This document shows positions 1 through 64,000 of a DNA stretch of 64,000 nt, piece by piece. Numbering within the stretch: the first letter of the stretch is position 1; each line of letters opens with the position of its first letter. The position numbers were made by a program, and so were the translations under genes. The notes under the pieces are model-generated. The model saw only the letters and a list, made by a program, of their open reading frames with translations. It did no database searches and was not told where the DNA came from. Source of the stretch: Acidobacteriota bacterium (GTDB lineage: Bacteria; Acidobacteriota; UBA6911; RPQK01; JAJDTT01). The stretch is from positions 1,728,001-1,792,000 of the forward strand of contig OZ253580.1 of assembly GCA_965263035.1 (NCBI GenBank), given 5' to 3'.

Positions 1-2185
1 CCTGGACGGACTCTCCGGCGCCGACACCGGCCACGCCGACCGAGGAGACGTCGAAGCGCAGGACACCGCCGATGAAGCCGTCGGCGACGACCCTCACCGA
101 CCCGGTCACCAGCTCCCCGCGTCCGTGGGTCGAGAGCGTCACCTCTCCCGAGCCCTGAACGCTTGCCCGCATGATCAGACCGCCGTCCTGCCGCACTTGG
201 AGATTCTCTCCCAGATCCACCACCGATTCGGGATCGATAAGATGTCCGTTCTGGTCGTAGAAGTGGATCACGGGACGGACCGGAGAGCGGCCCGTGTTCA
301 CCAGCACCAGGTCGGAGGTGGTGGAAGACCCGTTGGCGAAATGAGGGAAGTTCAGGTATACGGAGTCCCGCGGCCGCGTCCTTGGCACCGACACCACCGG
401 CATGGTGGTGAAGATCCCGTCTTCGGCATCCATCTCGAACGCCACTCCCGTGAAGCTTCCCCGGCAGCGCAGCGACCCCGTGAAGTCGGTCGTGTCGGTC
501 TGAGTGAACCACTCATCGATGAACCGGGCTTTCTGCCCATTGGCATTGAATTCCAGTCGCACCTGTTCATACACGCTGCCCTGTCGCATCAATTGGCAGG
601 TGACCGGCCTGGACCCCTCACCCAGATAGCGGATCGCAGCCCCGGTGTTGATGCCTCCCTCCTGTCGGCGCACCGGGAAGATGGCGTCGCGGAGGGGACG
701 GCTGGACCCCACGCCCGCCACCCCTATCCCCGGGGCGTCGAAACGCAGGACTCCGCCGATGGGGCCGTCGGCCACGACCCGCGCCGATCCGGTCACCAGT
801 TCCCCGCGGCCGTGGGTCGAAAGCGTCAGCTCTCCCAAGGGTTCCACGTCCGTCCGGACAGCCAGGGCTCCATCTCCTCGAACTTCCAGGTTCCGTGCGA
901 CATCCACCACCGACCCGGCATCGATGGGTTCTCCCTCCTTGTCGAAAAAGTAGAAGGAGGGACGGATCGGCTCGGTTCCGACGTTCACGATCACCAACTC
1001 GGAGGTGATGGACGACCCGTTGGCGAAATGGGCGAAGTCCAGGGAGAGCGGTTCCCATAACGTCAGCGTCATGGGGGATCGGACAAGCGTGTAACCGTAG
1101 TGGGGTAGAGGGCGTGTCGGCAGACGCTGGATATCGGCGGTGACGGCAGCGGCTGCATCGGAAGCCCGGGACACCGAACGGGCCGGGCTTTCCGTTTGCC
1201 CTCTGGGAATCGTAAGTCGTCGTGAACCCCCTTCGATGAGAACACCGCCGGTCAGGAGGATGGAAAGGTCGATATCGAAAGGGGCCCCAGTCGGCGCCCG
1301 GGCCTGGAACCGGCCCGGCTCCACCCATTCCAGGAGAACCGGAACGAGCAAGGGGTCGACAGGATTTCCGTTCAGGGAGATCCATTCCAAGGAAACCAGG
1401 CCGGAAAAGAAACCGTCCGGCAAGCTCCTCAACTGGTTTCGGTACAACCGGAGCGCTTTCAGTGCCAAGAGGCCGGAGAATACCCCTTCCGGAAAGCTCT
1501 CCCGGCTCAAGTTGTTGCTATTCAGATTGAGCTCTCGCAACGAGGAAAGGCCGGCAAAGAGGCCGGACGGCAGGCGGCTCAGTTGGTTGCGATTCAGCTG
1601 GAGCAATTCCAATGCGGACAGCCCTGAAAACATCCCTTCCGGCAGACTGCTCAATTGGTTTGATTCCAGAAAAATCCTCTCCAGTGCGGGGAGATCGGCG
1701 AACGTCCGGTCCGGCAGGTTCTTCAGTTCGTTGTCTTGCAGGTAGAGTAGCTGCAAGGAGTCCAGCCCGGAGAAGAGTCCCTCCGGCAGGCTGGTCAGAT
1801 TGTTCCGGGCCAGGTCGATCTCTCGCAACGACGTCAGTCCCGAGAAATCGCCCGCCTTCAATTCCGAAATGATGTCCGGACGAGTTTCCCGCTCATTGAT
1901 CGGTACCGACAAGATGTCTTGCGGTCCTCGCAGATTCAGGATCTCTTCGATCCCGGCCAGGTGCGCTGCGGTCACGTCGGCGCAATCGGTCACCTCGGGT
2001 ATCAGGGTCACGATCTCGTCGCGCACTCGGGGAGTCCGGTCGCAGACCGGAGTCACACCGTTCGCCTGAGCCACCGCTTGCACCGGCAGGGCCGCCAGCA
2101 GGAACAGGGCCCACGCTGCCGGCAGGAGATTGGATTCGGGTCTCCTTGGGGGACGATGCGGATTTGTCGAGGGGTACGTTGTCAT
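1..2185 (-). CDS. Secreted leucine-rich-repeat protein, paralog 1 (3' end runs off the window)
   Basis: Manual translation from ATG at 2185 (MTTYPSTNPH...): signal peptide, CDRTPRVRDEIV...C cap, 7 typical LRRs (LPEGxFSGLxxLxxLxLxxNxL), then LDFAHFANGSS-type domains homologous to 2418..5129. Absent from the ORF track because there is no stop within the window. Confidence 0.85.
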   Translation of the reverse strand, partial: MTTYPSTNPHRPPRRPESNLLPAAWALFLLAALPVQAVAQANGVTPVCDRTPRVRDEIVTLIPEVTDCADVTAAHLAGIEEILNLRGPQDILSVPINERETRPDIISELKAGDFSGLTSLREIDLARNNLTSLPEGLFSGLDSLQLLYLQDNELKNLPDRTFADLPALERIFLESNQLSSLPEGMFSGLSALELLQLNRNQLSRLPSGLFAGLSSLRELNLNSNNLSRESFPEGVFSGLLALKALRLYRNQLRSLPDGFFSGLVSLEWISLNGNPVDPLLVPVLLEWVEPGRFQARAPTGAPFDIDLSILLTGGVLIEGGSRRLTIPRGQTESPARSVSRASDAAAAVTADIQRLPTRPLPHYGYTLVRSPMTLTLWEPLSLDFAHFANGSSITSELVIVNVGTEPIRPSFYFFDKEGEPIDAGSVVDVARNLEVRGDGALAVRTDVEPLGELTLSTHGRGELVTGSARVVADGPIGGVLRFDAPGIGVAGVGSSRPLRDAIFPVRRQEGGINTGAAIRYLGEGSRPVTCQLMRQGSVYEQVRLEFNANGQKARFIDEWFTQTDTTDFTGSLRCRGSFTGVAFEMDAEDGIFTTMPVVSVPRTRPRDSVYLNFPHFANGSSTTSDLVLVNTGRSPVRPVIHFYDQNGHLIDPESVVDLGENLQVRQDGGLIMRASVQGSGEVTLSTHGRGELVTGSVRVVADGFIGGVLRFDVSSVGVAGVGAGESVQ

Positions 2186-2417
2186 TTGGTGTCTATCCTC
2201 CGGCACGAGGCCCTAGGAGCCTGCGCGGCAGAAATTGATCTACTGCGAAAGCGGTAGAATCGGTCCATATTTCCCCGATTTGTCGGCGAATAGAAAAACT
2301 ATGCACCTCCAAATCGAGAAAATCTGGCCTCGATTCCCCGCTTTCTCGCTACGATCATTTCTACCACGCAGACTCCTAGCCTTCGGTCAACTCCTACGTT
2401 CCGGTATCGCTGACAAG

Positions 2418-5129
2418 TCATCTGCGGACCGGAACCATCGGCAGCGTCGTCAAGATCCGGTTTCGAACGTCCATCTCCAGCGCCACTCCCGTGAACTCTT
2501 CGCCGTCCCGGGCCGTGCAACGCACCGACCCCACGAAGTCGGACCGCTTCGGCCCGTCGAACAACTCGTCAACGAAGAGTGCCGCCTGACCGTTCGTCAT
2601 CAACGGGATCAATTTCTCTTCCAGTACCATGCCGCCTTGCAGCAGCCGGCACGTCACCTCCGCCGCGGTCGCTCCCCGGTTGCGGATGGCAACCCCCGTC
2701 CGGATGCCCCCCAAGCGGTTCCGGGCCGGAAAGAGGGCGTCCTGAACCGGTTGACTGGCTCCCACTCCGGCAACGCCGATCTCCGGGATGTCGAACCGCA
2801 GGAATCCACCCACCGGACCGTCAGCGACGACTTTCACCGATCCGTTCACCAGGTCTCCCCGCCCGTGGGTCGAAATGGTGAGTTCTCCCAGGGGAGCCAC
2901 GGCCGTCCGCACGGTCAGGGCCCCGTCGGCTCGGACCTGAAACCGGTCCCCAAGGTCCACCACCGATGCCGGGGCTATGGGTTTGCCCCCATAGTCATGG
3001 AAATAGACGGCGGGGCGGATCGGCCGTGCGGCCACGTTCACGAACACCAGTTCGGAGGAGAAGGAGGAACCGTTGGCGAAGTGGGCGAAATAGAGGTGCG
3101 TGTAGTCTTGATTCCGCTTCTGCGGAACGGAAACCACGGGCAAAGTCGTGAATATGGCCTGTTCGAAATCCATCTCCAGGGCGACTCCGGCGAAAGACGC
3201 CTCGACGGGCGCGCCGCAGCGTACGGATCCCAAAAAGTTCAAGGTGTCGGTCCCGGGGAACAGCTCGTTGATGAACAGAGCCGCCTGTCCGTTCGCCTCC
3301 AACGGGATTTCCGCCTCTTCCAGCACGTTGGCCTCTTGCATCAATTGACACGTTACCGTGATGGGGTCCTCTCCCAGGTTGCGGATCGCCGCACCGGTGT
3401 TGATGCCTCCCTCGTTGCGGCGCACCGGGAAGACGGCGTCCCGTAGGGGTCGGCTGGACCCGACGCCCGCCACGCCGATCCCGGGGGCATTGAAGCGCAG
3501 GACTCCGCCGATGGGGCCGTCGGCTGCGACCCGCGCCGATCCTCTGACCAGTTCCCCGCGGCCGTGAGTCGAAATCGTCAGCTCTCCCAGCGGCTCCACC
3601 GCCGTCCGGATGCTCAGAACCCCGTCTCCTTGGACCTCCATATCTCCCGTGACGTCCACCACCGATCCGGCATCGATGGGATCGCCCTCCTTGTCGTAGA
3701 AGTGGATGGAGGGAAGGACCGGTTGGGTTCCAACGTTCACGATCACCAGGTCGGACGTGATGGAGGATCCGTTGGCGAAGTGAGCGAAGTCCAGGGATTG
3801 CGACTCCCACACCGCCAGCGGCAGGGGAGATCGAATGAGGACGTAGCCGTAGTGGGGTCCAGGGCGTCTGGGAAGACCCGCAATCTCGACGGTGACGGCA
3901 GAAGCGGTATCGGGACTCCGGGAGACCGAAAAGACCGGGCTTTCCGTGTGGCCCGTGGGAATCGTGATGCGGGGCGAGTCTCCTTCGATCGCGGAACCCG
4001 CGGACAGTTCGAGAGCCAGCTCGATCTCGTAGGGGGCGCCGGTCGGGGCCCGGGCCCGGAATCGGCCCGGCTCCACCCATTCCAGGGAAACGGGAACGAG
4101 CAAGGGGTCGCCGGGATTGTCGGCCAGGTTCAACCAATTCAGGGAGGTCAGGCCCGAGAAGATCCCGTCCGGCAGTCGCCTGAGTTGATTCTGATGCAAC
4201 CGGAGTTCGTAAAGGGAGGTCAGGCCGGAGAAAACCCTCGCCGGCAAGTGGCTCAGACGATTCCCCGCCAGGTAGAGACGGATCATCGAGGAGGATCCGG
4301 AGAAGATCCCTTCCGGCAGGGTGGCCAGTCGATTCCATTCGATCCGGAGCCATTCCAGCGAGATGAGACCCGCGAAGAGGCCTTCCGGCAGGCGGCTGAG
4401 TTCGTTGCCGTCGAGCCAGAGCCAGCGGAGCGAGGAGAGCCCTGCGAAAACCCCCGGCGGCAGGCGGCTCAGCCGGTTGCGGTCCAGACTGAGCACCACC
4501 AGGGCGGGGAGCCCGGTGAAGGTCCCCTCCGGAAGTGTGTTCATCTGATTGTCATTCAGATAAAGAACCTGGAGCGACGAGAGGCCGGAGAAAATCCCCT
4601 CCGGCAGGGTGGTCAGCTTGTTGTCCCGTAGGCTGAGACTCGAGAGAGACGAGAGACCGGAGAAGATGCCCTCCGGAAGGCTGCTCGTTTGATTGCTGAC
4701 GATCGAAAGAGACAGTAGCGCCGCGAGCCCGGAGAATATTCCCTTCGGAAGGGTGGACAATTCATTCCGGCCGATGATGATCGATCTCAGCGAAGTCAGG
4801 CCGGAAAAATCCCCTTCCTTCAACTCCTTGATAGGATCGGGGTAGCCAGTGAAAAAGCCGTTGAAGGGACCGTAAAGACTGAGGGAACCTCGAAACGCGG
4901 CCAGATGCTCCTCAGTCACATCGGCGCAATCGCTTACCCCTGGAATCCTTCTCACAATTTCGTCTCGGACTTCCGGAGTCCGGTCGCAAACCGGAGTCAC
5001 CCCGGGCATCTGGGCCATGGCCGGCACCGGGGCGGCCAATAGCAGGAACATGCCCAGGGTCGCGGCCGAAAAGAGAGACTGGGATCTGACGCGGGGAAGA
5101 TGAGGGGTCTTAGGGGGGTGGGTCAACAT
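2418..5129 (-). CDS. Secreted leucine-rich-repeat protein, paralog 2
   Basis: ORF 2418..5195, probable start MLTHPP at 5129; signal peptide, Cys cap, 10 x 24-aa LRRs, two tandem ~230-aa C-terminal repeats beginning (L)DFAHFANGSS / YFAHFANGSS. Confidence 0.9.
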   Translation of the reverse strand: MLTHPPKTPHLPRVRSQSLFSAATLGMFLLLAAPVPAMAQMPGVTPVCDRTPEVRDEIVRRIPGVSDCADVTEEHLAAFRGSLSLYGPFNGFFTGYPDPIKELKEGDFSGLTSLRSIIIGRNELSTLPKGIFSGLAALLSLSIVSNQTSSLPEGIFSGLSSLSSLSLRDNKLTTLPEGIFSGLSSLQVLYLNDNQMNTLPEGTFTGLPALVVLSLDRNRLSRLPPGVFAGLSSLRWLWLDGNELSRLPEGLFAGLISLEWLRIEWNRLATLPEGIFSGSSSMIRLYLAGNRLSHLPARVFSGLTSLYELRLHQNQLRRLPDGIFSGLTSLNWLNLADNPGDPLLVPVSLEWVEPGRFRARAPTGAPYEIELALELSAGSAIEGDSPRITIPTGHTESPVFSVSRSPDTASAVTVEIAGLPRRPGPHYGYVLIRSPLPLAVWESQSLDFAHFANGSSITSDLVIVNVGTQPVLPSIHFYDKEGDPIDAGSVVDVTGDMEVQGDGVLSIRTAVEPLGELTISTHGRGELVRGSARVAADGPIGGVLRFNAPGIGVAGVGSSRPLRDAVFPVRRNEGGINTGAAIRNLGEDPITVTCQLMQEANVLEEAEIPLEANGQAALFINELFPGTDTLNFLGSVRCGAPVEASFAGVALEMDFEQAIFTTLPVVSVPQKRNQDYTHLYFAHFANGSSFSSELVFVNVAARPIRPAVYFHDYGGKPIAPASVVDLGDRFQVRADGALTVRTAVAPLGELTISTHGRGDLVNGSVKVVADGPVGGFLRFDIPEIGVAGVGASQPVQDALFPARNRLGGIRTGVAIRNRGATAAEVTCRLLQGGMVLEEKLIPLMTNGQAALFVDELFDGPKRSDFVGSVRCTARDGEEFTGVALEMDVRNRILTTLPMVPVRR

Positions 5130-5449
5130 GTGATTTCGGTCCTCCGAGGGGGGTCGGTCGTGCTCAGAGAGGCGGGAGGCTCCTCCGAGCAGCATTTCAG
5201 CGCGTTCGCATTACTCAATAGGATGCGGGAATTGTCGATCATTTTGAACCGTACGGATTTCTCACAAGTTCTGAACCACCGTCGCCGTGTTGTTCCCGCA
5301 CGTCTCGTGTTTCGGGCATTGTCCTGAGTTGCACCACGATGCTCACAAAAGGGAATGTGAGTTTTCCGTCCAAAATGGCTCACCGAATCTCAAATTCATA
5401 GAAGCGCTCCCACCAGTTGGCGTCCGGCGAAGTCCCGGAAGGAAAAGGA

Positions 5450-5544
5450 GGAGCGGCGGTTTCCAACCGCCGAACTCCCAAAGGGGCATGGGGGCAGGAG
5501 CGCACGGGGGAATGGAAGAATGGGGGACTACAAGTCCCCCCTCC
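5450..5544. repeat. REP-like palindromic element
   Basis: GGAGCGGCGGTTTCCAACCGCCG...GGGGGACTACAAGTCCCCCCTCC; related copies recur through the window. Confidence 0.7.
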
Positions 5545-5749
5545 GGGTCTGGAAATCGGGGATCGATTCTGTAAGACTGAGTCTTCTCTCAAGACTGTAC
5601 ACTACGAATGAGCGTCACGGAGCCAACCTGGGACCTATCCAACCGGGAGTTCTGCCAAGTTCCCCATAACTCTGGAGTCCGCATCCCTCGGGCCAGTGTT
5701 TCCCTGCCACCCGGGATAGCCTCGTTGATTCGATCGGGAGTGTCACGTC

Positions 5750-8700
5750 ATGCCGAATAAGAGCTTTATCCGTTCTTGTCTTCCTGGCTCCGGTCGCTCT
5801 CTGCGTCAACCGGGAACCGCGGCCGCGCTGCTGCTGGCCGGCACCGTTCTGCTCCCCGCCCAGACCGACACCGGCACCATCCGGGGTTACGTCTACGACG
5901 AGACCCGGGCCGTCCTTCCCGGCGTCGCCGTCACCGCCACTTATCAGGGCCGGGGCGTGATCCGGGAGACCTTCACCTCGGACCTCGGCGAATATGTCAT
6001 GAGCCGAATCGATCCGGGCCTCTACACGCTTCGCTTCGAATTGCCGGGCTTCGCTCCCTACGTGGTGCAGGATCTGGAGGTCCTGGTCGGAGAAACCCAG
6101 GCCTTCTCCCCGGAGATCGTCGTGGCCGCCGAAGAAATCGTCATCACGGCGGAGGCACGGCGGATCGTCGTCGCCCGCGACAAGACCCAGCAGTCCAACC
6201 ATATCGACTCGGCCAGCATCGAGGACCTCCCCATCAACCGCCGCGACTACCTGGACCTGGCCCTTCTCACGCCTGGAGTCGTGGACTCGAACTACGTGGC
6301 CGACGATCGTGACTTCCGCATCGCCCCGACACCCGCGTCCGGACTCGGCATCGGCGGTGGCGGTGGGCGCGGCAACACCTTCACCATCGACGGGCTGAAC
6401 AACAACTACTCCACCGGGAGCGTCCGGTCCTCCATCAGCCAGGACGCGGTGCAGGAGTTCCAGATCAACCGGAATTCGTTCTCCGCGGAGCTGGGCGGAG
6501 CGCCCGGGGGGGCCATCAACATCGTGACCAAGGGCGGCACGAACGATTACCGCGGATCTATCTTTGGAGTACTCCGCAACCGCCGTTTCCAGGCCCGCAA
6601 TCATTTCGATCCGGCCGAGTCGGCATACACCCGGGCCCAGAGCGGGGGTTCCTTCGGCGGTCCCATCCTGCGCGGCACAACGTTCTTCTACACCTCCTAC
6701 GAACGCCTCGACCGGCACGAGTCGTCGTTCGTTCCCCTGCTCCGGGACAAGTCGTTCCTGTACGAGCTGACGCCCTCGCAGCAGGCTCTGGCCGACGGGA
6801 TCGCCAGCGACTCGGCTCCACCCGAATTCGCGCCACTGGCTCCGTTGGTCGGGTACCTTGCGGAGGCCCTGGTTCCGGGAAACTATCCCCACGTGGTCCG
6901 TCTGTTCGAGAGCAACAGCGGGGTCTTCCCCTTCTCGGAAGAGCGGCAGCAATTCATAACTCGCGTCGACCATGCGATAGGGTCGGCGCACAAACTATTC
7001 TTGCGAGGAAATTGGACGGGACTGAACAGCCAGAATACCAACTTCGGGTCGTTGATCGCCCGCGACCGGGGCCGGAACAACGACCTGAACGATTTCTCGG
7101 TCGCGGTCGGGAACGCCTCGGTGATCAGCCCGGAGTGGATCAGCGAAACCTGGCTGGGGATCGGGTACCACGACTTCGGCGTCTATCCTACCGACCCGCA
7201 TGGACCCTCCATCGACATCAACGGATTCGGCTATTTCGGACGAGACCTCATCCTGCCCACCCGGAACGTGGAACGGACGGGACAGGCGCGGCAGAACTTC
7301 ACCTACGTCTCCGGCGGACATTCGGTCAAATTCGGCGCCGACTACAATCCATTGTACGACCGGGCGCGGTCCGAAACCTTCTTCAGCGGGAAGTTCGTCT
7401 TTGGAGAGGCCATTCCGCTTTCGGTTCTGATCGACCAAGGCGCCGGGTACACCGTCGCTCCATTGCTCAAGGATCTGTTTCATTCGGTCGGGCAGCCCCA
7501 GTTGGCCGCGGCAGTCGATGCTCCCATCTCCTCATTGCAGGCCTACGCGCTCGGCCTGCCCCTGGTCTACCAGCAGGGTTTCGGCGATCCTTTCTACAGC
7601 GGATGGGCCCACACCTACGGCTTCTTCGTCGAGGACTCGTGGCGCGTCCACCAGAACTTCCTGCTGACCCTGGGGCTGCGCTACGAACTCTTCCGCAAGG
7701 CGGGTTTCCCCCGGGACAACAACAACTTCGGTCCCCGGATGGGGTTCGCCTGGAGTCCCGACGCCAAGACCGTGATCCGAGGCGGCTACGGGATCTTCCA
7801 CTCTCGGATCGACGGCCACATCACGTTCATCAACGACCTGCTGGGGGAAGACGTCCAGCAGATCATTCAGGTCTTCATCCCCCTGAACGGCATCCCGGGA
7901 GTCAACAGTGCATTGACCGGAGAGCCGCTCAACTCGGCGGAAATCTATCATACGCTCTTGAACCGCGGCGTCCTGGGCAAGCGGCCGATCACGGCCGAGG
8001 ATCTGGCCCTCCATGGATTCGTTCCAACTCCCGGACTGCCCTTTCACGTCCGGTTCCAGATCGCCGACGACATGGTGAATCCCTATTCCCAACAGGCGAG
8101 CCTCGAGGTTCAGAGGGAGGCCGCCGGATTCGCCCTTTCGGCCGGGTACAACTTCAACCGCGGAGTCCACATCGTCCGACCGCTCGACGTCAATGCCTAC
8201 CGCGCCGGGACCAATGCCCTGGGGCGGCCCGTCGTCGGTTTTCACAACCCGATCATCTTGCAGGACAACATCTACGGCAGTTGGTCCAATTCCTTCTACC
8301 ACGCCCTGATCCTGCAACTGGAGAAACGGTTCTCGGATGGTTTCCTGATCTCGGCTCATCACACCTGGAGCAAGGCGATGGACGAGATCACCGATTACAA
8401 CACCTCGTTCCAGCCACATTTGCAATGGGACGCCGCGTCGGAAATGGCCTTGTCTTCCTACCATCGCGGGCACCGATTCGTCGTCCGCTCCATGGTCCAG
8501 CTTCCCTGGAAGGCCGGCCGGGGAAAGGGCTTTCTCGACAACCTGCTCGGGGATCTAACCATCTCCGGGATTGTCACGGCACGCTCGTTCGCCCCGTTCA
8601 ATCTCAATACGGGTTACGACAACGTAGGGGACCGCCACAACGACACCCACCGGCCCTGGGGCGTGGGCCGCAACGTGGGGATCGGACCCAACTTCTTCAG

Positions 8701-8947
8701 CGCCGACCTGCGCCTGAAGCGCCGGATCTCCGTCTTGGAGGACCTGAGCGTAGACATCGTGGCCGAGGGATTCAACCTGCTCAACCGCACCAACTTCAAG
8801 CACGTCAACGGCACCGTCGGCCCGCTCACGCTGGAAGAGCTTCCGTCCTCGTACAAGGGGCGCCGGGGGCCGGTGACGGAGCCGTTCTCCTACACGTCGG
8901 CATTCGCGCCGAGGCAGTTCCAGTTCTCTCTCCGCGTCAACTTCTGA
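5750..8947 (+). CDS. TonB-dependent receptor (Oar-like, N-terminal carboxypeptidase-regulatory-like domain)
   Basis: 1065 aa; GTIRGYVYD...LPGVAVT N-domain, LPINRRDYLDLALLTPGV, DAVQEFQI...SAELG, NIVTKGGTN, C-terminal PRQFQFSLRVNF. Confidence 0.92.
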   Translation: MPNKSFIRSCLPGSGRSLRQPGTAAALLLAGTVLLPAQTDTGTIRGYVYDETRAVLPGVAVTATYQGRGVIRETFTSDLGEYVMSRIDPGLYTLRFELPGFAPYVVQDLEVLVGETQAFSPEIVVAAEEIVITAEARRIVVARDKTQQSNHIDSASIEDLPINRRDYLDLALLTPGVVDSNYVADDRDFRIAPTPASGLGIGGGGGRGNTFTIDGLNNNYSTGSVRSSISQDAVQEFQINRNSFSAELGGAPGGAINIVTKGGTNDYRGSIFGVLRNRRFQARNHFDPAESAYTRAQSGGSFGGPILRGTTFFYTSYERLDRHESSFVPLLRDKSFLYELTPSQQALADGIASDSAPPEFAPLAPLVGYLAEALVPGNYPHVVRLFESNSGVFPFSEERQQFITRVDHAIGSAHKLFLRGNWTGLNSQNTNFGSLIARDRGRNNDLNDFSVAVGNASVISPEWISETWLGIGYHDFGVYPTDPHGPSIDINGFGYFGRDLILPTRNVERTGQARQNFTYVSGGHSVKFGADYNPLYDRARSETFFSGKFVFGEAIPLSVLIDQGAGYTVAPLLKDLFHSVGQPQLAAAVDAPISSLQAYALGLPLVYQQGFGDPFYSGWAHTYGFFVEDSWRVHQNFLLTLGLRYELFRKAGFPRDNNNFGPRMGFAWSPDAKTVIRGGYGIFHSRIDGHITFINDLLGEDVQQIIQVFIPLNGIPGVNSALTGEPLNSAEIYHTLLNRGVLGKRPITAEDLALHGFVPTPGLPFHVRFQIADDMVNPYSQQASLEVQREAAGFALSAGYNFNRGVHIVRPLDVNAYRAGTNALGRPVVGFHNPIILQDNIYGSWSNSFYHALILQLEKRFSDGFLISAHHTWSKAMDEITDYNTSFQPHLQWDAASEMALSSYHRGHRFVVRSMVQLPWKAGRGKGFLDNLLGDLTISGIVTARSFAPFNLNTGYDNVGDRHNDTHRPWGVGRNVGIGPNFFSADLRLKRRISVLEDLSVDIVAEGFNLLNRTNFKHVNGTVGPLTLEELPSSYKGRRGPVTEPFSYTSAFAPRQFQFSLRVNF

Positions 8948-8959
8948 GACAGGGGCGGC

Positions 8960-9030
8960 GGATCGGCGGTTTCCAACCGCCGATCTCTCGACGAGGGATG
9001 GGGAACGGGGGACAAGACTGCCCCCCCTCC
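8960..9030. repeat. REP-like palindromic element
   Basis: GATCGGCGGTTTCCAACCGCCGATC plus GGGGGACAAGACTGCCCCCCCTCC. Confidence 0.7.
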
Positions 9031-9053
9031 TGTCCATTCGGGAAAGGAATCAG

Positions 9054-10019
9054 ATGAAATACCGTCACCTTGGAAACAGCGGCGTCAAAGTCTCGATCAT
9101 CGGCCTCGGCACCAATGTCTTCGGCCAGCACGACACCTTCACCCACTACTGCGATGAAAGGGAGACGGCCGCCATCATCCACCGGGCGGCCGACCTGGAC
9201 ATCAACCACATCGACACCGCCGACATGTACTCGCGCGGCGTTTCCGAAACCTACATCGGCAAGGCCATCGCCGGACAGCGCGACCGGTTCGTCATCGCCA
9301 GCAAGGTCGGCCTGCCGGTGGGGGACGGCCCCAACGATGCCGGGCTCTCGCGCGGCCATATCATGGACAGCATCGAAGGCACCCTCCGACGGCTGGAAAC
9401 GGACTACGTCGACCTCTACTACGCGCACCGTCCGGACCCGGCGACGCCCATCGAGGAGACGCTCCGCGCCTTCGACGATCTCGTCCGGCAGGGGAAGGTG
9501 CGCTACGTCGGCTGCTCGAACTACGCGGGCTGGGAAATCGCCACGGCGAGCGCCGCTGCCGAGCGGCGCGGCTACATGCCGTTCCTGGTCAGCCAGTCGC
9601 CCTACAACCTCTTCGAACGGTCATTGGAAGCCGAGGTCCTGCCCTGCTGCCGGCACCACGGGATGAGCATCGCCGCATACTCTCCGCTGGCCCAGGGCGT
9701 ATTGACGGGCAAGTATCGCCGGGGTGCGCCGATCCCGCGCGGCACCCGGGCCTGGAAGAATCCGAGTCCCTTCCTGGCCCGTTACATGACCGACGAGCGT
9801 CTGGAGACGGTCGAACGGCTCGATGCCTGGACCCGGGATCAGGGCCGCCGGTTGAGCGAACTGGCCATCGCCTGGCTGCTGGACAAGTCCTATGTCTGTA
9901 CCGTTCTCGTCGCGGTCACCAGCATCGAACAACTGGAAGCCAACGTCGCGGCCACCGACTGGACGCTCTCGCCGGATCAAGTGCAGGAAGTTGAAGCCAT
10001 CGTGGCAGGGGGTTTGTAG
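9054..10019 (+). CDS. Aldo/keto reductase
   Basis: MKYRHLGNSGVKVSIIGLGT, IDTADMYSRG, DLYYAH, GKVRYVGCSN, YSPLAQGVLTGKY. Confidence 0.95.
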   Translation: MKYRHLGNSGVKVSIIGLGTNVFGQHDTFTHYCDERETAAIIHRAADLDINHIDTADMYSRGVSETYIGKAIAGQRDRFVIASKVGLPVGDGPNDAGLSRGHIMDSIEGTLRRLETDYVDLYYAHRPDPATPIEETLRAFDDLVRQGKVRYVGCSNYAGWEIATASAAAERRGYMPFLVSQSPYNLFERSLEAEVLPCCRHHGMSIAAYSPLAQGVLTGKYRRGAPIPRGTRAWKNPSPFLARYMTDERLETVERLDAWTRDQGRRLSELAIAWLLDKSYVCTVLVAVTSIEQLEANVAATDWTLSPDQVQEVEAIVAGGL

Positions 10020-10040
10020 CTGTCGAACTCCGGACGGGTG

Positions 10041-10134
10041 GGAGCGGGGGTTTGCAACCCCCGATTCCGGCGTGTGTGGGGGAAAAGGACGATCTTCTCC
10101 CGCGAAGAGGGGGGACAGGGATGTCCCCCCTCCC
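10041..10134. repeat. REP-like element between convergent genes
   Basis: GGAGCGGGGGTTTGCAACCCCCG...GGGGGGACAGGGATGTCCCCCCTCC. Confidence 0.65.
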
Positions 10135-10138
10135 ACGG

Positions 10139-10885
10139 CTACCGGTCCAGGCGAAGCAACCAGCTGGACGCATTACGGATGAGCCGCTGCATCATGGGGT
10201 GACCCAGCGCTTCAGGCGTGTGCCCAGGTGCCAGATAGCAGAATCGTCCCTTCCCCATCTCCCGCCACCATCCGGCCGGGGCAGCCAGGTTGTCGCGCGC
10301 GATGGATCGCAGCAGGAGGTGTTCGTGGTCGAGATGGTATTTCACCGTGTGCTGCTCGTCGAAGATTTCAAAATCCTCCACGCCCGAGGTCACGGGGTGA
10401 TTCCTGTCTTCGACTCGAACGGTGAAGACATAGGGCTCGGGATGGCCTCCGTAGTCTCCTCCGAAGAGTTTGTAGTAGAGGCCGTCCGGCGGGTACAGGC
10501 CTTGGGAGTTGTGCAGAGCCAGGAAACCGCCGCCGCCGTGGACAAAATCCCAGATGGCCTGCTGCTGCGTGTCCGTCATCCACTTGACGTGCGGTTGGTC
10601 ATATCCGCCGGGCCAGTTCATGCCATCGCGAAGGATGATGAGCAGATCATGTTTGGCCAGTGATTCCGCGTTCAGGGCTTCGACGTTCTCGATGAAGGTC
10701 ACCGGGATGTTTTCTCGAACCAGGGCTTGGATCAAGTGATCCCGAATGTAGACCGGACTGTGGTACCGGTCGCCGATCAGGGCCAGCGCACGGGGCCGCT
10801 CAGCCGTCTGGTAGACCTCGAACGCTCTCTGCGCCGGAAGAGCCAGGGTCAGGGCGAACAGGGTCAACAACAATATTTTCTTCAT
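10139..10885 (-). CDS. ThuA domain-containing secreted protein
   Basis: Start MKKILLL signal peptide; FVHGGGGFLALHNS, HPVTSGV..F.IFDE, GKGRFCYLAPGH. Confidence 0.85.
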   Translation of the reverse strand: MKKILLLTLFALTLALPAQRAFEVYQTAERPRALALIGDRYHSPVYIRDHLIQALVRENIPVTFIENVEALNAESLAKHDLLIILRDGMNWPGGYDQPHVKWMTDTQQQAIWDFVHGGGGFLALHNSQGLYPPDGLYYKLFGGDYGGHPEPYVFTVRVEDRNHPVTSGVEDFEIFDEQHTVKYHLDHEHLLLRSIARDNLAAPAGWWREMGKGRFCYLAPGHTPEALGHPMMQRLIRNASSWLLRLDR

Positions 10886-12304
10886 GGCTCTCCTCCGTAC
10901 ACCAGGTTCCATCTATTCCGGCCCCGGCGGCCAGTTCAGCCGTGGATTCGACGAAATGGATGGCATTACTTGCAACACGAGATGCGCCGGCCCGCCTCAC
11001 CTCCGGAACGCGAAGCTGAAGAGGGACGCCTCCTGGAGCCGGAAGCGCAGGACGACCGGTTGCCCCGCCCAGCGGGACAGATCCGGGCTCCCGGGAAAGG
11101 ACAGCTCCTGGCGTAGCGAATCGCCGGTGAAGCGGGTGGACGGCCGCAATTCCTCGATCGGCCGGCCGGCCACGTCCAGGATCTCCACCGTAATCCACCC
11201 TTGGGGCCGGGTCTGGGCGTTGAGCACCAGACGGGAACCGGAAAAGGTGACCGGCACCGTGGTGAGAACGCCTTCCCGGGCGCCCGCATCCACCGAGACG
11301 AACCGATCCAGGGGCCAGGTCGCCAAGCCGATGGAGGCCGTGATCCGTCCCCGGCCGGTGGGCCGGCCGTCCTCGAAGGCGGCTCGATAGAGGGCGGGTG
11401 TGCCGTGGGTGTAGTTGGCGCCGTCGTAGTAGACCCGTATCTCGTCGCCCACCCGGAGGGCCCGGTTGCCGGTGGCCTGGTAGCAGCAGTCCCATTCCCC
11501 CATGTCACCCATGGGAATGACCGGCGTGCGAAAGGGCCTCTCCCAGTGGAAGAGATCCCGGGAGACGGCCAGTTGGACCTCCTGGGGTCCCTCGTGGTTG
11601 CCCCAGCGCGCGTTGTTGTTGATGGTGAAGATCCAGGGGAACCCGATGGTGCAGCTCTCGGCCGTGTAGACGCCGATGCCGTAATACTCCGTTCGCATGA
11701 GCTGGGGATCGTCGGGCCGATCCAGGACGGACCGGACGTGCTCGAGCCGGGCCAGGGATCCGGCGTCGTCCCGGGCGTCGGTGGTCCAGGTGAGGACCGG
11801 CTCCGTCCAGGCGACGAAGTCTCGGCTGGTGATGGTGTAGAAGAGGCGCCGCTTGTGACCCAGCCAGTAGGTGCGGGCCCGGTTCCCCACTTTGGGAAAC
11901 ATGACGAAGAGGCTCCGGCGCTCATCCCAGAATCCGGTGGTGGCGTCGGAGAAATCGGGCCAGACCGACCCCTGGCTGTAGGGACGCCAGTGGAGTCCGT
12001 CCGGGGAGACGTAGGTCTTCCCGTGGGAGCCCATCATCTTGTAGCGGCGGTTGGGATCGGGGTCCCGGGAATCCTTGACCACGTTGCCCAGGGTGGTCCC
12101 GGTGAGAACGGCGTTGTGGGGCTGGCCGTTGTTGGAGGGCAAAGTCCCCACCAGGGGCTTCTCCCATCGGATCCCGTCCCGGCTGGTGGCATAGCAGATG
12201 AAGTAGCGGGATTCGAAGTAGTCCCGGGAGTCTCCCGCGTCCCCCAGGTACCACATCTTGAAGGGGATTATATACGAAAGTGCCGAAAAAGTTGCCCGTA
12301 GGGG

Positions 12305-12333
12305 TTGACAATCCCGGAACTTTCCTATATAAT
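12305..12333 (+). promoter_or_regulatory. Consensus sigma70 promoter of the IS1595 transposase
   Basis: TTGACA (12305-12310), 17 bp, TATAAT (12328-12333); AGGAGG RBS before ATG 12359. Confidence 0.8.
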
Positions 12334-12358
12334 ATGTCTTGTAAGTCAGGAGGCTGCA

Positions 12359-13309
12359 ATGAGTTACGAGACACGGAACAAGGCACCCGGCAAGGCGTTC
12401 CGAGAGGGACTTTCACTTCGCGGATTCTTCAAGAGATTTCCCGACGATAAAGCCGCTGAGGAATGGTTCATAAAGCAGCGGTGGCCGGAGGAAGTCTGTT
12501 GCGTCCATTGCGGCTCCACCAACGTCCAGACCGGAGCCAAGCATCCTTCCATGCCGTATCGTTGCCGCGATTGCGGCAAGCGGTTCAGCGTCCGGGTCGG
12601 GACGGTTATGCAGTCCTCCAAACTCGGCTATCAGACTTGGTTGCTTGCGACCTACCTCCTTACTACCAGCCTCAAGAGCGTTTCCTCCATGAAGCTGCAT
12701 CGTGACCTGGACGTAACACAGAAGACGGCTTGGCACCTTGCTCACCGGATACGGAAAGGTCTGAACCTGACTGGAATGGCCCTGTTCTCCGGCCCGGTCG
12801 AGGCTGACGAGGCGTATCTCGGCGGAAAGCGGAAGAATATGCCGAAGGCCAAACGCGCCAAACTGAAGGGACGTGGAGCCGTTGGAAAGACGGCCGTGGC
12901 TGCCGTCAAAGATCGCCCCTCCAACCAAGTGTCGGCCCGAGTCGTCCCTGACACCAAGTCTGAAACCCTCTCCCGTTTCGTCTTGGAGCACGTGGGAGAA
13001 GATGCCAAGATCTACACGGACGATTCAACCTCTTACGGCCGGCTTGTCCATCACGAGACGGTCAGACATTCTCTTCAGGAGTACGTCAAAGGCAACTGCC
13101 ACACCAACGGAGCCGAATCGTTCTGGTCCATGTTGAAGCGGAGTTACCACGGAACCTTTCACCACTTCTCGGAACAGCACACCGACCGATACGTTGGAGA
13201 GTTTGCCGCACGTCACAACCTAAGGCGCATGGACACGTTGGATCAAATGGCCCTGGTCGCTGACCGGATGGTGGGAAAGCGGCTGCGTTACAAGGATTTG
13301 GTGGGTTGA
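12359..13309 (+). CDS. IS1595-family DDE transposase
   Basis: Zn ribbon CVHCGS...YRCRDCGKRFS, VEADEAYLGG, IYTDD, HTNGAESFWSMLKR. Confidence 0.95.
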   Translation: MSYETRNKAPGKAFREGLSLRGFFKRFPDDKAAEEWFIKQRWPEEVCCVHCGSTNVQTGAKHPSMPYRCRDCGKRFSVRVGTVMQSSKLGYQTWLLATYLLTTSLKSVSSMKLHRDLDVTQKTAWHLAHRIRKGLNLTGMALFSGPVEADEAYLGGKRKNMPKAKRAKLKGRGAVGKTAVAAVKDRPSNQVSARVVPDTKSETLSRFVLEHVGEDAKIYTDDSTSYGRLVHHETVRHSLQEYVKGNCHTNGAESFWSMLKRSYHGTFHHFSEQHTDRYVGEFAARHNLRRMDTLDQMALVADRMVGKRLRYKDLVG

Positions 13310-13811
13310 ACGAAAATCGACTGATCTTTGGAGACAACCTTGAAGTCATGCGGGAGGATGTCCCGGATGAATCCGTTGGGAACACACCCAATACATTGGC
13401 CTTCCCCATACCATCACACACGCTCAGGAGCTTGCCAGCATCGATAAATTCCGGTTTGAGAGGTGGGCTGCTGCTCTGGTGGACGGTATGGAGCCGAACC
13501 GAATCCAGAGACGGGATGGCGGAATTGACGGCGTGGGACGGCTCCCGATCCGCCAGGGCCGGTTCATTGACATCGTTTCTCAGGTCAAAGGCGGCTCTAC
13601 CAATCCCGGACACGTCCAAGCCTTCAACGGCGCACGTCAACAGGCCGGAGCTGATCTCGGCATCTTCACCTGCTTTCGAGACAGAGTGACCAACGGCATG
13701 AGAAATGCCGCCGTCAACGCCGGACGCTTCATGGACCTGCCCAAGATTCAAATCTACACGCCGGAAGACTCCTTTGAGGGGAAGCAACCTAGGATGCCGA
13801 GGGCCGCATGA
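13306..13811 (+). pseudogene. Internally deleted DNA methyltransferase / Mrr-like endonuclease fusion (IS passenger)
   Basis: MTase-type start NRLIFGDNLEVMRED.PDESV breaks at ~13378 before the expected DPP(F/Y) motif. Another frame continues as IGLP...DKFRFERWA...DGGIDG...SQVKGG...PKIQIYT (Mrr-type PD-(D/E)xK C-terminus). Confidence 0.7.
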
Positions 13812-13990
13812 AGAAACCCAGACACAATCCCCAACATCCCACCATCGAACTGGTCAAGGATTCCTACCAACCGACCAAGGCCGAACTGGAACAGGATATG
13901 CGCGTGGAAGCAGACTTCGAGGAGCTGGCCCGTGCATTGGTCCAGCCCGTGAATATCAGATGGATAGACCGGCCACGGAACCGGCGTTAA
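13808..13990 (+). CDS. Small hypothetical protein at the IS1595 right end
   Basis: 60 aa, coupled (ATGA) to the upstream remnant, ends just inside the IR. Confidence 0.6.
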   Translation: MKKPRHNPQHPTIELVKDSYQPTKAELEQDMRVEADFEELARALVQPVNIRWIDRPRNRR

Positions 13991-14339
13991 TGCTCAGGTT
14001 TCGGCACTTTCGTATATAATCCCCATCTTGAAGATCCCCTCTTCCTGGTCGTAAATGACCGTTCCGTGCATCTCCAGGCGCCACCCCTCCCAGGGCCGGT
14101 CGGCCAGGATGAGGGGGTTCTCGGGGTGGGGACGGCCCGAATGCTGGGTGAAGAAGACCCGGTCCGCCTTGTGCACCAGGATCCGGTCCACGAAGAGCTG
14201 CGCGCGGTCGCCGACGTCGAAGGGGGATTCGGCGGCCAACCCGGTGGCAGCAAAGAGCAGGAGGACGACAACCAGACCGGAGAACCGCCGGCGATCGAGA
14301 CCAATCATCGCCACCTCCATCGGATGGGTGCTCAGGAGG

Positions 14340-15338
14340 TCAGGCGCGAATTGCCGCCTCGTCCCTCCGGATGTGCTGCCAGTTGAATTCGGTCTCGCTC
14401 ATGGGGGAGTCGGGGAAGGGCTGCCAGACCTGGGTCCGCTCCTTCTTGCCCAGGGCCCGGGCCATCTCCGCCATGTGACTGCCGATGCATCCGCAGCATC
14501 CCCCGATGAAGCTGACCCCCAGGTCACGGGCCTTGGGGGCAAACTCTCCCATCTGGTAGCGGGTCAGCAAAGTCTTCTCCAGTTGATCGGGAAAGGCCGG
14601 ATTGGCGGTGAACCAGGGGACCTGGTCGGTGCAGGCGAAGGCCACGGGCTGCGCCGCCAGGTAGACGTCGGTGGCCTCCCGCATCTCGTCGATGATGGGA
14701 TAGGTTCGGTCGGGGTCCCGCATGCAGTTGGTCCCCACGATGTCCGCCCCCTCAGCCGTGAGGATGCGGGCGCACTCGGAGGGGGAGTAGCCGTCCACCG
14801 TCTTCTCGCCGCTCCGGAAGGAGACGGTGATCATGGCCGGGACCGTGCTGTGCTGCTTGATCGTCTCCAGACAGAGACGGGCCTCTCCCAGATACCAGAA
14901 GGTCTCTCCGATGATGAAGTCGACCCCCTCCTGGGCCTCGATCTGCTCCTGGAACATGGCCGCCACCAGATCCCGGGCGCTGGGGCTGTCCGCCTCCCAT
15001 TTCCAGGTGGCGCAGAGGTCCCCCGCCACCAGGGCCTCGTCTCCCGCCACCTCCCGGCAGATCTGGGCGGCCTTCCGGTTGATCTCGATGGTCTGGTGGT
15101 CCCGGCCCACCGTGGCCAGCTTCTCGCGGCTCCCGTAGAAGGCCATGACCTGCAGCACCTCGGCGCCGGCGTTGAGAAACTCGACGTGGAGCTGCCGGAT
15201 GGCCTCGGGATGGTCCAGAACGAAGTGGGGCGTGAAGGCCCCGGCCGTTCCGTATCCCCGGCGTTCCAGCTCGATGATGTAGCCGCCGTCACAGAGGACG
15301 GGTCCCGCAGCCAGCCTTTCCAGGATGTTTCGATTCAT
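14340..15338 (-). CDS. Homocysteine S-methyltransferase family (BHMT-like)
   Basis: VLCDGG, QLHVEFLNAGAEV, IIGETF, VGTNC, FIGGCCG Zn-binding cysteines. Confidence 0.9.
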   Translation of the reverse strand: MNRNILERLAAGPVLCDGGYIIELERRGYGTAGAFTPHFVLDHPEAIRQLHVEFLNAGAEVLQVMAFYGSREKLATVGRDHQTIEINRKAAQICREVAGDEALVAGDLCATWKWEADSPSARDLVAAMFQEQIEAQEGVDFIIGETFWYLGEARLCLETIKQHSTVPAMITVSFRSGEKTVDGYSPSECARILTAEGADIVGTNCMRDPDRTYPIIDEMREATDVYLAAQPVAFACTDQVPWFTANPAFPDQLEKTLLTRYQMGEFAPKARDLGVSFIGGCCGCIGSHMAEMARALGKKERTQVWQPFPDSPMSETEFNWQHIRRDEAAIRA

Positions 15339-15495
15339 GACAAGACCCCCTTTCCGTTCTCGTTTCCAAGCCGGGCGCGTGCTCGAAAGATCTCGACAAA
15401 AAGCGCGTAAGCGACTGAGGAAAACACTCATTCATAATACACTCATCGAACCGGTGAGGAACTCGTGCAAGCCCCGGGCAGAGGTTTCGACTGAG

Positions 15496-16848
15496 ATGTA
15501 TGGCAGAAGACTGTCGAGGCGGGACCTGCTGAGCCGGATGGGCGCCGTCGCCGCCGGCCTGGGATGGAGTTGGCATCCGGGCCTTGTTGCAGCGGCGGGA
15601 AGTCCCGCCGGGTCCTTCCTTCTCTCCCGCCAGGGATGCGGCCGGGCCACGGGGTACTCCGAATCCAACAAGATCGTCACCTGGCGCCGCCGGACTCACG
15701 TGGCCTGGTTGGATTCACCCCCGGAGGGTTTCCGGGTCCGGGTTCGAAGCTGCGATCGAGGCACCGGGGAGTGGTCTCCCACCGTCACCGCCGGTCACGC
15801 CCATGACAATCACGGAGGGCCCGCGTTCACCGTCGACAGCGCAGGCTATCTCCACATCGTCTACTATCCCCACCACCATGCCATGTGCTACCGCCGATCG
15901 CGCCGGCCCGGGGATTCCTCCGAGTGGGAGGAAGAGGTCCGATTCGGCGAGCGCCTGACCTATCCGACGCTGGTTTGCGGCCCGGACGACACCTTGTTGC
16001 TGAGCGCCCGCCGCAGCTTCGCGAATCGTCCCTGGGAGGTGGAACTGTGGGAGCGGCAGCGGGGCCGGCAGTGGCAGCGCCGACGTGCCCTTTTGAAGTC
16101 ACGCCACCCCGGTTACTCCCATTTTCAGGAGTCTCTCGCCTGGGGGCCCGATCACCGGACGCTCCATCTGTGCTGCCGGTTCCACGAACGGTCGGACAGC
16201 CAGGCTTACGGCCGTCTGCAGACGGTGGCCTACCTGGTGAGTCCCGACGCCGGCCGGACCTGGAACCGCAGTGACGGAACTCCGGTCTCCCTCCCGGCGA
16301 CGCCCGACTCCGCCGAGGTCCTGGCCCGGGGGGGAGTGGACCAGAGCAGACTTCTCCGGGCAGGAGCCCTGTCCGTGGATGCCGGCGGGCGGCCCCACGC
16401 CGTCTACAGTGATGAAGAGGGGGGCCGCTCCCGGCTGATCCTGGCTCGCCCCAACGGCGACGGAAGCTGGGACCGCACGGATCTGAGCCGGTTCCTGCCC
16501 GTGCAGTGGAAGGATCGGCTCCTGCTGGCGCCGGCGGGGGTCACATTTACCTCGAGCGGCGAGATGGTCATCGCGGCACAGATCGAGCCACCCGTGGACG
16601 GCTCCTCCTCCTGGGGCGGTTCCGGAAACGAAGTCGTGGCCTTCAGGTCTCCGGACGGAGGAAGGAGTTTCACGGTTTCCCCGATCAGCCGGCCGGATGG
16701 GAACCGGGCGCACTGGCTGCCCAATATCGAGCGACCCACCGGCCACAACCGGGTTCCGGGGAAGCCCGGCCTTATTTACACCGGAGGCGGTCCGGGCACC
16801 AAGAATACGGATCTCCTGTCCAACCAGGTTTTCTTCTCCTGGGGATGA
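15496..16848 (+). CDS. Tat-exported BNR-repeat (BNR_4-like) protein
   Basis: SRRDLL twin-arginine signal; HDNHGGP..VDSAGYLH, YPTL, VSPDAGRTW and SPDGGRSF Asp-boxes. Confidence 0.8.
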   Translation: MYGRRLSRRDLLSRMGAVAAGLGWSWHPGLVAAAGSPAGSFLLSRQGCGRATGYSESNKIVTWRRRTHVAWLDSPPEGFRVRVRSCDRGTGEWSPTVTAGHAHDNHGGPAFTVDSAGYLHIVYYPHHHAMCYRRSRRPGDSSEWEEEVRFGERLTYPTLVCGPDDTLLLSARRSFANRPWEVELWERQRGRQWQRRRALLKSRHPGYSHFQESLAWGPDHRTLHLCCRFHERSDSQAYGRLQTVAYLVSPDAGRTWNRSDGTPVSLPATPDSAEVLARGGVDQSRLLRAGALSVDAGGRPHAVYSDEEGGRSRLILARPNGDGSWDRTDLSRFLPVQWKDRLLLAPAGVTFTSSGEMVIAAQIEPPVDGSSSWGGSGNEVVAFRSPDGGRSFTVSPISRPDGNRAHWLPNIERPTGHNRVPGKPGLIYTGGGPGTKNTDLLSNQVFFSWG

Positions 16849-16854
16849 TGCCCC

Positions 16855-17688
16855 ATGCTCGTCATCGACTGCCACGCCCACATCTACTCGCCGGACGAAG
16901 AGCGCTACCCGCCGGTAGCACAGCCCCTGCGGGTACCGGGGGGAGGAGGCTCTATCCAAGACCTGCGGGCCGTGATGCGGGCCAACGGCGTCGCGGCGGT
17001 CCGGGCCGTTCAGACCGTCTCCTTTTACGGATACGACAACCGCTATCTTGCCGATGTCTGCCGCGCGAACCCCGGCTGGGTCAGCGGGCTGTGCACGTTG
17101 GATCCCGACGATCCGCGAAGTCCGGCGATGCTCTGGGACCTGGTGCAGAAGCATGGGGTCCGGGCGCTACGGAGCATTCCGGCGGAGTCCCGGACCCGGT
17201 TCGATCATCCGGCGGTGCGGCGGCTCTGGCAGGCCGCTCACGAGCTGGGGATCACCGTCGACATCTTCCTCATGCAGTTGGAATGGGTGGAGGATGCCGA
17301 GAGGCTGCTGCAAGAGTTCGCCCACCTCACCGTGGCCTTCTGCCACTGTCTGGATCTGAAGCCGGGGGAAGAGTACCAGCGGAGGCTGGACGCCGTCTTG
17401 CGGCTGGCCCGGTTCCCCAATCTGATCGCCAAAGTGGACTTCATCAGTACCGGGACCGAGAAGGGTTTCCCGGGAGACGATCTCCACGAGGCGGCTCTCA
17501 AGATCATCGAGGCCTACGGGGCCGAGCGCTGTGTCTGGGGAAGCAACTACCCGAACCGTCTCTGGACACCCAAAATGAGCTATGCGGAACATCTCCGGAT
17601 TTTTCGCGAGGTCCTGCCGCTGAAGGAAGAGGATCGCCGGCAGATCCTGGGTGATAATGCGCGGCGGCTCTGGTTTCCGGAGCTGTAG
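16855..17688 (+). CDS. Amidohydrolase family protein (lactonase-like)
   Basis: IDCHAHIY metal motif, YGAERCVWGSNYP, ILGDNARRL. Confidence 0.9.
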   Translation: MLVIDCHAHIYSPDEERYPPVAQPLRVPGGGGSIQDLRAVMRANGVAAVRAVQTVSFYGYDNRYLADVCRANPGWVSGLCTLDPDDPRSPAMLWDLVQKHGVRALRSIPAESRTRFDHPAVRRLWQAAHELGITVDIFLMQLEWVEDAERLLQEFAHLTVAFCHCLDLKPGEEYQRRLDAVLRLARFPNLIAKVDFISTGTEKGFPGDDLHEAALKIIEAYGAERCVWGSNYPNRLWTPKMSYAEHLRIFREVLPLKEEDRRQILGDNARRLWFPEL

Positions 17689-17814
17689 CGGCCGGTCGGC
17701 CCGGGTCGGGGTTTGAGGTGTGGGCACGATTGCGCGGATTGGAGCGAAGAGGCGGCGACAAGAAAGTCGCCGCTCCCATTCGGCGGCAAGAAAGCCGCCG
17801 CTTGTCTGTTTAAA

Positions 17815-17982
17815 TGGGGCCGTCCGGGTCGCTCATGAGCGACCCGGACGGCGGTGGCTGGACCGTACCGCCGCGGACTGTTACGAACCGTATGGGAGTG
17901 AGGTCGGCCACCGTCTTTCCCGATGTCCTGAATGGATACGAGGGCATCAAGGCCCGAATGACAAGCACAGGAGACAGGAAAG
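17815..17982 (+). ncRNA. Predicted IS110 bridge RNA
   Basis: 5' hairpin 17819-17852. Target loop with ACCGCCGC (17867-74) and ATGGGAG (17892-98). Donor loop with ATGGATAC (17932-39) and GACAAG (17960-65). These match the observed target and donor junctions. Confidence 0.85.
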
Positions 17983-18930
17983 ATGAAACAGCATACCGTA
18001 GGCATCGACATCTCGAAAGCGCACCTGGACGCGCACCGGCTGGCCGACGGCCATTCCGCCCAGTTCGACAATGACCCGGCCGGCTTCCGGGCGCTGATTG
18101 ATTGGATCGGAACTCCGGTCGAGTGCGTCGCGTACGAGGCCACCGGTCCCTACCACCGGGACCTCGAGGAAGCGCTGTCCAAAGCGAAGCTGCCGCTGGC
18201 GAAGGTGAACCCCTGGCAGGCGCGGCGCTTCGCCGAGGCGACCGGGAGCCGCGCCAAGACCGACGCCGTAGACGCTCGGAAACTGGCCCAGCTGGCCGCC
18301 ACGCTGGAGCCGCGCCGGACCCAGGTGCCGTCCAAAACGCAACGCCGGCTCCAGGATCTGCAGACGTCCCGGGACGCGCTGATGCGCCAGCGCACGGCCG
18401 CGCTCAACCGCCGCCGACAGCTCCGCGAACCCCTGCTCAAACAGCAGAACCAGATCCAGATCAACATGTTCGAGCGCCACCTGCGCGCCATCGACCGCAA
18501 AATGCAGCAGCTGATTGCGGCCGACGAGGCGCGGGCCCGCAAGTTGGAGATCCTCACCTCCATCCCGGGGATCGCGGCCACCACCGCCGCCGGTCTGCTG
18601 GCCGAGATGCCCGAGCTGGGCGCCCTCAGCGGCAAGGCCGCCGCCAGTCTGGCCGGGTTGGCCGCCGTTCCGCGCGAGTCGGGGGCTTGGCAGGGCCGGG
18701 CCTTCATCCGGGGCGGACGGGCGCGGGCGCGACGGCTCCTGTACATGCCGGCGGTGGCCGCCCTGCGTTGGAACCCCGACTTGGCCGAGGTGTACCGGAG
18801 GCTGAGCGAGCGCGGCAAGCCCGGCAAGGTGGCCCTCGTCGCCGTCATGCGCAAGCTTATCGTCCTGGCCAACACCCTCGTCCGGCAGGACCGCACCTGG
18901 TTGCCCGTAGCGCCCCGAGCGACCTTCTGA
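17983..18930 (+). CDS. IS110-family DEDD recombinase/transposase
   Basis: VGIDISK, YEATG, KTDAVDA (DEDD); SIPGI...AGLAAVPRESG Tnp domain with catalytic Ser; VAVMRKL. Confidence 0.95.
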   Translation: MKQHTVGIDISKAHLDAHRLADGHSAQFDNDPAGFRALIDWIGTPVECVAYEATGPYHRDLEEALSKAKLPLAKVNPWQARRFAEATGSRAKTDAVDARKLAQLAATLEPRRTQVPSKTQRRLQDLQTSRDALMRQRTAALNRRRQLREPLLKQQNQIQINMFERHLRAIDRKMQQLIAADEARARKLEILTSIPGIAATTAAGLLAEMPELGALSGKAAASLAGLAAVPRESGAWQGRAFIRGGRARARRLLYMPAVAALRWNPDLAEVYRRLSERGKPGKVALVAVMRKLIVLANTLVRQDRTWLPVAPRATF

Positions 18931-19386
18931 GGCCACGGAGAAACCCCGTGAGGAAAGGGAGCGTGTGGACCCCCTGATGGCCGTCTGTCGAACTTCCGGT
19001 CAAGTCTGGCCGGAAGCTTGCTTACGGCCATGAAAGCTCTTCACGCCCTGGGGAGCGCCGGGTCACCCGAAGGGTCGCAGCGAAGCGGAGGAGCCGGAGG
19101 CTTGACCCGACGCTCCCCAGGGCGTATCCGGACCTCCCGGAGGACTGACGTCGACGATCTCAGGTCCCTCGATCCAGTTATCGGTCCACTCATCGCCCCC
19201 TGCACGGCGCCCGGCGGATCCAGCTCGATCTCCGCCTCACCTCCGGCGGAAGAACGCTCCTCCTAACCCTGTGCCCTTTGGACCGGACAGATCACGTACT
19301 AACGACACGGGATGGAAACACCGATTAGCACCCACCACTTGCAACATGGATACTCCCATTTGGCGGCAAGAAAGTCGCCGCTCCCG

Positions 19387-19998
19387 CTACGCGACGATCT
19401 GCAGGCCGTATTCCCGGGCCGAGTGATGGAGCCATAGGCCCAGATAGTCGGCGAAGCTGCGGCGGACGATCACGTCGAAGGACTGGGAGTCGGAACCTTT
19501 GCCCCTGGGAATCAGTACGACTCCGGCCTTGCCCAGATTGGTCTGGGCACATTGGCCGGGGGAGGAGCTCCTGGGGTGCAGGTCCAGAGTGCATCCCTTG
19601 GCCAGAAGTTCCCGCCTCCGGGGGCCGGAAACGTTCACCAGGGTGTAGCCACCCGTGGTGTCGACGGCAGAGGCGTGGTGCTCCCCCAGAGCCTCCCTCA
19701 GGTCAGTCACGCACCGGGTCTGCGCGCCGGGACGGAGGACGAGCAACCACTCGTCGGGGCCCATCCAGCAGACGGTGACGTCCTCGCCTTCGGCGATGGT
19801 GTTGGGATCGACCGGGAGGCCCATGTCCAGAACTCCCTCCACCGCGGCCAGAAATGGTGCATCGCCGGCATCGCCCCGCAGATTCACGTAGCCCAGAAAG
19901 GGCCGCTCAGTGAGTACGACGCCAGGACTGCCGGTGTCTCCCGCGGCTGTGCTCGACAGGACCCCGACAAAGGGGGACTCTTGCCTGAGGTCAGACAT
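19387..19998 (-). CDS. soxG: Sarcosine oxidase gamma subunit
   Basis: NLRG, WMGPDEWL, LLAKGCTLDLHP, CAQT, VRRSFADYL; operon position. Confidence 0.92.
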   Translation of the reverse strand: MSDLRQESPFVGVLSSTAAGDTGSPGVVLTERPFLGYVNLRGDAGDAPFLAAVEGVLDMGLPVDPNTIAEGEDVTVCWMGPDEWLLVLRPGAQTRCVTDLREALGEHHASAVDTTGGYTLVNVSGPRRRELLAKGCTLDLHPRSSSPGQCAQTNLGKAGVVLIPRGKGSDSQSFDVIVRRSFADYLGLWLHHSAREYGLQIVA

Positions 19999-22996
19999 TC
20001 TGTCTCTCTCCCCCCGGGTCGTAGAAGACCGGGTCGGCGATCCTGGCGGCGATGGTCCTGCCGTCGAAGTTCTGGACGTGGACGGTCTCGCCCATTCGCC
20101 CGTGTCCCCCCTTGACCAGTCCCAGAGCGACGGAGCGCTCCAGGGCGGCGCTGTAGTAGGACGACGTCACGTGGCCCAGCATGGGCCGGGGCAGAGGCGC
20201 CGACGGATCGTCCACGATCTGCCCCCCCTCGGGCAGCACCTCCTGCGGGTCTTCGGTCAACAGCCCGACGAACTGCTTGCGGTCCTTCCGGACCAGGTAG
20301 GAGCGGAAGAGGGACCGCTTTCCCAGGAAGTCCTTGTTCTTCCCCAGCATCCGTTCCATGCCCAGATCCACGGGCGTGACCGAGCCGTCCGTATCCTGGC
20401 CCACGATGATGTACCCCTTCTCGGCCCGGAGGACGTGCATCGCCTCGGTGCCGTAGGGGGTGATTCCGTACTCCTCCCCCGCATCCATGACCGCTTCCCA
20501 GACGTGGCGCCCAAAGTTGGCGTTGACGTTGACCTCGTAGGTCAGCTCCCCCGTGAAGCTGATTCGGAAGATCCGTGCCGGTACGCCGGCGACCGTGCCC
20601 TCCCGGAGGGCCATGAAGGGGAAGGATTCCCGGCTGAGATCCACGTCGGAACAGAGCTTGCGGAGGACGCGGCGGCTGTCGGGTCCACAGACCGAAACGG
20701 TCGCCCAATGGTCGGTCACGGACGTCATGTAGACCTGCAACTCGGGCCACTCGGTCTGGAGCCAGAGCTCCAGCCAGGACATGACGTGGGCCGCACCGCC
20801 GGTGGTGGTGTGCATCAGGTAGTGGTTCTCGCCGAGCCGGGCCGTCACCCCGTCGTCCATGAGCATGCCGTTTTCATCCAGCATGAGACCGTACCGGCAG
20901 CGTCCCACGGGGACCTTCAGGAAGGGGTTGGTGTAGACGCGATTCAGAAAGACGTTGGCATCGGGCCCCTGGATGTCGATCTTCCCCAACGTCGAGGCGT
21001 CCAGCACACCGACGCGGCGGCGCACCGCGAGACACTCCCGGTCGACGGCCTCGTGCAGCGACTCGCCCGGTCTCGGGAAGTACCACGGCCGCTTCCATTG
21101 GCCCACGGTCTCGAAGAGAGCCCCCTGCTGGACGTGCCACTCGTGGATGGCCGTCTTGCGGACGGGATCGAACAGGTCCCGTTGCTCCCCTCCCGAGAGG
21201 GCGGCGAAGGTGACGGGAGTGTACATGGGCCGAAACGTGGTGGTGCCGATGGAGCCGGGGTCGGTCTGGTGATGGCCGGCCAGGATGGCGATGCCGTTGA
21301 CGTTCCCCAGCCTGCCCTGGTCGGGACCCATGCCCAGGTTGGTGTACCGCTTGACGTACTCGATGGAATCGTAACCCTCCCGTGCCGCGGTCAGAATGTC
21401 GGCGGAGGAAACGTCCATGAGGGGGTCGACGAACTGCTTGGGGGCCCGCGAAACGGGTTTCACGGCCGGAACGATCCAGAGCGGGCGGATCGAGTCTCCC
21501 TCCTTGGCTTCCACCCGTGGGATCGGCCGCGAGAGCACGCCGTCGCCGTGGCCTGCGGCGTGAGCCGCTTCGGCACCTGCCCGGAATCCCTCGGTGACGC
21601 AGGCTCCCAGCTCGAAACTCCCTCTACAGGCACCCGCCGACCGCTCCGCCTGGACGGACGCGCCTGGAACGAAACCGGCCTGCTTGGAGTCATAGACCGG
21701 GCGTGCGCCCGACTGGGCGTGGAGCTGGACGGTTGGGCTCCAGCCGCCGGAGACGGCCAGCAGGTCGCACTCCAGACGACGGACTCGACCCGAAACGGAC
21801 CCGCCGTCCCCGCTCAGGGTCATGAGCTGCACTCCCCGAATCCTCTTCGTCCCCCGGACGTCGATGACGGCGTGCCGGTTAATGACCTCCAAGCCCCGCT
21901 CTCGCGCCTCGGCGCTCCGATGGCCGGCCGGCCGTGCATCCACGACGGCTTCCACCTTCGCTCCCGCATCCAGCAGGTCGAAAGCCGTCCGGTAGGCGCT
22001 GTCGTTGGTGGTGAAGACCACGACTCGGGACCCCGGAAGGACCCCGTACCGGTGGATGTATTCCGAGACCCCGGAAGCCAGCATGACGCCGGGCCGGTCG
22101 TTGTTGCAGAAGACCAGGGGGCGCTCGATGGCGCCCGTGGCCAGCACGACCTGCCTGGCCCGGATCCGCCAGAGCCGCTGACGCGGGCCTTGGCCCTCAC
22201 CCGGAGGAAGGTGGTCCGTCCGGCGCTCCAGCGCCAGCAGGAAGTTGTGCTCGTAGTAACCCGCCGCGGTGGTCCGAGTCAGCACCTGGACCTCCGGCAG
22301 AGAAGCCAGCTCCTCGAATCTCAGACCGGCCCACTGCCAAGCCGGAGCCTGATCGATCCGGTCGCTGCTCCCGATGAGCGTACCTCCCGACTCCGTTCGT
22401 TCGTCGATGAGGATCACGCGGGCCCCGGTCCGTCCCGCTGCCAGGGCGGCGGCCAAGCCGGCGGGGCCGGCTCCCACGACCAGCACGTCGCAGTGGGCGT
22501 TCATGTGATCGTAGTCGTCGGGATCGGCGTCCGCCGGGACCACGCCGAATCCGGCCGCTTTGCGGATATGATGCTCGTACTGCCGCCAGGAACCCGCCGG
22601 CCACATGAAGGTCTTGTAGTAGAAGCCGGGCGGCATGAAGCGCGCGAACCAACCGTGGACGGCCCGCAGGTCGAACCCGACGCTGGGGAAGACGTTGACG
22701 CTTCGGGCCGCCAGACCGTCATAGAGCTCCACCTGGGTGGCCACCAGGTTGGGCAGGGAGCGGGCTCCCTCTCCCACTTGGACCAGCGCGTTGGACTCCT
22801 CCACGCCTGCGGCGACGATGCCCCGGGGCCGGTGATACTTCAGGCTCCGAGCCACCAGGTGAACGCCGTTGGCCAGCAGCCCTGAGGCCAGCGTGTCTCC
22901 CCGGAATGCGGGGTAGTCGCGGCCGTTGAAGGTGAACGTCAGCGGTTGGTTCCGGTCGATCCGGCCACCGGTGGCAAGACGATGGGACTGGCTCAT
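19991..22996 (-). CDS. soxA: Sarcosine oxidase alpha subunit
   Basis: Start MSQSHRLATGGRIDR; GDTLASGLLANG, SLKYHRPRG, VGAGPAG, KRYT..GMGPDQG, GcvT-like C-terminus. Confidence 0.95.
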   Translation of the reverse strand: MSQSHRLATGGRIDRNQPLTFTFNGRDYPAFRGDTLASGLLANGVHLVARSLKYHRPRGIVAAGVEESNALVQVGEGARSLPNLVATQVELYDGLAARSVNVFPSVGFDLRAVHGWFARFMPPGFYYKTFMWPAGSWRQYEHHIRKAAGFGVVPADADPDDYDHMNAHCDVLVVGAGPAGLAAALAAGRTGARVILIDERTESGGTLIGSSDRIDQAPAWQWAGLRFEELASLPEVQVLTRTTAAGYYEHNFLLALERRTDHLPPGEGQGPRQRLWRIRARQVVLATGAIERPLVFCNNDRPGVMLASGVSEYIHRYGVLPGSRVVVFTTNDSAYRTAFDLLDAGAKVEAVVDARPAGHRSAEARERGLEVINRHAVIDVRGTKRIRGVQLMTLSGDGGSVSGRVRRLECDLLAVSGGWSPTVQLHAQSGARPVYDSKQAGFVPGASVQAERSAGACRGSFELGACVTEGFRAGAEAAHAAGHGDGVLSRPIPRVEAKEGDSIRPLWIVPAVKPVSRAPKQFVDPLMDVSSADILTAAREGYDSIEYVKRYTNLGMGPDQGRLGNVNGIAILAGHHQTDPGSIGTTTFRPMYTPVTFAALSGGEQRDLFDPVRKTAIHEWHVQQGALFETVGQWKRPWYFPRPGESLHEAVDRECLAVRRRVGVLDASTLGKIDIQGPDANVFLNRVYTNPFLKVPVGRCRYGLMLDENGMLMDDGVTARLGENHYLMHTTTGGAAHVMSWLELWLQTEWPELQVYMTSVTDHWATVSVCGPDSRRVLRKLCSDVDLSRESFPFMALREGTVAGVPARIFRISFTGELTYEVNVNANFGRHVWEAVMDAGEEYGITPYGTEAMHVLRAEKGYIIVGQDTDGSVTPVDLGMERMLGKNKDFLGKRSLFRSYLVRKDRKQFVGLLTEDPQEVLPEGGQIVDDPSAPLPRPMLGHVTSSYYSAALERSVALGLVKGGHGRMGETVHVQNFDGRTIAARIADPVFYDPGGERQNV

Positions 22997-23274
22997 CCCG
23001 TCGCTCCCGGAGGCGGCTCGCCTGACTTGTACACCGACTTGATCCGGTTGGTCACGGTGTCCCGCTGGACGTTGAAATATCGCCGGCAGCCCGAGGCGTG
23101 GCACCACTGCTCCAGATGGTCCCCCCGGGTGTTCCTCCGGTAGAAGAGATAGTCGGCCCACTCTTCGTCGGTGAGCGCTTCCGGCTTCAGGGGCCGGACG
23201 ATGTGGGCTTCGCCGGAGTAGGCGAACTCCGACTCGTCGCGGGGGCCGCACCAGGGACACTCGATCAGGAGCAT
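22993..23274 (-). CDS. soxD: Sarcosine oxidase delta subunit
   Basis: MLLIECPWCGPRDESEF, WCHASGCRRYFNVQRDTVT. Confidence 0.95.
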   Translation of the reverse strand: MLLIECPWCGPRDESEFAYSGEAHIVRPLKPEALTDEEWADYLFYRRNTRGDHLEQWCHASGCRRYFNVQRDTVTNRIKSVYKSGEPPPGATG

Positions 23275-23293
23275 GGGGTTCGCTCTCCGGGCG

Positions 23294-24544
23294 TCAGTGG
23301 GCCACTCCCGCGGCGCCGTGCTCGTCGATGAGGTGCCCCGTCGCGAACCGCTCCAGCGAGAACGGCTCGTTGAGGCGATGGGGACGATTCTGCGCGATGG
23401 TGTAGGCGAAGACCCAACCCGAACCCGGCGTCGACTTGTAGCCCCCGGTCCCCCAACCGCAGTTGAAGTAGAGGCCCTTCACCGGAGTGAGGCCGATGAT
23501 GGGGCAGGCGTCCGGACAGGTGTCCACCGTGCCCGCCCACTGTCTCAGCATGCGAACGCGGCTGAATCTGGGGAACATCTCGATAATGGCGGCGATGGCG
23601 TGCTCCAGGGTGTTGGGACTGCCGCGTTGGCCATAGCCGTTGTAGGAGTCGACACCGGCGCCGCAGAGCAGTTCTCCCCGGTCGGTCTGGCTGATATAGG
23701 CGTGCACGGCGTTGGACATGATCACCACGTCCAGAATCGGCTTGAGGGGTTGGGAGACCCAGGCCTGCAGGGGACGACTCTCCAAGGGCAGCCGCATCCC
23801 GGCCATGGAGGCCAGGACTCCCGAGTTGCCTGCCGTGACGCAGCCCACCTTGCCGGCCTTGATGAGACCTCTGGAAGTCTCCACTCCGGTGACGGCCCCA
23901 TTTTCCCGGCGGAACCCCGTCACCTCGCAATTCTGGATGATGTCCACCCCCACCGAATCCGCCGCCCGGGCCAGGCCCCAGGCCAGGGCATCGTGCCGGG
24001 CCGTCCCTCCACGCCGCTGCAGGGAGGCTCCGAGGATGGGATAGCGGGCCCGGGGAGAGACGTCGATGGCCGGGACCATCTCCTTGATCTGTTCGGGCGT
24101 GAGGAATTCGCTGTCGATGCCGTTGAGGAGGTTGGCGTTGATGCGGCGCTGGATGTCCCGAAGATCCTGGAGCGTGTGTCCCAGGCTCAGCAGTCCCCGC
24201 TGGCTGAACATCAGATTGAAGTTGATCTCCTGAGTCAGGCCCTCCCAGAGCTTCAGGGAGAACTCGTAGATGTGGGCGGCCTCGTCCCAGAGGTAGTTGG
24301 ACCGGACGATCTCGGTGTTGCGCCCGGTGTTGCCGCCCCCGACGTATCCCTTCTCGAGCACGGCGACGCTGCCGACGCGGTGCTCCTTCACCAGATAGTA
24401 GGCGGTGGCGAGGCCATGGCCCCCACCCCCCACGATGACCACGTCGTACCGGGGCTTCGGGTCCGGACTCCGCCAGGCGCGCTGCCAGTTCTCGTGATAG
24501 GTGAGGGCGTTCCGGGCCAGACTGAGGAAGGAGTACTTCTGCAT
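23294..24544 (-). CDS. soxB: Sarcosine oxidase beta subunit
   Basis: [52 protein letters not shown]. Confidence 0.96.
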
Positions 24545-24629
24545 CGGGAAGCGCAGATTATACCCAAAGGGGGTGGGCCGGGCTATGAATCGGGGGGAGG
24601 AACAGCCCTACTTATGGAGGGTCGACTTT

Positions 24630-25706
24630 TTAGTCGTCCGATCCTTTTTGGGCGTATTGTGACTCTGGAGTTCGGCGGCTGGAAAGCCGCCGCTCCTGGG
24701 CGTCCAGCCGTGTCAGCAGAGTTTGGGCCCGGGTGCGCTTGTCCGGATTGAGATCCCGGGCGACGATGCGCTGCAGGGTCGAGCGGGCCAGCTCGTCCCC
24801 TTTTTCCGCCATCTCCATGGCCAGTACGTCGCGACGTTCGAAATAGCTGGGGTCGTAGTCCACGATCCGGGGATCCCAATCCTTCCAATAGTACTGAAAT
24901 TCGCCGGAAGTCCAGTTCGCGTAGATCTCTTCCCAACTCAACCCGTCGACACCCATATGCGGCGTCAGGCTGTCCCGGGTGATGGGATCGCTTCTCTTCT
25001 GGTAGCGGCCGTCAATGGACAGACGCATGCGTTCTCCCCGGTTCGGGACCCCCCGGTGCGCCGCCAGGCTATGGAAGAAAAGGACGTCACCTTGCTGGAA
25101 ACTGTTGCCCACCCAGCCATCTCCCAGGTCGTCGATGATCTCGAAACCGCCGGCGCCCAGGGCCGGCTTGATTTCGTAGACCCCGCCCAGGTGTGAGCCG
25201 GCGGCAATCTGCAGCCCACCCATCTCTTCCGGCAGGTCCGACAGCGGGAGCCAGGCGGTGTAGGTCTCTTCGGTCCCCTGGATCGGGATGAAGTCCTGGT
25301 GCGCCTTGGTCGTGTAAGCGTTGCGCTGCGGAAACATGAAGCGTCCGATGATGCGCGGATGGTGAATGACCGGCTCTCCGAGCATCCGTTCCAGCAACCC
25401 CAGGATGCGGGGGTGGTGCGGCAGTGCGTGGAAGTCCTGGAGCCGGTAGAACTGCTCGTAGACCTCCATGTATTTCGGCTCCGGCTCGACGCAGAACCCG
25501 GTCAGGTCGGCGACACCTTCCTCTATGGGCACTTGAGTGCTGACCCAGCCGTTGGCGGCCGCGATTTCGAGAAACTGTATGCGCAGGGATTCCAACGGTT
25601 CCGACGGCAGTAGACCACGCACGAACAGATAGCCGTCTCTTTTCATGCGGCGGGCCAGTTCGGGACCGTCGCCGACCACACCGGAAGAGTCTAAAAAGGG
25701 TTTCAT
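24630..25706 (-). CDS. Phytanoyl-CoA dioxygenase (PhyH) family Fe/2OG oxygenase
   Basis: RDGYLFVRG, AHQD, WLPL...GGLQI..GSH, GDVLFFH...HRG.PN, RLSID. Confidence 0.88.
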   Translation of the reverse strand: MKPFLDSSGVVGDGPELARRMKRDGYLFVRGLLPSEPLESLRIQFLEIAAANGWVSTQVPIEEGVADLTGFCVEPEPKYMEVYEQFYRLQDFHALPHHPRILGLLERMLGEPVIHHPRIIGRFMFPQRNAYTTKAHQDFIPIQGTEETYTAWLPLSDLPEEMGGLQIAAGSHLGGVYEIKPALGAGGFEIIDDLGDGWVGNSFQQGDVLFFHSLAAHRGVPNRGERMRLSIDGRYQKRSDPITRDSLTPHMGVDGLSWEEIYANWTSGEFQYYWKDWDPRIVDYDPSYFERRDVLAMEMAEKGDELARSTLQRIVARDLNPDKRTRAQTLLTRLDAQERRLSSRRTPESQYAQKGSDD

Positions 25707-25883
25707 GACGGGGCGCTCCGGACTGAGGTTTCAGCTTCGTTATTCGAGCATGTTAGAATCCGACGCCAAACTTGAGAATATCCTACCTCGAATTTCTTCT
25801 TAAAGACACATTTGGACAATGGTTTGTCCTATTGCGACACCCTCGAAAAACCCGGAAACACCGGTTGGAAAGAGAGGCCCGAA

Positions 25884-27605
25884 ATGACTTCGCCGACGCG
25901 ACTATTCCCTTGCCTACTCCTGCTTCTCTCGGCCTGCTCGGCTCCTGGCTCCGATCCCGCCGGTCCATCGCAACCCGTTCACAAAATTGTCGATGAGAGC
26001 AAAGTACCCGTCCCCATGCAGGACGGCGTCAACCTGGCCGCCCACGTCTACCGTCCCGATGCGCCCGGCAAGTTTCCGGCGCTCATGCTGTTGAGATATT
26101 TTCGGGCTCCCTTCCAGAATGAACACGCCGAGTACTTCGCCAAGAGAGGTTATGCCGTCGCCCTGGTGGATTCCCGGGGGCGCTACGATTCCGGCGGGAA
26201 ATGGGTTCCCTACGTGAACGAACCCCGCGATGGCTATGACGCCCAGCAGTGGCTCGGTCAACAACCATGGTCGAACGGAGAGATCGGCACCATGGGGATC
26301 TCCTACAACGGTTTCACGCAGGTGATGCCGGCGCCACTGGGCAGCCCCTACCTGAAGTGTCTGGTGCCGCGCGAGAACCAACAGACCAACTTCGGACACC
26401 TCTACAACGACGGCGTCATGCAGTTGAACGTGGTCTTCGAGTTCGGGCTCTTCACCAAGCAGGGCTCCCAGACCCAGAAGATCCTGCCTTCGGAAGATCC
26501 CCACTATCGCCGGCTGCCCCTGCTGGCGGCCGTAGACGAGTTCCCGCAGGTCGAGCACGTGAAGGACTGGTTCGCCCATGCCAAATACGACCATTACTGG
26601 CAGTCCTACGGGATCAAGGAGAAGTACGGCAAGATCCAGGTCCCGGCCTACTTCATGACCGGCTGGTACGACAATCTCGTCCACGAGGGCTGGAGGAACT
26701 TCAAGGGCTTCACCGAAGAGGGCGCAACCGAAGCGGCCCGCCAAGGCACGAAGATCCTGGTCGGTCCCTGGGAACACGGGGGGACCAACTCCTATCCCGA
26801 GCTGCTCGATGTCGAGTTGAGGTGGTACGACTATTGGCTCAAGGGGATCCGGAACGGGATCGGCACCGAGCCCCCCATCAAGATCTTCGTCATGGGTCCT
26901 GACGTCTGGCGCTTCGAGAACGAGTGGCCGCTGGCCCGGACCCAGTTCACCAAGTACTACATCCGCAGCTCGGGCAAGGCAAACGGAGACCAGGGGGACG
27001 GTACTCTGGCGTCTTCACCGGCCCAGGACGAGCCCCCGGACCGCTACGCCTACGATCCGGAAGACCCGGTGCCGACTCTGGGAGGACAGATCTCGACTCA
27101 CAAGGAAATTCGCGGTCGGAAAGACAGAAGCTCGGTTCAGAGCCGGAAGGATATCCTGGTCTACACTTCCGAACCGCTGGAACAGGACATGGAGGTCACC
27201 GGCCCGGTCGCGTTCAAGCTTTTCGCGGCCTCCAGCGCCGTGGACACCGACTGGACGGCCACGCTGAGCGACCTCGGTCCCGACGGCCAGGCGATTCACG
27301 TCTGCGAGGGGATTCGGGGAGCGCGCTTCCGGGATTCCCTGGAAACTCCGGCGCTGATCGAACCGGGGAAGGTCTACGAGTACAACATCAGCTTGTGGGA
27401 GACCAGCTACGTTTTCAAGGCGGGACATCGGATCCGCCTGGAAATCTCGAGCAGCAACTTTCCCCGGTTTGCCCGCAATCAGAATATCGGCGAGCCGCTG
27501 GGGACGAGTGACCAACTCGTCGTGGCCAAACAGACCATCTACCACGACGCCCAATACCCGTCCCATCTGGTGCTCCCCGTGATTCCATCCGGGAGCGGGG
27601 ATTGA
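25884..27605 (+). CDS. CocE/NonD-family serine hydrolase, lipoprotein-like
   Basis: PMQDGVNL, DSRGRYDSGG, GISYNG nucleophile elbow, GWYD, GPWEH, EISSSNFPRF. Confidence 0.93.
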   Translation: MTSPTRLFPCLLLLLSACSAPGSDPAGPSQPVHKIVDESKVPVPMQDGVNLAAHVYRPDAPGKFPALMLLRYFRAPFQNEHAEYFAKRGYAVALVDSRGRYDSGGKWVPYVNEPRDGYDAQQWLGQQPWSNGEIGTMGISYNGFTQVMPAPLGSPYLKCLVPRENQQTNFGHLYNDGVMQLNVVFEFGLFTKQGSQTQKILPSEDPHYRRLPLLAAVDEFPQVEHVKDWFAHAKYDHYWQSYGIKEKYGKIQVPAYFMTGWYDNLVHEGWRNFKGFTEEGATEAARQGTKILVGPWEHGGTNSYPELLDVELRWYDYWLKGIRNGIGTEPPIKIFVMGPDVWRFENEWPLARTQFTKYYIRSSGKANGDQGDGTLASSPAQDEPPDRYAYDPEDPVPTLGGQISTHKEIRGRKDRSSVQSRKDILVYTSEPLEQDMEVTGPVAFKLFAASSAVDTDWTATLSDLGPDGQAIHVCEGIRGARFRDSLETPALIEPGKVYEYNISLWETSYVFKAGHRIRLEISSSNFPRFARNQNIGEPLGTSDQLVVAKQTIYHDAQYPSHLVLPVIPSGSGD

Positions 27606-27663
27606 CGCGGGGCCGGACCCAATTCCCTTCCCTCACACGGAACCTGACCATGGAGACAGGCGC

Positions 27664-28647
27664 ATGACACACCCTCCGGACGCGGGTTCAAACGGACCGC
27701 TCGCCCCTTTCCACGAGGTCCGGATCGGCCGCGACGATCCGGCGGAGACCCGACGCTCCTATGACGAGAACGGCTACCTCTTTTTCAAGGGCGCCCTCAA
27801 TGCGGACACCGTGCTCAGAGCGAAAGAGGACATTGCCGGCGTTCTGCAACAGCAGAGCTACATGCAGAAGGGTTCAGCCGAACCGCGGCCGACTCCTGGC
27901 GCCAGCGCCGTCGAGGTCGACTACGGGCCCCTCTACCGGCTGAAATCTCCCTGGGAGCTGATGGCTTCTCCGGAACTCCAGGAGGCCGTCGATATCGCTT
28001 ATGGAGAGAAGGTGCGGGTCGGACGGTCTATCGGATTCCGTTACTCCATGCCCACCGATGCTCCCTATCTCACGCCCCCTCATCAGGACCACTTCTATAT
28101 CCGGGAGACGGATGAGTTCCGCATGATCTGGATTCCCCTGATGGATATGGAGATCGCCAACGGAGGACTGGCGATCGCGGCCGACTCCCACAAGCACGGC
28201 CTTCAGGAACATGTCGAATTCGACGGAGTCTACTCCTATTTATTCAAGGGACGGCCGCAAAAGGGAGTGCGTCCCGAAGCCATCCGCGGCATTTGGACCT
28301 CGTCGCGGTTCGAAGTGGGCGATCTCCTCATGTTCCACAGTTGCGCGGTCCATCGAGCGCTCCCCAACACCAGCGGCCTGGTCAGACTCTCGCTCAACAC
28401 CATCACCTACCCGGCGCGAAGGCCGACGATGTGGCAGGCCGAGAGAACCGGGCCGGAACTGGAAGTCTTCCGCGAGCGCATTAAGCGGATCTGCGACGCC
28501 GAGGGCATCGTCGGCGACCGGTTCGAAGAGATCCAGATCATGGCCTTCAAGCAGGGGGAGGATCCGAGTCCGGAATTGGTCGCGAAGCTGGCCGCGCAGT
28601 TGGAGGGAGCGGCGGTTTCTAACCGCCGAACTCCCAAAGCAGGTTGA
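27664..28647 (+). CDS. PhyH-family dioxygenase
   Basis: ENGYLFF, PPHQD, WIPL...GGLAI..SH, GDLLMFH..VHRALPN, RLSL. Confidence 0.88.
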   Translation: MTHPPDAGSNGPLAPFHEVRIGRDDPAETRRSYDENGYLFFKGALNADTVLRAKEDIAGVLQQQSYMQKGSAEPRPTPGASAVEVDYGPLYRLKSPWELMASPELQEAVDIAYGEKVRVGRSIGFRYSMPTDAPYLTPPHQDHFYIRETDEFRMIWIPLMDMEIANGGLAIAADSHKHGLQEHVEFDGVYSYLFKGRPQKGVRPEAIRGIWTSSRFEVGDLLMFHSCAVHRALPNTSGLVRLSLNTITYPARRPTMWQAERTGPELEVFRERIKRICDAEGIVGDRFEEIQIMAFKQGEDPSPELVAKLAAQLEGAAVSNRRTPKAG

Positions 28648-28713
28648 GGCAAGAAAGAATGCGGGCGTGACGAATGGGAAATGAAGAATGGGGGACAGGA
28701 ATGTCCCCCCTCC
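28607..28713. repeat. REP-like element
   Basis: GGAGCGGCGGTTTCTAACCGCCGAACTCCCAAAG...GAAGAATGGGGGACAGGAATGTCCCCCCTCC, closely similar to 5450-5544. Confidence 0.75.
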
Positions 28714-28725
28714 ATGCCCCCCCTC

Positions 28726-29541
28726 CTAGATTCTCAACCGGCAGACAACGCCCACATCGTCGCAATACCACAGGACGCCGTCCCGGATGGTCATCCCGTG
28801 GGGTAGCGGATCGTCATCCGCGAGCTGGATCTTCTCGACGACCTCTCCGCTGTCGGGATCGTGCTTGAAGAAGGCGTTGTGGTTGGTGTCCGTACACCAC
28901 AGATATCTGCCTTCCCAGCCGATCCCATGGGGACGGTTGCCGTAGGTTGGGAAACGCTGCTCGACGATCCAGCTCTCGGGATCGATGCGGTAGATCATTC
29001 GTGACGGCGGGACCGCCATCCAGAGCTTGCTGTCCCGCCATTCGAGACCGTGAGCGCCGGTTCCGGCACGGGGACTGGCATCGTAGACAGCAGGCGCGGG
29101 CTGCCCGCTCGGCGAAGGCTCCGGAGGGGGTGCGAGCGGACTCTGCCGGTTGGGAGGATCCGAAGGCATTTTGTAGATCACACCCGCCCCCGGCGTGAAA
29201 AACTTCGCCATCGTCTTGCCGTTGGACGCGTCGGCGCGGATGATCTCCCGGCTGTAGGTCGACGCTATCCAGATCGCCTCCCCGTCGAAAGTGATCCCGC
29301 TGGGGCCAACGGACTCGGTCTCGAAGTCGCGCAGGACCTTGCCGTCTTCGTAGCGGACGAGGAAGACGCGGCCATCATCCGCGCCGATGATCCAGAGGCC
29401 TTCCCGCGTGGCCTGCAGACCGTTGGGGTGGGGACCGGGGCTCTTGAAGACGGTCTCTACCCGGCCGGCGTCGCGCACCGGCACTTTGCCCATCACCGGG
29501 GCGGCGGCCATGAATGCCAGGAACTGTCTGCGTACCATCAT
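28726..29541 (-). CDS. Beta-propeller protein (glutamine cyclotransferase / YVTN-like), probable Tat signal
   Basis: RRQFL signal; repeated PNGLQ / PSGITFDG / AHGLEW / PHGIGW / PHGMT blades. Confidence 0.7.
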   Translation of the reverse strand: MMVRRQFLAFMAAAPVMGKVPVRDAGRVETVFKSPGPHPNGLQATREGLWIIGADDGRVFLVRYEDGKVLRDFETESVGPSGITFDGEAIWIASTYSREIIRADASNGKTMAKFFTPGAGVIYKMPSDPPNRQSPLAPPPEPSPSGQPAPAVYDASPRAGTGAHGLEWRDSKLWMAVPPSRMIYRIDPESWIVEQRFPTYGNRPHGIGWEGRYLWCTDTNHNAFFKHDPDSGEVVEKIQLADDDPLPHGMTIRDGVLWYCDDVGVVCRLRI

Positions 29542-29552
29542 TCGACTTGCCT

Positions 29553-31439
29553 CTATCCGGGAGTTTCCAATCTGAGATCCCACCCGTCCAGAATCCACAT
29601 TCGGCTCGCGGCCGGGAGCAGGCTGGGCTTCCCCTTCCGGACCCATTCCTCCACCTCGGAGCGGTGCCCGATGCGAGCCGCCCGCCGCCACCGGCCCACG
29701 CCTCCCGTCCGCCCCAGGCCGTCCCAGAAAAAAAAGCGCTCCACGCCGGACTGGTACAGGCGATAAGCCAGGTCGTAGTACTCACGCGAAGTCAGATCCC
29801 GCGGCATCAAGTTGAGCGCCAAGGTGCAATCGGTACCCTTGACCAACGACACGAAGTGCTCGACGTCCTTCGGATCATCCCAGGCGGGCACGAAGCTGTT
29901 CAGCCGGACCGATGAGGAATAGGGGACCAGCGTGTCCACCAGACCCTCCCGGACCCAGGTCTTCAGGTCCATGCCATGCAGGATGTTCTCACCCGGCCGG
30001 CACACGACTGCGGTCACGGCCAGCCGGCTGCGCCCCTGCTCACGCTCCACTTCGTCCAGCATCGCCCGCAACTCCCGCATGAACCGGGTCAGGAAGGTGG
30101 ACCGGTATTGAAGCCACCGTTCATCCAGAGAATCCAACTCCCTGGGATCCTCCCCGTACTCGGCCTGGAAACCCTCCACGATGGGAGCCTCATAGGCCAG
30201 CAGCGGCGGCCGGCGATTGTAGAGGAGGGCCACTCCGTCAATGGCGTAGTTGGACGCCATCTCACGAAACAGGGACAGGACGTACTTTCGAGTTTCGGGA
30301 AAGGCATAGGAGATCCGGGGCAGCGGGTTGCCCTCGCGATCGACGCACACCAGTTCGGGATGCTGCTCGAAGAAGCTGCCTTTGGTTTCGGAATAATGAG
30401 GAACCGGGAAGCGGAAGCCTGCCACCCGGTAGGCGGCGTGGAGCTCGATGCCATGCTCATGCGCGAATTCCACCGCCACCTCCAAGGGTTCGACCCCGGT
30501 CTTTTGGTAGGCCTGCCAAGTCTTGGATTCGACCCCGTCGTAGGCGCGGCCGTAAAAGGGTTTGTCCGGATCGTCTCCGTGGTTATGAGTCTCGGTTGGT
30601 TGCCGGCCGATACTGGAGGAATAGAAGACCCGGTCCCCCATGCCCGTTTCCCAGTAGAGGCGGGCCACATCCCCATGGCGGAGCGGGTCCAAAAGGGAGA
30701 GGAGAGTCTCCTTGGCGCCGGATTCGTTGGAGATCCCGGGATCGATGTGGACAAACAGCCGCTTGTGTACCGGGTTGGTGCGATCCGCTTCGAATTCCCT
30801 AACCTGCTCCTCCGACAGGGGCACCAGCTTGACGAACGCCAGCCACGCTTCGCGAATCTGGGGAAAAGTGATCTGGCGGAAATGAATGGCCTGTCCCGTC
30901 AGGTCGGCCGTCTTCCAATAGACCTCGTACAGCCGGTTTTCCTGGTGATCCTTGCCTCCCTCGCGTCCCTCCAATGTCGCAAAAGAAGCGTCTCGAGAGA
31001 GTCTGACGTCGACCGCTTTGGTCCCTTCGAAGGGTTTCTGATAGATGCCGATGTAGATTCGATGCCAGCCAGTGCGGTTCAGGGAATAGGTAATCTCCGG
31101 AGCTCGACTGTCGTGCATGGCCAGCAGCAGAGTGCCGGAGAAGGTCCGGCTGGGATCGGGCGTCTGCCGAAACGCGTCGCGAATCGACTGGATGTCAATG
31201 GCTTGAGCATCCCGTTCGGCGGTGTAGTCGACAACGCGCCAGGCACCATGTTTCCACTCCCGGGAAAGAGAGGACTGGGGCTCCGACCGGTCCAGGTCGC
31301 TCAGATAGATGGCTTCCGAAGATGCGGTTTCCAATTGTTCAGTAGCCGGCGTGGACGCGGGACCGTCGTTTCCGGTCTCCGAACAGGACGCGACCAGAAA
31401 AAGCGTCACGATCGGCAGGAATCTGTTCCGTAGCAGCAT
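29553..31439 (-). CDS. Glycoside hydrolase-like 10 family lipoprotein
   Basis: Lipobox-like LVASC; FAHEHGIELHAAYR, HPE...ISYAFPE.R, YAIDGV, WVREGLVD. Confidence 0.75.
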   Translation of the reverse strand: MLLRNRFLPIVTLFLVASCSETGNDGPASTPATEQLETASSEAIYLSDLDRSEPQSSLSREWKHGAWRVVDYTAERDAQAIDIQSIRDAFRQTPDPSRTFSGTLLLAMHDSRAPEITYSLNRTGWHRIYIGIYQKPFEGTKAVDVRLSRDASFATLEGREGGKDHQENRLYEVYWKTADLTGQAIHFRQITFPQIREAWLAFVKLVPLSEEQVREFEADRTNPVHKRLFVHIDPGISNESGAKETLLSLLDPLRHGDVARLYWETGMGDRVFYSSSIGRQPTETHNHGDDPDKPFYGRAYDGVESKTWQAYQKTGVEPLEVAVEFAHEHGIELHAAYRVAGFRFPVPHYSETKGSFFEQHPELVCVDREGNPLPRISYAFPETRKYVLSLFREMASNYAIDGVALLYNRRPPLLAYEAPIVEGFQAEYGEDPRELDSLDERWLQYRSTFLTRFMRELRAMLDEVEREQGRSRLAVTAVVCRPGENILHGMDLKTWVREGLVDTLVPYSSSVRLNSFVPAWDDPKDVEHFVSLVKGTDCTLALNLMPRDLTSREYYDLAYRLYQSGVERFFFWDGLGRTGGVGRWRRAARIGHRSEVEEWVRKGKPSLLPAASRMWILDGWDLRLETPG

Positions 31440-31644
31440 GGTTGAAGCTCCGCGGGATGACGCCGTACGGCAGTCAGTTCCACCCAGCATTCCAAAGCGA
31501 ATTTGGGCGGATGTGAATCTCCCGGCCCCCTGAAGGCCGGCGAGCATCTGACGAGCATCCTAACAGGGGACCGCCATGCGCGGGAACCTTCTGATCTCCT
31601 CCACTTCCCTGCAAGTCGGATATGATCCGGTTTGGAGCGACCGG

Positions 31645-32200
31645 ATGAAGACCATGTCCAAGAGACGGGATTTCATCAAGGGGGTGGCTGGATTGGCGGC
31701 GGGTCTTCTCACCGGATCCTGCCTCAGCGAAACGTCTGAATGGCGGAACCGCCAACCCGGGAGCGACCGGTCCGAAGGCGGCAACCCGGCGCGAAAGGAA
31801 TGGGCCATGATCGTCGACTCACACGCCTACGTGTTTCCACCCGGGGACGAGCCTGCGGGCCACGCCAGCCCCGAAGAACATCTCGCCTGGATCCAGGCGG
31901 CCCACGCGGGACATCATCAGCCGGCCTGGAGAGTCCGGGACCGGGCCCCGGCCTCGTCCAGGCCTCTGGCGCCGGGGGGATTCAAGAGCCTGTCCGAGTT
32001 GCCCGACGTGAACTTTCGAGTGGATCGCGAGCGGGGCCGGGTCGTCTGGACCGTCGACGGAGAGGACTAAACCAAGCAATTTTACCCGCCCAACCTGAGA
32101 AACCTGGAGTTCACTTTCCACAGCCTCATTGCCGAGATGGACTACGCCGGCGTGGACGTGACGCTCCTGCGCACCGACCCCATGTTGATCCGGGAAAGCA
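31645..32200 (+). pseudogene. Truncated amidohydrolase, copy of 52305..53576
   Basis: Near-identical to the 5' third of the intact gene; TAA at 32068-70 replaces TTC; homology stops at ~32200. Confidence 0.85.
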
Positions 32201-32440
32201 GCCCTAATGTGCGCAGCCCGTGAGCCATCATCAAACCGACGTAACCACCGTCGACAATCACCGCCCGGCGCAGTTGTAGGCGCTCGACCTGTTGCCGAAT
32301 CTGGAGTCCACGTTCCAAGCGGCTGACCGTCCAGACACCGGCTAATTCGCAACCTTCGATATTGGGCTGGATCGGTATGTAACCAGTGGCCAGCACTAGT
32401 TGATCGTAGGAGAGATCGAAACTGTCGTTGCCGTAGACAG
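32200..32440 (-). pseudogene. Fragment of an FAD-dependent CoA-disulfide reductase / NADH oxidase
   Basis: SYDQLVLATG...RAVIVDGGYVGL..A..L motif only, both ends missing. Confidence 0.6.
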
Positions 32441-32749
32441 GCTGGCGGCGGAGAGTTTTTTTGCCGGCAGATGATCCATTTTGCCCGCTTTGGTGGAGTG
32501 TCACCGGACGGGATTCATTAAAAAATCCTTCCTGAACCCCTGATGATCATCAAGAGCGATGCACAGAATGTCGATTGCTACGATACTGTGCGCAAGAAAT
32601 ATGTCTGGTATTTGAAGGCCAACTGGTTTTCAGGGCGTCGAAGCATTGCCCAGGCTGAGACGGGCGATTTCCGGCACTGGCCTTTAACTGAGTGAGTGAC
32701 CGGCCACCACCCACCAGTCGGGAATAATCGGACACGACATAAAGATGTC

Positions 32750-34102
32750 ATGTTGAATAAAAGAATTCTCTACGTTGTATTCGTTTCGTTTGTGGCGGCC
32801 CTGGGCGGTTTCCTGTTTGGCTATGACTTGGTGATGATCTCGGGGGCGGTCATATTCCTTAAAGAGGAATATGGCCTCAGCGCTGCGGGATTGGGGTTTA
32901 CCACGGCCAGCGCGGTCATCGGTTGTATTGTCGGACCGATAGCGGGAAGCCGGCTGTGTGACCTGCTGGGCCGCAAGCGGACACTGATCACCGCGAATAT
33001 CCTGTTCGGGATCAGCGCCATTGGCACAGCGTTGCCTGAGACCATCGATCAATTCAATTTTTTTCGCGTCATCGGCGGAATCGGGTGTGGTCTTGCCAGC
33101 GTAGCCTCGCCCATGTACCTGGCTGAGATTGCTCCCGCACACCAACGGGGCCGACTGGTGATGATCTACCAACTGGCCATTGTCGTCGGGGCCTTTTCCG
33201 CCACTCTGGTGGCCTATTACCTTGCCTTTTTCGAGGCTTGGCGCTGGATGTTCGCTTCCGAGCTGGTTCCCATCCTGGCCTTTGGAGTCCTGTTGACCCT
33301 GATACCGCGGTCACCGAGGTGGCTGGCCCAGCAAAACCGCTACCAGGAAGCTCGAAGAGTCCTGGCTCGAATCAACGGGCGGGAAAAAGCGGAGGGACTA
33401 CTCCAGGAGATTCAGGAATCGCTGGCCGAGGAGACCGGCACCCTTTCCGAATTGCTGAAGCCCGGAATCCGAACCGCCTTTGCCGTAGCCGTGCTGCTGG
33501 CCGTTTTCAGTCAATGTACCGGTTGGAGTTTCATCGCTTCCTACCTGCCTATCCTGCTTCAGAAAGCTGGATTTGAAGAAGCCAGCGACGCCATCTTCCA
33601 ATACGCGATGGTTAACGGAATCAATATCGGATTGACTCTCGTCTCCATGTGGCTGGTGGATCGCGTCGGCCGTCGGCCTATCTGGTTGGTGACGTCGTTG
33701 GGGATGATTTTCGGGGTCACGCTGCTCGGCGCGGTCTTTCACTTTGATCTCACCGGGTTTGTCGTGGTTGGGGCGGTGTTGATGTGCGCCTGGCCTCATG
33801 TCGTTGGTCTCGGCCCGTTGCCTTGGGTCATGATGTCGGAGGTCCTGCCCACCCGGGTGCGGGCTCGCGCTGTCAGCATTGCGACCATGTGCCTATGGAT
33901 AGCCAACTATTCGGGTGTTCACGCCTTTCCGGTTCTCCTCGAGTTGTCGGAGGAGCGCTTCGGCTCTCCAGCAGCAGTTTTCTGGATCTTCACGTTGACT
34001 TGTGCCTTGGCCTTTATCTTCGGCTGGAAATTGGTGCCCGAGACCAAAGGCAAGAGCCTGGAGAAAATCGCGCAGGACTGGCGGCATTCCGGGCATCGTT
34101 GA
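32750..34102 (+). CDS. Sugar porter family MFS transporter
   Basis: ALGGFLFGYD, GRKRTL, PMYLAEIAP..RG, PRSPRWL, DRVGRR, PETKGKSLE. Confidence 0.95.
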   Translation: MLNKRILYVVFVSFVAALGGFLFGYDLVMISGAVIFLKEEYGLSAAGLGFTTASAVIGCIVGPIAGSRLCDLLGRKRTLITANILFGISAIGTALPETIDQFNFFRVIGGIGCGLASVASPMYLAEIAPAHQRGRLVMIYQLAIVVGAFSATLVAYYLAFFEAWRWMFASELVPILAFGVLLTLIPRSPRWLAQQNRYQEARRVLARINGREKAEGLLQEIQESLAEETGTLSELLKPGIRTAFAVAVLLAVFSQCTGWSFIASYLPILLQKAGFEEASDAIFQYAMVNGINIGLTLVSMWLVDRVGRRPIWLVTSLGMIFGVTLLGAVFHFDLTGFVVVGAVLMCAWPHVVGLGPLPWVMMSEVLPTRVRARAVSIATMCLWIANYSGVHAFPVLLELSEERFGSPAAVFWIFTLTCALAFIFGWKLVPETKGKSLEKIAQDWRHSGHR

Positions 34103-34103
34103 G

Positions 34104-34238
34104 CATCCCGCATTTCTCACCAGGTCGCTATGCGTATGATGAAAAAGAATCCGTTCTTGAGCATTTACGCGAATTTTTCCAAGTTTCTCCGGAACCGACT
34201 GCGCTGGGCGCGCGCTCGCTGGTGAGAAATGCGGGATG
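34104..34238. mobile_element. 135-bp MITE with IS1380-type ends
   Basis: Perfect 20-bp IR CATCCCGCATTTCTCACCAG, resembling the IS1380 end CCTGCATTTCTCATCAG at 62831. Confidence 0.7.
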
Positions 34239-34303
34239 GGACGAACCCGGTAATCGTCACCCCACGATCTTGATAGGACATCGTTTGGGGAGATGATCAT
34301 TCC

Positions 34304-35350
34304 CTACTCAGGGATCGAAATACCCAGCGAGGCTGCCAGATCAACCAACTCGCGCCAGAGCGTATCCGGGATCGGAATTCCCTCTCGTAGCCGGAGGGCC
34401 CTGGCCTGGAGTTCGGGATCGCCGGGGATCAGAACTTCCTCGAAACCTGCGGCCGGAGGGACAGCTTTGATCCGTTTACGGAGCCGGTCGGCCCTCTTCG
34501 CATAATCCGCAGATGGCTGAAACAGGTCGGCCTTGAAAACCATCATGGTCGCGCCGGCATGACTGAAATAGAGACCCCCGCGATTGGCCTGGGCGAATTG
34601 GGCTGATCCAGTGAAGACTCGGCCCAGCCATTCAGCCACCACCGCCAGCGCGTACCCCTTGTGCTCCCCAAAGGGCAATTGTCCCCCTCCTTCCAAAAGA
34701 TCATCCACATTGTTGGTGGGATTCCCCTCTTTATCGACGATCCAACCGTCGGGGACTTCTTGCCTGGTGCGCCGGGCGTTGGCGATTTTGACTCCTGACG
34801 AGGCAGCAGTGGCGAAATCGAACAGCATTCGGGGCTCCCTCCCGGCGGGAAGACTCATGGCCACAGGGTTGGTTCCCAGTACGGCGCCGCGACCTCCGTG
34901 AGGCACCACGGTTGGCCTTTTTTCGGCAAATCCACCCGCCCAAACCATCGAAATCATTCCTTCAGCGGCTGCCGTTTCCGCATACTCCCCCAGACGGCCG
35001 ATATGGTGACTTTCCACTAAACCGACCACAGACAAGTCGTGCTTTGCCGCCTTGGCAATGGCTTTCTCGATGGCGAATTTCGCCACCACTTGTCCAAAGG
35101 TCCAGTTGCCCCTGACCAACGCACTGGTGCTCGTTTCCCTCACGATCTCAGGCCGGGCAGCCGGAACCAACTCTCCGGCTTGTATGGCAGCGATGTAACC
35201 CGGTAGTTGCCAGATCCCATGCGTGTCGACGCCACTCAGGTTGGCTGAAACCAGATGTTTGGCCACTACGGCGGCGTTGGCCTCATCGGCTTTAACAGCC
35301 ACCAGCATTTCCTTCACCAGTTGCTCGAGTTCGTCAGCGCTCTTTCTCAT
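34304..35350 (-). CDS. Ldh_2 (type 2 malate/L-lactate dehydrogenase) family oxidoreductase
   Basis: GVDTHG, SHHIGRLG, GTNPVA, DFAT, PFGEHKGYAL. Confidence 0.92.
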   Translation of the reverse strand: MRKSADELEQLVKEMLVAVKADEANAAVVAKHLVSANLSGVDTHGIWQLPGYIAAIQAGELVPAARPEIVRETSTSALVRGNWTFGQVVAKFAIEKAIAKAAKHDLSVVGLVESHHIGRLGEYAETAAAEGMISMVWAGGFAEKRPTVVPHGGRGAVLGTNPVAMSLPAGREPRMLFDFATAASSGVKIANARRTRQEVPDGWIVDKEGNPTNNVDDLLEGGGQLPFGEHKGYALAVVAEWLGRVFTGSAQFAQANRGGLYFSHAGATMMVFKADLFQPSADYAKRADRLRKRIKAVPPAAGFEEVLIPGDPELQARALRLREGIPIPDTLWRELVDLAASLGISIPE

Positions 35351-35553
35351 TCTTTTGCGTCTCCACGATTAACAACAGTACAATTCCGGGCAGGACCCGG
35401 CCAACCTGAATGCAAGTCGGAACGTGAAAAGAAAACCATTGCTGCACCAGGAGAGCCGCCTGGGTTCAGGCAGGGCAAACCGGCCTCCGGACTTCGCCTT
35501 CCACCAGGGATTGAGGCTTCGGGATACGCTGATACTTGAGGAGAAGGACGGCC

Positions 35554-36336
35554 ATGTTGTTGCAGGATAAAGTCGCTCTGATCACAGGTGCAGCCTCGGG
35601 AATCGGACGGGCAACTGCCCAATTGTTTTCGCGCCAGGGCGCCAAAGTGGTCGTTGCCGATATCGATGGCACCGGAGCCGCAGAGACGGTCAAGAACATA
35701 AGGAGGGGTTCCGGCGAAGCCTTCTCTATCCAGGCAGACGTGGGAAGGATGGACTCGGTGGAGGCGATGGTCGGGTCGGCGCTGGATCGGTATGGCCGCC
35801 TGGACATCGTACACAGCAACGCCGCGGCCTATGTGCTGGGGACGGCTTCAGAGACGAGTGAGGCGGATTGGGACCGCACCCTCGATGTCTGTTTGAAAGC
35901 CACCTGGATGATTGCCCGCTGTGCCCTGCCCCCCATGGTGGCTCGGGGTGGCGGCACTTTCATTATTACGGGATCGGTTCATTCCATCCGAGGCTACTCC
36001 CTCCATGCAGCCTATCAAGCCTCCAAGGGGGGCTTACTGGCTCTCACCCGGTCCTTGGCCGCAGACTATGCGCCCTCAGTTCGGGTGAATGCGATTCTGC
36101 CAGGCGCGGTGGAGACCGGGTTGTGGAAGGGTCTCTCCCAGGCCGATCGTTTGAAGATCAAACAAATGTGTCCCCTGCGCCGGAATGGTCATCCCGAAGA
36201 TATTGCTCAAGCCACTTTGTTTCTGGCATCTGACATGTCAGCGTACATGACAGGCACTTACTTGGTGGTGGACGGCGGTTTGAGTTCGATTATCGAGATG
36301 CCGGAGTGGCTGTGGTCAAGACTCAAATCCCGATGA
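35554..36336 (+). CDS. SDR oxidoreductase
   Basis: TGAASGIG, YQASK, RVNAILPG. Confidence 0.93.
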   Translation: MLLQDKVALITGAASGIGRATAQLFSRQGAKVVVADIDGTGAAETVKNIRRGSGEAFSIQADVGRMDSVEAMVGSALDRYGRLDIVHSNAAAYVLGTASETSEADWDRTLDVCLKATWMIARCALPPMVARGGGTFIITGSVHSIRGYSLHAAYQASKGGLLALTRSLAADYAPSVRVNAILPGAVETGLWKGLSQADRLKIKQMCPLRRNGHPEDIAQATLFLASDMSAYMTGTYLVVDGGLSSIIEMPEWLWSRLKSR

Positions 36337-36429
36337 GGACTCAGGTAAAGCCCGAAGAGCAGCAGCAACCAGCAACACCAGCGATCGGGAGATTTTGGCG
36401 GTATCGGTTCAAGCGCAGGGGCCAAGGCG

Positions 36430-37176
36430 ATGGGTAAGCTTCAGGGAAAAGTTGCTCTAGTCACCGGAGGAGGCACTGGGATAGGAAAGGCAACCTCTCT
36501 CCTGTTTGCCCGGGAGGGAGCAGATGTTGCCGTGAACTTCTCCCGTTCCAGATCCGATGCTGAGGACACGGTGTCTGAAATACGGCAACTCGGCTCGCAA
36601 GCAATCGCTGTCTGTGCAGATATCTCAAACGACGACGCCGTAAGATCGATGGTCGGGAAAGTCGTGAAGACGCTGGGGAGGTTGGATATCCTCGTCAACA
36701 ACGCGGCGATTACAAAGTTCGTCCTCCCAAAAGATCTCGAAGGAATGACCGAAGAGCTCTGGGACAAGATCCTCGATGTGAACGTCAAGGGCACTTTTTT
36801 TTGTTCGCGAGCAGCGATCGCTGCCATGAGAATTCATGACGGCGGGCACATAGTCAATGTGTCCTCCGATTCGGCCTTCACCGGAAGAGGAAGTTCCATT
36901 GCCTATACTGCTTCCAAAGCGGCAATTGTCAATATGACTCTGGCATTGGCTATCAGCCAAGCTCCGGCGATTCACGTTAACGCGGTGGCGCCCGGAGTCG
37001 TGCAAACTCGCTGGATCGATAATATAAAGCCGCTTGCAGACGAGGCTCGGAGGAAAAATCCTCTCCAACGGCTGGCCCACCCAAACGACATCGCCGAAGC
37101 CATTTTGAGTCTGGTGGTTAGCGATTTCATCACGGGCCACACGCTGGTAGTAAACGGCGGAGCCACGCTCGTGTAG
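36430..37176 (+). CDS. SDR oxidoreductase
   Basis: TGGGTGIG, NNA, YTASK, VNAVAPG. Confidence 0.93.
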   Translation: MGKLQGKVALVTGGGTGIGKATSLLFAREGADVAVNFSRSRSDAEDTVSEIRQLGSQAIAVCADISNDDAVRSMVGKVVKTLGRLDILVNNAAITKFVLPKDLEGMTEELWDKILDVNVKGTFFCSRAAIAAMRIHDGGHIVNVSSDSAFTGRGSSIAYTASKAAIVNMTLALAISQAPAIHVNAVAPGVVQTRWIDNIKPLADEARRKNPLQRLAHPNDIAEAILSLVVSDFITGHTLVVNGGATLV

Positions 37177-37286
37177 CCACGGCTGGAGTCAGGTGCGCCA
37201 TCAGGATATACCTTAGATGTCCCCAGGAAGTGGTATTCGAAAACCAGCCAAGACGATTTGCACAGCGGTAAGGAGTTTTCCCAATT

Positions 37287-38390
37287 ATGAAATCGAAGGC
37301 GGCAATACTCTTTGAAGTGGGCCAACGGCTCGATATTCGAGAAGTTGACGTGGCAAAACCTCGGGCGGGTGAAGTACTGGTGCGAATGGCAGTCGGCGGC
37401 ATTTGTCACAGTGATCTTCATGTGATGACGGGACACTTGAACGCCCCGACACCGTCGATCCTGGGTCATGAGGGCGCTGGGACCGTGGTCGAAGTCGGCT
37501 CGGGGGTGACCTCCGTCCGACCTGGCGACAACGTCATACCCCTTTGGCGGCTCAGTTGCGGCGAATGCGAATACTGTACTTCGGCTCGACCGGCACTCTG
37601 CGCCGTGGGACTGAAGATCCGGTCTACGGGACGTCTCTTGGACGGTAGCAGCCGCTTTTCCCTCAACGGGTCCGAGATCAAGCACTTTCTGGGAGTGTCG
37701 ACTTTCTCCGAATACACCGTGATTCTGGAAAAAGCGCTGGTGAAGGTTCCAAAAGACATCCCTCTCCAGCAGGCAGCCTTGCTGGGCTGTGCCGTGATTA
37801 CCGGAATCGGAGCGGTGACGAATGCCGCCCGAGTGAAGCCGGGCAGTCAGGTCGCGGTTTTTGGCAGTGGAGGAGTCGGCTTGAACGTGATCCAGGGAGC
37901 CGCTTTGGCGGGCGCCGAAAAGATCATCGCGGTCGACCTTTTGGACAACAAGCTCGAAATGGCGCGACAATTTGGAGCCACGCACACGGTCAATGCGTCA
38001 GCGTGCGATCCGGTCGAACAGGTCCGGTCGTTGACCGAACAGAAAGGAGTGGACTATGCCTTCGAGGTGATCGGGCTTCCCAAAACAGTGCGACAAGCCT
38101 TTGACAGCTTGGCCAAGCGCGGTGAGACCATTGTCCTCGGAGTCACCCCTCTGGAAACCGAAGTGTCGATACCGATCATGCCCCTCATCTTTGAGGAGAA
38201 AGTGATCAAGGGATCGGTCTATGGCTCGAGCCGGCCTCGAATCGACATCCCCAAGTTGATGAATCTCTATCGGGCCGGGAAACTCAAACTCGACGAATTG
38301 GTGACCCGCACCTACTCTTTCGATCAGATCAACGAGGCTTACGCCGCACTCGAGCGGGGCGAAGTGGCTCGAACCGTGGTTCTGATGTGA
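37287..38390 (+). CDS. Zn-dependent alcohol dehydrogenase (class III-like)
   Basis: GICHSD, GHEGAG, CGECEYC, GCAV.TG, G.GGVG. Confidence 0.95.
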   Translation: MKSKAAILFEVGQRLDIREVDVAKPRAGEVLVRMAVGGICHSDLHVMTGHLNAPTPSILGHEGAGTVVEVGSGVTSVRPGDNVIPLWRLSCGECEYCTSARPALCAVGLKIRSTGRLLDGSSRFSLNGSEIKHFLGVSTFSEYTVILEKALVKVPKDIPLQQAALLGCAVITGIGAVTNAARVKPGSQVAVFGSGGVGLNVIQGAALAGAEKIIAVDLLDNKLEMARQFGATHTVNASACDPVEQVRSLTEQKGVDYAFEVIGLPKTVRQAFDSLAKRGETIVLGVTPLETEVSIPIMPLIFEEKVIKGSVYGSSRPRIDIPKLMNLYRAGKLKLDELVTRTYSFDQINEAYAALERGEVARTVVLM

Positions 38391-38619
38391 GCTGAACTAG
38401 GAGTCTGCGCGGTAGAAATGATCGTAGCGAGAAAGTGGGGAATCGAGGAAATATGGACCGATTCTACCACTTTCGCAGTAGATCAATTTCTGCTGCGCAG
38501 GCTTCTAGGCTCTTGGATCTTCCGAAAAAGAATTCGTGCACAACCCCCCTCCTGTCCCATGTGCACTCCCCGATCGACACAGCGGGGTGGGTGCGCTACG
38601 GGTCCCGATCTACGATCTG

Positions 38620-39118
38620 GTGAGCAACTGAGCCTACATGGTGATGGCGGTGCTGGCGTGGAACCTCAAGAGCTGGTTCGCGATGATGATGCACCTCAAG
38701 GCGGACCGCCGGAAGTACGTCGCCATGGAGTTCCGGCGCTTCATCCGCGAGATGATCCTGCTGCCTTGCCAGGTCATCCGCCGGGCCCGGCAGACCACGC
38801 TGCGCATCATCGGCTGGCAGCCGACAACCGGCCGGCTGTTCAGCGCATGGCGCACGATCGAACGGACCGCGTTCCCGAGTGGCTTCGCCTGACGCCCCAC
38901 GTTCCCTTCGCCCCTTCTCGCGGCTGCATCGTGCCTCCCTTGGCACCGCTGTCTCCCGTGGCCAAAATCACTCCGGAACAGCCGAGAAACCAGACCCCGA
39001 AGACCCCGTTCATCCTCTCGCAGACCTGCGAAACGGCCTCCGTGCCGCCTCCAAGTCGATTTTGTGCCAACCCGCAAAACCGAAAACCGCCGCCCGTAGC
39101 CTACTCGCTTATTTTAGG
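38620..39118 (+). mobile_element. IS1380-family remnant (transposase C-terminus plus right end)
   Basis: YMVMAVLAWNLKSW...LPCQVIRRARQTTLRI; in-frame TGA just upstream; non-coding tail ending ...CTCGCTTATTTTAGG. Confidence 0.65.
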
Positions 39119-39252
39119 TCTGGTCTGCCTGAAGATCCTCCAAATAGACGACAGTACGAAGGAGTTGCATAGCTTGATCTCTGTGGCATCGTCCGTCTCT
39201 TTCACGCCAACGATGTGGTAGACGCGATGAACAACCTGTTGCGAGTTCGCAG

Positions 39253-39483
39253 TTAGCCCGCCCCTTTTGGTTCGGGTGGCGTTCCATGTTCGGAGAGATA
39301 CTGACGCAGCACCTTATTGACCATCGCGGAGTCCAGGAATAATTTTGCTATGTCAGGCTCGAGCAGCACTACGTTGGTCCCCTGCTTGTAGCGTTCGTAG
39401 TACTTGCCCCGGACGCCACCTCGGAGATCGTACTCAGGCCTCATGTCGTCATCGGCCAGTTTCCTATCTCGATTCTTCTTCAT
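39253..39483 (-). CDS. BrnA-like antitoxin without an adjacent toxin
   Basis: MRPEYDLRGGVRGKYY...VLLEPDIA.LF.DS..VN.VLR. Confidence 0.75.
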   Translation of the reverse strand: MKKNRDRKLADDDMRPEYDLRGGVRGKYYERYKQGTNVVLLEPDIAKLFLDSAMVNKVLRQYLSEHGTPPEPKGAG

Positions 39484-39540
39484 AAACATTCCATTCTATA
39501 TAATCCCCAAAAAGAAGGGGCGGAAACAAAGGGAGACGAC

Positions 39541-41520
39541 ATGGCTGAACTCCACCGACGGGACTTTGTCAAACTGGGTGCGGCCACGGCCGCCGGCGCC
39601 GGCGCACTGGTGAGCTGTTCAAGGGGAGCGAAGGAAAATGCGCCGCCAACAGCTTCCACCTATGAGGCCGACGTGCCGGACACGCTGGATTTGGCGGAGC
39701 GGGCCCGGCTCTCAGTCAATGCCTTGACCGGCGCGGTCGACCTCCAGCAGAACTGCGAGACCTTCCAGTGTCTGCACTTTGACACCAACCCACCTTATTT
39801 CACTCACAACACCGGAGGTCCGTGTCTGCCCAAGGCGATCCATGTTTTGCCGCTGATGCGCAAGATGAGTGGCAGTACGCTCCACGCCGATTATGACAGC
39901 AGGATGGTCGATGCCTTGCTTACGGACATCGACGAGAACGGTCTCTGGTGGCTCCGTTATGCCGGAAGGCCCTCTCGGGAGGGTTTTCCCAATTACGGAG
40001 AAGATGTTTACTGGCCCTTCCCCCATGCTCGGCTCATGGTCGCTTTGATGGCCTGGCACGAGTTTGACAACAACCCGAAGTGGCTCAAGGTCGGGAGGCA
40101 TTTGGCCGAGGGGCTGCAGAAGGTGGCGCAGCAGAACGAGCAACGTGCCTGGTTTACCAACAATAAGCCGACCTTCCTGGCTCGTGCGGCCATGGCGGAG
40201 GAATACGAAGATCTGGTTGCCATGGGTGAAGGGAAAAAGCCGACCGGGAAGGGTGGCTCCGGTCCGGCGGTCGAGGAGCCGGACAAAATCAATTTTCAGG
40301 TCATCGGCAATCCCTTGCGCGCGCTATCCCTATGGGCTGGTGTCAGCGGAGACGAGGAGGCGCTCGAACTGGCCCGGAAAACAGCGCGCTTTATGCTCAA
40401 GCCCACCATGTGGGGATCTTCCGACGGACCGACCATGATTGCGGGGCCGGAGCACGCTCATTGGGAAGGCCACTTCCATACTCGGACCACCGGTGTGATG
40501 GGAATGGTGGACTACGCCATCATTGCCAACGATTACGTGGCCAAGCATTTCGTGCGCCATTTCTATGAATACACCCGGAATGCCGGGATCGGCCGCATTG
40601 GGTTTTTTCCCGCGGTTCTAGGTCCCCTGGAGAAGATCCAACAGAACAACCGGCGGGCCTACGGGGGATCCGCTCAAGTGTGTGAGACCTGCTCGATCGG
40701 AGACATGGTCTATATCGCCTGCCGGCTCAGCCAAGCCGGAATCGGTGATTACTGGGACGATGTCGACCAGTACGTGCGAAATCATCTGGTCGAGAGTCAG
40801 TTGTTGCGTCGCGACCTGATCGAAGAAATCATTGAGACCGCCATCGAGCACACCCTCAACCCTGAGATCGAGTCCGGCGAGCGAGTCATCGAAAGAGGAC
40901 TGGGCGGTTTTGCTTCCGTCTCCGATCCAACCATGCTGCATGCCTGGTGGACGATGTGCTGTAATGCCAACGCCCCTGTGGGGCTCTACGAAGCCTGGAA
41001 TTCGATCGTCCAATACAACCAGGGTCTGGCCCAGGTGAATTTGCTCTTGAACCGGGCTTCGGCCTGGGTCGATATCGATAGTCACCTGCCCTACGAGGGC
41101 AAGGTGGGATTCAAAATCAAGACGGCAAAAAAGCTGAGTGTGCGCATTCCCACTTGGGCTGACAAGAGGGCGGTACGATGCCAGGTCAATCAGAAAAGCA
41201 TCTTGCCGGCATGGTCGGGTAATTATGTTTTGGTTGATCGATTGCAGCCTGGTGATGAAGTGACCCTGACTTTTCCCATGGTGGAGACCACGGAACATCA
41301 CACCGCGCCCACCTATGAGATTCAATACACCTGCCATTTCAAAGGGAATACCTTGGTTGACATTTCGCCGCGGCCGGACACATTCGCCTGGAAACTGATG
41401 GCCTCGGACGATGGCGCCAAGCTTCCTGTCAGGAGAGGGTACCCACTCTATTTGAGGGAGTTCTATAAAGGTGACAAAGCCCCGATGAAGAAGATTTCCC
41501 GCTATGTCCATCGGGTTTAG
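39541..41520 (+). CDS. Tat-exported GH127/GH146-like (alpha/alpha)6 hydrolase
   Basis: HRRDFVK Tat signal; CETC, CCNAN, SHLPYEG.V, VRIP.W, GD.V.L.FPM. Confidence 0.7.
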   Translation: MAELHRRDFVKLGAATAAGAGALVSCSRGAKENAPPTASTYEADVPDTLDLAERARLSVNALTGAVDLQQNCETFQCLHFDTNPPYFTHNTGGPCLPKAIHVLPLMRKMSGSTLHADYDSRMVDALLTDIDENGLWWLRYAGRPSREGFPNYGEDVYWPFPHARLMVALMAWHEFDNNPKWLKVGRHLAEGLQKVAQQNEQRAWFTNNKPTFLARAAMAEEYEDLVAMGEGKKPTGKGGSGPAVEEPDKINFQVIGNPLRALSLWAGVSGDEEALELARKTARFMLKPTMWGSSDGPTMIAGPEHAHWEGHFHTRTTGVMGMVDYAIIANDYVAKHFVRHFYEYTRNAGIGRIGFFPAVLGPLEKIQQNNRRAYGGSAQVCETCSIGDMVYIACRLSQAGIGDYWDDVDQYVRNHLVESQLLRRDLIEEIIETAIEHTLNPEIESGERVIERGLGGFASVSDPTMLHAWWTMCCNANAPVGLYEAWNSIVQYNQGLAQVNLLLNRASAWVDIDSHLPYEGKVGFKIKTAKKLSVRIPTWADKRAVRCQVNQKSILPAWSGNYVLVDRLQPGDEVTLTFPMVETTEHHTAPTYEIQYTCHFKGNTLVDISPRPDTFAWKLMASDDGAKLPVRRGYPLYLREFYKGDKAPMKKISRYVHRV

Positions 41521-41607
41521 CCGTGCGGACAAAAGTTTCGTCCTTGCCGGTTGCCGGCGCTGCCGAAGGACTTCACTGGTGCGGCAACTAAAATCTTGTA
41601 TCCTAAA

Positions 41608-41765
41608 CAGCCCGTGGCAAAAGTCCTCACGGCATTCGACCGTCCCTGCATCCCGGCGGACTGCGTTGCGACTCGGTCACATACTCCCGGTATGCTCCCT
41701 CATCGCGCCTTGTCCGGCGGGCGCAGGAACGGTCTCGGTGCTCGCGGGACTTTCACCACGGACTG
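41608..41765 (+). mobile_element. 158-bp MITE, copy 1
   Basis: Imperfect TIR CAGCCCGTGGCAAAAGTC / GACTTTCACCACGGACTG; near-identical inverted copy at 48896-49053. Confidence 0.8.
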
Positions 41766-41803
41766 TCAAGTGACATGGATTTTCATTTCTGGGGGATTTG
41801 GCG

Positions 41804-42697
41804 ATGACAGATGCAGCAGCCCCGATGCGATTCGGGAACGCAGCCTACGGCTTCCGGGAGTACGGCTTTCCGGAATTTTTCGAGGCTTGTAGCAGGATCG
41901 GCACGCCGGCGGTCGAGATTGACGCTGGATGGTTCAATGAAGGCGAAGCCGAAAACCGGGTTTCGTTGGACGCCACCGCCCAGGAACTCGACCAGGTGAA
42001 GGAATTGGCAACGGCGGCCGGCGTGAAGGTGACCGCGCTGGGAGGTGGGGCCGTGGTCGGCCTCGCAGGCGACGTCGCCGAAGATCGCTCCGCAGAGATC
42101 ATGAAGGCGGTCGACATTGCAGAGGTCCTGGGCGCGCAAGTGATTCGGGTATTCACTGAACACGATTTCACCCACTCCAAACACTACGTCCTGACACCTG
42201 ACCGGGTTACCGACGCGCTTTACGAAACGCTGGCCATTGCCTTCAACAAATTGGGCGATTATTTGAAGGGCAAAGGAATTCGTGTGGGAATCGAAAACCA
42301 TGGCGGCACCTCGGCCACCGGCGCCGGCCTCAAGAAGCTCTTGGACATGGTGCCTCACCAAGAAATAGGGGTGACCTACGACCCCGCCAACTATGCCTTT
42401 GGGGGAGAAGATCCTTTCCAGGCGTTGTTGGCGGTGCAGGATCGAGTCGTCTATACGCACTGGAAAGACGTCGCCCAAGCGCCTGACAAACCCAGGGGCG
42501 TTGAATACCGAGCCTTCGGAGAGGGTGAGATCGACTGGTCTCCCATCATACGCACGCTCTTGGACTCGTTTGACGGAATCTGGGCCATTGAGTACGAGCG
42601 CAAGGAGGCCAGTACGCTGGAGAATCTTGCCGAAGGCACGCGAAGATCGAAGCAGAATCTTGCAACGATCATCGAGCAGGTCAGGAACGCTTCATGA
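41804..42697 (+). CDS. Sugar phosphate isomerase/epimerase (xylose isomerase-like TIM barrel)
   Basis: GIENHG, YDPAN, HWKD, GEGEIDW, AIEYE. Confidence 0.88.
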   Translation: MTDAAAPMRFGNAAYGFREYGFPEFFEACSRIGTPAVEIDAGWFNEGEAENRVSLDATAQELDQVKELATAAGVKVTALGGGAVVGLAGDVAEDRSAEIMKAVDIAEVLGAQVIRVFTEHDFTHSKHYVLTPDRVTDALYETLAIAFNKLGDYLKGKGIRVGIENHGGTSATGAGLKKLLDMVPHQEIGVTYDPANYAFGGEDPFQALLAVQDRVVYTHWKDVAQAPDKPRGVEYRAFGEGEIDWSPIIRTLLDSFDGIWAIEYERKEASTLENLAEGTRRSKQNLATIIEQVRNAS

Positions 42698-44379
42698 TTC
42701 GGGTCCGAAACTTCACTCACGTTGCCATCAGCGTCCCCAACGTCGAGGAGACCGTCGAATTCTACGAAAAAATTGTCGGGCTCGAGACGAGCGGCCGCGA
42801 CAACGGTGCCGTCTTTTTGCGCTGTAACCGCAACCACCACTGCCTGGCTATTTATCCTGGCGATCGGGCCCTGCATCACCTCGGATTGGAAGTTTCCGGT
42901 GAGCCGGCTTTGGAGCAGGCCGAGCACGAGCTGGCGGCACAAGGCTTCCGCCCCCAGCCCCGGGACTACTCCGAACCAGGTCACGGATCCGGCCTTTGTT
43001 ACCGCGATCCCGACGGAAACAGGGTGGAACTCTACGCAGGAATGCAAACCCTGGATCAACCGTTGGAACCGCGTGAAGTCCGGCCGGTTGGTTTCGGCCA
43101 TATCACGCTCATGACCGCCGACCTTCCGCGTTGCGCCGCGTTTTATACGGATGTTCTCGGATTTCGGATTTCGGACACCGTGGACGACTCAGCCATCTGG
43201 ATGCGGTGCAACCAGCAGCACCACGGTGTCGCCATCCTCCAAACCGGTCAGACCAAGGTGAACCACTATGCCTATGACCTGGCCGACTGGAGCGAACTGA
43301 AAAAGATCTGTGATCATCTTTGGAAGAATGACGTTCCCATCATCTATGGCCCCGGTCGTCACGGTCCCGGGCACAACATCTTCATTTACATCCCTGACCC
43401 CGCCGGAAATGTGATCGAACTGACCTTGGAGGTCGACCAGATCTGGGATGAAGAAACCTACCGGCCCCTGAATTGGACCAACGAACCCAAAACCGTCGAT
43501 GTCTGGAGAGCACTCCCACAGCCTCCCTACATGCTGGAAGGGGAAGGCCGTGATTTTACGGATTGGTCGACCGGCTCCCCTCTGATCGGACGAGGCTGGA
43601 GCATTCCCCAAGTGGACGGCCACGAGCTGCTCGATCCAACCGCCACCGTGACCCCTCCTAGGTCGGAAACGCCCGAGCTGAAAATCGAGATCCCTGCCTT
43701 TACGCTCAAGTTCGATAATCCTCTCGACCACGTGAAAGCCATGTTTGTGAGCGATCGGCGCTATCCCACGGGCGAAGGTCTTTCCGTTTCCGTAGACCTC
43801 TGCGTTGAGGTGAATGGGACCGAAGGCAACCCCTTCGGCGCGGATCCGGATAATCCCAAGTTGGCAAACGGGGCCATCGCGTTGATTGACAACACCACCG
43901 GGGTGGTCTTGAACTTCGGGGCATCAAATCGACGTATCCTGGCGTTACGCGAACACTTCCAGGTGAAATCACCCACGGGCAAAGACTCGACTCTGCCCAT
44001 GGTCGATCCGCTCCTGACCGACCTGACGATTGAGCCCGGTTCGTGGCATCGTTACGAAATTCGTTATCAGCCGGGAGAGGATGGCTGGTTGGAAGCTGCT
44101 CCCGACCACGCCCAATGGCTGGTGGACGGCCGGATCGTTCGCGAAGTCAATTGGGTCGCCACCATCGACCAGCCCTCGGCTCCAATCGTTCTACCCGCTC
44201 GGTTCCGGGTCATCATGGCCATTTTCACCTTGCTGGACGATCTTCCCGACGGGAGGGGAGGCGTTGTGCCGGGACTCGATTCCCAATACCGGCACTCACT
44301 CTTTGGACAAGGTGTCACGGCTCGTTGGCGCAATTTGAAGGTCCTGACTTCCAGTCAAGCCGAGCACATCAAGACGTGA
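42694..44379 (+). CDS. VOC / extradiol dioxygenase-like protein fused to an extra ~270-aa C-terminal domain
   Basis: FGHITL, QHHGVA, GPGRHGPGHNIFIY..DPAGN.IE; C-domain DHVK...NPFG...DNTTGVVLNF. Confidence 0.8.
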   Translation: MIRVRNFTHVAISVPNVEETVEFYEKIVGLETSGRDNGAVFLRCNRNHHCLAIYPGDRALHHLGLEVSGEPALEQAEHELAAQGFRPQPRDYSEPGHGSGLCYRDPDGNRVELYAGMQTLDQPLEPREVRPVGFGHITLMTADLPRCAAFYTDVLGFRISDTVDDSAIWMRCNQQHHGVAILQTGQTKVNHYAYDLADWSELKKICDHLWKNDVPIIYGPGRHGPGHNIFIYIPDPAGNVIELTLEVDQIWDEETYRPLNWTNEPKTVDVWRALPQPPYMLEGEGRDFTDWSTGSPLIGRGWSIPQVDGHELLDPTATVTPPRSETPELKIEIPAFTLKFDNPLDHVKAMFVSDRRYPTGEGLSVSVDLCVEVNGTEGNPFGADPDNPKLANGAIALIDNTTGVVLNFGASNRRILALREHFQVKSPTGKDSTLPMVDPLLTDLTIEPGSWHRYEIRYQPGEDGWLEAAPDHAQWLVDGRIVREVNWVATIDQPSAPIVLPARFRVIMAIFTLLDDLPDGRGGVVPGLDSQYRHSLFGQGVTARWRNLKVLTSSQAEHIKT

Positions 44380-44543
44380 GCGACAGACGCGAAATCGACA
44401 ACCGAAAAGCAAGTCTCATCACGGAATTCTAACGTCCAGCCGGCCAGTTCTTTACACCTCCCTGATCGTTTTCATGATGGTTTGCGCCGGAAATATCCCA
44501 TTTATCTGGGCGGGACGGGTGAAAAACTGGATCCCTGATCTGC

Positions 44544-44933
44544 TTGTATCGGAATAAGAATTCAGGGCGGATTTCGGTGCGGATTCCCTTCTGGGTCAAC
44601 AGCAAAGAGGTCCGCAGATGGGTTTCGGGGAAGGAACTTTCAGCGGTCCGGATCGCCAACTTCCTGATGTTTGAGGACCCCAAACCGGGTGACAAGATCC
44701 GTCTTCAGTTCCCAATTCGGGAAGACAGCGCCGAATATACGGCTAATTCCAGGACCGAAAAGGAGCAAACCTACAAGTGCACCTTTCGAGGCAGCACTCT
44801 GGTGGACGTTTCGACTCGAGACTCTTCACCGACCAGCTACCCTCTTTACTTGCGTCAGCACCTGAGAAAAGACAAAGCACCTATTAAAAAGGTTTCGCGT
44901 TTCCTGGCCGAAAAGAAGGCTTTGCAATGGTGA
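44544..44933 (+). pseudogene. C-terminal fragment of a paralog of 39541..41520
   Basis: SVRIPFWV...KPGDKIRLQFP...YKCTFRGSTLVDVS...YPLYLR...DKAPIKKVSRF parallels the C-terminus of the intact gene. Confidence 0.75.
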
Positions 44934-45158
44934 TTGCCGGGACACCGGACTGTGGCAAGGGCCTTCAATCTTGACCAATCCCCCAAACTGAGAAGATTGC
45001 AGCGGTTTGAAATCCAGGCTCTGAAGGCCGCTCGATATTTTCCCGGTAGACGATTGAGTGAAACGGTGTCCGACGATCTTGGCAGGCTGCCAAAGCCCCA
45101 GGAAAGGCCCTCTCAATCCAAAAGGATCAGGCCGTTTGGCCCTCTTAGCTCTATACTG

Positions 45159-45938
45159 TTACCTTTGACTGATATGCCCCCTCAGGCGGGCGGCTGAGGT
45201 GTCGATCGCACGCGCCAAATGCGCCCAATCCACGCCCATAAGCACCCATTGGATTCCCTTTTCTGTCCACTCCATAAGCGCTTCAGGATCATCGGCCAGA
45301 CCGATACCGGGAAAGACGCCGGCTTGATGTGCCTTGGTAACGACCGTTTCAACGGCGCTCTGCACCTCCGGGTGTTGAGGATTTCCCATATATCCCATTG
45401 AACCGGCCAAATCGTTGGCACCAATCATGATCGCGGTGAGTCCCGGCACGCGAACGATTTCGTCGATGACGTTGACAGCGTCTATGTGCTCGATTTGCAC
45501 TATACAAACGATTTCCTCGTTGGCTCGCCGGCAGTACTCTGCGTCCCCGATGCGACCGTATCGAATCGGACGTCGTGGACCGAATCCCCGCTCTCCCTCT
45601 GGAGGATACAAGCATGCAGAGACGGCAAGCTGAACGTCTTCGACCGAGCGGACGAGCGGGACCACAATGCCGTCTGCCCCAATGTCCAACACCGGCTTGA
45701 TCAAGACGGCATCATTCGATGCAACACGCACCAACGCCGCGGCGTCGCTACCCTTTGTCGCCATGATGTGAGCCTGAACTGTTTCCAAGGAATGGGCATT
45801 GTGCTCCATGTCGATGAAGGCAAAATCGAGTGTGTGAGAGATTAACTCGGTCACGGTTGGATCCGAAAAGCTCACTCCGCAACCAAGCGGGATTTGCCCA
45901 CTTTCCAGCTTGGCCCTGAACTTGTTAGCGTTCTCCAT
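45159..45938 (-). CDS. HpcH/HpaI aldolase family
   Basis: IDMEH, VRV, LDIGADGIVVP, YPPEGERGFG, QIE, IGANDL. Confidence 0.92.
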   Translation of the reverse strand: MENANKFRAKLESGQIPLGCGVSFSDPTVTELISHTLDFAFIDMEHNAHSLETVQAHIMATKGSDAAALVRVASNDAVLIKPVLDIGADGIVVPLVRSVEDVQLAVSACLYPPEGERGFGPRRPIRYGRIGDAEYCRRANEEIVCIVQIEHIDAVNVIDEIVRVPGLTAIMIGANDLAGSMGYMGNPQHPEVQSAVETVVTKAHQAGVFPGIGLADDPEALMEWTEKGIQWVLMGVDWAHLARAIDTSAARLRGHISQR

Positions 45939-46053
45939 CAACACCCCTTTCTTGGATTGCTTGAAAGCTGTTGCGTCGATTGACAACTAACGGTTGAATT
46001 ACCGCTTAGCCGTTTCGGAACAGGCGTTGGGATGGTCAAAATTAATTCAACCA

Positions 46054-46941
46054 CTATCCGATTCCAATCGATCTCAAGTATTCCCGGTTTCGTTTGGCGA
46101 TTGGCAATGGTTTGTCGAACGGCACAGGATACATGTCTTGTTCAACAATTGCCCATCCGTCAAATTCGATTTCCTGCAACAAATCTCGAAAGGCAATGTA
46201 ATCCACCAATCCCTTTGAGAGTTCACAGAACATGCCCATCTCGACAGCATGAACGAACGCTATTTCCTCAGCCACCACTTGCTGGCGAAGTTCAGGGTCC
46301 ACACTCTTTAGATGAAGGTAAGGAATCCTCTCGTGATGCCGGCGCACGAAGGCGACCGGATCCACCCCGCGGTAGGCCAAATGACCAATATCCTGACCAA
46401 GGGAGACCACCTCGGGGTCAGTATCTTCCAGTAACTTCTCAATCTGATCTTCAAAGGCAACGTGGGAATCGGGGCTGGAATGATAAACCAACTGGAGATC
46501 GAATTTTTCCCGCACCATGATTGCCGCCCTGTGGGTGGTATCGATCAGGCGCTTCCACGCATCCTCATCCAATCGTTCGGGCTTGATTCGTTCGCCGGTA
46601 AACCAATCAGTGTGCAGGTCATCGATCAAGACAAGAAATTGCGCTCCTAGTCCCGCCAGCAACTCTCCTACTCCCAAAAGCTGCGACTCCAACCCCGGCC
46701 ATGCTTCCGGGTCTTCCAGATGAGCCATTAGAAAAGTGCCCGAGACCTTCAAATTACGCCGGCTCAATTGCCGGCGTAAGACGTTGAGATCTTGCGGAAA
46801 ATAACCATAAGGACCCAGTTCGATCCACTCATAGCCGGCCTCCGCCACCTCGTCAAGAAACCTCCGCCAGGGGATTTGTCTTGGATCTTCCCCAAACCAC
46901 ACACCCCAGGAATCCGGGCAGCTACCCACCTTGACGTTCAT
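46054..46941 (-). CDS. IolE-like 2-keto-myo-inositol dehydratase / TIM-barrel sugar isomerase
   Basis: PDSWGVWF, ELGPYGY, DIGHL, YLHLK, WAIVEQDMYP. Confidence 0.85.
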   Translation of the reverse strand: MNVKVGSCPDSWGVWFGEDPRQIPWRRFLDEVAEAGYEWIELGPYGYFPQDLNVLRRQLSRRNLKVSGTFLMAHLEDPEAWPGLESQLLGVGELLAGLGAQFLVLIDDLHTDWFTGERIKPERLDEDAWKRLIDTTHRAAIMVREKFDLQLVYHSSPDSHVAFEDQIEKLLEDTDPEVVSLGQDIGHLAYRGVDPVAFVRRHHERIPYLHLKSVDPELRQQVVAEEIAFVHAVEMGMFCELSKGLVDYIAFRDLLQEIEFDGWAIVEQDMYPVPFDKPLPIAKRNREYLRSIGIG

Positions 46942-47548
46942 TGTTGGAATCTCCTATTGGTCAATGGTCTGTCAGCCGTGCAATCCTAAAATGAACTGGC
47001 TCCCCTGCCCTCTTGGTCCATTGGCGGCGATCTTCCGGTTTGACCTGGTGGACAATGGGACCGAGGGACCCTCTCAGCTATCTTCCAAAGAGTTTGTCTT
47101 TGGCATCCTGCGCCGTCTCGGCCACTTGCGTGGCACCCCGGAAAAAACCAATTGCCAAAAAATCCAGCCTCCGAAAATTGATGGGTTTCCGAGCCGACGC
47201 TGACGGGCCACAATATCGGAGAGTAGACAGGCTGGCAAGTTGCCCAGGAATCGCTTTGATACATTCGTCAAGAAGGTCAATGTTGGGGAGGTAAAGCTAC
47301 GTCTTCCTGGACCAAATTGTCGATCTCTGCCGCCAGACGGGCCAGTTCCTGCTCCTTTTCAGCCTGTGCCGCCGCCAAGCGTCCTCGTTCCTCTTCGAGG
47401 ATTTCCTCAATGCCCTTCTCGGCCCATTCGTAACCGCGAGTCTCTTGCAGGTATGGCGTGTATTCGCTCCAAATGAGTTCTGGATCGCTCGGCAGCCGGA
47501 GAATCCAGAATAGCGGCTCTGGCATAAGCAGCCAGGGCGGCCCGCGAA

Positions 47549-47995
47549 TTGCGAACGACTGCCGAGGCGGGAGCGGCCCTGCAACTGTCAGAAGTGAGCC
47601 GGGGAGCAGCCTTTGGCGACATTGACAACGACGGTGACGTGGACATTCTGATCACCAACAACAACGGACCGGTGCGGTTGCTGTTGAATGAGATCGGGTC
47701 GCGACATCACTGGCTACAGGTTCAACTGGAGGGGGTGCAAAGCAACCGCTACGGGGTAGGAGCCCGGGTGGGAGTGCAGCGCCAGGGTAAGAGAACGCTA
47801 TGGCGTCGCGCGCATACCGACGGCAGCTATTTGAACGCCAACGACCATCGGGTGCACTTTGGCTTGGGCCGAGACCAGGAGGTCAAGGCAGTCATCGTCC
47901 ACTGGCTCAGCGGCAGCAGCGAGATCTGGGAAGGGGTGGAAGCTGACCGGCTCGTCACCCTCCAAGAAGGCTCCGGAATACCGTGGAAGCCGTAG
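47549..47995 (+). pseudogene. ASPIC/UnbV (CRTAC1-family) C-terminal fragment
   Basis: SRGAAFGDIDNDGDVD, SNRYGVGARV, GSYL...RVHFGLG; N-terminal FG-GAP repeats missing. Confidence 0.75.
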
Positions 47996-48136
47996 CGGAC
48001 CAGGATTCCCCAAAAAGCGACGTTGGAGCCCCCGGTCATCTTTCAAAAAATCTGGAAATAGGGAGGAACTATTAGTGACAATAGGAGTTCTCGTGCAGAG
48101 ATCCGAAAAAGCCATTGACGCTCGAAGGAGGTTCTC

Positions 48137-48895
48137 ATGGCAGCCAGTCTCGACAACCGAATTGCTTTGGTAACGGGCGGAGCCTCGGGGATTGGCCGAG
48201 CCACCTGTCTACTGCTTGCTCGGGAAGGCGCCAAAGTGGTTGTGGCGGACGTACAGCAGGATAAAGCGAGCGAAACCGTCCAGTTGGTCAAAGCTGCCGG
48301 TGGGGAGGCGATGTCCGTAGCCTGTGATGTGACGAAAGCCGGTGAAGTCGAGGGGTTGGTCCAAGCATGCGTGAGCCGGCATGGCCGGCTGGATTGCGGT
48401 ATTAACGTCGCCGGCATTTTGGGAGAAATGGGCAAGATCCACGAGTGTACCGAGGACAACTACGATCGTGTGATGGCAACCAACACCAAGGGCATATGGC
48501 TGTGCATGAAATATGAAATTATCCAGATGCTTGCGCAGGGGTCGGGAGTGATCGTGAACATCGCCTCTGTCGCTGGTGAGGCGGGAACCCCCGACTTGGC
48601 GGTTTATGGAGCGTCCAAGGTGGCTGTCAGTATGCTGACACGGGCGGCAGCGGTCGACCTGGTCGCCAGGAATATTCGTGTGAACGCCATTAATCCCGGA
48701 TTCGTCCAGACTGCAATGGTCGACCAGCAGGAAGCGGACTATCCCGAAAAGGTAAAGGAATATCAAGAAGGTCTTAGAATCGGTCGCATGGGACGTCCCG
48801 AGGAAATCGCCGAGGCGGTCGTGTGGTTGTGTTCGGACAAAGCCTCTTTCGTCGCCGGCCAAGCGATGAACGTCGACGGAGCGGCTCTGGCCTAA
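48137..48895 (+). CDS. SDR oxidoreductase
   Basis: TGGASGIG, YGASK, IRVNAINPG. Confidence 0.93.
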   Translation: MAASLDNRIALVTGGASGIGRATCLLLAREGAKVVVADVQQDKASETVQLVKAAGGEAMSVACDVTKAGEVEGLVQACVSRHGRLDCGINVAGILGEMGKIHECTEDNYDRVMATNTKGIWLCMKYEIIQMLAQGSGVIVNIASVAGEAGTPDLAVYGASKVAVSMLTRAAAVDLVARNIRVNAINPGFVQTAMVDQQEADYPEKVKEYQEGLRIGRMGRPEEIAEAVVWLCSDKASFVAGQAMNVDGAALA

Positions 48896-49053
48896 CAGTC
48901 CGTGGTGAAAGTCCCGCGAGCACCGAGACCGTTCCTGCGCCCGGCGGACAAGGCGCGATGAGGGAGCATACCGGGAGTATGTGAGCCGATAGCAACGCAG
49001 TCCGCCGGGATGCAGGGACGGTCGAATGCCGTGACGACTTTTGCCACGGGCTG
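48896..49053 (-). mobile_element. 158-bp MITE, copy 2 (inverted)
   Basis: Reverse complement of 41608-41765; flanked by CTAA on both sides. Confidence 0.8.
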
Positions 49054-49179
49054 CTAACCTGCACTTCTCACCAGAGAAACAATTATCGGTTTGTTTAGCA
49101 GCATTTCAGTAGTTCTTTCTCCATTGGTCTCCAAGCGGTTTCTTGCGAGCTCGAACGGGACGACGATGGCCGAAATCCG

Positions 49180-49529
49180 TCGATCTCGGGAGCCTGATCG
49201 TCCTCCATGGCCAGCAGAAACGTCCCCGAGAAAGTCCGGCTTGGATCGGGCGTCTGCTGAAAAGCGTTGCGGATCGAGCAGATCTCCGAGTCATCGGCAT
49301 CCCGTTCCGCCAAATAGTCGACAAGACGCCAAGTGCCATGTTTCCACTCCCGGAAAAGGGCGGACTGGGGCTCCGACCGGTCCAGGTCGCTCAGATAGAT
49401 GGCTTCCGCAGAATCGGCTTCCGTTTGTTCAGCGGTCGGCTTGGTCGCGGGGTCGTCGACTCCGTTATCCGAGCAGGACGCAATCGGAACCAGCGTCAAG
49501 ACCGGCAGGGATCTGTTCCGTGAATTCAT
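49180..49529 (-). pseudogene. 5' fragment of a paralog of the GH-like gene 29553..31439
   Basis: EAIYLSDLDRSEPQS...EWKHG.WR.VDY...QTPDPSRTFSGT.LLAM shared; truncated after APEI. Confidence 0.85.
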
Positions 49530-49899
49530 AAATGAAGGTCCGCTCGATCATGCCGTACGGCGTTCAAAAACACCCAGGATTCGATAGCGAACGATTACGG
49601 ACTTGCACCAGGACCAATTCTCCTGGCCGGGTGAAGGCCAGTGATCATTTTGCGAGCCTATTAGCAGGCGGACGCGGTGGTCGCGAACTCACCGGCCGGG
49701 TCCTTGCGACGTCCTCCAAGTCCGAGCGACTCCACGCGCCAGGCTCTCGCAATCCTTGAATGGGACCCTTGGGGACCGTACTCTGCTGGCAATGACCGTC
49801 CCGCATTTGCTGTCTGAGACTGTTCTGAAGCTGATTCTTCCGGTCAGGAAAGCGATCCGATGCCTGATGCCGGCAATGGAGTTCGTTACCAAGAGAAGT

Positions 49900-52254
49900 A
49901 TGCTGGTACATTCCGGCGCAGCCGCAGTCTGTCTGGGTCTGGCGACACCGTCCGCCGCTCAGGAGGCCGCCGGGTCCGCGGAGAAGGTGCCGGACCGGTT
50001 CGTAGAGCTATGCTCCAGTTGCCACGGTGAACAGGCCCAGGGCACCGAACGGGGCCCTTCGCTGGTCCACAGCCGGAACCTCCGAAGCCTTTCCGACGAC
50101 CAGATTCGCGCCGTCATCCGCAACGGTACGCCGGGAGGGATGCCGCCGTTCGCGATGGAGGACTCGGCGCTGGCGAACTTGGCGGCTTGGGTCCACTCGC
50201 TGAACGCCTCGGCCTACGATGTCCAGCCGCCCGGAGACGTCCTTGCCGGCGAGCGCTTCTTCTTCGGACAGGGCGAGTGCGGGACCTGCCACATGATCGC
50301 GGGCCGCGGCGGCATCAACGGCCCCGATCTCTCGGATATCGGACGTCAACTCACCGTACGCCAACTGGACCAGTCGCTGGACGACCCCCTTGCGCGCGCT
50401 GCCGTCCGCTCTTCCGATTCCTGTCCCGGTTGGGCCTTCTGTCCCGAAAACCCGTGGGAGATCGCCACCGTCCAACAGCGCGACGGATCCGTATTGCGGG
50501 GGTTCGTTCGCAAACGCGGGATGCACGACCTGCAGCTTCAGACGCTCGACGGGCGCTTTCACCTGCTGCTCGACACCGAGTACACCGGCATCTCCATCGA
50601 ATCAGAACCCCTGATGCCGGCGCTCGTGGCTTCGGCCCGGGAGCGCCGCGATCTGGTGGCCTATTTGAGCCGGCGCGGCGGCACTCCGGTCGGTCCCCTG
50701 GCCAGTGAACCGGAACCGGTGTCGGACGAAGAAATGCAGCGAATCCTCTATCCGGAACCCGGGGAGTGGCCCACCTACAACGGAAACCTGAACGGCAACC
50801 GTCACAGTCGTCTCGATCAGATCAACACCGGCAATGCCGGGAAGTTGCGCCTTGAATGGTCCTATTCCATTCCCTACACACCTCTCGAAACGACTCCGCT
50901 GGTCAGCGGCGGGATCATGTTCGTGACCGGGCCGAACCGCGTCTGCGCGTTGGACGCGCGCACGGGACGGCAGATCTGGTGCTACGTCCGTCAGCGCAGC
51001 CAGGCGGGCACCATTTCCGGCGACGCCGCGATCGGAGCGAACCGTGGAGTGGCGATCCTGGGTGACCGTGTCTTCTTCAGTACCGACGATGCCCACCTCA
51101 TCTGTCTGAACCGCATCACGGGCGGATTGATGTGGGATGTCGACATGCCGGATCCGGACCTCCCGGGGCCCTACGGATCGACCAGCGCGCCGCTGGTGGT
51201 CAACGATCTGGTCATCGCCGGGGTCGGCGGCGGCGACGAGGGAATTCGAGGCTTCCTGGACGCCTACACGGCGGCGACGGGAGAACGCGCTTGGCGTTTC
51301 TGGACCGTCCCGGCGCGGGGGGAGCCGGGCTCGGAGACCTGGATTGGCGACGCCATCGAACTCGGCGGCGGGGCCACCTGGCTGACGGGGTCCTACGACG
51401 TCGAATCGGGATGGCTCTACTGGACCACCGGAAACCCCTGGCCCGATACGGACCCCACCGACCGAATCGGTGCGAACCTCTATACCAACTCCGTCGTGGC
51501 GCTCGACGTGAAGACCGGAAAGCTGCAGTGGTACTTCCAGTTCACCCCGGCCGACGTTCACGACTGGGACGCCACCGAGCCGGTCCTCCTCGTGGACACC
51601 GAGTTTCAGGGACAGGACCGGAAGCTCCTGCTGCAGGCAAATCGCAACGGTTTCTACTATGTCCTCGACCGCACCAACGGCAAGTTTCTGCTGGGGGAAC
51701 CCTTCGTCAAGAAACTGACCTGGGCCAGCGGCATCGACGACAACGGTGCGCCGCAACTGCTCCCCGGCAATGAGCCGACGCTGGGCGGAGCAAAGTCGTG
51801 TCCCGCCGTGCGGGGAGCGACGAACTGGTATTCGACGGCCTTTCACCCGGCGACCCGGTTACTTTACGTGATGGCCGTGGAGGACTGCACCATCTACCAG
51901 AAGGCTCGGCTCGGGGGGTTCTTGCCGTACCGGAATCCGGAGGACCCGCCCCAGAAGTTTCTGAGGGCGTTGGAAGTCGACACGGGGAAGATCGCCTGGG
52001 AGATTCAGCAGGTCGGCACACCCGAGTCGAACTACTCCGGCGTCCTGTCCACCGCTGGCGGAGTCGTATTCTACGGCGAGACGGGCGGCAGCTTCGCGGC
52101 GGTCGACGCCAAGAGCGGCGAGACTCTGTGGCACTTCGAGGCGAACCAGATCTGGAAGGGCTCGCCCATGGCCTACGCGGTCAAGGACAAGCAGTACGTC
52201 GCCATCGCTTCGGGCGGGAACATCCTCTCGTTCGCGTTGTCCGACTTGGAGTAG
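49900..52254 (+). CDS. PQQ-dependent dehydrogenase with N-terminal c-type cytochrome domains
   Basis: CSSCH and CGTCH heme motifs; WPTYNG, ETTPLV, NRGVA, GGATW, WDAT, RNGFYYVLDR, GATNW; exact start uncertain (49876 or 49900). Confidence 0.9.
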   Translation: MLVHSGAAAVCLGLATPSAAQEAAGSAEKVPDRFVELCSSCHGEQAQGTERGPSLVHSRNLRSLSDDQIRAVIRNGTPGGMPPFAMEDSALANLAAWVHSLNASAYDVQPPGDVLAGERFFFGQGECGTCHMIAGRGGINGPDLSDIGRQLTVRQLDQSLDDPLARAAVRSSDSCPGWAFCPENPWEIATVQQRDGSVLRGFVRKRGMHDLQLQTLDGRFHLLLDTEYTGISIESEPLMPALVASARERRDLVAYLSRRGGTPVGPLASEPEPVSDEEMQRILYPEPGEWPTYNGNLNGNRHSRLDQINTGNAGKLRLEWSYSIPYTPLETTPLVSGGIMFVTGPNRVCALDARTGRQIWCYVRQRSQAGTISGDAAIGANRGVAILGDRVFFSTDDAHLICLNRITGGLMWDVDMPDPDLPGPYGSTSAPLVVNDLVIAGVGGGDEGIRGFLDAYTAATGERAWRFWTVPARGEPGSETWIGDAIELGGGATWLTGSYDVESGWLYWTTGNPWPDTDPTDRIGANLYTNSVVALDVKTGKLQWYFQFTPADVHDWDATEPVLLVDTEFQGQDRKLLLQANRNGFYYVLDRTNGKFLLGEPFVKKLTWASGIDDNGAPQLLPGNEPTLGGAKSCPAVRGATNWYSTAFHPATRLLYVMAVEDCTIYQKARLGGFLPYRNPEDPPQKFLRALEVDTGKIAWEIQQVGTPESNYSGVLSTAGGVVFYGETGGSFAAVDAKSGETLWHFEANQIWKGSPMAYAVKDKQYVAIASGGNILSFALSDLE

Positions 52255-52304
52255 GAGTCTGCGTTTCCCTGCAAGTTGGATGTGATCCAGTTTTGAGCAA
52301 CGGG

Positions 52305-53576
52305 ATGAAGACGACGCCCAGGAGACGGGATTTCATCAAAGGGGCGGTCGGTTTGGCGGCAGGTCTGCTGGCCGGATCCTGCCTCAGTGACTCCTCCGAA
52401 AGGTCGAACCGACAACCCGGGAGCGGCCCGTCCGGAGGTGGCATCCCGGAGAAAAAAGGAAGGACCATGATCGTAGACTCGCACGCCTACGTGTTTCTGC
52501 CCGGGGACGAGCCGGCTGGGCATGCCAACTCCAAAGAGCACCTGGCCTGGATCCAGGCGGCTCACGCGGGACATCATCAGCCCGCCTGGAGGATCCGAGA
52601 CCGGGCGCCTGCCTCATCCGAGCCTCTGGCGCCAGGGGGATTCAAGAGTCTGTCCGACCTGCCCGACGTGAACTTTCGAGTGGATCACGAGCGGGGCGGA
52701 GTCGTCTGGACCGTCGACGGAGAAGACTTCACCAAACAGTTTTACCCACCCAACCTGAGAAACCTGGAATTTACTCCCCACAGCCTCATCGCCGAGATGG
52801 ACTACACCGGCGTGGACGTGACGCTGCTCCACACCGATCCCATGTTGGTCCGGGACAGCCGTTACCTGGCGGACAGCGTGCGCCTCTACCCGGATCGGCT
52901 TCGCTCCATGGCTCCCGTGGATGAGTGGCGGATTCCGTCTGAAACCGACGCCGTGATCCGGGAACTGGACACGGCCATCAACGGGTTCGGTCTTCACGCC
53001 ATCAAGTTCATTCCCCCTCTGGGATACGTGAGCAGCGATGAGCCCTGGGACGATGGCCCCTACCGGCCGTTTTGGGAGGCGGCCACCTCCTGGAAGGTTC
53101 CGGTCTTCTTCACCCTGGGTACGGGACCCGGCGCGGTGTCCGTCGAGGACCAGCGCCTCGGGTATCTCAACGAATTGGGGATCCTGATGCGTTGGATGGA
53201 ACGGTATCCGGACACGGTGTGCAGTCTCACCCACGGGTTTCCGTGGCGCGTGTTTCTGGATGGGAATGGGGTCCGTCTGCCGCAGGACATCTGGCAGCCT
53301 TTCCGGAATCCGAAATGCAATCTGGAGGTGAGCTTTCCGGTGCGGCTCGGCGATCTCTTCGACTACCCCTACCGGGAGGTGTGGCCCACGCTGGAGGCGA
53401 TGGTGGAACACGTCGGTCCAGATCAACTGCTGTGGGGCACCGACATGCCCTTCCAGAACCGCTTCTGCACCTACCGGCAGTCCCGCGACTGGATCGAGAA
53501 ATACTGCCGTTTCCTCGGTGCCGAGGACCTCGCCAAGATCATGGGCGGGACGGCGGCCCGCATCCTGAAGCTGTGA
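52305..53576 (+). CDS. Amidohydrolase family protein, possible Tat signal
   Basis: RRRDFIKG; VDSHAYV; LLWGTDMP; IMGGTAARIL. Confidence 0.85.
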   Translation: MKTTPRRRDFIKGAVGLAAGLLAGSCLSDSSERSNRQPGSGPSGGGIPEKKGRTMIVDSHAYVFLPGDEPAGHANSKEHLAWIQAAHAGHHQPAWRIRDRAPASSEPLAPGGFKSLSDLPDVNFRVDHERGGVVWTVDGEDFTKQFYPPNLRNLEFTPHSLIAEMDYTGVDVTLLHTDPMLVRDSRYLADSVRLYPDRLRSMAPVDEWRIPSETDAVIRELDTAINGFGLHAIKFIPPLGYVSSDEPWDDGPYRPFWEAATSWKVPVFFTLGTGPGAVSVEDQRLGYLNELGILMRWMERYPDTVCSLTHGFPWRVFLDGNGVRLPQDIWQPFRNPKCNLEVSFPVRLGDLFDYPYREVWPTLEAMVEHVGPDQLLWGTDMPFQNRFCTYRQSRDWIEKYCRFLGAEDLAKIMGGTAARILKL

Positions 53577-53582
53577 AACTGC

Positions 53583-53673
53583 GTAGGAGCGGCGGCTTTC
53601 TTGCCGCCGATTGGGGGGTCTGGGGGGCTTGAAGCCCCCCTCCTCAGTCAGGCGACAAGAAAGTCGCCCCTCC
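53583..53673. repeat. REP cluster starting with GTAG, between convergent genes
   Basis: GTAGGAGCGGCGGCTTTCTTGCCGCCG...GGGGGGCTTGAAGCCCCCC...GGCGACAAGAAAGTCGCCCCTCC. Confidence 0.75.
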
Positions 53674-53675
53674 GG

Positions 53676-54749
53676 TCATGCCGCGACGTCGGCAACGGCC
53701 TTGTTCAAGGCGGGCATCAGCTCCTTGGCGAACAGTTCCAGGTTGCGGATCCAGCTGGCCTTGTCGTCCCAGTCGAAGCCCATCAGGACCAGGGTGCCGA
53801 AGGGACCGCTCTCTTCCATGAGCTCCAGCAGGCGCCGGAGCACCTCGTCCACGTCCCCGGCGATGATCTGCTCTTTCAGCCAGAAATCCAGGTTGCAGTC
53901 GGCGTCCGGCATGTCTAGGTCGCGCTTCAGGATCCCCCGGTGCCCCAGCGAATTGTCCAGCAGGGAGGCGATGTACTCGTAGTTCCCGCCCACCGAGTTG
54001 TTGCGCGCCAGCTTCACGGCCTCCTCGGTGGTGTCGGCGAGGAAAATGGCGCGACAGACCTTCCAGTCGGCAGGATCGGCTTCCCGGCCCGCCTCGGCGG
54101 CGGCCCTGGCGTAGGTCGCCCAGTTGTCCGCCAAGACGTTTCCAGCGGCGAGTGCGGCCGAGAAGGGAGCGTACCCGCGTTGGCCCGCCAAGCTGAGGGA
54201 GCCCGAGTTGCGGCTGAGCCCCGGTATTGCGATCGGTGGATGCGGCTGTTGCAGGGGTTTGAATATGTATCCGATCCCCGTCGCTTCATCGACGTTCTCT
54301 TCGAGCGAGAACTGCCAGAATTTCCCATCGTGGTGGTAGGGCGGGTCCGACGCCCACAGTTTCAGGATGACGTCCAACGACTCCCGCGTCATCGCACCGC
54401 CATCCTTGGGATGCTGGCCGTAGAGCTCCATGTCGGTGCTGACGCTGTTGGGTCCGAAGCAGAGGTTGAGCCGTCCCTTGGAGAGGTGATCCAGAAACGC
54501 GAGCCGCGTGGCCACGTAGGCGGGATGGTGCAGATTGTGGCACACCGGCGCGGCCCCCAGACGAATGCGTTCGGTCACTCCGAGTACGCGGCCGATGAAC
54601 ACCTCGGGGACCACGATGGGCTCGAACCTCATGGTATGGTGCTCGCCGATCCAGAACTCGTCGAAACCGAGCTCCTCCGCCCGGACGGCCAGTTCGGCAT
54701 CCTCGTCGAAGCACTGAGCCAGCGGCTTGCTCGAAGGATGGTAGGGCAT
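53676..54749 (-). CDS. Luciferase-like (LLM) flavin-dependent monooxygenase
   Basis: AEELGFDEFWIGEHH, RLAFLDHLSKGRL, PLQQPHPPI; the true start is probably a few codons upstream. Confidence 0.92.
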   Translation of the reverse strand: MPYHPSSKPLAQCFDEDAELAVRAEELGFDEFWIGEHHTMRFEPIVVPEVFIGRVLGVTERIRLGAAPVCHNLHHPAYVATRLAFLDHLSKGRLNLCFGPNSVSTDMELYGQHPKDGGAMTRESLDVILKLWASDPPYHHDGKFWQFSLEENVDEATGIGYIFKPLQQPHPPIAIPGLSRNSGSLSLAGQRGYAPFSAALAAGNVLADNWATYARAAAEAGREADPADWKVCRAIFLADTTEEAVKLARNNSVGGNYEYIASLLDNSLGHRGILKRDLDMPDADCNLDFWLKEQIIAGDVDEVLRRLLELMEESGPFGTLVLMGFDWDDKASWIRNLELFAKELMPALNKAVADVAA

Positions 54750-54990
54750 GATGAAAATGCCGGTTTTTCAACCGGCGATGCAGAGAAACTGCTTGAATGA
54801 GGATAGATCTATCACGCTGGGGTGACAGGCGCAAGGGAAGAAGGAAGGGAGGGAGATGCGCCCCTCCCAAGGCGTGGCCTGGATCTTCACCCGGTCGTCG
54901 TATTTGGTTGGTCTGGAATTTCGGCGTGGTGTGGCGGCAGTTGGCAGTGTCCTAATTTGGTCCGGGACGCTGTTCTGTTAGCATCCGCAA

Positions 54991-55016
54991 TGGAGCCGGC
55001 GTCGGGAATCGAACCC
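54991..55016 (-). other. tRNA 3'-end duplication (att site), probably tRNA-Thr-derived
   Basis: Minus strand reads GGGTTCGATTCCCGACGCCGGCTCCA (T-arm, acceptor 3' strand, CCA); no anticodon or D arm upstream. Confidence 0.8.
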
Positions 55017-55051
55017 TGGAGTGATCGGTTTCAAACAGCGACAAGGGCCAA

Positions 55052-55327
55052 ATGAAAATGGAGAGAAGACATACTGTATTGACCTGGTTCTGTTTGGGTC
55101 TCTTGGTCGCTCATATCCTGAACCACGATGAAAAGGGACCAGCTGACCACGCCAAAGATATTTTCAATTCTTGGATCGAGTGGATCTACTGGGGAGTGAC
55201 GGTCTTCTGGAATTGGATATGGATTAGGGGCGGATGGATCTGGGTATTGGTCATTGCGATATGGGTCACGGTAAAGAAGGTCAGACGAGCCAACGCCGAG
55301 CAGAGTGATGGGCCTTCGGAGAAATGA
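55052..55327 (+). CDS. Small membrane protein (element cargo)
   Basis: 91 aa, Trp-rich hydrophobic segments followed by a basic KKVRR tail. Confidence 0.55.
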   Translation: MKMERRHTVLTWFCLGLLVAHILNHDEKGPADHAKDIFNSWIEWIYWGVTVFWNWIWIRGGWIWVLVIAIWVTVKKVRRANAEQSDGPSEK

Positions 55328-55621
55328 CCGCTCATGCTTCCCCAGGAAGTCAAGGCAGGAATGAAGTGCCGGGGACTGAGTTCTGTTTCAATCCCCGACA
55401 CTGGGGCTGCTAGGTTTGGGACCGCTGCCCGTGGAGGGCTTGCAGGAGAAGTTCCAAGTAGGGACCTCCGACTAGCACACCTGCCGTCTCAGGACCGGGC
55501 CATCTTCTCTAGCACGGGATGGCCGGGATCTCCAGCGTGCGCTCTTCCAAATGCCGGATTTGGAAGAATGATGTTGGCCGCCACCCGAAATATCACACCT
55601 GATTGTTAAACTTGACAAGCA

Positions 55622-56269
55622 ATGGAGGATCTAAGTTGCCTTTCGTTTGTCGCTTGGCCCATGGCTGCGGTCCTCTTTGGAGTGGCTTTCTTGTTGCTGT
55701 TCCGAAAACAGATCCGCCAGCTCCTTGGCCGAGCCAAGAGTTTCGGCAAGGAGGGCTTCCGTTTCGGCGAGGAAGGCGACCGTGCCTACAAGGACCCGCA
55801 ACCCTCGGCCAGAAGGCCTGACGCCCCCACCGAGTTCTATGACGAGTTCGAGAGTCCTCTGTTTCTTGAGGTAGAGTCTGACATTGAAAAAGAATTGCAG
55901 GATCGAGGAATCACTGATCCAATCTTCACTAGAAAATTCTTGTTGAAGACGCTGGCCAGAACGTTCATCTTTCGCCAGTTCGAGGCAGTTCATAGTGTCA
56001 TCTATGCAAGTCAGTTAAGATCGCTGATGTTCCTCAACATACAGCCCACACTGACGACTACGGCTGAACTCAAGTCCCGCTTCTACGACACCGCCGTCGT
56101 TAACTTCCCGATGACGTACAAGGACCGAGCGTTTGGCGAGTGGCTTGGTTACCTTCAGCTCCAAGCGCTGATTATTGGGAAGGAGGAGCGGATAAGTCTC
56201 TCTCTTCGGGGTCGAGAGTTCTTAAAATGGCGTGTGGATAATGGGTTTCCCGAGCCGCCGTTTGTCTAA
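55622..56269 (+). CDS. N-terminally membrane-anchored hypothetical protein (element cargo)
   Basis: WPMAAVLFGVAFLLLFRKQI TM helix; C-terminal wHTH-like ISLSLRGREFL. Confidence 0.7.
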   Translation: MEDLSCLSFVAWPMAAVLFGVAFLLLFRKQIRQLLGRAKSFGKEGFRFGEEGDRAYKDPQPSARRPDAPTEFYDEFESPLFLEVESDIEKELQDRGITDPIFTRKFLLKTLARTFIFRQFEAVHSVIYASQLRSLMFLNIQPTLTTTAELKSRFYDTAVVNFPMTYKDRAFGEWLGYLQLQALIIGKEERISLSLRGREFLKWRVDNGFPEPPFV

Positions 56270-56294
56270 TAGCCCATAATCACTCTGAATCCCG

Positions 56295-57314
56295 TCATCT
56301 CAGACCCGCCAGCCGTTCGGCATCTTCCGCAGACCACCCCGCCGCCCGCAAAGTGGCAGCACCCCGGATGCGTCCGGGCAGGTTGTCCGCTTGCAAGGAT
56401 TCGGCCATGTTCCACTGAAACGGCGTTTCCAGGACTCGGGCGAACTCTTCCGCCCAGGTGGAGACCCAACCGGAGACGACACCCCGGATCCAGGTGGCCA
56501 GCGTGTCGCGCCGTGCAGTCGCTCCGGTGGCCGTGATCCCTACCAGTTGCGGAGGGAATCCAAGCGACTGCGCCACGGCTGCGCCCAGCTTCTCGTACAG
56601 TTGCAGGACAGGCCCAGGCACGTCTACACCCAGGCGAAGTAACGCGGGGGGTGTATTGCCTTGCATATTGTCTCCCAGGACAGAAGCGCCGCCACGCATT
56701 TTCGATAGCATCTTGGAGGTATGAGCGTACCAGTCCACTGCGCCGCCGCTCGCCCCTGCGACCCGTGCCAGTACCTTCCCAGTCGGTCCGGCAGTCTCTT
56801 CCCCAAACCGGAGTACAAGCCGGGCGAGTGCTACGCCGTCAGGTCCGGCCACGTCCAGCCAAGACCGCCCACGCCATGGCCGAGACGGGTCCGGGTGTAG
56901 CTTCAAGTGGGCGACACTCTCCGGCCCTAGTCCGTTGAGCGTGACGCTACGATCAGGCCCAGGGATTTCTACGTCATAGATCAGCGCATCCAAGCGACCT
57001 CTTAATGAGACGACGTGCGCCGGGTAGAGCATGGGCGATCCGTTCATGATGCGAACGACAAAGAAGGCCTGTCCATTCTGGACCAGCCGCGCAGCCGCCC
57101 AAGGAATCCATGGGCGGATCGTATCCGGTGGAGCACCAGCGGACAGGGCAGACGCCAGCCTTGCGGAACAGGCACTCACAACCGCCGGGACCCGTCCCCC
57201 GACCGATCCTTTATAGACACTCACCTGATTCTGCGGTAGCCATTCGGACAGGGCGTCCGAACGGGTCTGGACCTTCGGCTGGGTCTCCAGGCGTAGCAGC
57301 GTCAGACCAGCCAT
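56295..57314 (-). CDS. Phage portal protein (short, divergent)
   Basis: PAVVSACS.RLA..LS, LVQNGQAFF, VAHLK...WRGRS.L, VAQSLGFPPQLVG; follows the protease. Confidence 0.75.
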   Translation of the reverse strand: MAGLTLLRLETQPKVQTRSDALSEWLPQNQVSVYKGSVGGRVPAVVSACSARLASALSAGAPPDTIRPWIPWAAARLVQNGQAFFVVRIMNGSPMLYPAHVVSLRGRLDALIYDVEIPGPDRSVTLNGLGPESVAHLKLHPDPSRPWRGRSWLDVAGPDGVALARLVLRFGEETAGPTGKVLARVAGASGGAVDWYAHTSKMLSKMRGGASVLGDNMQGNTPPALLRLGVDVPGPVLQLYEKLGAAVAQSLGFPPQLVGITATGATARRDTLATWIRGVVSGWVSTWAEEFARVLETPFQWNMAESLQADNLPGRIRGAATLRAAGWSAEDAERLAGLR

Positions 57315-57805
57315 TTTCTCGGCCTCCGGCGCGGTTCCGGGTCTGTTTCTATGAGGTGGCGGATCTCTTCCACTTCCGACCGTGGATAGGCTTGTCTGTC
57401 CACCAAAGCCAGCCCGCGAAGGGTGCCGACCGAGACAACCAGTACCTTCCCTTGCGCCCGAGTCTGACGCCGGACGAACTCGATACTGACGCCTTCGAGG
57501 ATACCGCCACGGATCAAGACGGCCGCGTCTCTCCCGTCGCCCGTGTCCGGGAGCGTCAGGGAGAAGCGGAGGGCCGTGGGCGTGTCCGTCAGGACCAGGC
57601 CGCCATCGGGAAACCGCCCTAACAAGCGGTCCCGGCGGTGGCCCAGATTCATGAAAACCGGACCCGCCAGCTCGCCAAATGCGCCCGGTTGGATGCGTTC
57701 ACGGGTCCCCAGGCGATCCAGGATCAGGGATGGCTGCCCGTACACGATGGCGACCCCGGAGACGATGCCGGGACCGTCTCCGTTGTCTTGTCTGATTTCC
57801 AGCAT
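57302..57805 (-). CDS. HK97-type prohead protease
   Basis: VSGVAIVY, ERIQPGAF, GH (His), LPDT..GRD, GVSIEF (Ser), LVD..AYP. Confidence 0.9.
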   Translation of the reverse strand: MLEIRQDNGDGPGIVSGVAIVYGQPSLILDRLGTRERIQPGAFGELAGPVFMNLGHRRDRLLGRFPDGGLVLTDTPTALRFSLTLPDTGDGRDAAVLIRGGILEGVSIEFVRRQTRAQGKVLVVSVGTLRGLALVDRQAYPRSEVEEIRHLIETDPEPRRRPRKWLV

Positions 57806-57817
57806 GGCGTGAACGCC

Positions 57818-59062
57818 TTACGGGAGCGACAACTTGCGCCGGGAATACGCCTTGGCGTCGATCAGCTTGAAGTTGGTCAACAAGATAAGATCGACGTAAA
57901 CCTCGCCCTTCGCCGACCCCGTGTAGGTATCGAGAATCGAAGTCAGTCCGTCTTCCCAAACCGGAGACACGGCGGCGGTATGGTCCGCTTTGCCGCACCA
58001 CGTCAACGAGTCTTGCTTGTTAGATGCCGGGTCGGGAATGTGCGCCGACGTGAAAATACTCGACCCCACGTCAGATATCAGGCCGGACAGGTCCGCCGCC
58101 AGTTGGGGCAGCCCGATACTCGTTAGTGTCCCGACCAGGACACGATAGGACTGGACACCCAGTGCGATCTTTACCATTTTCAAGTCGCTGGCATATTTGC
58201 CGTCAATCACACTCGCCATGCCTTGCAGGACGGTCCCGACAGAGATGTCGTTCAAGTCCGCGCCCGCCGTCAGGGACGGCAGCAGACCGTTGATAACATC
58301 GTTTCCGGTCCCGAAGGTATTGAGGGACATTTGGTCCAGACTTTCTTCCAGAGCTGCGCGAGCTTCACGCCTCAGAGCGTCTTCAAACATGGCGACCATT
58401 GCGGCGTCTTCGCGCCGCCAGCCGACACGGACCTGGACCCGCTTCGGGGTCGCAGTCTTCGGCGTCAGGGTCCAGGCGGAGGCGTCCACGGTTGCGCCCT
58501 TCGCTGCCGAGGCCGGGGTGACGCCGGAGGACACGTGCTGCCATGCGGCTGTCCCACGTGGGACCATTGGAAACTGACATCCCATGCGTCTCGCGGACAG
58601 TCTCGCGGTCACTCGGTCAATAATGCTCTGGACATTGACGGCGGTTCCGGTGGCCGGGGCTTCGCTGTAGGCATCGGCGCGAATCTGGACCCGCTCTGCA
58701 TGGTCCAGGAGTCCGACCCAAGGGATAGAATCTCCGCCGCCGGTTTCCTGCCGATATTCCAGACTCTCGCCCGTGGGCCGACCAAACAGGAAGCCGGACA
58801 GGTTCACGCCGTCTTCCAGGCGGGCGAACTCCAATTGATCGGCGGATAGGTCGCGGTTCTGGGTTTCCTTCTCCCGTTCCTTCGGGTCCGGCGCAGTTTC
58901 GACGGCGATCCGCCAGCGGCTTTCTACATCTTCAAGTTCGGCCCGCTTCTGCGTTAGGGTCGTAGTCTGATCTTCCGTCAGTGTCCCTTCGGCGAATAGT
59001 AATGTGTTTATTTCGGTCCGTAGAGTGGACTTGCGGACTTCAAGCTGCTGAATCTGAGTCAA
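57818..59062 (-). CDS. Major capsid protein (HK97 fold, N-terminal scaffold domain)
   Basis: 414 aa with helical coiled-coil N-terminus; LTPK..., LD...L.G.G.....GL capsid-like pattern; lies beside protease and portal. Confidence 0.8.
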   Translation of the reverse strand: MTQIQQLEVRKSTLRTEINTLLFAEGTLTEDQTTTLTQKRAELEDVESRWRIAVETAPDPKEREKETQNRDLSADQLEFARLEDGVNLSGFLFGRPTGESLEYRQETGGGDSIPWVGLLDHAERVQIRADAYSEAPATGTAVNVQSIIDRVTARLSARRMGCQFPMVPRGTAAWQHVSSGVTPASAAKGATVDASAWTLTPKTATPKRVQVRVGWRREDAAMVAMFEDALRREARAALEESLDQMSLNTFGTGNDVINGLLPSLTAGADLNDISVGTVLQGMASVIDGKYASDLKMVKIALGVQSYRVLVGTLTSIGLPQLAADLSGLISDVGSSIFTSAHIPDPASNKQDSLTWCGKADHTAAVSPVWEDGLTSILDTYTGSAKGEVYVDLILLTNFKLIDAKAYSRRKLSLP

Positions 59063-59107
59063 TGTCTTATCCTCCCTGGTCGATTCATTTTGTTGTACAC
59101 TTATCCA

Positions 59108-59389
59108 TTATCCTGTATGTGTGTACAATAAATCAAACACAGCTTGTCCCCATGCCGTCCGCTCCGGGCGGTCCATGGCCTCATGGAGCATTTTATGGTC
59201 CCGATAACAGACACTTTGCAGGTTATCCACGTCCCACGGGTCGCCACCTTGCCGGATCGGTTCAACGTGGTGGACAGTGGTTGCAAGGCGTCCGCACCCG
59301 CAGATCGGGGACAGGGACAATTTCCAGGAACGGAGGGATTTCCAACGCCTGGTATTGTAGACGCGCCTATGAGCCTCTTTCCTCGTCAT
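59108..59389 (-). CDS. HNH endonuclease (HK97 gp74-like packaging cofactor)
   Basis: YNTRRWKSLR...PIC.CG...VHHVEP...DNLQSVC..DH; ATGA-coupled to terL. Confidence 0.9.
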   Translation of the reverse strand: MTRKEAHRRVYNTRRWKSLRSWKLSLSPICGCGRLATTVHHVEPIRQGGDPWDVDNLQSVCYRDHKMLHEAMDRPERTAWGQAVFDLLYTHTG

Positions 59390-60849
59390 GCGATCCACTC
59401 TGAGGCCGGGGGGGTGTAGTACAGTTGCGGTGGCGTTTGCCTGGACCTCCTGGACCCTTCCCCTATCGCCAGAACCGCAGCTATCGCAGCATCATTATTT
59501 CGTTGCGCCCCTTCCCTGGATCGTTTCGTGATCTTCGGATTTCCCGCCGGGTCCCGCACTAACAGGGATGCCGCCAGAGCGATCCGCATAAGTAGAGATG
59601 GTCTGGACCTTATTCTCTTCTCTAACAGCGTCCGGGTGAACTCCCTAACATCGTTTGAACTGTCACGGAATCCAAGTCCCCTCCACTCCACAAGTAGGCC
59701 AAGAGACGCCAGCGCGTCTTCCAGTTCCGGTTTACGGTAGCGGTCCGCCAGTACCACTTCCGGCGTCCCGAATCGTTCTATGGCGTCGGACAGGACCAGG
59801 GCCGGGGGTGTCGTTCGGGTCCCTGGAATCATCACCAACTCGCCCCTTCGGACCATGGACGAATAGACCCCTATATTTCCGTCTTTCTCTTCCCGTCTGG
59901 CAAGCGTGGGAATGTCTCCGAAGTATCCGGCCACTTCCAGCCGTCCCGTTTGATACCAATAGGCGGCAGCACCCGTCATGCTGCGACCTCCGCCCAAATC
60001 CAAGCCCAGGACCATGGGACCGGATCGTTCCGGGAGCGTGTCGGTTTCGGCCATGCGAGTCCATTCGTGCGACGTACATAAAACATCTTCAACCAACTCG
60101 GAATTACCCATATTCAGCCGCAGATTCCTGAAAGACGCCATAGCAGCGGCCGATTTCGCGGCGTCTTCGGATTCCTCTTTGATGGCAGATTCCAGGGCCT
60201 CAAATCCGGGTAGACCCAACGATGGATTAGCAGACCGCCATGTTTTCGGGTCCAATGGATCGGAGTCCCGTTCGGCGTGCCAGATCAAACCGGAAGATTT
60301 CAACAGGTCTTCAAACCAGTGGCCTGCGCCGTCACTTGGCCTGGTCCCGGTGATGATCAATTTAGATCCGGGAGTCTTCCCGAGTCCGGTCCGCAAGGCG
60401 TTAAAAACCCTTTGTCCGCGAGTATTTGGAAAGCTGGACGGTTCGTCTATGATGGCGCACTTGAATCGTTTTCCTGTCAGTGAGTGCGCCGACCCTGCTA
60501 CGGCGCACAATTTGACATTCCATGGGAATTCGATTTGTTTTAATTGCGGATAATCTCGGATTTTTACGCCTATTTCCTTCCAGTCCGGGACCATTCGGCA
60601 GTAGGCGTCCACGGCGTCTCTCCAACTGATTCCAGCTTGTCCCAAAGTCGGACCAGCAATGAGCACGTCATATCCGGGAGCGTGTCCGGGTCCGGCTGAA
60701 AAATAGACCGCAAGTCGTGCGGCTTCAACACTTTTTCCGTTCGACCTCCCCATGGAGTAGGCGACTACGGAGCGGCCATTCGGGTCCAGGATTCGAGCCT
60801 GGACCTGGAGACCCCAGGGGGTGTCAGGGTACGGAAATTGTGAAATCAT
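59386..60849 (-). CDS. terL: Terminase large subunit
   Basis: Walker A GRSNGKS, Walker B AIIDE, coupling motif ITGT, W.SANPSL, nuclease GLDLG and NDAAIA. Confidence 0.92.
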   Translation of the reverse strand: MISQFPYPDTPWGLQVQARILDPNGRSVVAYSMGRSNGKSVEAARLAVYFSAGPGHAPGYDVLIAGPTLGQAGISWRDAVDAYCRMVPDWKEIGVKIRDYPQLKQIEFPWNVKLCAVAGSAHSLTGKRFKCAIIDEPSSFPNTRGQRVFNALRTGLGKTPGSKLIITGTRPSDGAGHWFEDLLKSSGLIWHAERDSDPLDPKTWRSANPSLGLPGFEALESAIKEESEDAAKSAAAMASFRNLRLNMGNSELVEDVLCTSHEWTRMAETDTLPERSGPMVLGLDLGGGRSMTGAAAYWYQTGRLEVAGYFGDIPTLARREEKDGNIGVYSSMVRRGELVMIPGTRTTPPALVLSDAIERFGTPEVVLADRYRKPELEDALASLGLLVEWRGLGFRDSSNDVREFTRTLLEKRIRSRPSLLMRIALAASLLVRDPAGNPKITKRSREGAQRNNDAAIAAVLAIGEGSRRSRQTPPQLYYTPPASEWIA

Positions 60850-61103
60850 CTATGTGTGCTTCCTAATTATATGCACGTATTCTTATCAGTGTATTCCTAT
60901 AATTCCATAAACCCTGACATATATTGAGACCTGAGGTGGAAACCCGGTTTCACGGATTCGGGCCGGGGGGTAGGGAACCCTTTTTATGAACATGTTAGTG
61001 CACATGTTCGCGCCTGATACCGTGATAATCTGTGCCTTAGTGAATCTTTGGACCTGATCTATTGCACTGTCATATAGTTGTTTAGTGGACACTGCATTAG
61101 TTA

Positions 61104-61439
61104 CTAACCTATCCTGGTCTGTCCCAACCTTCGGATCAGCGTGCCCCGGCTTGTCTTCGGGCGCTTCAACTCTCGATCGACGGCTTTTCGTAGAACCTCG
61201 ACACTCAGGTCGAATGCCCCGCAAATCCAGACGACCGTTCCCACGTCACCCCGCTCCGAGGCAAGCCATTCCAGGGCGTCCAGTTGCGCTTCCCGCTGTA
61301 TACCGTGATCGAGCGCTGGCCCGCAGCCCAGGCAGTCCGACAACGAGACCGTCAACACTCGCAGCCAAAGCCGCCTCACAGAGTCCAGGCGCGGGGTGTA
61401 TTCCGGTACATCCGCCACTATTGCCGGCAGTCTTCTCAT
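61104..61439 (-). CDS. Hypothetical phage protein (possible late-gene regulator)
   Basis: RRLWLRVL...DALEWL.S......WICGAFDL...LR pattern; lies upstream of terL. Confidence 0.55.
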   Translation of the reverse strand: MRRLPAIVADVPEYTPRLDSVRRLWLRVLTVSLSDCLGCGPALDHGIQREAQLDALEWLASERGDVGTVVWICGAFDLSVEVLRKAVDRELKRPKTSRGTLIRRLGQTRIG

Positions 61440-61585
61440 GAAGCCAGTATACGATAAATTGGGTGTTTCGTTTTCACGGAAGGGACAAGCGGCAAGGTGG
61501 GGACGATGGGTCCATGGATACTGCCCTTGTATGGCACCCTGACCGCATAACGCGGGTGGACACGTATCCATGGACCCCGAAACGC

Positions 61586-61825
61586 TTAGAGGGCGTGTGG
61601 CGGCTTTATGGGCCGGTTTCTATTTCTCTCGATTTCCTGGTACAGTTTTTCATCGTCATCGCCGTCGCTGATCTTCTCCATGGCGTGAGCCATATCCCAC
61701 GCCTGTTTCAGCCATTCTGGCTTCAGCCAATTTGGATCCAGGGCGCCTCGGGGTGCCTTGCCCAATCCCTCAGCGACAATCCTCCCTGACACGACCTGAC
61801 CAAAGAAATAGTCGATTCTTTTCAT
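61586..61825 (-). CDS. Hypothetical phage protein
   Basis: MKRIDY start preceded by a GGAG RBS. Confidence 0.5.
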   Translation of the reverse strand: MKRIDYFFGQVVSGRIVAEGLGKAPRGALDPNWLKPEWLKQAWDMAHAMEKISDGDDDEKLYQEIERNRNRPIKPPHAL

Positions 61826-61994
61826 TCTCCATCCTCCTTCGAGGTTTGCGTTGCCCACAATGGCAACGCAACGAGTTAATGATTTGGACTAACCACGTCG
61901 GTTTGTCTTCTTACAAACCTATAATACTCCGCACTCACAAAACGTCGGTGGCGGATTTTTCACTTATCAATTTTTTAAGATATGGGGGATTCCT

Positions 61995-62129
61995 GGTACA
62001 AGCGAGTACAAGCGAACCTCACACCAAGAACCTAAGAGTTAATTTTTTCTCTTCTCTTCTCTTCCTCTTAGGAGGAATCTTACTCTTAGGAGGTTCTTTG
62101 GTGTAATGTTCGCTTGTACAAGTTGTACC
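61995..62129. repeat. Long imperfect inverted repeat with GTACAA iterons (putative origin)
   Basis: GGTACAAGCGAGTACAAGCGAAC...CCTAAGAG mirrored by CTCTTAGG...GTTCGCTTGTACAAGTTGTACC around a pyrimidine-rich spacer. Confidence 0.6.
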
Positions 62130-62143
62130 GAGTGGAGGTGCCA

Positions 62144-62830
62144 TTAGTCCGAATCCTCACCCGTGACAGGATCTCGACCCATGACCTCGTACTTCCTCCA
62201 GTTCTGGCGAAACAGTTGGAAGATCTTGCTAGTGGGTGAGAGACCGCTTGTGTTCTTGGTAGTGATCCAGTGCTGAGACTCCACCCACTCCAAATACTCC
62301 CGGCACAAAGCCAACTGACCCGTGCCCAGAAGCCGAAGTAACTTCCACCCCATTCTCTTTTGCCGTTCTCCTACCCACTCGGCCAGGTCTAGATAGGCGT
62401 CTTTTGCCCCTTCTCCAAATAGTCTCTGTGCCAGTTGGAGGTCATTTTGCAGACCCTCAATCATTGATGGTGTTGGATAGGAGAGGAAGTCCTCAATCCG
62501 GGCATCCAACGTTGATGTGGGTCTTGATGTGGATGTGTGTAAAACAGGCTTCGCCATGGGCTTCGGTGCCTTGGTGATCTTGGTGTTCCTGTGTTCCTGC
62601 AAAATCTGAGACACCCGCTGTTGACTCACACCCCATTTCCCGGCGCATTGAACTTGCGTCAGTCCACTTTCGTAGTCGTTGATGATGTGGGTCCATCTAG
62701 GTCGCGCGCGACCTCTGCGACGACGCCCGCCTCTTAACCCGTCCCTTCTCCCTTTCCAGCTTTTCAGACCCTCTTCTGAGTTGGTGAACCGGCTTCGGGC
62801 CTCCTCACACTCGTCAACGATCTCCTCTAG
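62144..62830 (-). pseudogene. C-terminal part of an HTH-containing phage protein, interrupted by IS1380
   Basis: GLTQVQCAGKWGVSQQRVSQIL HTH; the reading frame abuts the IS end at 62831. Confidence 0.65.
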
Positions 62831-64000
62831 CCTGCATTTCTCATCAGTAGAACAATAAACGGAAGTTGAACCGTCGTCTGGGTGATTCTTTATCCATACG
62901 AGTTCAAGAGGCAGTTTTCGTGCTCGAACGTGCCGACCAACGGCCAGATGCAGCGCTTCTCCAGAGCCTTTTGACGCCCATCCTGCGCTTCTGAGCGACG
63001 ACTCTCGACCCGGTGCCCACTCCGGGGCGCAGTCCATCCTGGGGACTCCCAAGTCGCCATCGTCCAAAGAGTTCTTTCCATCCGTTGCTAACAGCGAAGC
63101 GGGAGGGCTTGCACTTGCGTCAGAGCCGTCCTCAACAGCGCCGCATACGGATAGCTCTCGGAAAAGGACAACCAGACCTTGCGGCTGGTGATCCGGACCT
63201 GTGCCCCGATCTTCAGCAATCTCACCCGCAGGGTCCAGCTCTGCGCCCGCGCCAGCTTCGTCCCCGCCAGCCCCACCCGTCGCAACGTCTCCATCATCAC
63301 GTAGGCGAATGCCGAGAAATACAACCGCAGTTGATTCCCCGCCAGCTTCCGGGTCGACGTGCGGTCCGCAAACAGACCCATCTGCTGTTCCTTTATCCGA
63401 TTCTCCATGTCTCCCCGCGCGCAGTAGACCTCCTCGTACAATCTTCGCCCATCGCATTCCTGGACCGGGACCGAAGTCACGATGAATCGCGGGTTCTTTC
63501 CCCGGGGCAGGTGCTCCACCTTCGCCACCACCCGGCGCTCGCACGACCAACTCTTGTGCGTCTGATAGCGCAGTTCCTGGAACTGCCTCACGGCCTTCCC
63601 GATCGCCCGCTGCAACTGCCGGACGGTCTCCATCCGGGTCGCGATCCTCCGCTTCAGCCGATCGTTCTGCGCCAACCCCAGGACGTAATCGATCCCTTCC
63701 TTCTCGCACCAGACCATCAACTCGTCGTTGGAGAAGGCACTGTCCCCTCGAACCGTGATCCGCACCTGGGGCCACGCTTCACGCAGCCGCCTCACGATTG
63801 GTTCCAACTCCGCCACCACCCCGTGGGCCGCGCCTCGATCCGCCGTGCGCAGCCGCGCACGCAACAGGTGTTCCCCACAGAAGACGTACAGCGGCAGGTA
63901 GCAGTAGCGTTTGTAATAGCCGTGGAAGAACCGTCCCTCCTGCTTCCCATGCAGCGGATCGTCCGTGGCGTCTACATCCAGGATCACCTCCTCCGGGGGC
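62831..64000 (-). mobile_element. IS1380-family element, partial (transposase 3' part 63088..>64000)
   Basis: LDVDATDDPLHGKQEGRFFHGYY..YCYLP, RGDSAF, YCARGDMENRIKE; terminal ...GAGAAATGCAGG followed by CTAG. Confidence 0.92.

What the first reader, a model, noticed from the sequence alone, without database searches (positions are those of the whole stretch)
17794..19359. Fully decodable IS110 bridge-RNA recombinase system programmed against the host REP
Seen: the reconstructed target is GCCGCCG-CT-CCCAT and the circle-junction donor is ATGGATA-CT-TGTC. The non-coding left end has two stem-enclosed loops. Loop 1 holds ACCGCCGC (left target plus core C, 1 mismatch) and ATGGGAG (exact reverse complement of CTCCCAT). 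Loop 2 holds ATGGATAC (left donor plus C, exact) and GACAAG (exact reverse complement of CTTGTC). Circularisation would also join TTGCAA (19339-44) to TTAAAT (17810-15) with a 17-bp spacer. Known: IS621 uses this architecture, a CT core, REP targets and a junction promoter. Inference: an intact, probably uncharacterised programmable recombinase ortholog with a different donor sequence. A related empty site (GTCGCCGCTCCCAT, 17767-80) lies immediately beside it.
Basis: partly seen in the sequence, partly recalled or inferred. Interest (0 to 1): 0.85.

Follow-up and report, generated by a model that had tools for sequence, protein, structure and literature searches.

The report
REP-targeting IS110 bridge-RNA insertion sequence

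Summary
Window 17803-19354 is a 1552-bp IS110-group element. It has a 180-nt left end that folds into a 5' hairpin plus two internal-loop stem-loops, a 315-aa DEDD/Ser recombinase gene, and a 424-nt right end.

- **Copies:** the genome holds 13 copies. All 12 copies with both ends share the same termini.
- **Targets:** 10 insertions, one of them a 25-nt remnant, sit at ACCGCCG-CT, an exact match to the left target guide. The window copy sits at GCCGCCG-CT, one mismatch.
- **Retargeted sublineage:** three copies have a one-base guide change (ACCGACGC). All three sit at ACCGACG-CT, inside the end of an IS5-like element.
- **Orthologues:** in Acidobacteriota, Ca. Foliamicus and an alphaproteobacterial genome, the target guides change with the local repeat and the right donor guide changes with the first bases of the element.
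- **Stems:** they show compensatory changes.

Not shown: the circle, the RNA, and activity.

NCBIfam already names the protein "IS110 family RNA-guided transposase". Verdict: a real, correctly interpreted new member of a known kind, of modest interest.

The parts
17754..17780 (+). REP unit 1, unoccupied. It contains the empty site GTCGCCG-CT-CCCAT at 17766-17779.
17781..17802 (+). REP unit 2, left half of the occupied target. The hairpin is CGGCGGC-AAGAAA-GCCGCCG. Its 3' arm is the left target GCCGCCG (17794-17800), followed by the CT core (17801-02).
17803..19354 (+). The IS110-group insertion sequence, 1552 bp counting one CT core at its right end.
   Evidence: 13 genomic copies; identical termini in 12 of 12 two-ended copies
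17803..17982 (+). Left end (180 nt), the predicted bridge RNA gene. The right donor TGTC(T) is at 17803-07 and GTT (17808-10) is one arm of a 3-bp subterminal inverted repeat.
17810..17815 (+). -10-like hexamer TTAAAT of the split junction promoter.
   Evidence: reading; T..AAT kept at the same place in orthologues
17819..17852 (+). 5' stem-loop with a perfect 15-bp stem.
   Evidence: 4 of 7 consensus pairs carry compensatory changes
17853..17912 (+). Target-binding stem-loop. The left target guide ACCGCCGC(G) is at 17867-75. The right target guide ATGGGAG is at 17892-98. The putative handshake bases TG are at 17899-900.
17925..17973 (+). Donor-binding stem-loop. The left donor guide ATGGATAC(G) is at 17932-40. 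The right donor guide GACAAG is at 17960-65. The putative handshake bases CA are at 17966-67.
17983..18930 (+). Recombinase gene, 315 aa. It has a DEDD RuvC-like domain and a Tnp domain. D9, E52, D94, D97 and S233 align with IS621 D11, E60, D102, D105 and S241.
18931..19354 (+). Right end (424 nt), unusually long for the IS110 group. It includes accreted repeat pieces.
19042..19126 (.). 85-nt palindrome nested in the right end. Its inner part is missing in 3 genomic copies, and related pieces lie elsewhere in the genome.
19339..19344 (+). -35-like hexamer TTGCAA of the split junction promoter.
   Evidence: reading; TTGACA in Foliamicus orthologues at the same place
19346..19354 (+). Left donor ATGGATA plus the CT core. 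It is preceded by AAC (19343-45), the other arm of the 3-bp subterminal repeat.
19355..19359 (+). Right target CCCAT, the right half of REP unit 2's tail.
19362..19388 (+). REP unit 3, unoccupied.

Best explanation
Window 17803-19354 is an intact, recently active insertion sequence of the IS110 group.

Proposed mechanism:
1. The serine/DEDD recombinase excises the element as a circle, joining ...ATGGATA-CT to TGTC....
2. The junction brings a -35-like box in the right end next to a -10-like box in the left end.
3. The left end is then transcribed into a bridge RNA of about 170 nt.
4. The first internal loop of that RNA pairs with the target. Its 5' side carries the sequence of ACCGCCG-C, and its 3' side is complementary to CT-CC(CAT).
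5. The second internal loop pairs with the donor junction in the same way, using ATGGATA-C and CT-TGTC.
6. Recombination at the shared CT core inserts the circle at the 3' foot of a host REP hairpin.

Shown here:
- the anatomy;
- the copy number and identical boundaries;
- target specificity;
- guide-target and guide-donor covariation;
- stem covariation;
- the catalytic residues.

Inferred from IS621 and its relatives: circle formation, promoter function, RNA production and the chemistry.
For: **Protein**
- Pfam PF01548 at 7e-23 and PF02371 at 9.5e-19.
- NCBIfam NF033542 'IS110 family RNA-guided transposase' at 208 bits against a cut-off of 140.
- It aligns over residues 3-299 with the solved ISCro4 (1.7e-35) and IS621 (3e-32) recombinases. 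D9, E52, D94, D97 and S233-G234 sit on the motifs that hold D11, E60, D102, D105 and S241-G242 in IS621.

**Copies**
- There are 13 copies in the 6.2-Mb genome, three of them 100% identical over 1552 bp.
- 12 of 12 two-ended copies end in TGTCTG...ATGGATACT.

**Targets**
- Left flanks are ACCGCCG-CT in 9 of 13 copies, GCCGCCG-CT in 1 and ACCGACG-CT in 3.
- 11 of 12 right flanks start with CC.
- Counting a 25-nt remnant, 10 insertions sit at exact-match ACCGCCG, against 91 empty ACCGCCG-CT-CC words. Five other left-target classes together have 1 insertion against 258 empty words (Fisher p = 1.8e-5; remnant).

**Natural retargeting**
- The 3 copies whose guide reads ACCGACGC, and no others, sit at ACCGACG-CT-CCCTA.
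- Between two of them the IS differs by 1.35%, but the host element around it differs by 10.2%.
- An uninterrupted host-element copy reads ACCGACGCT|CCCTA.

**Orthologues**
- Guide and target pairs are GTCGCCGCT with GTCGCCG-CT, GCCCTCGCT with GCCCTCG-CT, and TTCGTGTCT with TTCGTGT-CT-CACGG.
- The right donor guide reads GACAAG, TACAAG or GATAAG where the element starts TGTC, TGTA or TATC.
- 44 of 51 fully parsed elements match 8 or 9 of 9 left-target positions. Each of 9 guide classes scores highest, or ties for highest, on its own target.

**Structure**
- z = -6.16.
- On 14 left ends, 95.7% of cells are paired and 9 of 25 pairs have compensatory changes. 0 of 500 shuffles reach the covariation score, and slid controls give 0-3 compensatory pairs.
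Against: - **No circle junction was seen.** The only runs available were assembled contigs, which cannot show rare joints.
- **No evidence that the RNA is made.**
- **Rfam 15 gave no credible hit** in the left end. The best, RsmW, scored 21.9 bits against a gathering score of 52.
- **The junction hexamers are weak.** They match the sigma-70 consensus at only 8 of 12 positions and lack A at -10 position 2 (by reading; criteria).
- **The left guides miss the second core base.** The ninth base reads G or A in this genome's copies rather than T.
- **The right target guide is reliable only for the core plus two bases.** In four copies with a changed right guide, the right flanks match only 2-6 of 7.
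- **The right end is longer than the left end** (424 against 180 nt), the opposite of the rule stated for the IS110 group.
- **The structure control is partly circular.** The structure tested was derived from the same alignment.
- **The occupancy test treats words as independent**, although they are repeats.
Confidence: 0.93

Rival explanations
1. The element is a real IS110-family member, but the loop matches are by-products of shared sequence, because the element carries copies of its own ends and of REP-like GC-rich words. On this view the protein alone chooses the target.
For: The genome is 62% G+C and CCGCCGC-type words are common. ACCGCCGCT occurs 207 times against 124 expected, and a GCCGCCGC-like word with up to 1 mismatch arises in 14.6% of left-end shuffles.
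Against: - Guides change together with targets in at least five lineages, and with the donor in three.
- These include a target with no resemblance to REP: TTCGTGT-CT-CACGG paired with guide TTCGTGTCT.
- All four words together arose in 0 of 20,000 shuffles.
- The words always lie in the unpaired loops of covarying stems.
Confidence: 0.02
2. The three copies at ACCGACG-CT are not independent retargeted insertions. One accidental insertion into an IS5-like element was spread as a passenger when that element transposed, and the guide change arose afterwards by chance or by drift.
For: - All three sit in the same place in the same kind of host element.
- Two of them (3695500 and 1125872) differ about as much in the IS (1.2%) as in the host element (1.5%). 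Those two could be one event.
Against: - The third copy's host element differs from the other two by 10.2-10.5%, while its IS differs by 0.9-1.35%.
- A fourth host-element copy carries a right-end fragment at the same point.
- The guide change is at exactly the position, and to exactly the base, in which the target differs.
- Four host-element paralogues reading ACCGAAG-CT-CCTTA are all empty.
- Gene conversion among IS copies could still mimic the lower IS divergence.
Confidence: 0.15
3. The copy in the window is a fossil: structurally complete but no longer mobile, with the family silenced in this genome.
For: No circle, RNA or new insertion was observed. No promoter-like site was found in the integrated form.
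Against: - Three copies at different sites are 100% identical over 1552 bp, including this one.
- Frames are open across the domain in all 13 copies, 281-322 aa with no stops.
- A missing promoter in the integrated state is what the junction-promoter model predicts.
Confidence: 0.1

Closest known systems
IS621 of Escherichia coli, the IS110 group prototype bridge recombinase (PMC11208160 sections 6 and passages; PMC11208158 passages)
   Same: - Two-domain DEDD/Ser recombinase alignable over residues 3-299 at E = 3e-32.
- Bridge RNA in the left end with a 5' stem-loop plus a target loop and a donor loop.
- The 5' sides of the loops carry the top-strand sequence and the 3' sides are complementary to it.
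- CT core, REP target, and a promoter split across the junction.
- A 3-bp subterminal inverted repeat around the donor (AAC...GTT here, by reading).
- Handshake positions are consistent. The base after the right target guide is U opposite donor A7. The base after the right donor guide is C where target position 7 is G, and A where it is T (read).
   Different: - The target differs: ACCGCCG-CT-CC here against ATCAGGC-CT-AC.
- The donor differs at least at positions 6-7: TA here against AT.
- The second core base is not matched by the left guides here.
- The right end is 424 nt, longer than the left end.
- The host is an acidobacterial genome with its own REP family.
ISCro4 / IS622 bridge recombinase (PDB 9t56; preprint 10.1101/2025.05.14.653916, seen in the search listing only)
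   Same: It is the best-scoring solved relative (1.7e-35, residues 3-299) with the same domain order.
   Different: It is only a distant sequence relative. Nothing about its RNA or targets was compared here.
ISPpu9 and ISPpu10 of Pseudomonas putida (PMC12288879 passages; preprint 10.64898/2026.03.19.712850 abstract and section 7 part 1)
   Same: - IS110-family elements inserted in REP sequences, often in REP clusters.
- As for ISPpu10, the left target is an arm of a DNA hairpin. Here the 7-nt left target is the whole 3' arm of the REP stem.
- ISPpu9 carries an extra module (MITEPpu9/ssr9) downstream of the transposase gene that also exists on its own elsewhere. Here pieces of the long right end also occur elsewhere in the genome.
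   Different: - ISPpu9 uses an AG core and makes no hybrid promoter.
- ISPpu10 lacks the 5' stem-loop, whereas this element has a 15-bp one.
- No donor-like ends were found around the right-end pieces here, so modular mobility is not shown.
IS4321/IS5075 (IS1111 group), which target the terminal repeats of Tn21-family transposons (title seen in the reference list of PMC11208160; the paper itself was not read)
   Same: A member of the wider family aimed at the end of another mobile element, like the ACCGACGC-guide sublineage that sits about 40 nt inside the end of an IS5-like element.
   Different: - A different subgroup, with the bridge RNA in the right end and long subterminal repeats.
- Here the retargeting is a one-base guide change within one genome.

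Membership tests
IS110 family, IS110 group (bridge-RNA recombinase elements) | Recombinase with an N-terminal DEDD RuvC-like domain (PF01548) and a C-terminal Tnp domain (PF02371) | tested here: met
   7.1e-23 and 9.5e-19, both above the curated cut-offs. NF033542 at 208.2 bits against a cut-off of 140.
IS110 family, IS110 group (bridge-RNA recombinase elements) | Catalytic D-E-D-D and Ser residues present | tested here: met
   In the alignment to IS621 (8wt6), D9, E52, D94, D97 and S233 fall on the GID, EAT, KTDxVDA and ESG motifs. The residue roles come from PMC11208158. The two-residue offset between PDB chain numbering and the paper's numbering is inferred.
IS110 family, IS110 group (bridge-RNA recombinase elements) | [quoted passage not shown] | tested here: met
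   (MFE fold, z = -6.16). (consensus of 14 left ends, 9 of 25 pairs compensatory, 0 of 500 shuffles). No Rfam model matched.
IS110 family, IS110 group (bridge-RNA recombinase elements) | First loop matches the target and second loop matches the donor, each on both sides of the core | tested here: met
   The left target guide matches 8 of 9 positions against the majority target. The right target guide matches 7 of 7 at this copy. The left donor guide matches 8 of 9. The right donor guide matches 6 of 6.
IS110 family, IS110 group (bridge-RNA recombinase elements) | Guides covary with target and donor across relatives | tested here: met
   five left-target classes and three right-donor classes change together with their guides.
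IS110 family, IS110 group (bridge-RNA recombinase elements) | Short shared core (CT) at both junctions, no long terminal inverted repeats, no target duplication beyond the core | tested here: met
   (CT on both sides in 12 of 12 copies). (an empty site reads ...ACCGACGCT|CCCTA... with one CT). The ends are not inverted repeats, by reading.
IS110 family, IS110 group (bridge-RNA recombinase elements) | Long left end and short right end | tested here: not met
   The left end is 180 nt and the right end 424 nt. Orthologues have right ends of 13-80 nt, so the long right end is a lineage-specific accretion. The bridge RNA is still in the left end.
IS110 family, IS110 group (bridge-RNA recombinase elements) | Promoter reconstituted across the circle junction | tested here: inconclusive
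   The hexamers are present with a 17-bp spacing (by reading), and a TTGNNN box is kept in the right end of orthologues. They match the consensus at only 8 of 12 positions. A joined sequence could not be scanned, and function is untested.
IS110 family, IS110 group (bridge-RNA recombinase elements) | Excision as a double-stranded circle and RNA-dependent insertion | not testable with these tools
   One search used contigs only and listed no back-joint.

The most novel reading that the evidence does not exclude
One IS110 lineage keeps its donor (ATGGATA-CT-TGTC) nearly fixed while its target loop is rewritten to fit each host.

- **Across hosts:** in Acidobacteriota, Ca. Foliamicus and an alphaproteobacterium the target loop matches that genome's own repeat.
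- **Within this genome:** two sublineages coexist that differ by one base in each target guide. They hit two different repeated targets: the REP hairpin foot, and the end of an IS5-like element.

If so, this would be a natural in-genome case of bridge-RNA reprogramming, including an RNA-guided element aimed at another mobile element. The right end would serve as the place where extra repeat modules accumulate.
Probability: 0.55. Interest if true: 0.45.

Novelty: new member of a known kind. Interest (0 to 1): 0.3.

Why it matters
- **As a catalogue entry:** it adds a cleanly decodable bridge recombinase from a phylum far from the characterised E. coli and Pseudomonas examples. It has a GC-rich 7+2+2 target, a well-defined donor and a set of natural guide variants.
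- **As a bench starting point:** the variants form a small natural specificity series: exact match, one-mismatch insertion, one-base retargeting, and paralogous sites left empty. That could guide tests of mismatch tolerance.
- **For genome biology:** it shows REP arrays acting as safe landing sites in this genome too.

None of this changes the current understanding of the family.

Tried and rejected
**Rfam.** Nothing reached a gathering score. The 18 weak hits are hairpin look-alikes, mostly microRNA families plus a few small-RNA families such as RsmW, so there is no independent model-based confirmation of the RNA.

**Sequencing runs.**
- All 24 runs listed are kept as assembled contigs. Four were laid: X1, X5, X16 and X18.
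- No back-joint from 19354 to 17803 was listed, but contigs drop rare forms, so this says nothing about circles.
- A joint 17802->19361 with CCCG between the two sides appeared in 3 of 4 runs. It has only 22 letters on its shorter side and looks like other REP arrays, so I do not count it as an empty site.
- In the RNA-library run X18, contig word depth over 17818-17935 was about 1600-2300, against about 60-300 over the gene. In DNA run X5 the two variant contigs at 17842-17922 summed to about 102, against 187 over the gene.
- The tool states that contigs cannot give RNA levels and that DNA may be present in RNA libraries. I therefore treat this as no evidence.

**Promoter scan.** It found no promoter-like site in the integrated form. 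The junction could not be scanned because a joined sequence may not be typed.

**Relic junction in the right end.** I looked for an internal relic donor junction in the right end that would explain its growth. The candidate CCGTC-TGTC-GAAC is also present in shortened form (CCGTC-GAAC) in the 80-nt right end of L038, so it is ancestral right-end sequence and not a relic junction.

**L039 and L089.** These have a longer, rearranged left end. Their guides were not decoded, because the regex anchors failed.

**Parsing limits.** 21 of 72 elements lacked one or more of the six features under my regex anchors and were left out of the class table. They are listed. The first version of that script mis-anchored several rows and was replaced.

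**Tools and files not available or not used.**
- Supplementary tables of the survey papers are closed, so I cannot say whether this orthologue is already listed there.
- One literature search for IS110 + Acidobacteriota + sponge + bridge RNA found one unrelated paper.
- The search for homologous proteins, structure prediction and complex prediction were not used, because the family assignment was already clear.
Full report
**What is there.** Window 17803-19354 is bounded on the left by GCCGCCG-CT and on the right by CCCAT. Its own last bases are ATGGATA-CT and its first are TGTC. It has three parts:
- a 180-nt non-coding left end;
- a 315-aa open frame at 17983-18930;
- a 424-nt non-coding right end.

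The frame carries both IS110 domains: PF01548 at 7.1e-23 and PF02371 at 9.5e-19. It passes NCBI's model NF033542, 'IS110 family RNA-guided transposase', at 208.2 bits against a cut-off of 140. It aligns over residues 3-299 with the two solved bridge recombinases, ISCro4 (1.7e-35) and IS621 (3e-32). In that alignment D9, E52, D94, D97 and S233-G234 fall on the motifs that hold D11, E60, D102, D105 and S241-G242 in IS621. Mutating any of the five IS621 residues D11, E60, D102, D105 or S241 abolishes recombination (PMC11208158, passages). The element lies between convergent genes, an amidohydrolase and a sarcosine oxidase gamma subunit, inside a tandem array of three REP-like hairpins.

- ACCGCCGC at 17867-74;
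- ATGGGAG at 17892-98;
- ATGGATAC at 17932-39;
- GACAAG at 17960-65.

The left end from 17816 folds into a 15-bp 5' hairpin followed by two stem-loops. The four words lie in the internal loops of those stem-loops. The fold is -89.8 kcal/mol with z = -6.16, and 0 of 200 shuffles fold as well. This is the layout described for IS621 and 103 orthologues: a 5' stem-loop, then a target loop, then a donor loop. [quoted passage not shown] All four words together arose in 0 of 20,000 mononucleotide shuffles of the left end. The only slip is that the neighbouring empty site is at 17766-17779, one base off.

**Other copies.**
- The genome is one contig of 6.2 Mb and holds 13 copies.
  - Nine are full length, 1552-1555 bp.
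  - Three lack about 75-78 bp of the right end.
  - One is cut off after position 1164.
- There is also a 252-bp right-end fragment and a 25-nt left-end remnant.
- Three copies, including the window's, are 100% identical.
- All 12 copies with both ends share the same termini.
- Left flanks are ACCGCCG-CT in 9 copies, GCCGCCG-CT in 1 (this copy) and ACCGACG-CT in 3.
- 11 of 12 right flanks begin with CC.

The guide ACCGCCGC is therefore an exact match to the usual target, and the window copy is the one insertion at a one-mismatch site.

**The REP family.**
- A loose pattern, GGCG-NN-loop-NN-CGCC-GCT, finds 300 hairpins.
  - Their loops are mostly AAGAAA or TGGAA.
  - 200 are followed by CC and 10 by the element.
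- The 7-nt left target is the whole 3' arm of the stem (by reading).
- Insertions strongly favour the exact match.
  - Counting the remnant, 10 insertions sit at ACCGCCG, against 91 empty ACCGCCG-CT-CC words.
  - The five other left-target classes together have 1 insertion against 258 empty words (Fisher p = 1.8e-5).
- These words are repeats and not independent, so the p-value is only indicative.

**Natural retargeting inside the genome.**
- The left ends fall into three variants.
  - Six copies are identical to the window's.
  - Three copies have C to A in the left guide (ACCGACGC) and A to T in the right guide.
- All three of those copies, and no others, sit at ACCGACG-CT-CCCTA.
- That site lies about 40 nt inside the left end of an element of about 1.2 kb. 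The element encodes a DUF772 + DDE_Tnp_1 transposase, so it is IS5-like.
- Divergence points to independent insertions.
  - Copy 653129 and copy 3695500 differ by 20 of 1477 aligned bases (1.35%) in the IS.
  - The host element beside them differs by 118 of 1154 aligned bases (10.2%).
  - So at least two insertions hit already-diverged host copies, unless gene conversion homogenised the IS.
- A further host copy carries the right-end fragment at the same point.
- One uninterrupted host copy reads ACCGACGCT|CCCTA. That gives a true empty site with a single CT.
- Four host paralogues reading ACCGAAG-CT-CCTTA are all empty.

The four remaining copies have a rewritten right guide, AAAG(G/C)AG. Their right flanks fit it poorly, at 2-6 of 7 positions. 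As in IS621, where the right guide is counted as four bases, only the core plus two bases can be relied on.

**Orthologues.** A protein-seeded scan found 60 loci:
- Acidobacteriota genomes at 84-94% identity;
- Ca. Foliamicus at 65-69%;
- one alphaproteobacterial genome at 37-44%, many copies;
- one fragment in a Maritimibacter genome at 49% over residues 23-104.

Guides change with targets:
- GTCGCCGCT sits at GTCGCCG-CT.
- GCCCTCGCT sits at GCCCTCG-CT, which is the foot of a different REP, GAGGGC-AGGAT-GCCCTC.
- TTCGTGTCT, with a right guide complementary to CTCACGA, sits at TTCGTGT-CT-CACGG.

The right donor guide reads GACAAG, TACAAG or GATAAG where the element begins TGTC, TGTA or TATC. 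Every element with both features scored 6 of 6, except L061 and L076 at 5 of 6.

Of 72 elements, 51 could be fully parsed by my anchors. The other 21 are truncated or rearranged and are listed. Among the 51, the left guide matches the left flank as follows:
- at 8 or 9 of 9 positions in 44;
- at 7 of 9 in 5;
- at 6 of 9 in 2.

Each of the 9 guide classes scores highest, or ties for highest, on its own modal target.

**Handshake positions.** These are the positions described for IS621, and they also fit, as read.
- The base after the right target guide is U in all lineages, opposite donor A7.
- The base after the right donor guide is C where target position 7 is G. It is A in the alphaproteobacterial lineage, where position 7 is T.

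**RNA structure across relatives.**
- An alignment of 14 distinct left ends gives a consensus.
  - It consists of the 5' hairpin, the outer stem of the target loop, and the outer and apical stems of the donor loop.
  - All four guide segments are unpaired in it.
- On that structure 95.7% of cells pair and 9 of 25 pairs show changes on both sides.
- 0 of 500 shuffles reach the covariation score, and sliding the partners by 1-3 columns leaves 0-3 such pairs.
- The structure was derived from the same alignment, which favours it.

**Junction promoter.**
- End-joining would place TTGCAA 17 bp from TTAAAT, by reading.
- Orthologues keep a TTGNNN box at the same distance from the core: TTGACA in Foliamicus and TTGATT in the alphaproteobacterial copies.
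- The Acidobacteriota and Foliamicus copies also keep a T..AAT box at left-end positions 8-13. In the alphaproteobacterial copies a TCTAAT box lies at positions 3-8.
- The match to consensus is only 8 of 12.
- No promoter-like site exists in the integrated form, which is what the model expects but does not prove it.

**What differs from the textbook case.**
- The right end (424 nt) is longer than the left end, although the IS110 group is described as having long left ends and short right ends.
- Orthologues have right ends of 13-80 nt, and one acidobacterial lineage has 312 nt. The extra DNA is therefore a lineage-specific accretion.
- It includes an 85-nt palindrome at 19042-19126. Its inner part is missing in three copies, and relatives of it lie at other places in the genome.
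- Growth of IS110 elements by added DNA, and a separate module behind the ISPpu9 transposase gene, are both in print (abstract of 10.64898/2026.08.14.744561; PMC12288879 passages).
- The left guides of this genome's copies do not match the second core base.

**What is not shown.**
- No circle junction, RNA or recombination was observed.
- The available runs are contigs only.
- Rfam has no matching model.
- The left end was found in 5 of 8 other genomes of the same genus. It was not found in the 6 searched of a second genus, and it was found in 1 of 16 from other families of the order. This patchy spread is normal for an insertion sequence.

**Verdict.** The element is a genuine, apparently recently active bridge-RNA insertion sequence aimed at the host REP. 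It has a neat natural example of one-base retargeting. All of its principles are already described, and the protein falls in a family that standard annotation already names as RNA-guided. It is a new member of a known kind, of modest interest.

Noticed in passing
L009:335-1500 (= G000:C1:651963-653128, minus strand); other copies near G000:C1:146000, 1608352, 1999863, 2236950, 3695499, 1127346, 4205112, 4172064: An IS5-like element of about 1.2 kb with a 385-aa DUF772 + DDE_Tnp_1 frame, present in at least nine copies. Three copies carry the IS110 element about 40 nt inside their left end, and one carries a right-end fragment at the same point.
   Followed up: partly
G000:C1:4172064-4173843: One IS5-like copy is split by about 1.75 kb of other DNA whose ends are inverted repeats (TTATATACGAAAGTGCC...). 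The split falls just after the point where the IS110 element inserts in other copies, and CCCTAAAATAAGGGG is present on both sides. It looks like a third kind of mobile element.
   Followed up: no
G000:C1:3360524-3360997, 2038245-2038718, 4848500-4848973, 2456933-2457406: Four copies of a second, different IS110-family recombinase gene (PF01548 at 1.5e-36 to 7.7e-35, open frames of 505-558 aa). Its RNA and targets were not examined.
   Followed up: no
window 18973-19141 and 19190-19310; L018, L019/L023, L021, L024, L026, L027: Pieces of the long right end (the 85-nt palindrome region and a second stretch) have 70-95% identical relatives at other places in the genome, outside any IS copy. They may be small independent repeats captured by the element.
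   Followed up: partly
G000:C1:4205113-4205524 (L014, L020, L025): A cluster of right-end fragments in both orientations next to an IS5-like copy. It may be the scar of a rearrangement between copies.
   Followed up: no
G000:C1:5976195 (minus strand): A REP unit followed by only the first 25 nt of the element and then REP-like sequence. This is a left-end remnant left by a deletion.
   Followed up: no
window 28602-28627 (-) and 5446-5471 (-): Two unoccupied REP units in the window read ACCGCCG-CT-CC. They are exact matches to the left guide and to the core plus two bases of the right guide, so they are potential landing sites.
   Followed up: no
G006, G007 and G023 matches (for example G007:C2:6040622-6040709): Several related genomes hold sequences that match only positions 92-180 of the left end, the donor-loop half. 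This suggests sister elements that share the donor loop but have a different 5' half.
   Followed up: no
L047-L088 (one alphaproteobacterial genome): That genome holds about 40 copies or fragments of a 37-44% identical relative. It uses the same donor (ATGGATA-CT-TGTC) but has a 238-nt left end, and its right end is only about 15 nt after the stop codon. Nearly all copies sit at TTCGTGT-CT-CACGG.
   Followed up: partly
one search run list; one search run X16: Near-identical copies of the element are held by runs of 10 studies. Some are labelled sponge metagenome, and one of those (X16) was laid and holds contigs 90-99% alike. The source of the window was not sought.
   Followed up: no

Follow-up and report, generated by a model that had tools for sequence, protein, structure and literature searches.

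A compact island in a soil-type Acidobacteriota genome, designated E1, carries virion genes only for a large terminase (TerL), an HNH endonuclease, an HK97-type major capsid protein (MCP), an S78 protease and a portal, and the same set in the same order recurs in diverged copies. With a probability of about two in three, we consider E1 to be a mobile island, integrated at a specific site, that belongs with the capsid-forming phage satellites. It is best read as a new reduced satellite lineage which is closest to the capsid-forming islands known as cf-PICIs but lies below their defining gene set. The element measures 11,743 bp, or about 9.97 kb without an inserted IS1380 element. The window, that is the whole stretch of DNA analysed, has a length of 64,000 nucleotides and ends within E1; positions above 64000 are extrapolated window coordinates, and L001 denotes the locus carrying E1. 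The features of the element are as follows:

54755..64000, minus strand: part of E1 inside the window; the whole element continues to extrapolated position 66510
54755..54767: attL, left copy of the 13-bp direct repeat AAATGCCGGTTTT, located as an exact repeat
54992..55016, minus strand: tRNA 3'-end-like fragment (T-arm, acceptor stem, CCA) within E1, unique in L001
55052..55327, plus strand: hydrophobic 91-aa ORF, convergent to the head operon; E1-specific candidate cargo
55334..55609, plus strand: 91-aa ORF of doubtful coding status; no library match, no homologue in other loci
55622..56269, plus strand: convergent 215-aa ORF, E1-specific candidate cargo; no match at E<=0.5-1, no homologue in other loci
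56295..57314, minus strand: portal, HK97/GTA-type, 339 aa (Foldseek and family-level PF04860)
57302..57805, minus strand: prohead serine protease, S78/HK97 type, 167 aa (PF04586 Peptidase_S78 1.8e-13; phrog_80 9.2e-18)
57818..59062, minus strand: major capsid protein, diverged HK97-type Phage_capsid, 414 aa (family-level PF05065)
59108..59398, minus strand: HNH endonuclease, 96 aa (PF01844 7.5e-8; phrog_144 3.1e-14)
59386..60849, minus strand: large terminase TerL, 487 aa (phrog_9 7.3e-50; PF20441 4e-6)
61104..61571, minus strand: 155-aa ORF just upstream of TerL, conserved in four loci (family A5)
61586..61858, minus strand: 90-aa ORF, no matches in Pfam, PHROG or NCBIfam
62144..62826, minus strand: 3' part of an IS-split, E1-specific HTH gene (about 330 aa when whole), weak HTH signal
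62827..64000, minus strand, on to extrapolated 64599: IS1380-family IS, 1,773 bp (PF13701 2.6e-148; NF033539 7.8e-116)
64600-64905 (extrapolated, beyond the window): 5' part of the IS-split HTH gene
64927-65226 (extrapolated, beyond the window): 99-aa ORF
65481 to about 66458 (extrapolated): tyrosine integrase at the far end of E1 (PF00589 2.9e-18 on L001 11481-12539)
66498-66510 (extrapolated, outside the window; L001 12498-12510): attR, right copy of the repeat

E1 is a discrete site-specific island that was inserted by a tyrosine integrase and left 13-bp direct repeats. A metagenome contig joins position 756 of L001 to position 12500, skipping 11,743 bp, and represents the empty site, which lies at the 5' end of a gene for a luciferase-like monooxygenase. 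Alignment of the junctions to congeneric empty sites showed that the site is unoccupied in all of the other genomes of the genus (8/8). In six congeneric genomes the host genes flanking it are separated by 82-273 bp, and in the genomes G403 and G404 attB is intact, with an insertion of about 4 kb further along. No attP joint was found among the metagenome joints listed, and a direct-repeat scan with a minimum of 14 nt has a size floor above the 13-bp att. The initial annotation had predicted a far att with an integrase and no tail genes before it, and this is what the 11.7-kb element contains: a tyrosine integrase and no tail match. The near att had been placed 1.3 kb from the end of the head operon, at the tRNA-like fragment. 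This junction was rejected, since the fragment lies inside E1 and the true repeat is located 1.53 kb from the portal stop, about 240 bp off. Scans for tRNAs found a complete one neither in the window nor in L001, and none identical to the fragment in the genome, so that the fragment does not have the status of an intact target. Scans for promoters (6 hits versus 3.6±2.0 after shuffling) and terminators (11 versus 8.3±3.1) stayed close to the shuffle expectation.

The head and packaging operon (56295-60849) consists of five intact, co-oriented minus-strand ORFs in the order TerL-HNH-capsid-protease-portal, exactly where they had been described, with 25 bp between the stop codon of the portal gene and the convergent ORF. 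The usual phage order is portal-protease-capsid, and the arrangement in E1 contrasts with it. The best phage relatives of TerL are about 25% identical, HK022/HK97-like coliphage terminases among them. The HNH ORF overlaps the TerL stop, and from its position we take the protein to be an HK97-gp74-like packaging accessory. The protease matched TIGR01543 with 3.8e-10, under the cut-off of that model. The 414-aa and 339-aa proteins gave no direct match in Pfam, PHROG, NCBIfam or PDB sequences; despite this, their labels as capsid and portal proved right at the level of their families.

For the capsid, 6 of 15 family members matched PF05065 Phage_capsid (best 1.9e-9), and a paralogue in the same genome reached 31.6 bits on this model against a cut-off of 24.2. 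The E1 protein itself matches the intact paralogues of the genome with phmmer values from 7.7e-31 to 1.7e-14, and its look-alikes in a language-model search are Phage_capsid clusters. At its N-terminus a coiled coil (about residues 1-93) is reminiscent of a delta/scaffolding domain. Sequence and profile searches of the E1 capsid against the PDB gave nothing significant, the best hit being 8ecn, a major capsid protein, with an E of 0.16. The AF2 capsid model is poor (pLDDT 39.8), with confidence in the N-terminal helices only; it was discarded as fold evidence because a wide structure search returned only generic coiled coils at residues 1-68. For the portal, Foldseek matches of the AF2 model listed from the PDB were portal or portal-vertex/neck structures, including RcGTA 6tba (3.3e-6) and HK97 8fql (4.2e-5), with TM values of just 0.26-0.38 and a model pLDDT of 54. 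Viral portal models were matched as well. In addition, PF04860 was matched by 10 of 16 members of the portal family, and the family profile found the PDB portals 9i8c (2.5e-9) and that of RcGTA (2e-5). Comparison of the five head genes with their closest relative, the G200 copy, yielded a pN of 0.23-0.28 and a pS of 0.66-0.76, and as judged from these sequences the genes are intact and under purifying selection.

Searches of the E1 ORFs against Pfam, PHROG and NCBIfam revealed no match for tail, lysis, adaptor or connector genes at E<=0.5-1, and no primase-replicase or other replication family. A recognisable small terminase (TerS) was likewise missing from the three libraries' results, as had been proposed, and no regulator of the AlpA, MerR or Stl type was recognised in E1. 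Profiles of the neck genes from sister elements (gp10-like A9 and X1 A3) also matched no E1 ORF at E<=1. The absence of neck genes from E1 is read from libraries that missed its own capsid and portal directly, so that very diverged neck proteins could escape them. Four families searched across the whole genome (tape measure PF10145, sheath PF04984, baseplate J PF04865, Terminase_6N PF03237) remained without a match, and thus no resident tailed prophage was detected by them.

The 155-aa ORF has no Pfam or PHROG match; its family has members in L001, L023, L024 and L027 and eight unnamed homologues, and it is an unproven candidate for a small terminase or DNA-recognition protein. The hydrophobic ORF at 55052-55327 showed a weak similarity to DUF4870 (0.0069, below the cut-off) and no homologue in the 14 other loci. 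The two parts of the HTH gene flanking the IS, translated separately, gave weak matches to Sigma70_r4/HTH_3 and to phrog_2339 (7.8e-4). Because the IS splits this gene, E1 may be impaired in its regulation and this copy is possibly inactive. The insertion of the IS is recent. Besides the copy in E1 the genome contains 13 full-length copies (97.4-100% identity) and two 5'-truncated ones (about 96%), and an IS-free variant of E1 was seen in two metagenome runs.

E1 is not a singular case. The same genome harbors seven loci in all, E1 and six diverged copies, and eight further loci were found in five other Acidobacteriota genomes; a sample of 401 genomes from the phylum gave an MCP match in 8. 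The resulting 15 loci in six genomes share a compact head-only layout with a gene set of 8-12 kb, and they differ in their integrases and insertion sites. In 12 loci an integrase was found no more than 3 kb away from the head module, and host genes adjoin the elements at distances of a few kb. As to gene order, the MCP lies upstream of the portal in 15/15 loci, and the complete co-linear order TerL-HNH-MCP-protease-portal is present in 9/15. Within the genus the distribution is patchy (5/9 genomes, 0-7 copies each). An exact-repeat search for the att sites of six sister elements gave nothing convincing.

Tail genes were not found in any of the 13 loci with screened flanks, and the relatives are not complete prophages. 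In these screens, which used heuristic calling of ORFs of at least 75 aa, the PHROG tail category was represented in 0/141 and 0/128 ORFs and the Pfam tail families in 0/122. The PHROG connector category was absent from the 141-ORF screen and gave one weak match in the 128-ORF screen (phrog_5 1.2e-4, L029:7032-7700). An HK97-gp10-like Neck1 gene is present in the sister element E3 and in L029 (PF04883 7.9e-8, the match in E3; phrog_5 4.3e-15). The claim that neck, tail and lysis genes are lacking therefore holds for E1 as far as detected, and its "no neck" part fits the subgroup of E1, not the whole family. A small gene adjoining the portal, X1, has a match in nine loci and is a separate gene in seven; its family has no Pfam or PDB match, and our impression is that it recalls gp6-like adaptors. 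L031 contains an excisionase/AlpA-like gene (phrog_2790 1.5e-12) with homologous ORFs in L030, L032, L033 and L034 according to BLAST clustering.

The wider MCP family comprises 1,598 clusters at 50% identity in genomes and metagenomes (E<=1e-30). Three MCP queries against 50,697 phage records gave none, one weak match and none, respectively. The single match, obtained with a sister MCP, was MT835917; it was rejected as a relative of the same layout because it is a phage fragment in canonical order, with large downstream ORFs at the usual place of tail genes. A locus search with the MCP alignment returned one locus in genome contigs and none in metagenome and viral contigs.

Literature searches for Acidobacteriota phage satellites, novel satellite families and head-only prophages identified no description of such an element. 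Among known systems the cf-PICIs come closest: in the available text of the two sources (PMC10085698; bioRxiv 10.1101/2025.02.11.637232) they are integrase-bearing islands of 10-18 kb with their own TerL, HNH, HK97-type capsid, protease and portal and no tail or lysis genes. Like EcCIEDL933 and KpCIDSM30104, E1 has the integrase and all five of these proteins, falls within the size range and shows no tail, holin or lysis match (PMC10085698, available text); small heads that need foreign tails would be expected in both. In contrast to cf-PICIs, E1 has no detectable adaptor, connector, primase-replicase or AlpA-type regulator and no recognised TerS, and for this reason it reaches 6 of 11 core components, whereas the weakest SatelliteFinder class needs nine (PMC10085698, in the part accessible). 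Its capsid and portal are also too diverged for direct recognition by Pfam or PHROGs. Finally, the host of E1 belongs to the Acidobacteriota, while the accessible text of de Sousa et al. (PMC10085698) gives Proteobacteria and Firmicutes. Classical PICIs/SaPIs and P4 resemble E1 as integrase-bearing islands of about 10 kb that are presumed to be helper-dependent, but they use a helper capsid which is merely resized, and E1 encodes capsid, portal, protease and TerL. With the HK97/HK022 group E1 shares the distantly related TerL, the HNH accessory, the S78 protease, a capsid with an N-terminal scaffold-like region and the portal fold. HK97 is a full phage that also encodes its neck, tail and lysis proteins and whose head genes follow the order portal-protease-capsid; none of the genes for these three functions was detected in E1, and its head order is reversed. 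RcGTA is among the best portal matches, both structural and by profile, and has a small head, as expected for E1. It possesses tail genes, lacks an integrase and packages random host DNA, whereas E1 integrates as a discrete element bounded by att repeats.

Spread of E1 by borrowing tails from another virus is the most likely mode; that E1 is one of seven related copies in the genome makes such spread probable, and we infer that E1 depends on a helper. After induction E1 would excise, and capsid protein and portal would assemble into a small procapsid, from which the protease would cut off the scaffold-like N-terminus of the capsid protein. TerL and HNH, perhaps guided by the 155-aa protein, would then cut and package the unit genome, about 10 kb long, by an HK97-like cos mechanism. 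For neck, tail and lysis the filled head would rely on a helper phage, acquiring its tail either inside the cell or after release as a tailless capsid that joins free tails. The latter route is described for cf-PICIs in the available text of bioRxiv 10.1101/2025.02.11.637232.

A spread that never involves a tail is unlikely. In this case tailless DNA-filled capsids would be transferred without a helper, by release upon cell death and uptake or in a GTA-like manner, in line with the lack of a detected tail or neck gene in E1 and of a tape-measure, sheath or baseplate-J match in the genome. Judging from head completion in HK97 and SPP1, a portal-bearing head would be expected to lose its DNA if closure proteins are lacking. 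Moreover, a gp10-like neck gene persists in sister elements and implies an interface with a tail, and no lysis gene was found in E1. Tailless DNA-filled capsids are reportedly released by cf-PICIs without a helper, but these are non-infective until they meet tails (bioRxiv 10.1101/2025.02.11.637232, accessible part). It is quite improbable that the loci are host-retained defence or interference islands whose head and packaging genes chiefly sabotage infecting phages, through competition for packaging or assembly, instead of moving the island. Defence-like cargo in relatives (SIR2_2 in L031, a DNA methylase in L030) and the toleration of seven copies in one genome would suit such a role; against it, the presence in the genus is patchy, and the integrases and att repeats point to mobility. 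Such a role would also fit in with satellite biology and does not form a true alternative.

Decay of complete tailed prophages, with each locus as a deletion residue, is very unlikely. L024, L028 and L033 are clearly degraded, their MCP or portal genes being split and ISs having inserted, and E1 itself carries an IS. However, the same restricted gene set occurs in 15 loci with differing integrases and sites, the five genes of E1 are intact and constrained, exact att repeats form its boundaries and relatives have empty sites. In addition, the screens found no tail-bearing relative, and sequenced phages contain almost no member of the capsid family. All predictions of the initial annotation that were put to the test were borne out: the recurrence of the loci, the far att with its integrase, the missing tail genes and the purifying selection support the original proposal of a distinct, more reduced family of capsid-forming satellites.

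Tentatively, as a serious possibility, we extend this reading to a large capsid-forming satellite lineage of the Acidobacteriota, and probably beyond, that has next to no visibility in phage databases. The most reduced of its members, E1 among them, would have just five virion genes whose order is rearranged; they would either obtain the whole neck and tail from a helper or exit the cell as heads that are filled with DNA but tailless and catch free tails later, with up to seven diverged members per chromosome. Up to now, capsid-forming satellites have been reported from Proteobacteria and Firmicutes (PMC10085698); adaptor and connector genes determine their tail specificity. A separate reduced lineage in Acidobacteriota would, if true, widen this host range, show how few genes suffice for a transmissible head and provide a test case for a satellite portal docking directly onto a helper neck. 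The presence of seven diverged copies in a single genome, together with about 1,600 capsid clusters that have almost no member among sequenced phages, suggests that such elements make up a sizeable unannotated part of soil mobilomes.

The head module of E1, an 11,743-bp mobile island, is filled by five minus-strand ORFs, which ORF calling placed with small overlaps or short gaps between them. The features of the island are as follows, with extrapolated coordinates beyond 64000.

Features of E1
54755-54767 and 66498-66510: direct repeat AAATGCCGGTTTT, from the junction alignment
54992-55016: tRNA 3'-end-like fragment
56295-60849, minus strand: head module, with the next five genes in order
TerL, 487 aa (phrog_9, 7.3e-50; PF20441, 4e-6)
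HNH endonuclease, 96 aa (PF01844, 7.5e-8)
capsid protein, 414 aa
S78 prohead protease, 167 aa (PF04586, 1.8e-13; TIGR01543, 3.8e-10, under the TIGR01543 cut-off)
portal protein, 339 aa
62827-64599: IS1380-family element, 1,773 bp, within the ~330-aa HTH gene
far end, beyond the window: tyrosine integrase (PF00589, 2.9e-18)

The 414-aa and 339-aa proteins had no direct match in Pfam, PHROGs, NCBIfam or PDB sequences. We considered that the initial annotation had exchanged the two labels and rejected this, because structure and family profiles identify the smaller protein as the portal and the larger one as the capsid. The AF2 model of the portal (pLDDT 54, pTM 0.51) gave 32 Foldseek matches in the PDB at E<=1e-3; the matches listed are portal or portal-vertex/neck structures, with E values of 3.3e-6 for RcGTA (6tba), 4.5e-6 for GBSV1 (9i8c) and 4.2e-5 for HK97 (8fql) at low TM values of 0.26-0.38. 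The named BFVD viral models matching it are portals, PF04860 is matched by 10 of 16 portal family members, and the family profile matched PDB portals with E values of 2.5e-9 and 2e-5. The larger protein (414 aa) is a diverged capsid protein of the HK97 type. The language-model clusters closest to it carry PF05065, which is matched by 6 of 15 capsid family members (best 1.9e-9), and a paralogue in the host genome G000 exceeds the Pfam cut-off. Apart from an N-terminal coiled coil, which in the model resembles a delta or scaffolding domain, its AF2 model is poor. With both identifications the order is truly TerL-HNH-capsid-protease-portal, as originally proposed.

The E1 head module is a family member and not a remnant. 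The capsid profile detected seven loci in G000, six intact and one broken, and matched 8 of 401 sampled genomes of the phylum, 6 of them strongly; within the genus, five of nine genomes carry copies (0 to 7 per genome). Fifteen loci from six genomes were searched with profiles of E1's own proteins. The complete co-linear TerL-HNH-MCP-protease-portal layout was present in nine, and the major capsid protein (MCP) gene was located upstream of the portal in all 15. The terminase is inverted or replaced in loci L023, L032 and L034; L032 (genome G334) carries a lambda GpA-type TerL on the opposite strand (11077-12714; PF05876, 3.1e-40), followed by an IS21 element. Loci L024, L028 and L033 are degraded, and the arrangement in L028 resembles a circularly permuted version of the common order. 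In 12 loci an integrase lies no more than 3 kb from the head module; L032 and L033 have a clustered P4-type integrase ORF beyond this distance, and L028 contains split integrase pieces only. Where flanks were scanned with Pfam, ordinary host genes were found within a few kb.

The flank scans covered ORFs of at least 75 aa in 13 loci (all except L028 and L033). Two screens for PHROG tail-category matches yielded 0 of 141 and 0 of 128 ORFs, and Pfam tail families matched 0 of 122. The relatives are not complete prophages, as the satellite reading had anticipated: no tail gene was found in the flank-screened loci, and the layout recurs across the 15 loci. All five genes of E1 are intact and under constraint: compared with the closest relative, in genome G200 (63-69% amino acid identity, different integration site), pN was 0.23-0.28 and pS 0.66-0.76, and because dS is saturated the dN/dS of about 0.1-0.2 is approximate only.

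Several relatives showed additional features. Locus L031 (genome G367; 6234-7538, 12623-13891) has a second, canonical Phage_capsid gene (PF05065, 4e-16) directly upstream of TerL and a SIR2_2 defence-like gene between portal and integrase. The sister island E3 (L021 4462-4806, 14662-16290; about 5.35 Mb in G000) seems to split a phrog_15045-family host gene into pieces of 114 and 542 aa, and genes of this family also occur near the islands in L022, L023 and L026. Four or five tyrosine integrase genes cluster with a portal fragment (5648379-5648864) at 5.643-5.661 Mb of G000; this region may be one more decayed island or a hot spot for integration.

On the strand of the head genes, going upstream from TerL, E1 contains in order a 155-aa ORF, a 90-aa ORF, the ~330-aa gene with a weak HTH signal, a 99-aa ORF and the integrase. 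The 155-aa ORF is kept in four loci and had no family match, only 8 unnamed homologues; its position makes it a TerS candidate. The IS insertion interrupts the HTH gene and may have disabled a regulator of E1. G000 harbors 13 further full-length copies of this element at 97.4-100% identity and two truncated ones at ~96%. It looks active. Of the seven head-only islands, three (E1 and its sisters E2 and E7) have a copy inside or next to them; in addition to the copy in E1, coordinates are L022 ~13850-15620 and L024 ~12190-13960. No sister element has a homologue of the three convergent ORFs downstream of the portal (91, 91 and 215 aa), which are thus best read as cargo or non-coding.

The reported absence of neck genes holds for E1 and fails as a family trait, as this absence is not uniform. 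In E3 the gene directly upstream of TerL is HK97-gp10-like (PF04883, 7.9e-8, above cut-off; phrog_5, 'tail completion or Neck1', 4.3e-15), and a homologue is present in L029. A small accessory gene, X1 (104-134 aa), is located between protease and portal in seven loci; its profile also matches L028 and L032 and, marginally, L031. X1 had no match in Pfam or the PDB. X2, a P-loop gene matching part of phrog_4581, lies between capsid and protease in five loci. No E1 ORF was matched at E<=1 by the X1, X2 or gp10-like profiles. Since the libraries missed E1's own capsid and portal, diverged neck proteins could escape them as well.

E1 is inserted site-specifically between a luciferase-like monooxygenase gene and a GHL10-like gene, which are 82-273 bp apart in six of eight other genomes of the genus. 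The target is the 5' end of the monooxygenase gene, which lost ~18 N-terminal codons, as read from the junction sequences; left of the island (49756-54749) it is accompanied by an amidohydrolase and a PQQ-dependent dehydrogenase carrying a cytochrome c domain. In the closest relatives, genomes G403 and G404, attB is intact and shares the 13-bp core. Just past this empty site both carry an unrelated, intergenic insertion of ~4 kb (L036/L042 and L037/L043). The island is also polymorphic in populations. A metagenome contig of run X8 joins positions 756 and 12500 of the E1-bearing stretch L001, leaving out 11,743 bp, and so represents the empty site; contigs of runs X6 and X8 leave out 1,769 bp precisely over the IS and represent the island without it. 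Part of the head module was present in 20 of 24 listed runs from 10 studies; no circular form appeared among the read joints listed. The att site formerly placed 1.3 kb from the portal is probably the tRNA-like fragment, which lies inside the element, 225 bp inward of its left end. No full tRNA in the genome matches this fragment, which may be left over from an att site that once targeted a tRNA.

Among 1.84 billion entries, 5,113 cluster representatives matched the MCP profile at E<=1e-3, of which 1,598 also passed E<=1e-30; six of the ten best after P0016 stand for clusters including contigs >280 kb. Against 50,697 phage records, two of three MCP queries had no match and one had a weak match, to a phage fragment of canonical order. 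E1 TerL shares ~25% identity with its best phage counterparts, among them the HK022/HK97-like group. In G000, PF10145, PF04984, PF04865 and PF03237 had no match and PF04860 occurs in element portals only, so no resident tailed prophage was seen with these families.

The cf-PICI model of SatelliteFinder forbids tails and holins, and its weakest accepted class has 9 of 11 components (PMC10085698). For cf-PICIs, sizes of 10-18 kb are reported, with release of tailless DNA-filled capsids that then capture free tails and with tail specificity set by adaptor and connector (bioRxiv 10.1101/2025.02.11.637232). Of the 11 components of the SatelliteFinder model, E1 has six clear and two uncertain ones, and three were searched for and not found. 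On present evidence E1 therefore probably works like a cf-PICI but lies below the accepted set. It also differs in capsid and portal sequences, gene order and host phylum, and we file it as a variant of the capsid-forming satellite kind. E1 would excise and assemble small capsids, in which proteolysis would remove the N-terminal coiled coil of the capsid protein, TerL and HNH would package DNA by an HK97-like cos mechanism, and a helper would supply neck, tail and lysis functions.
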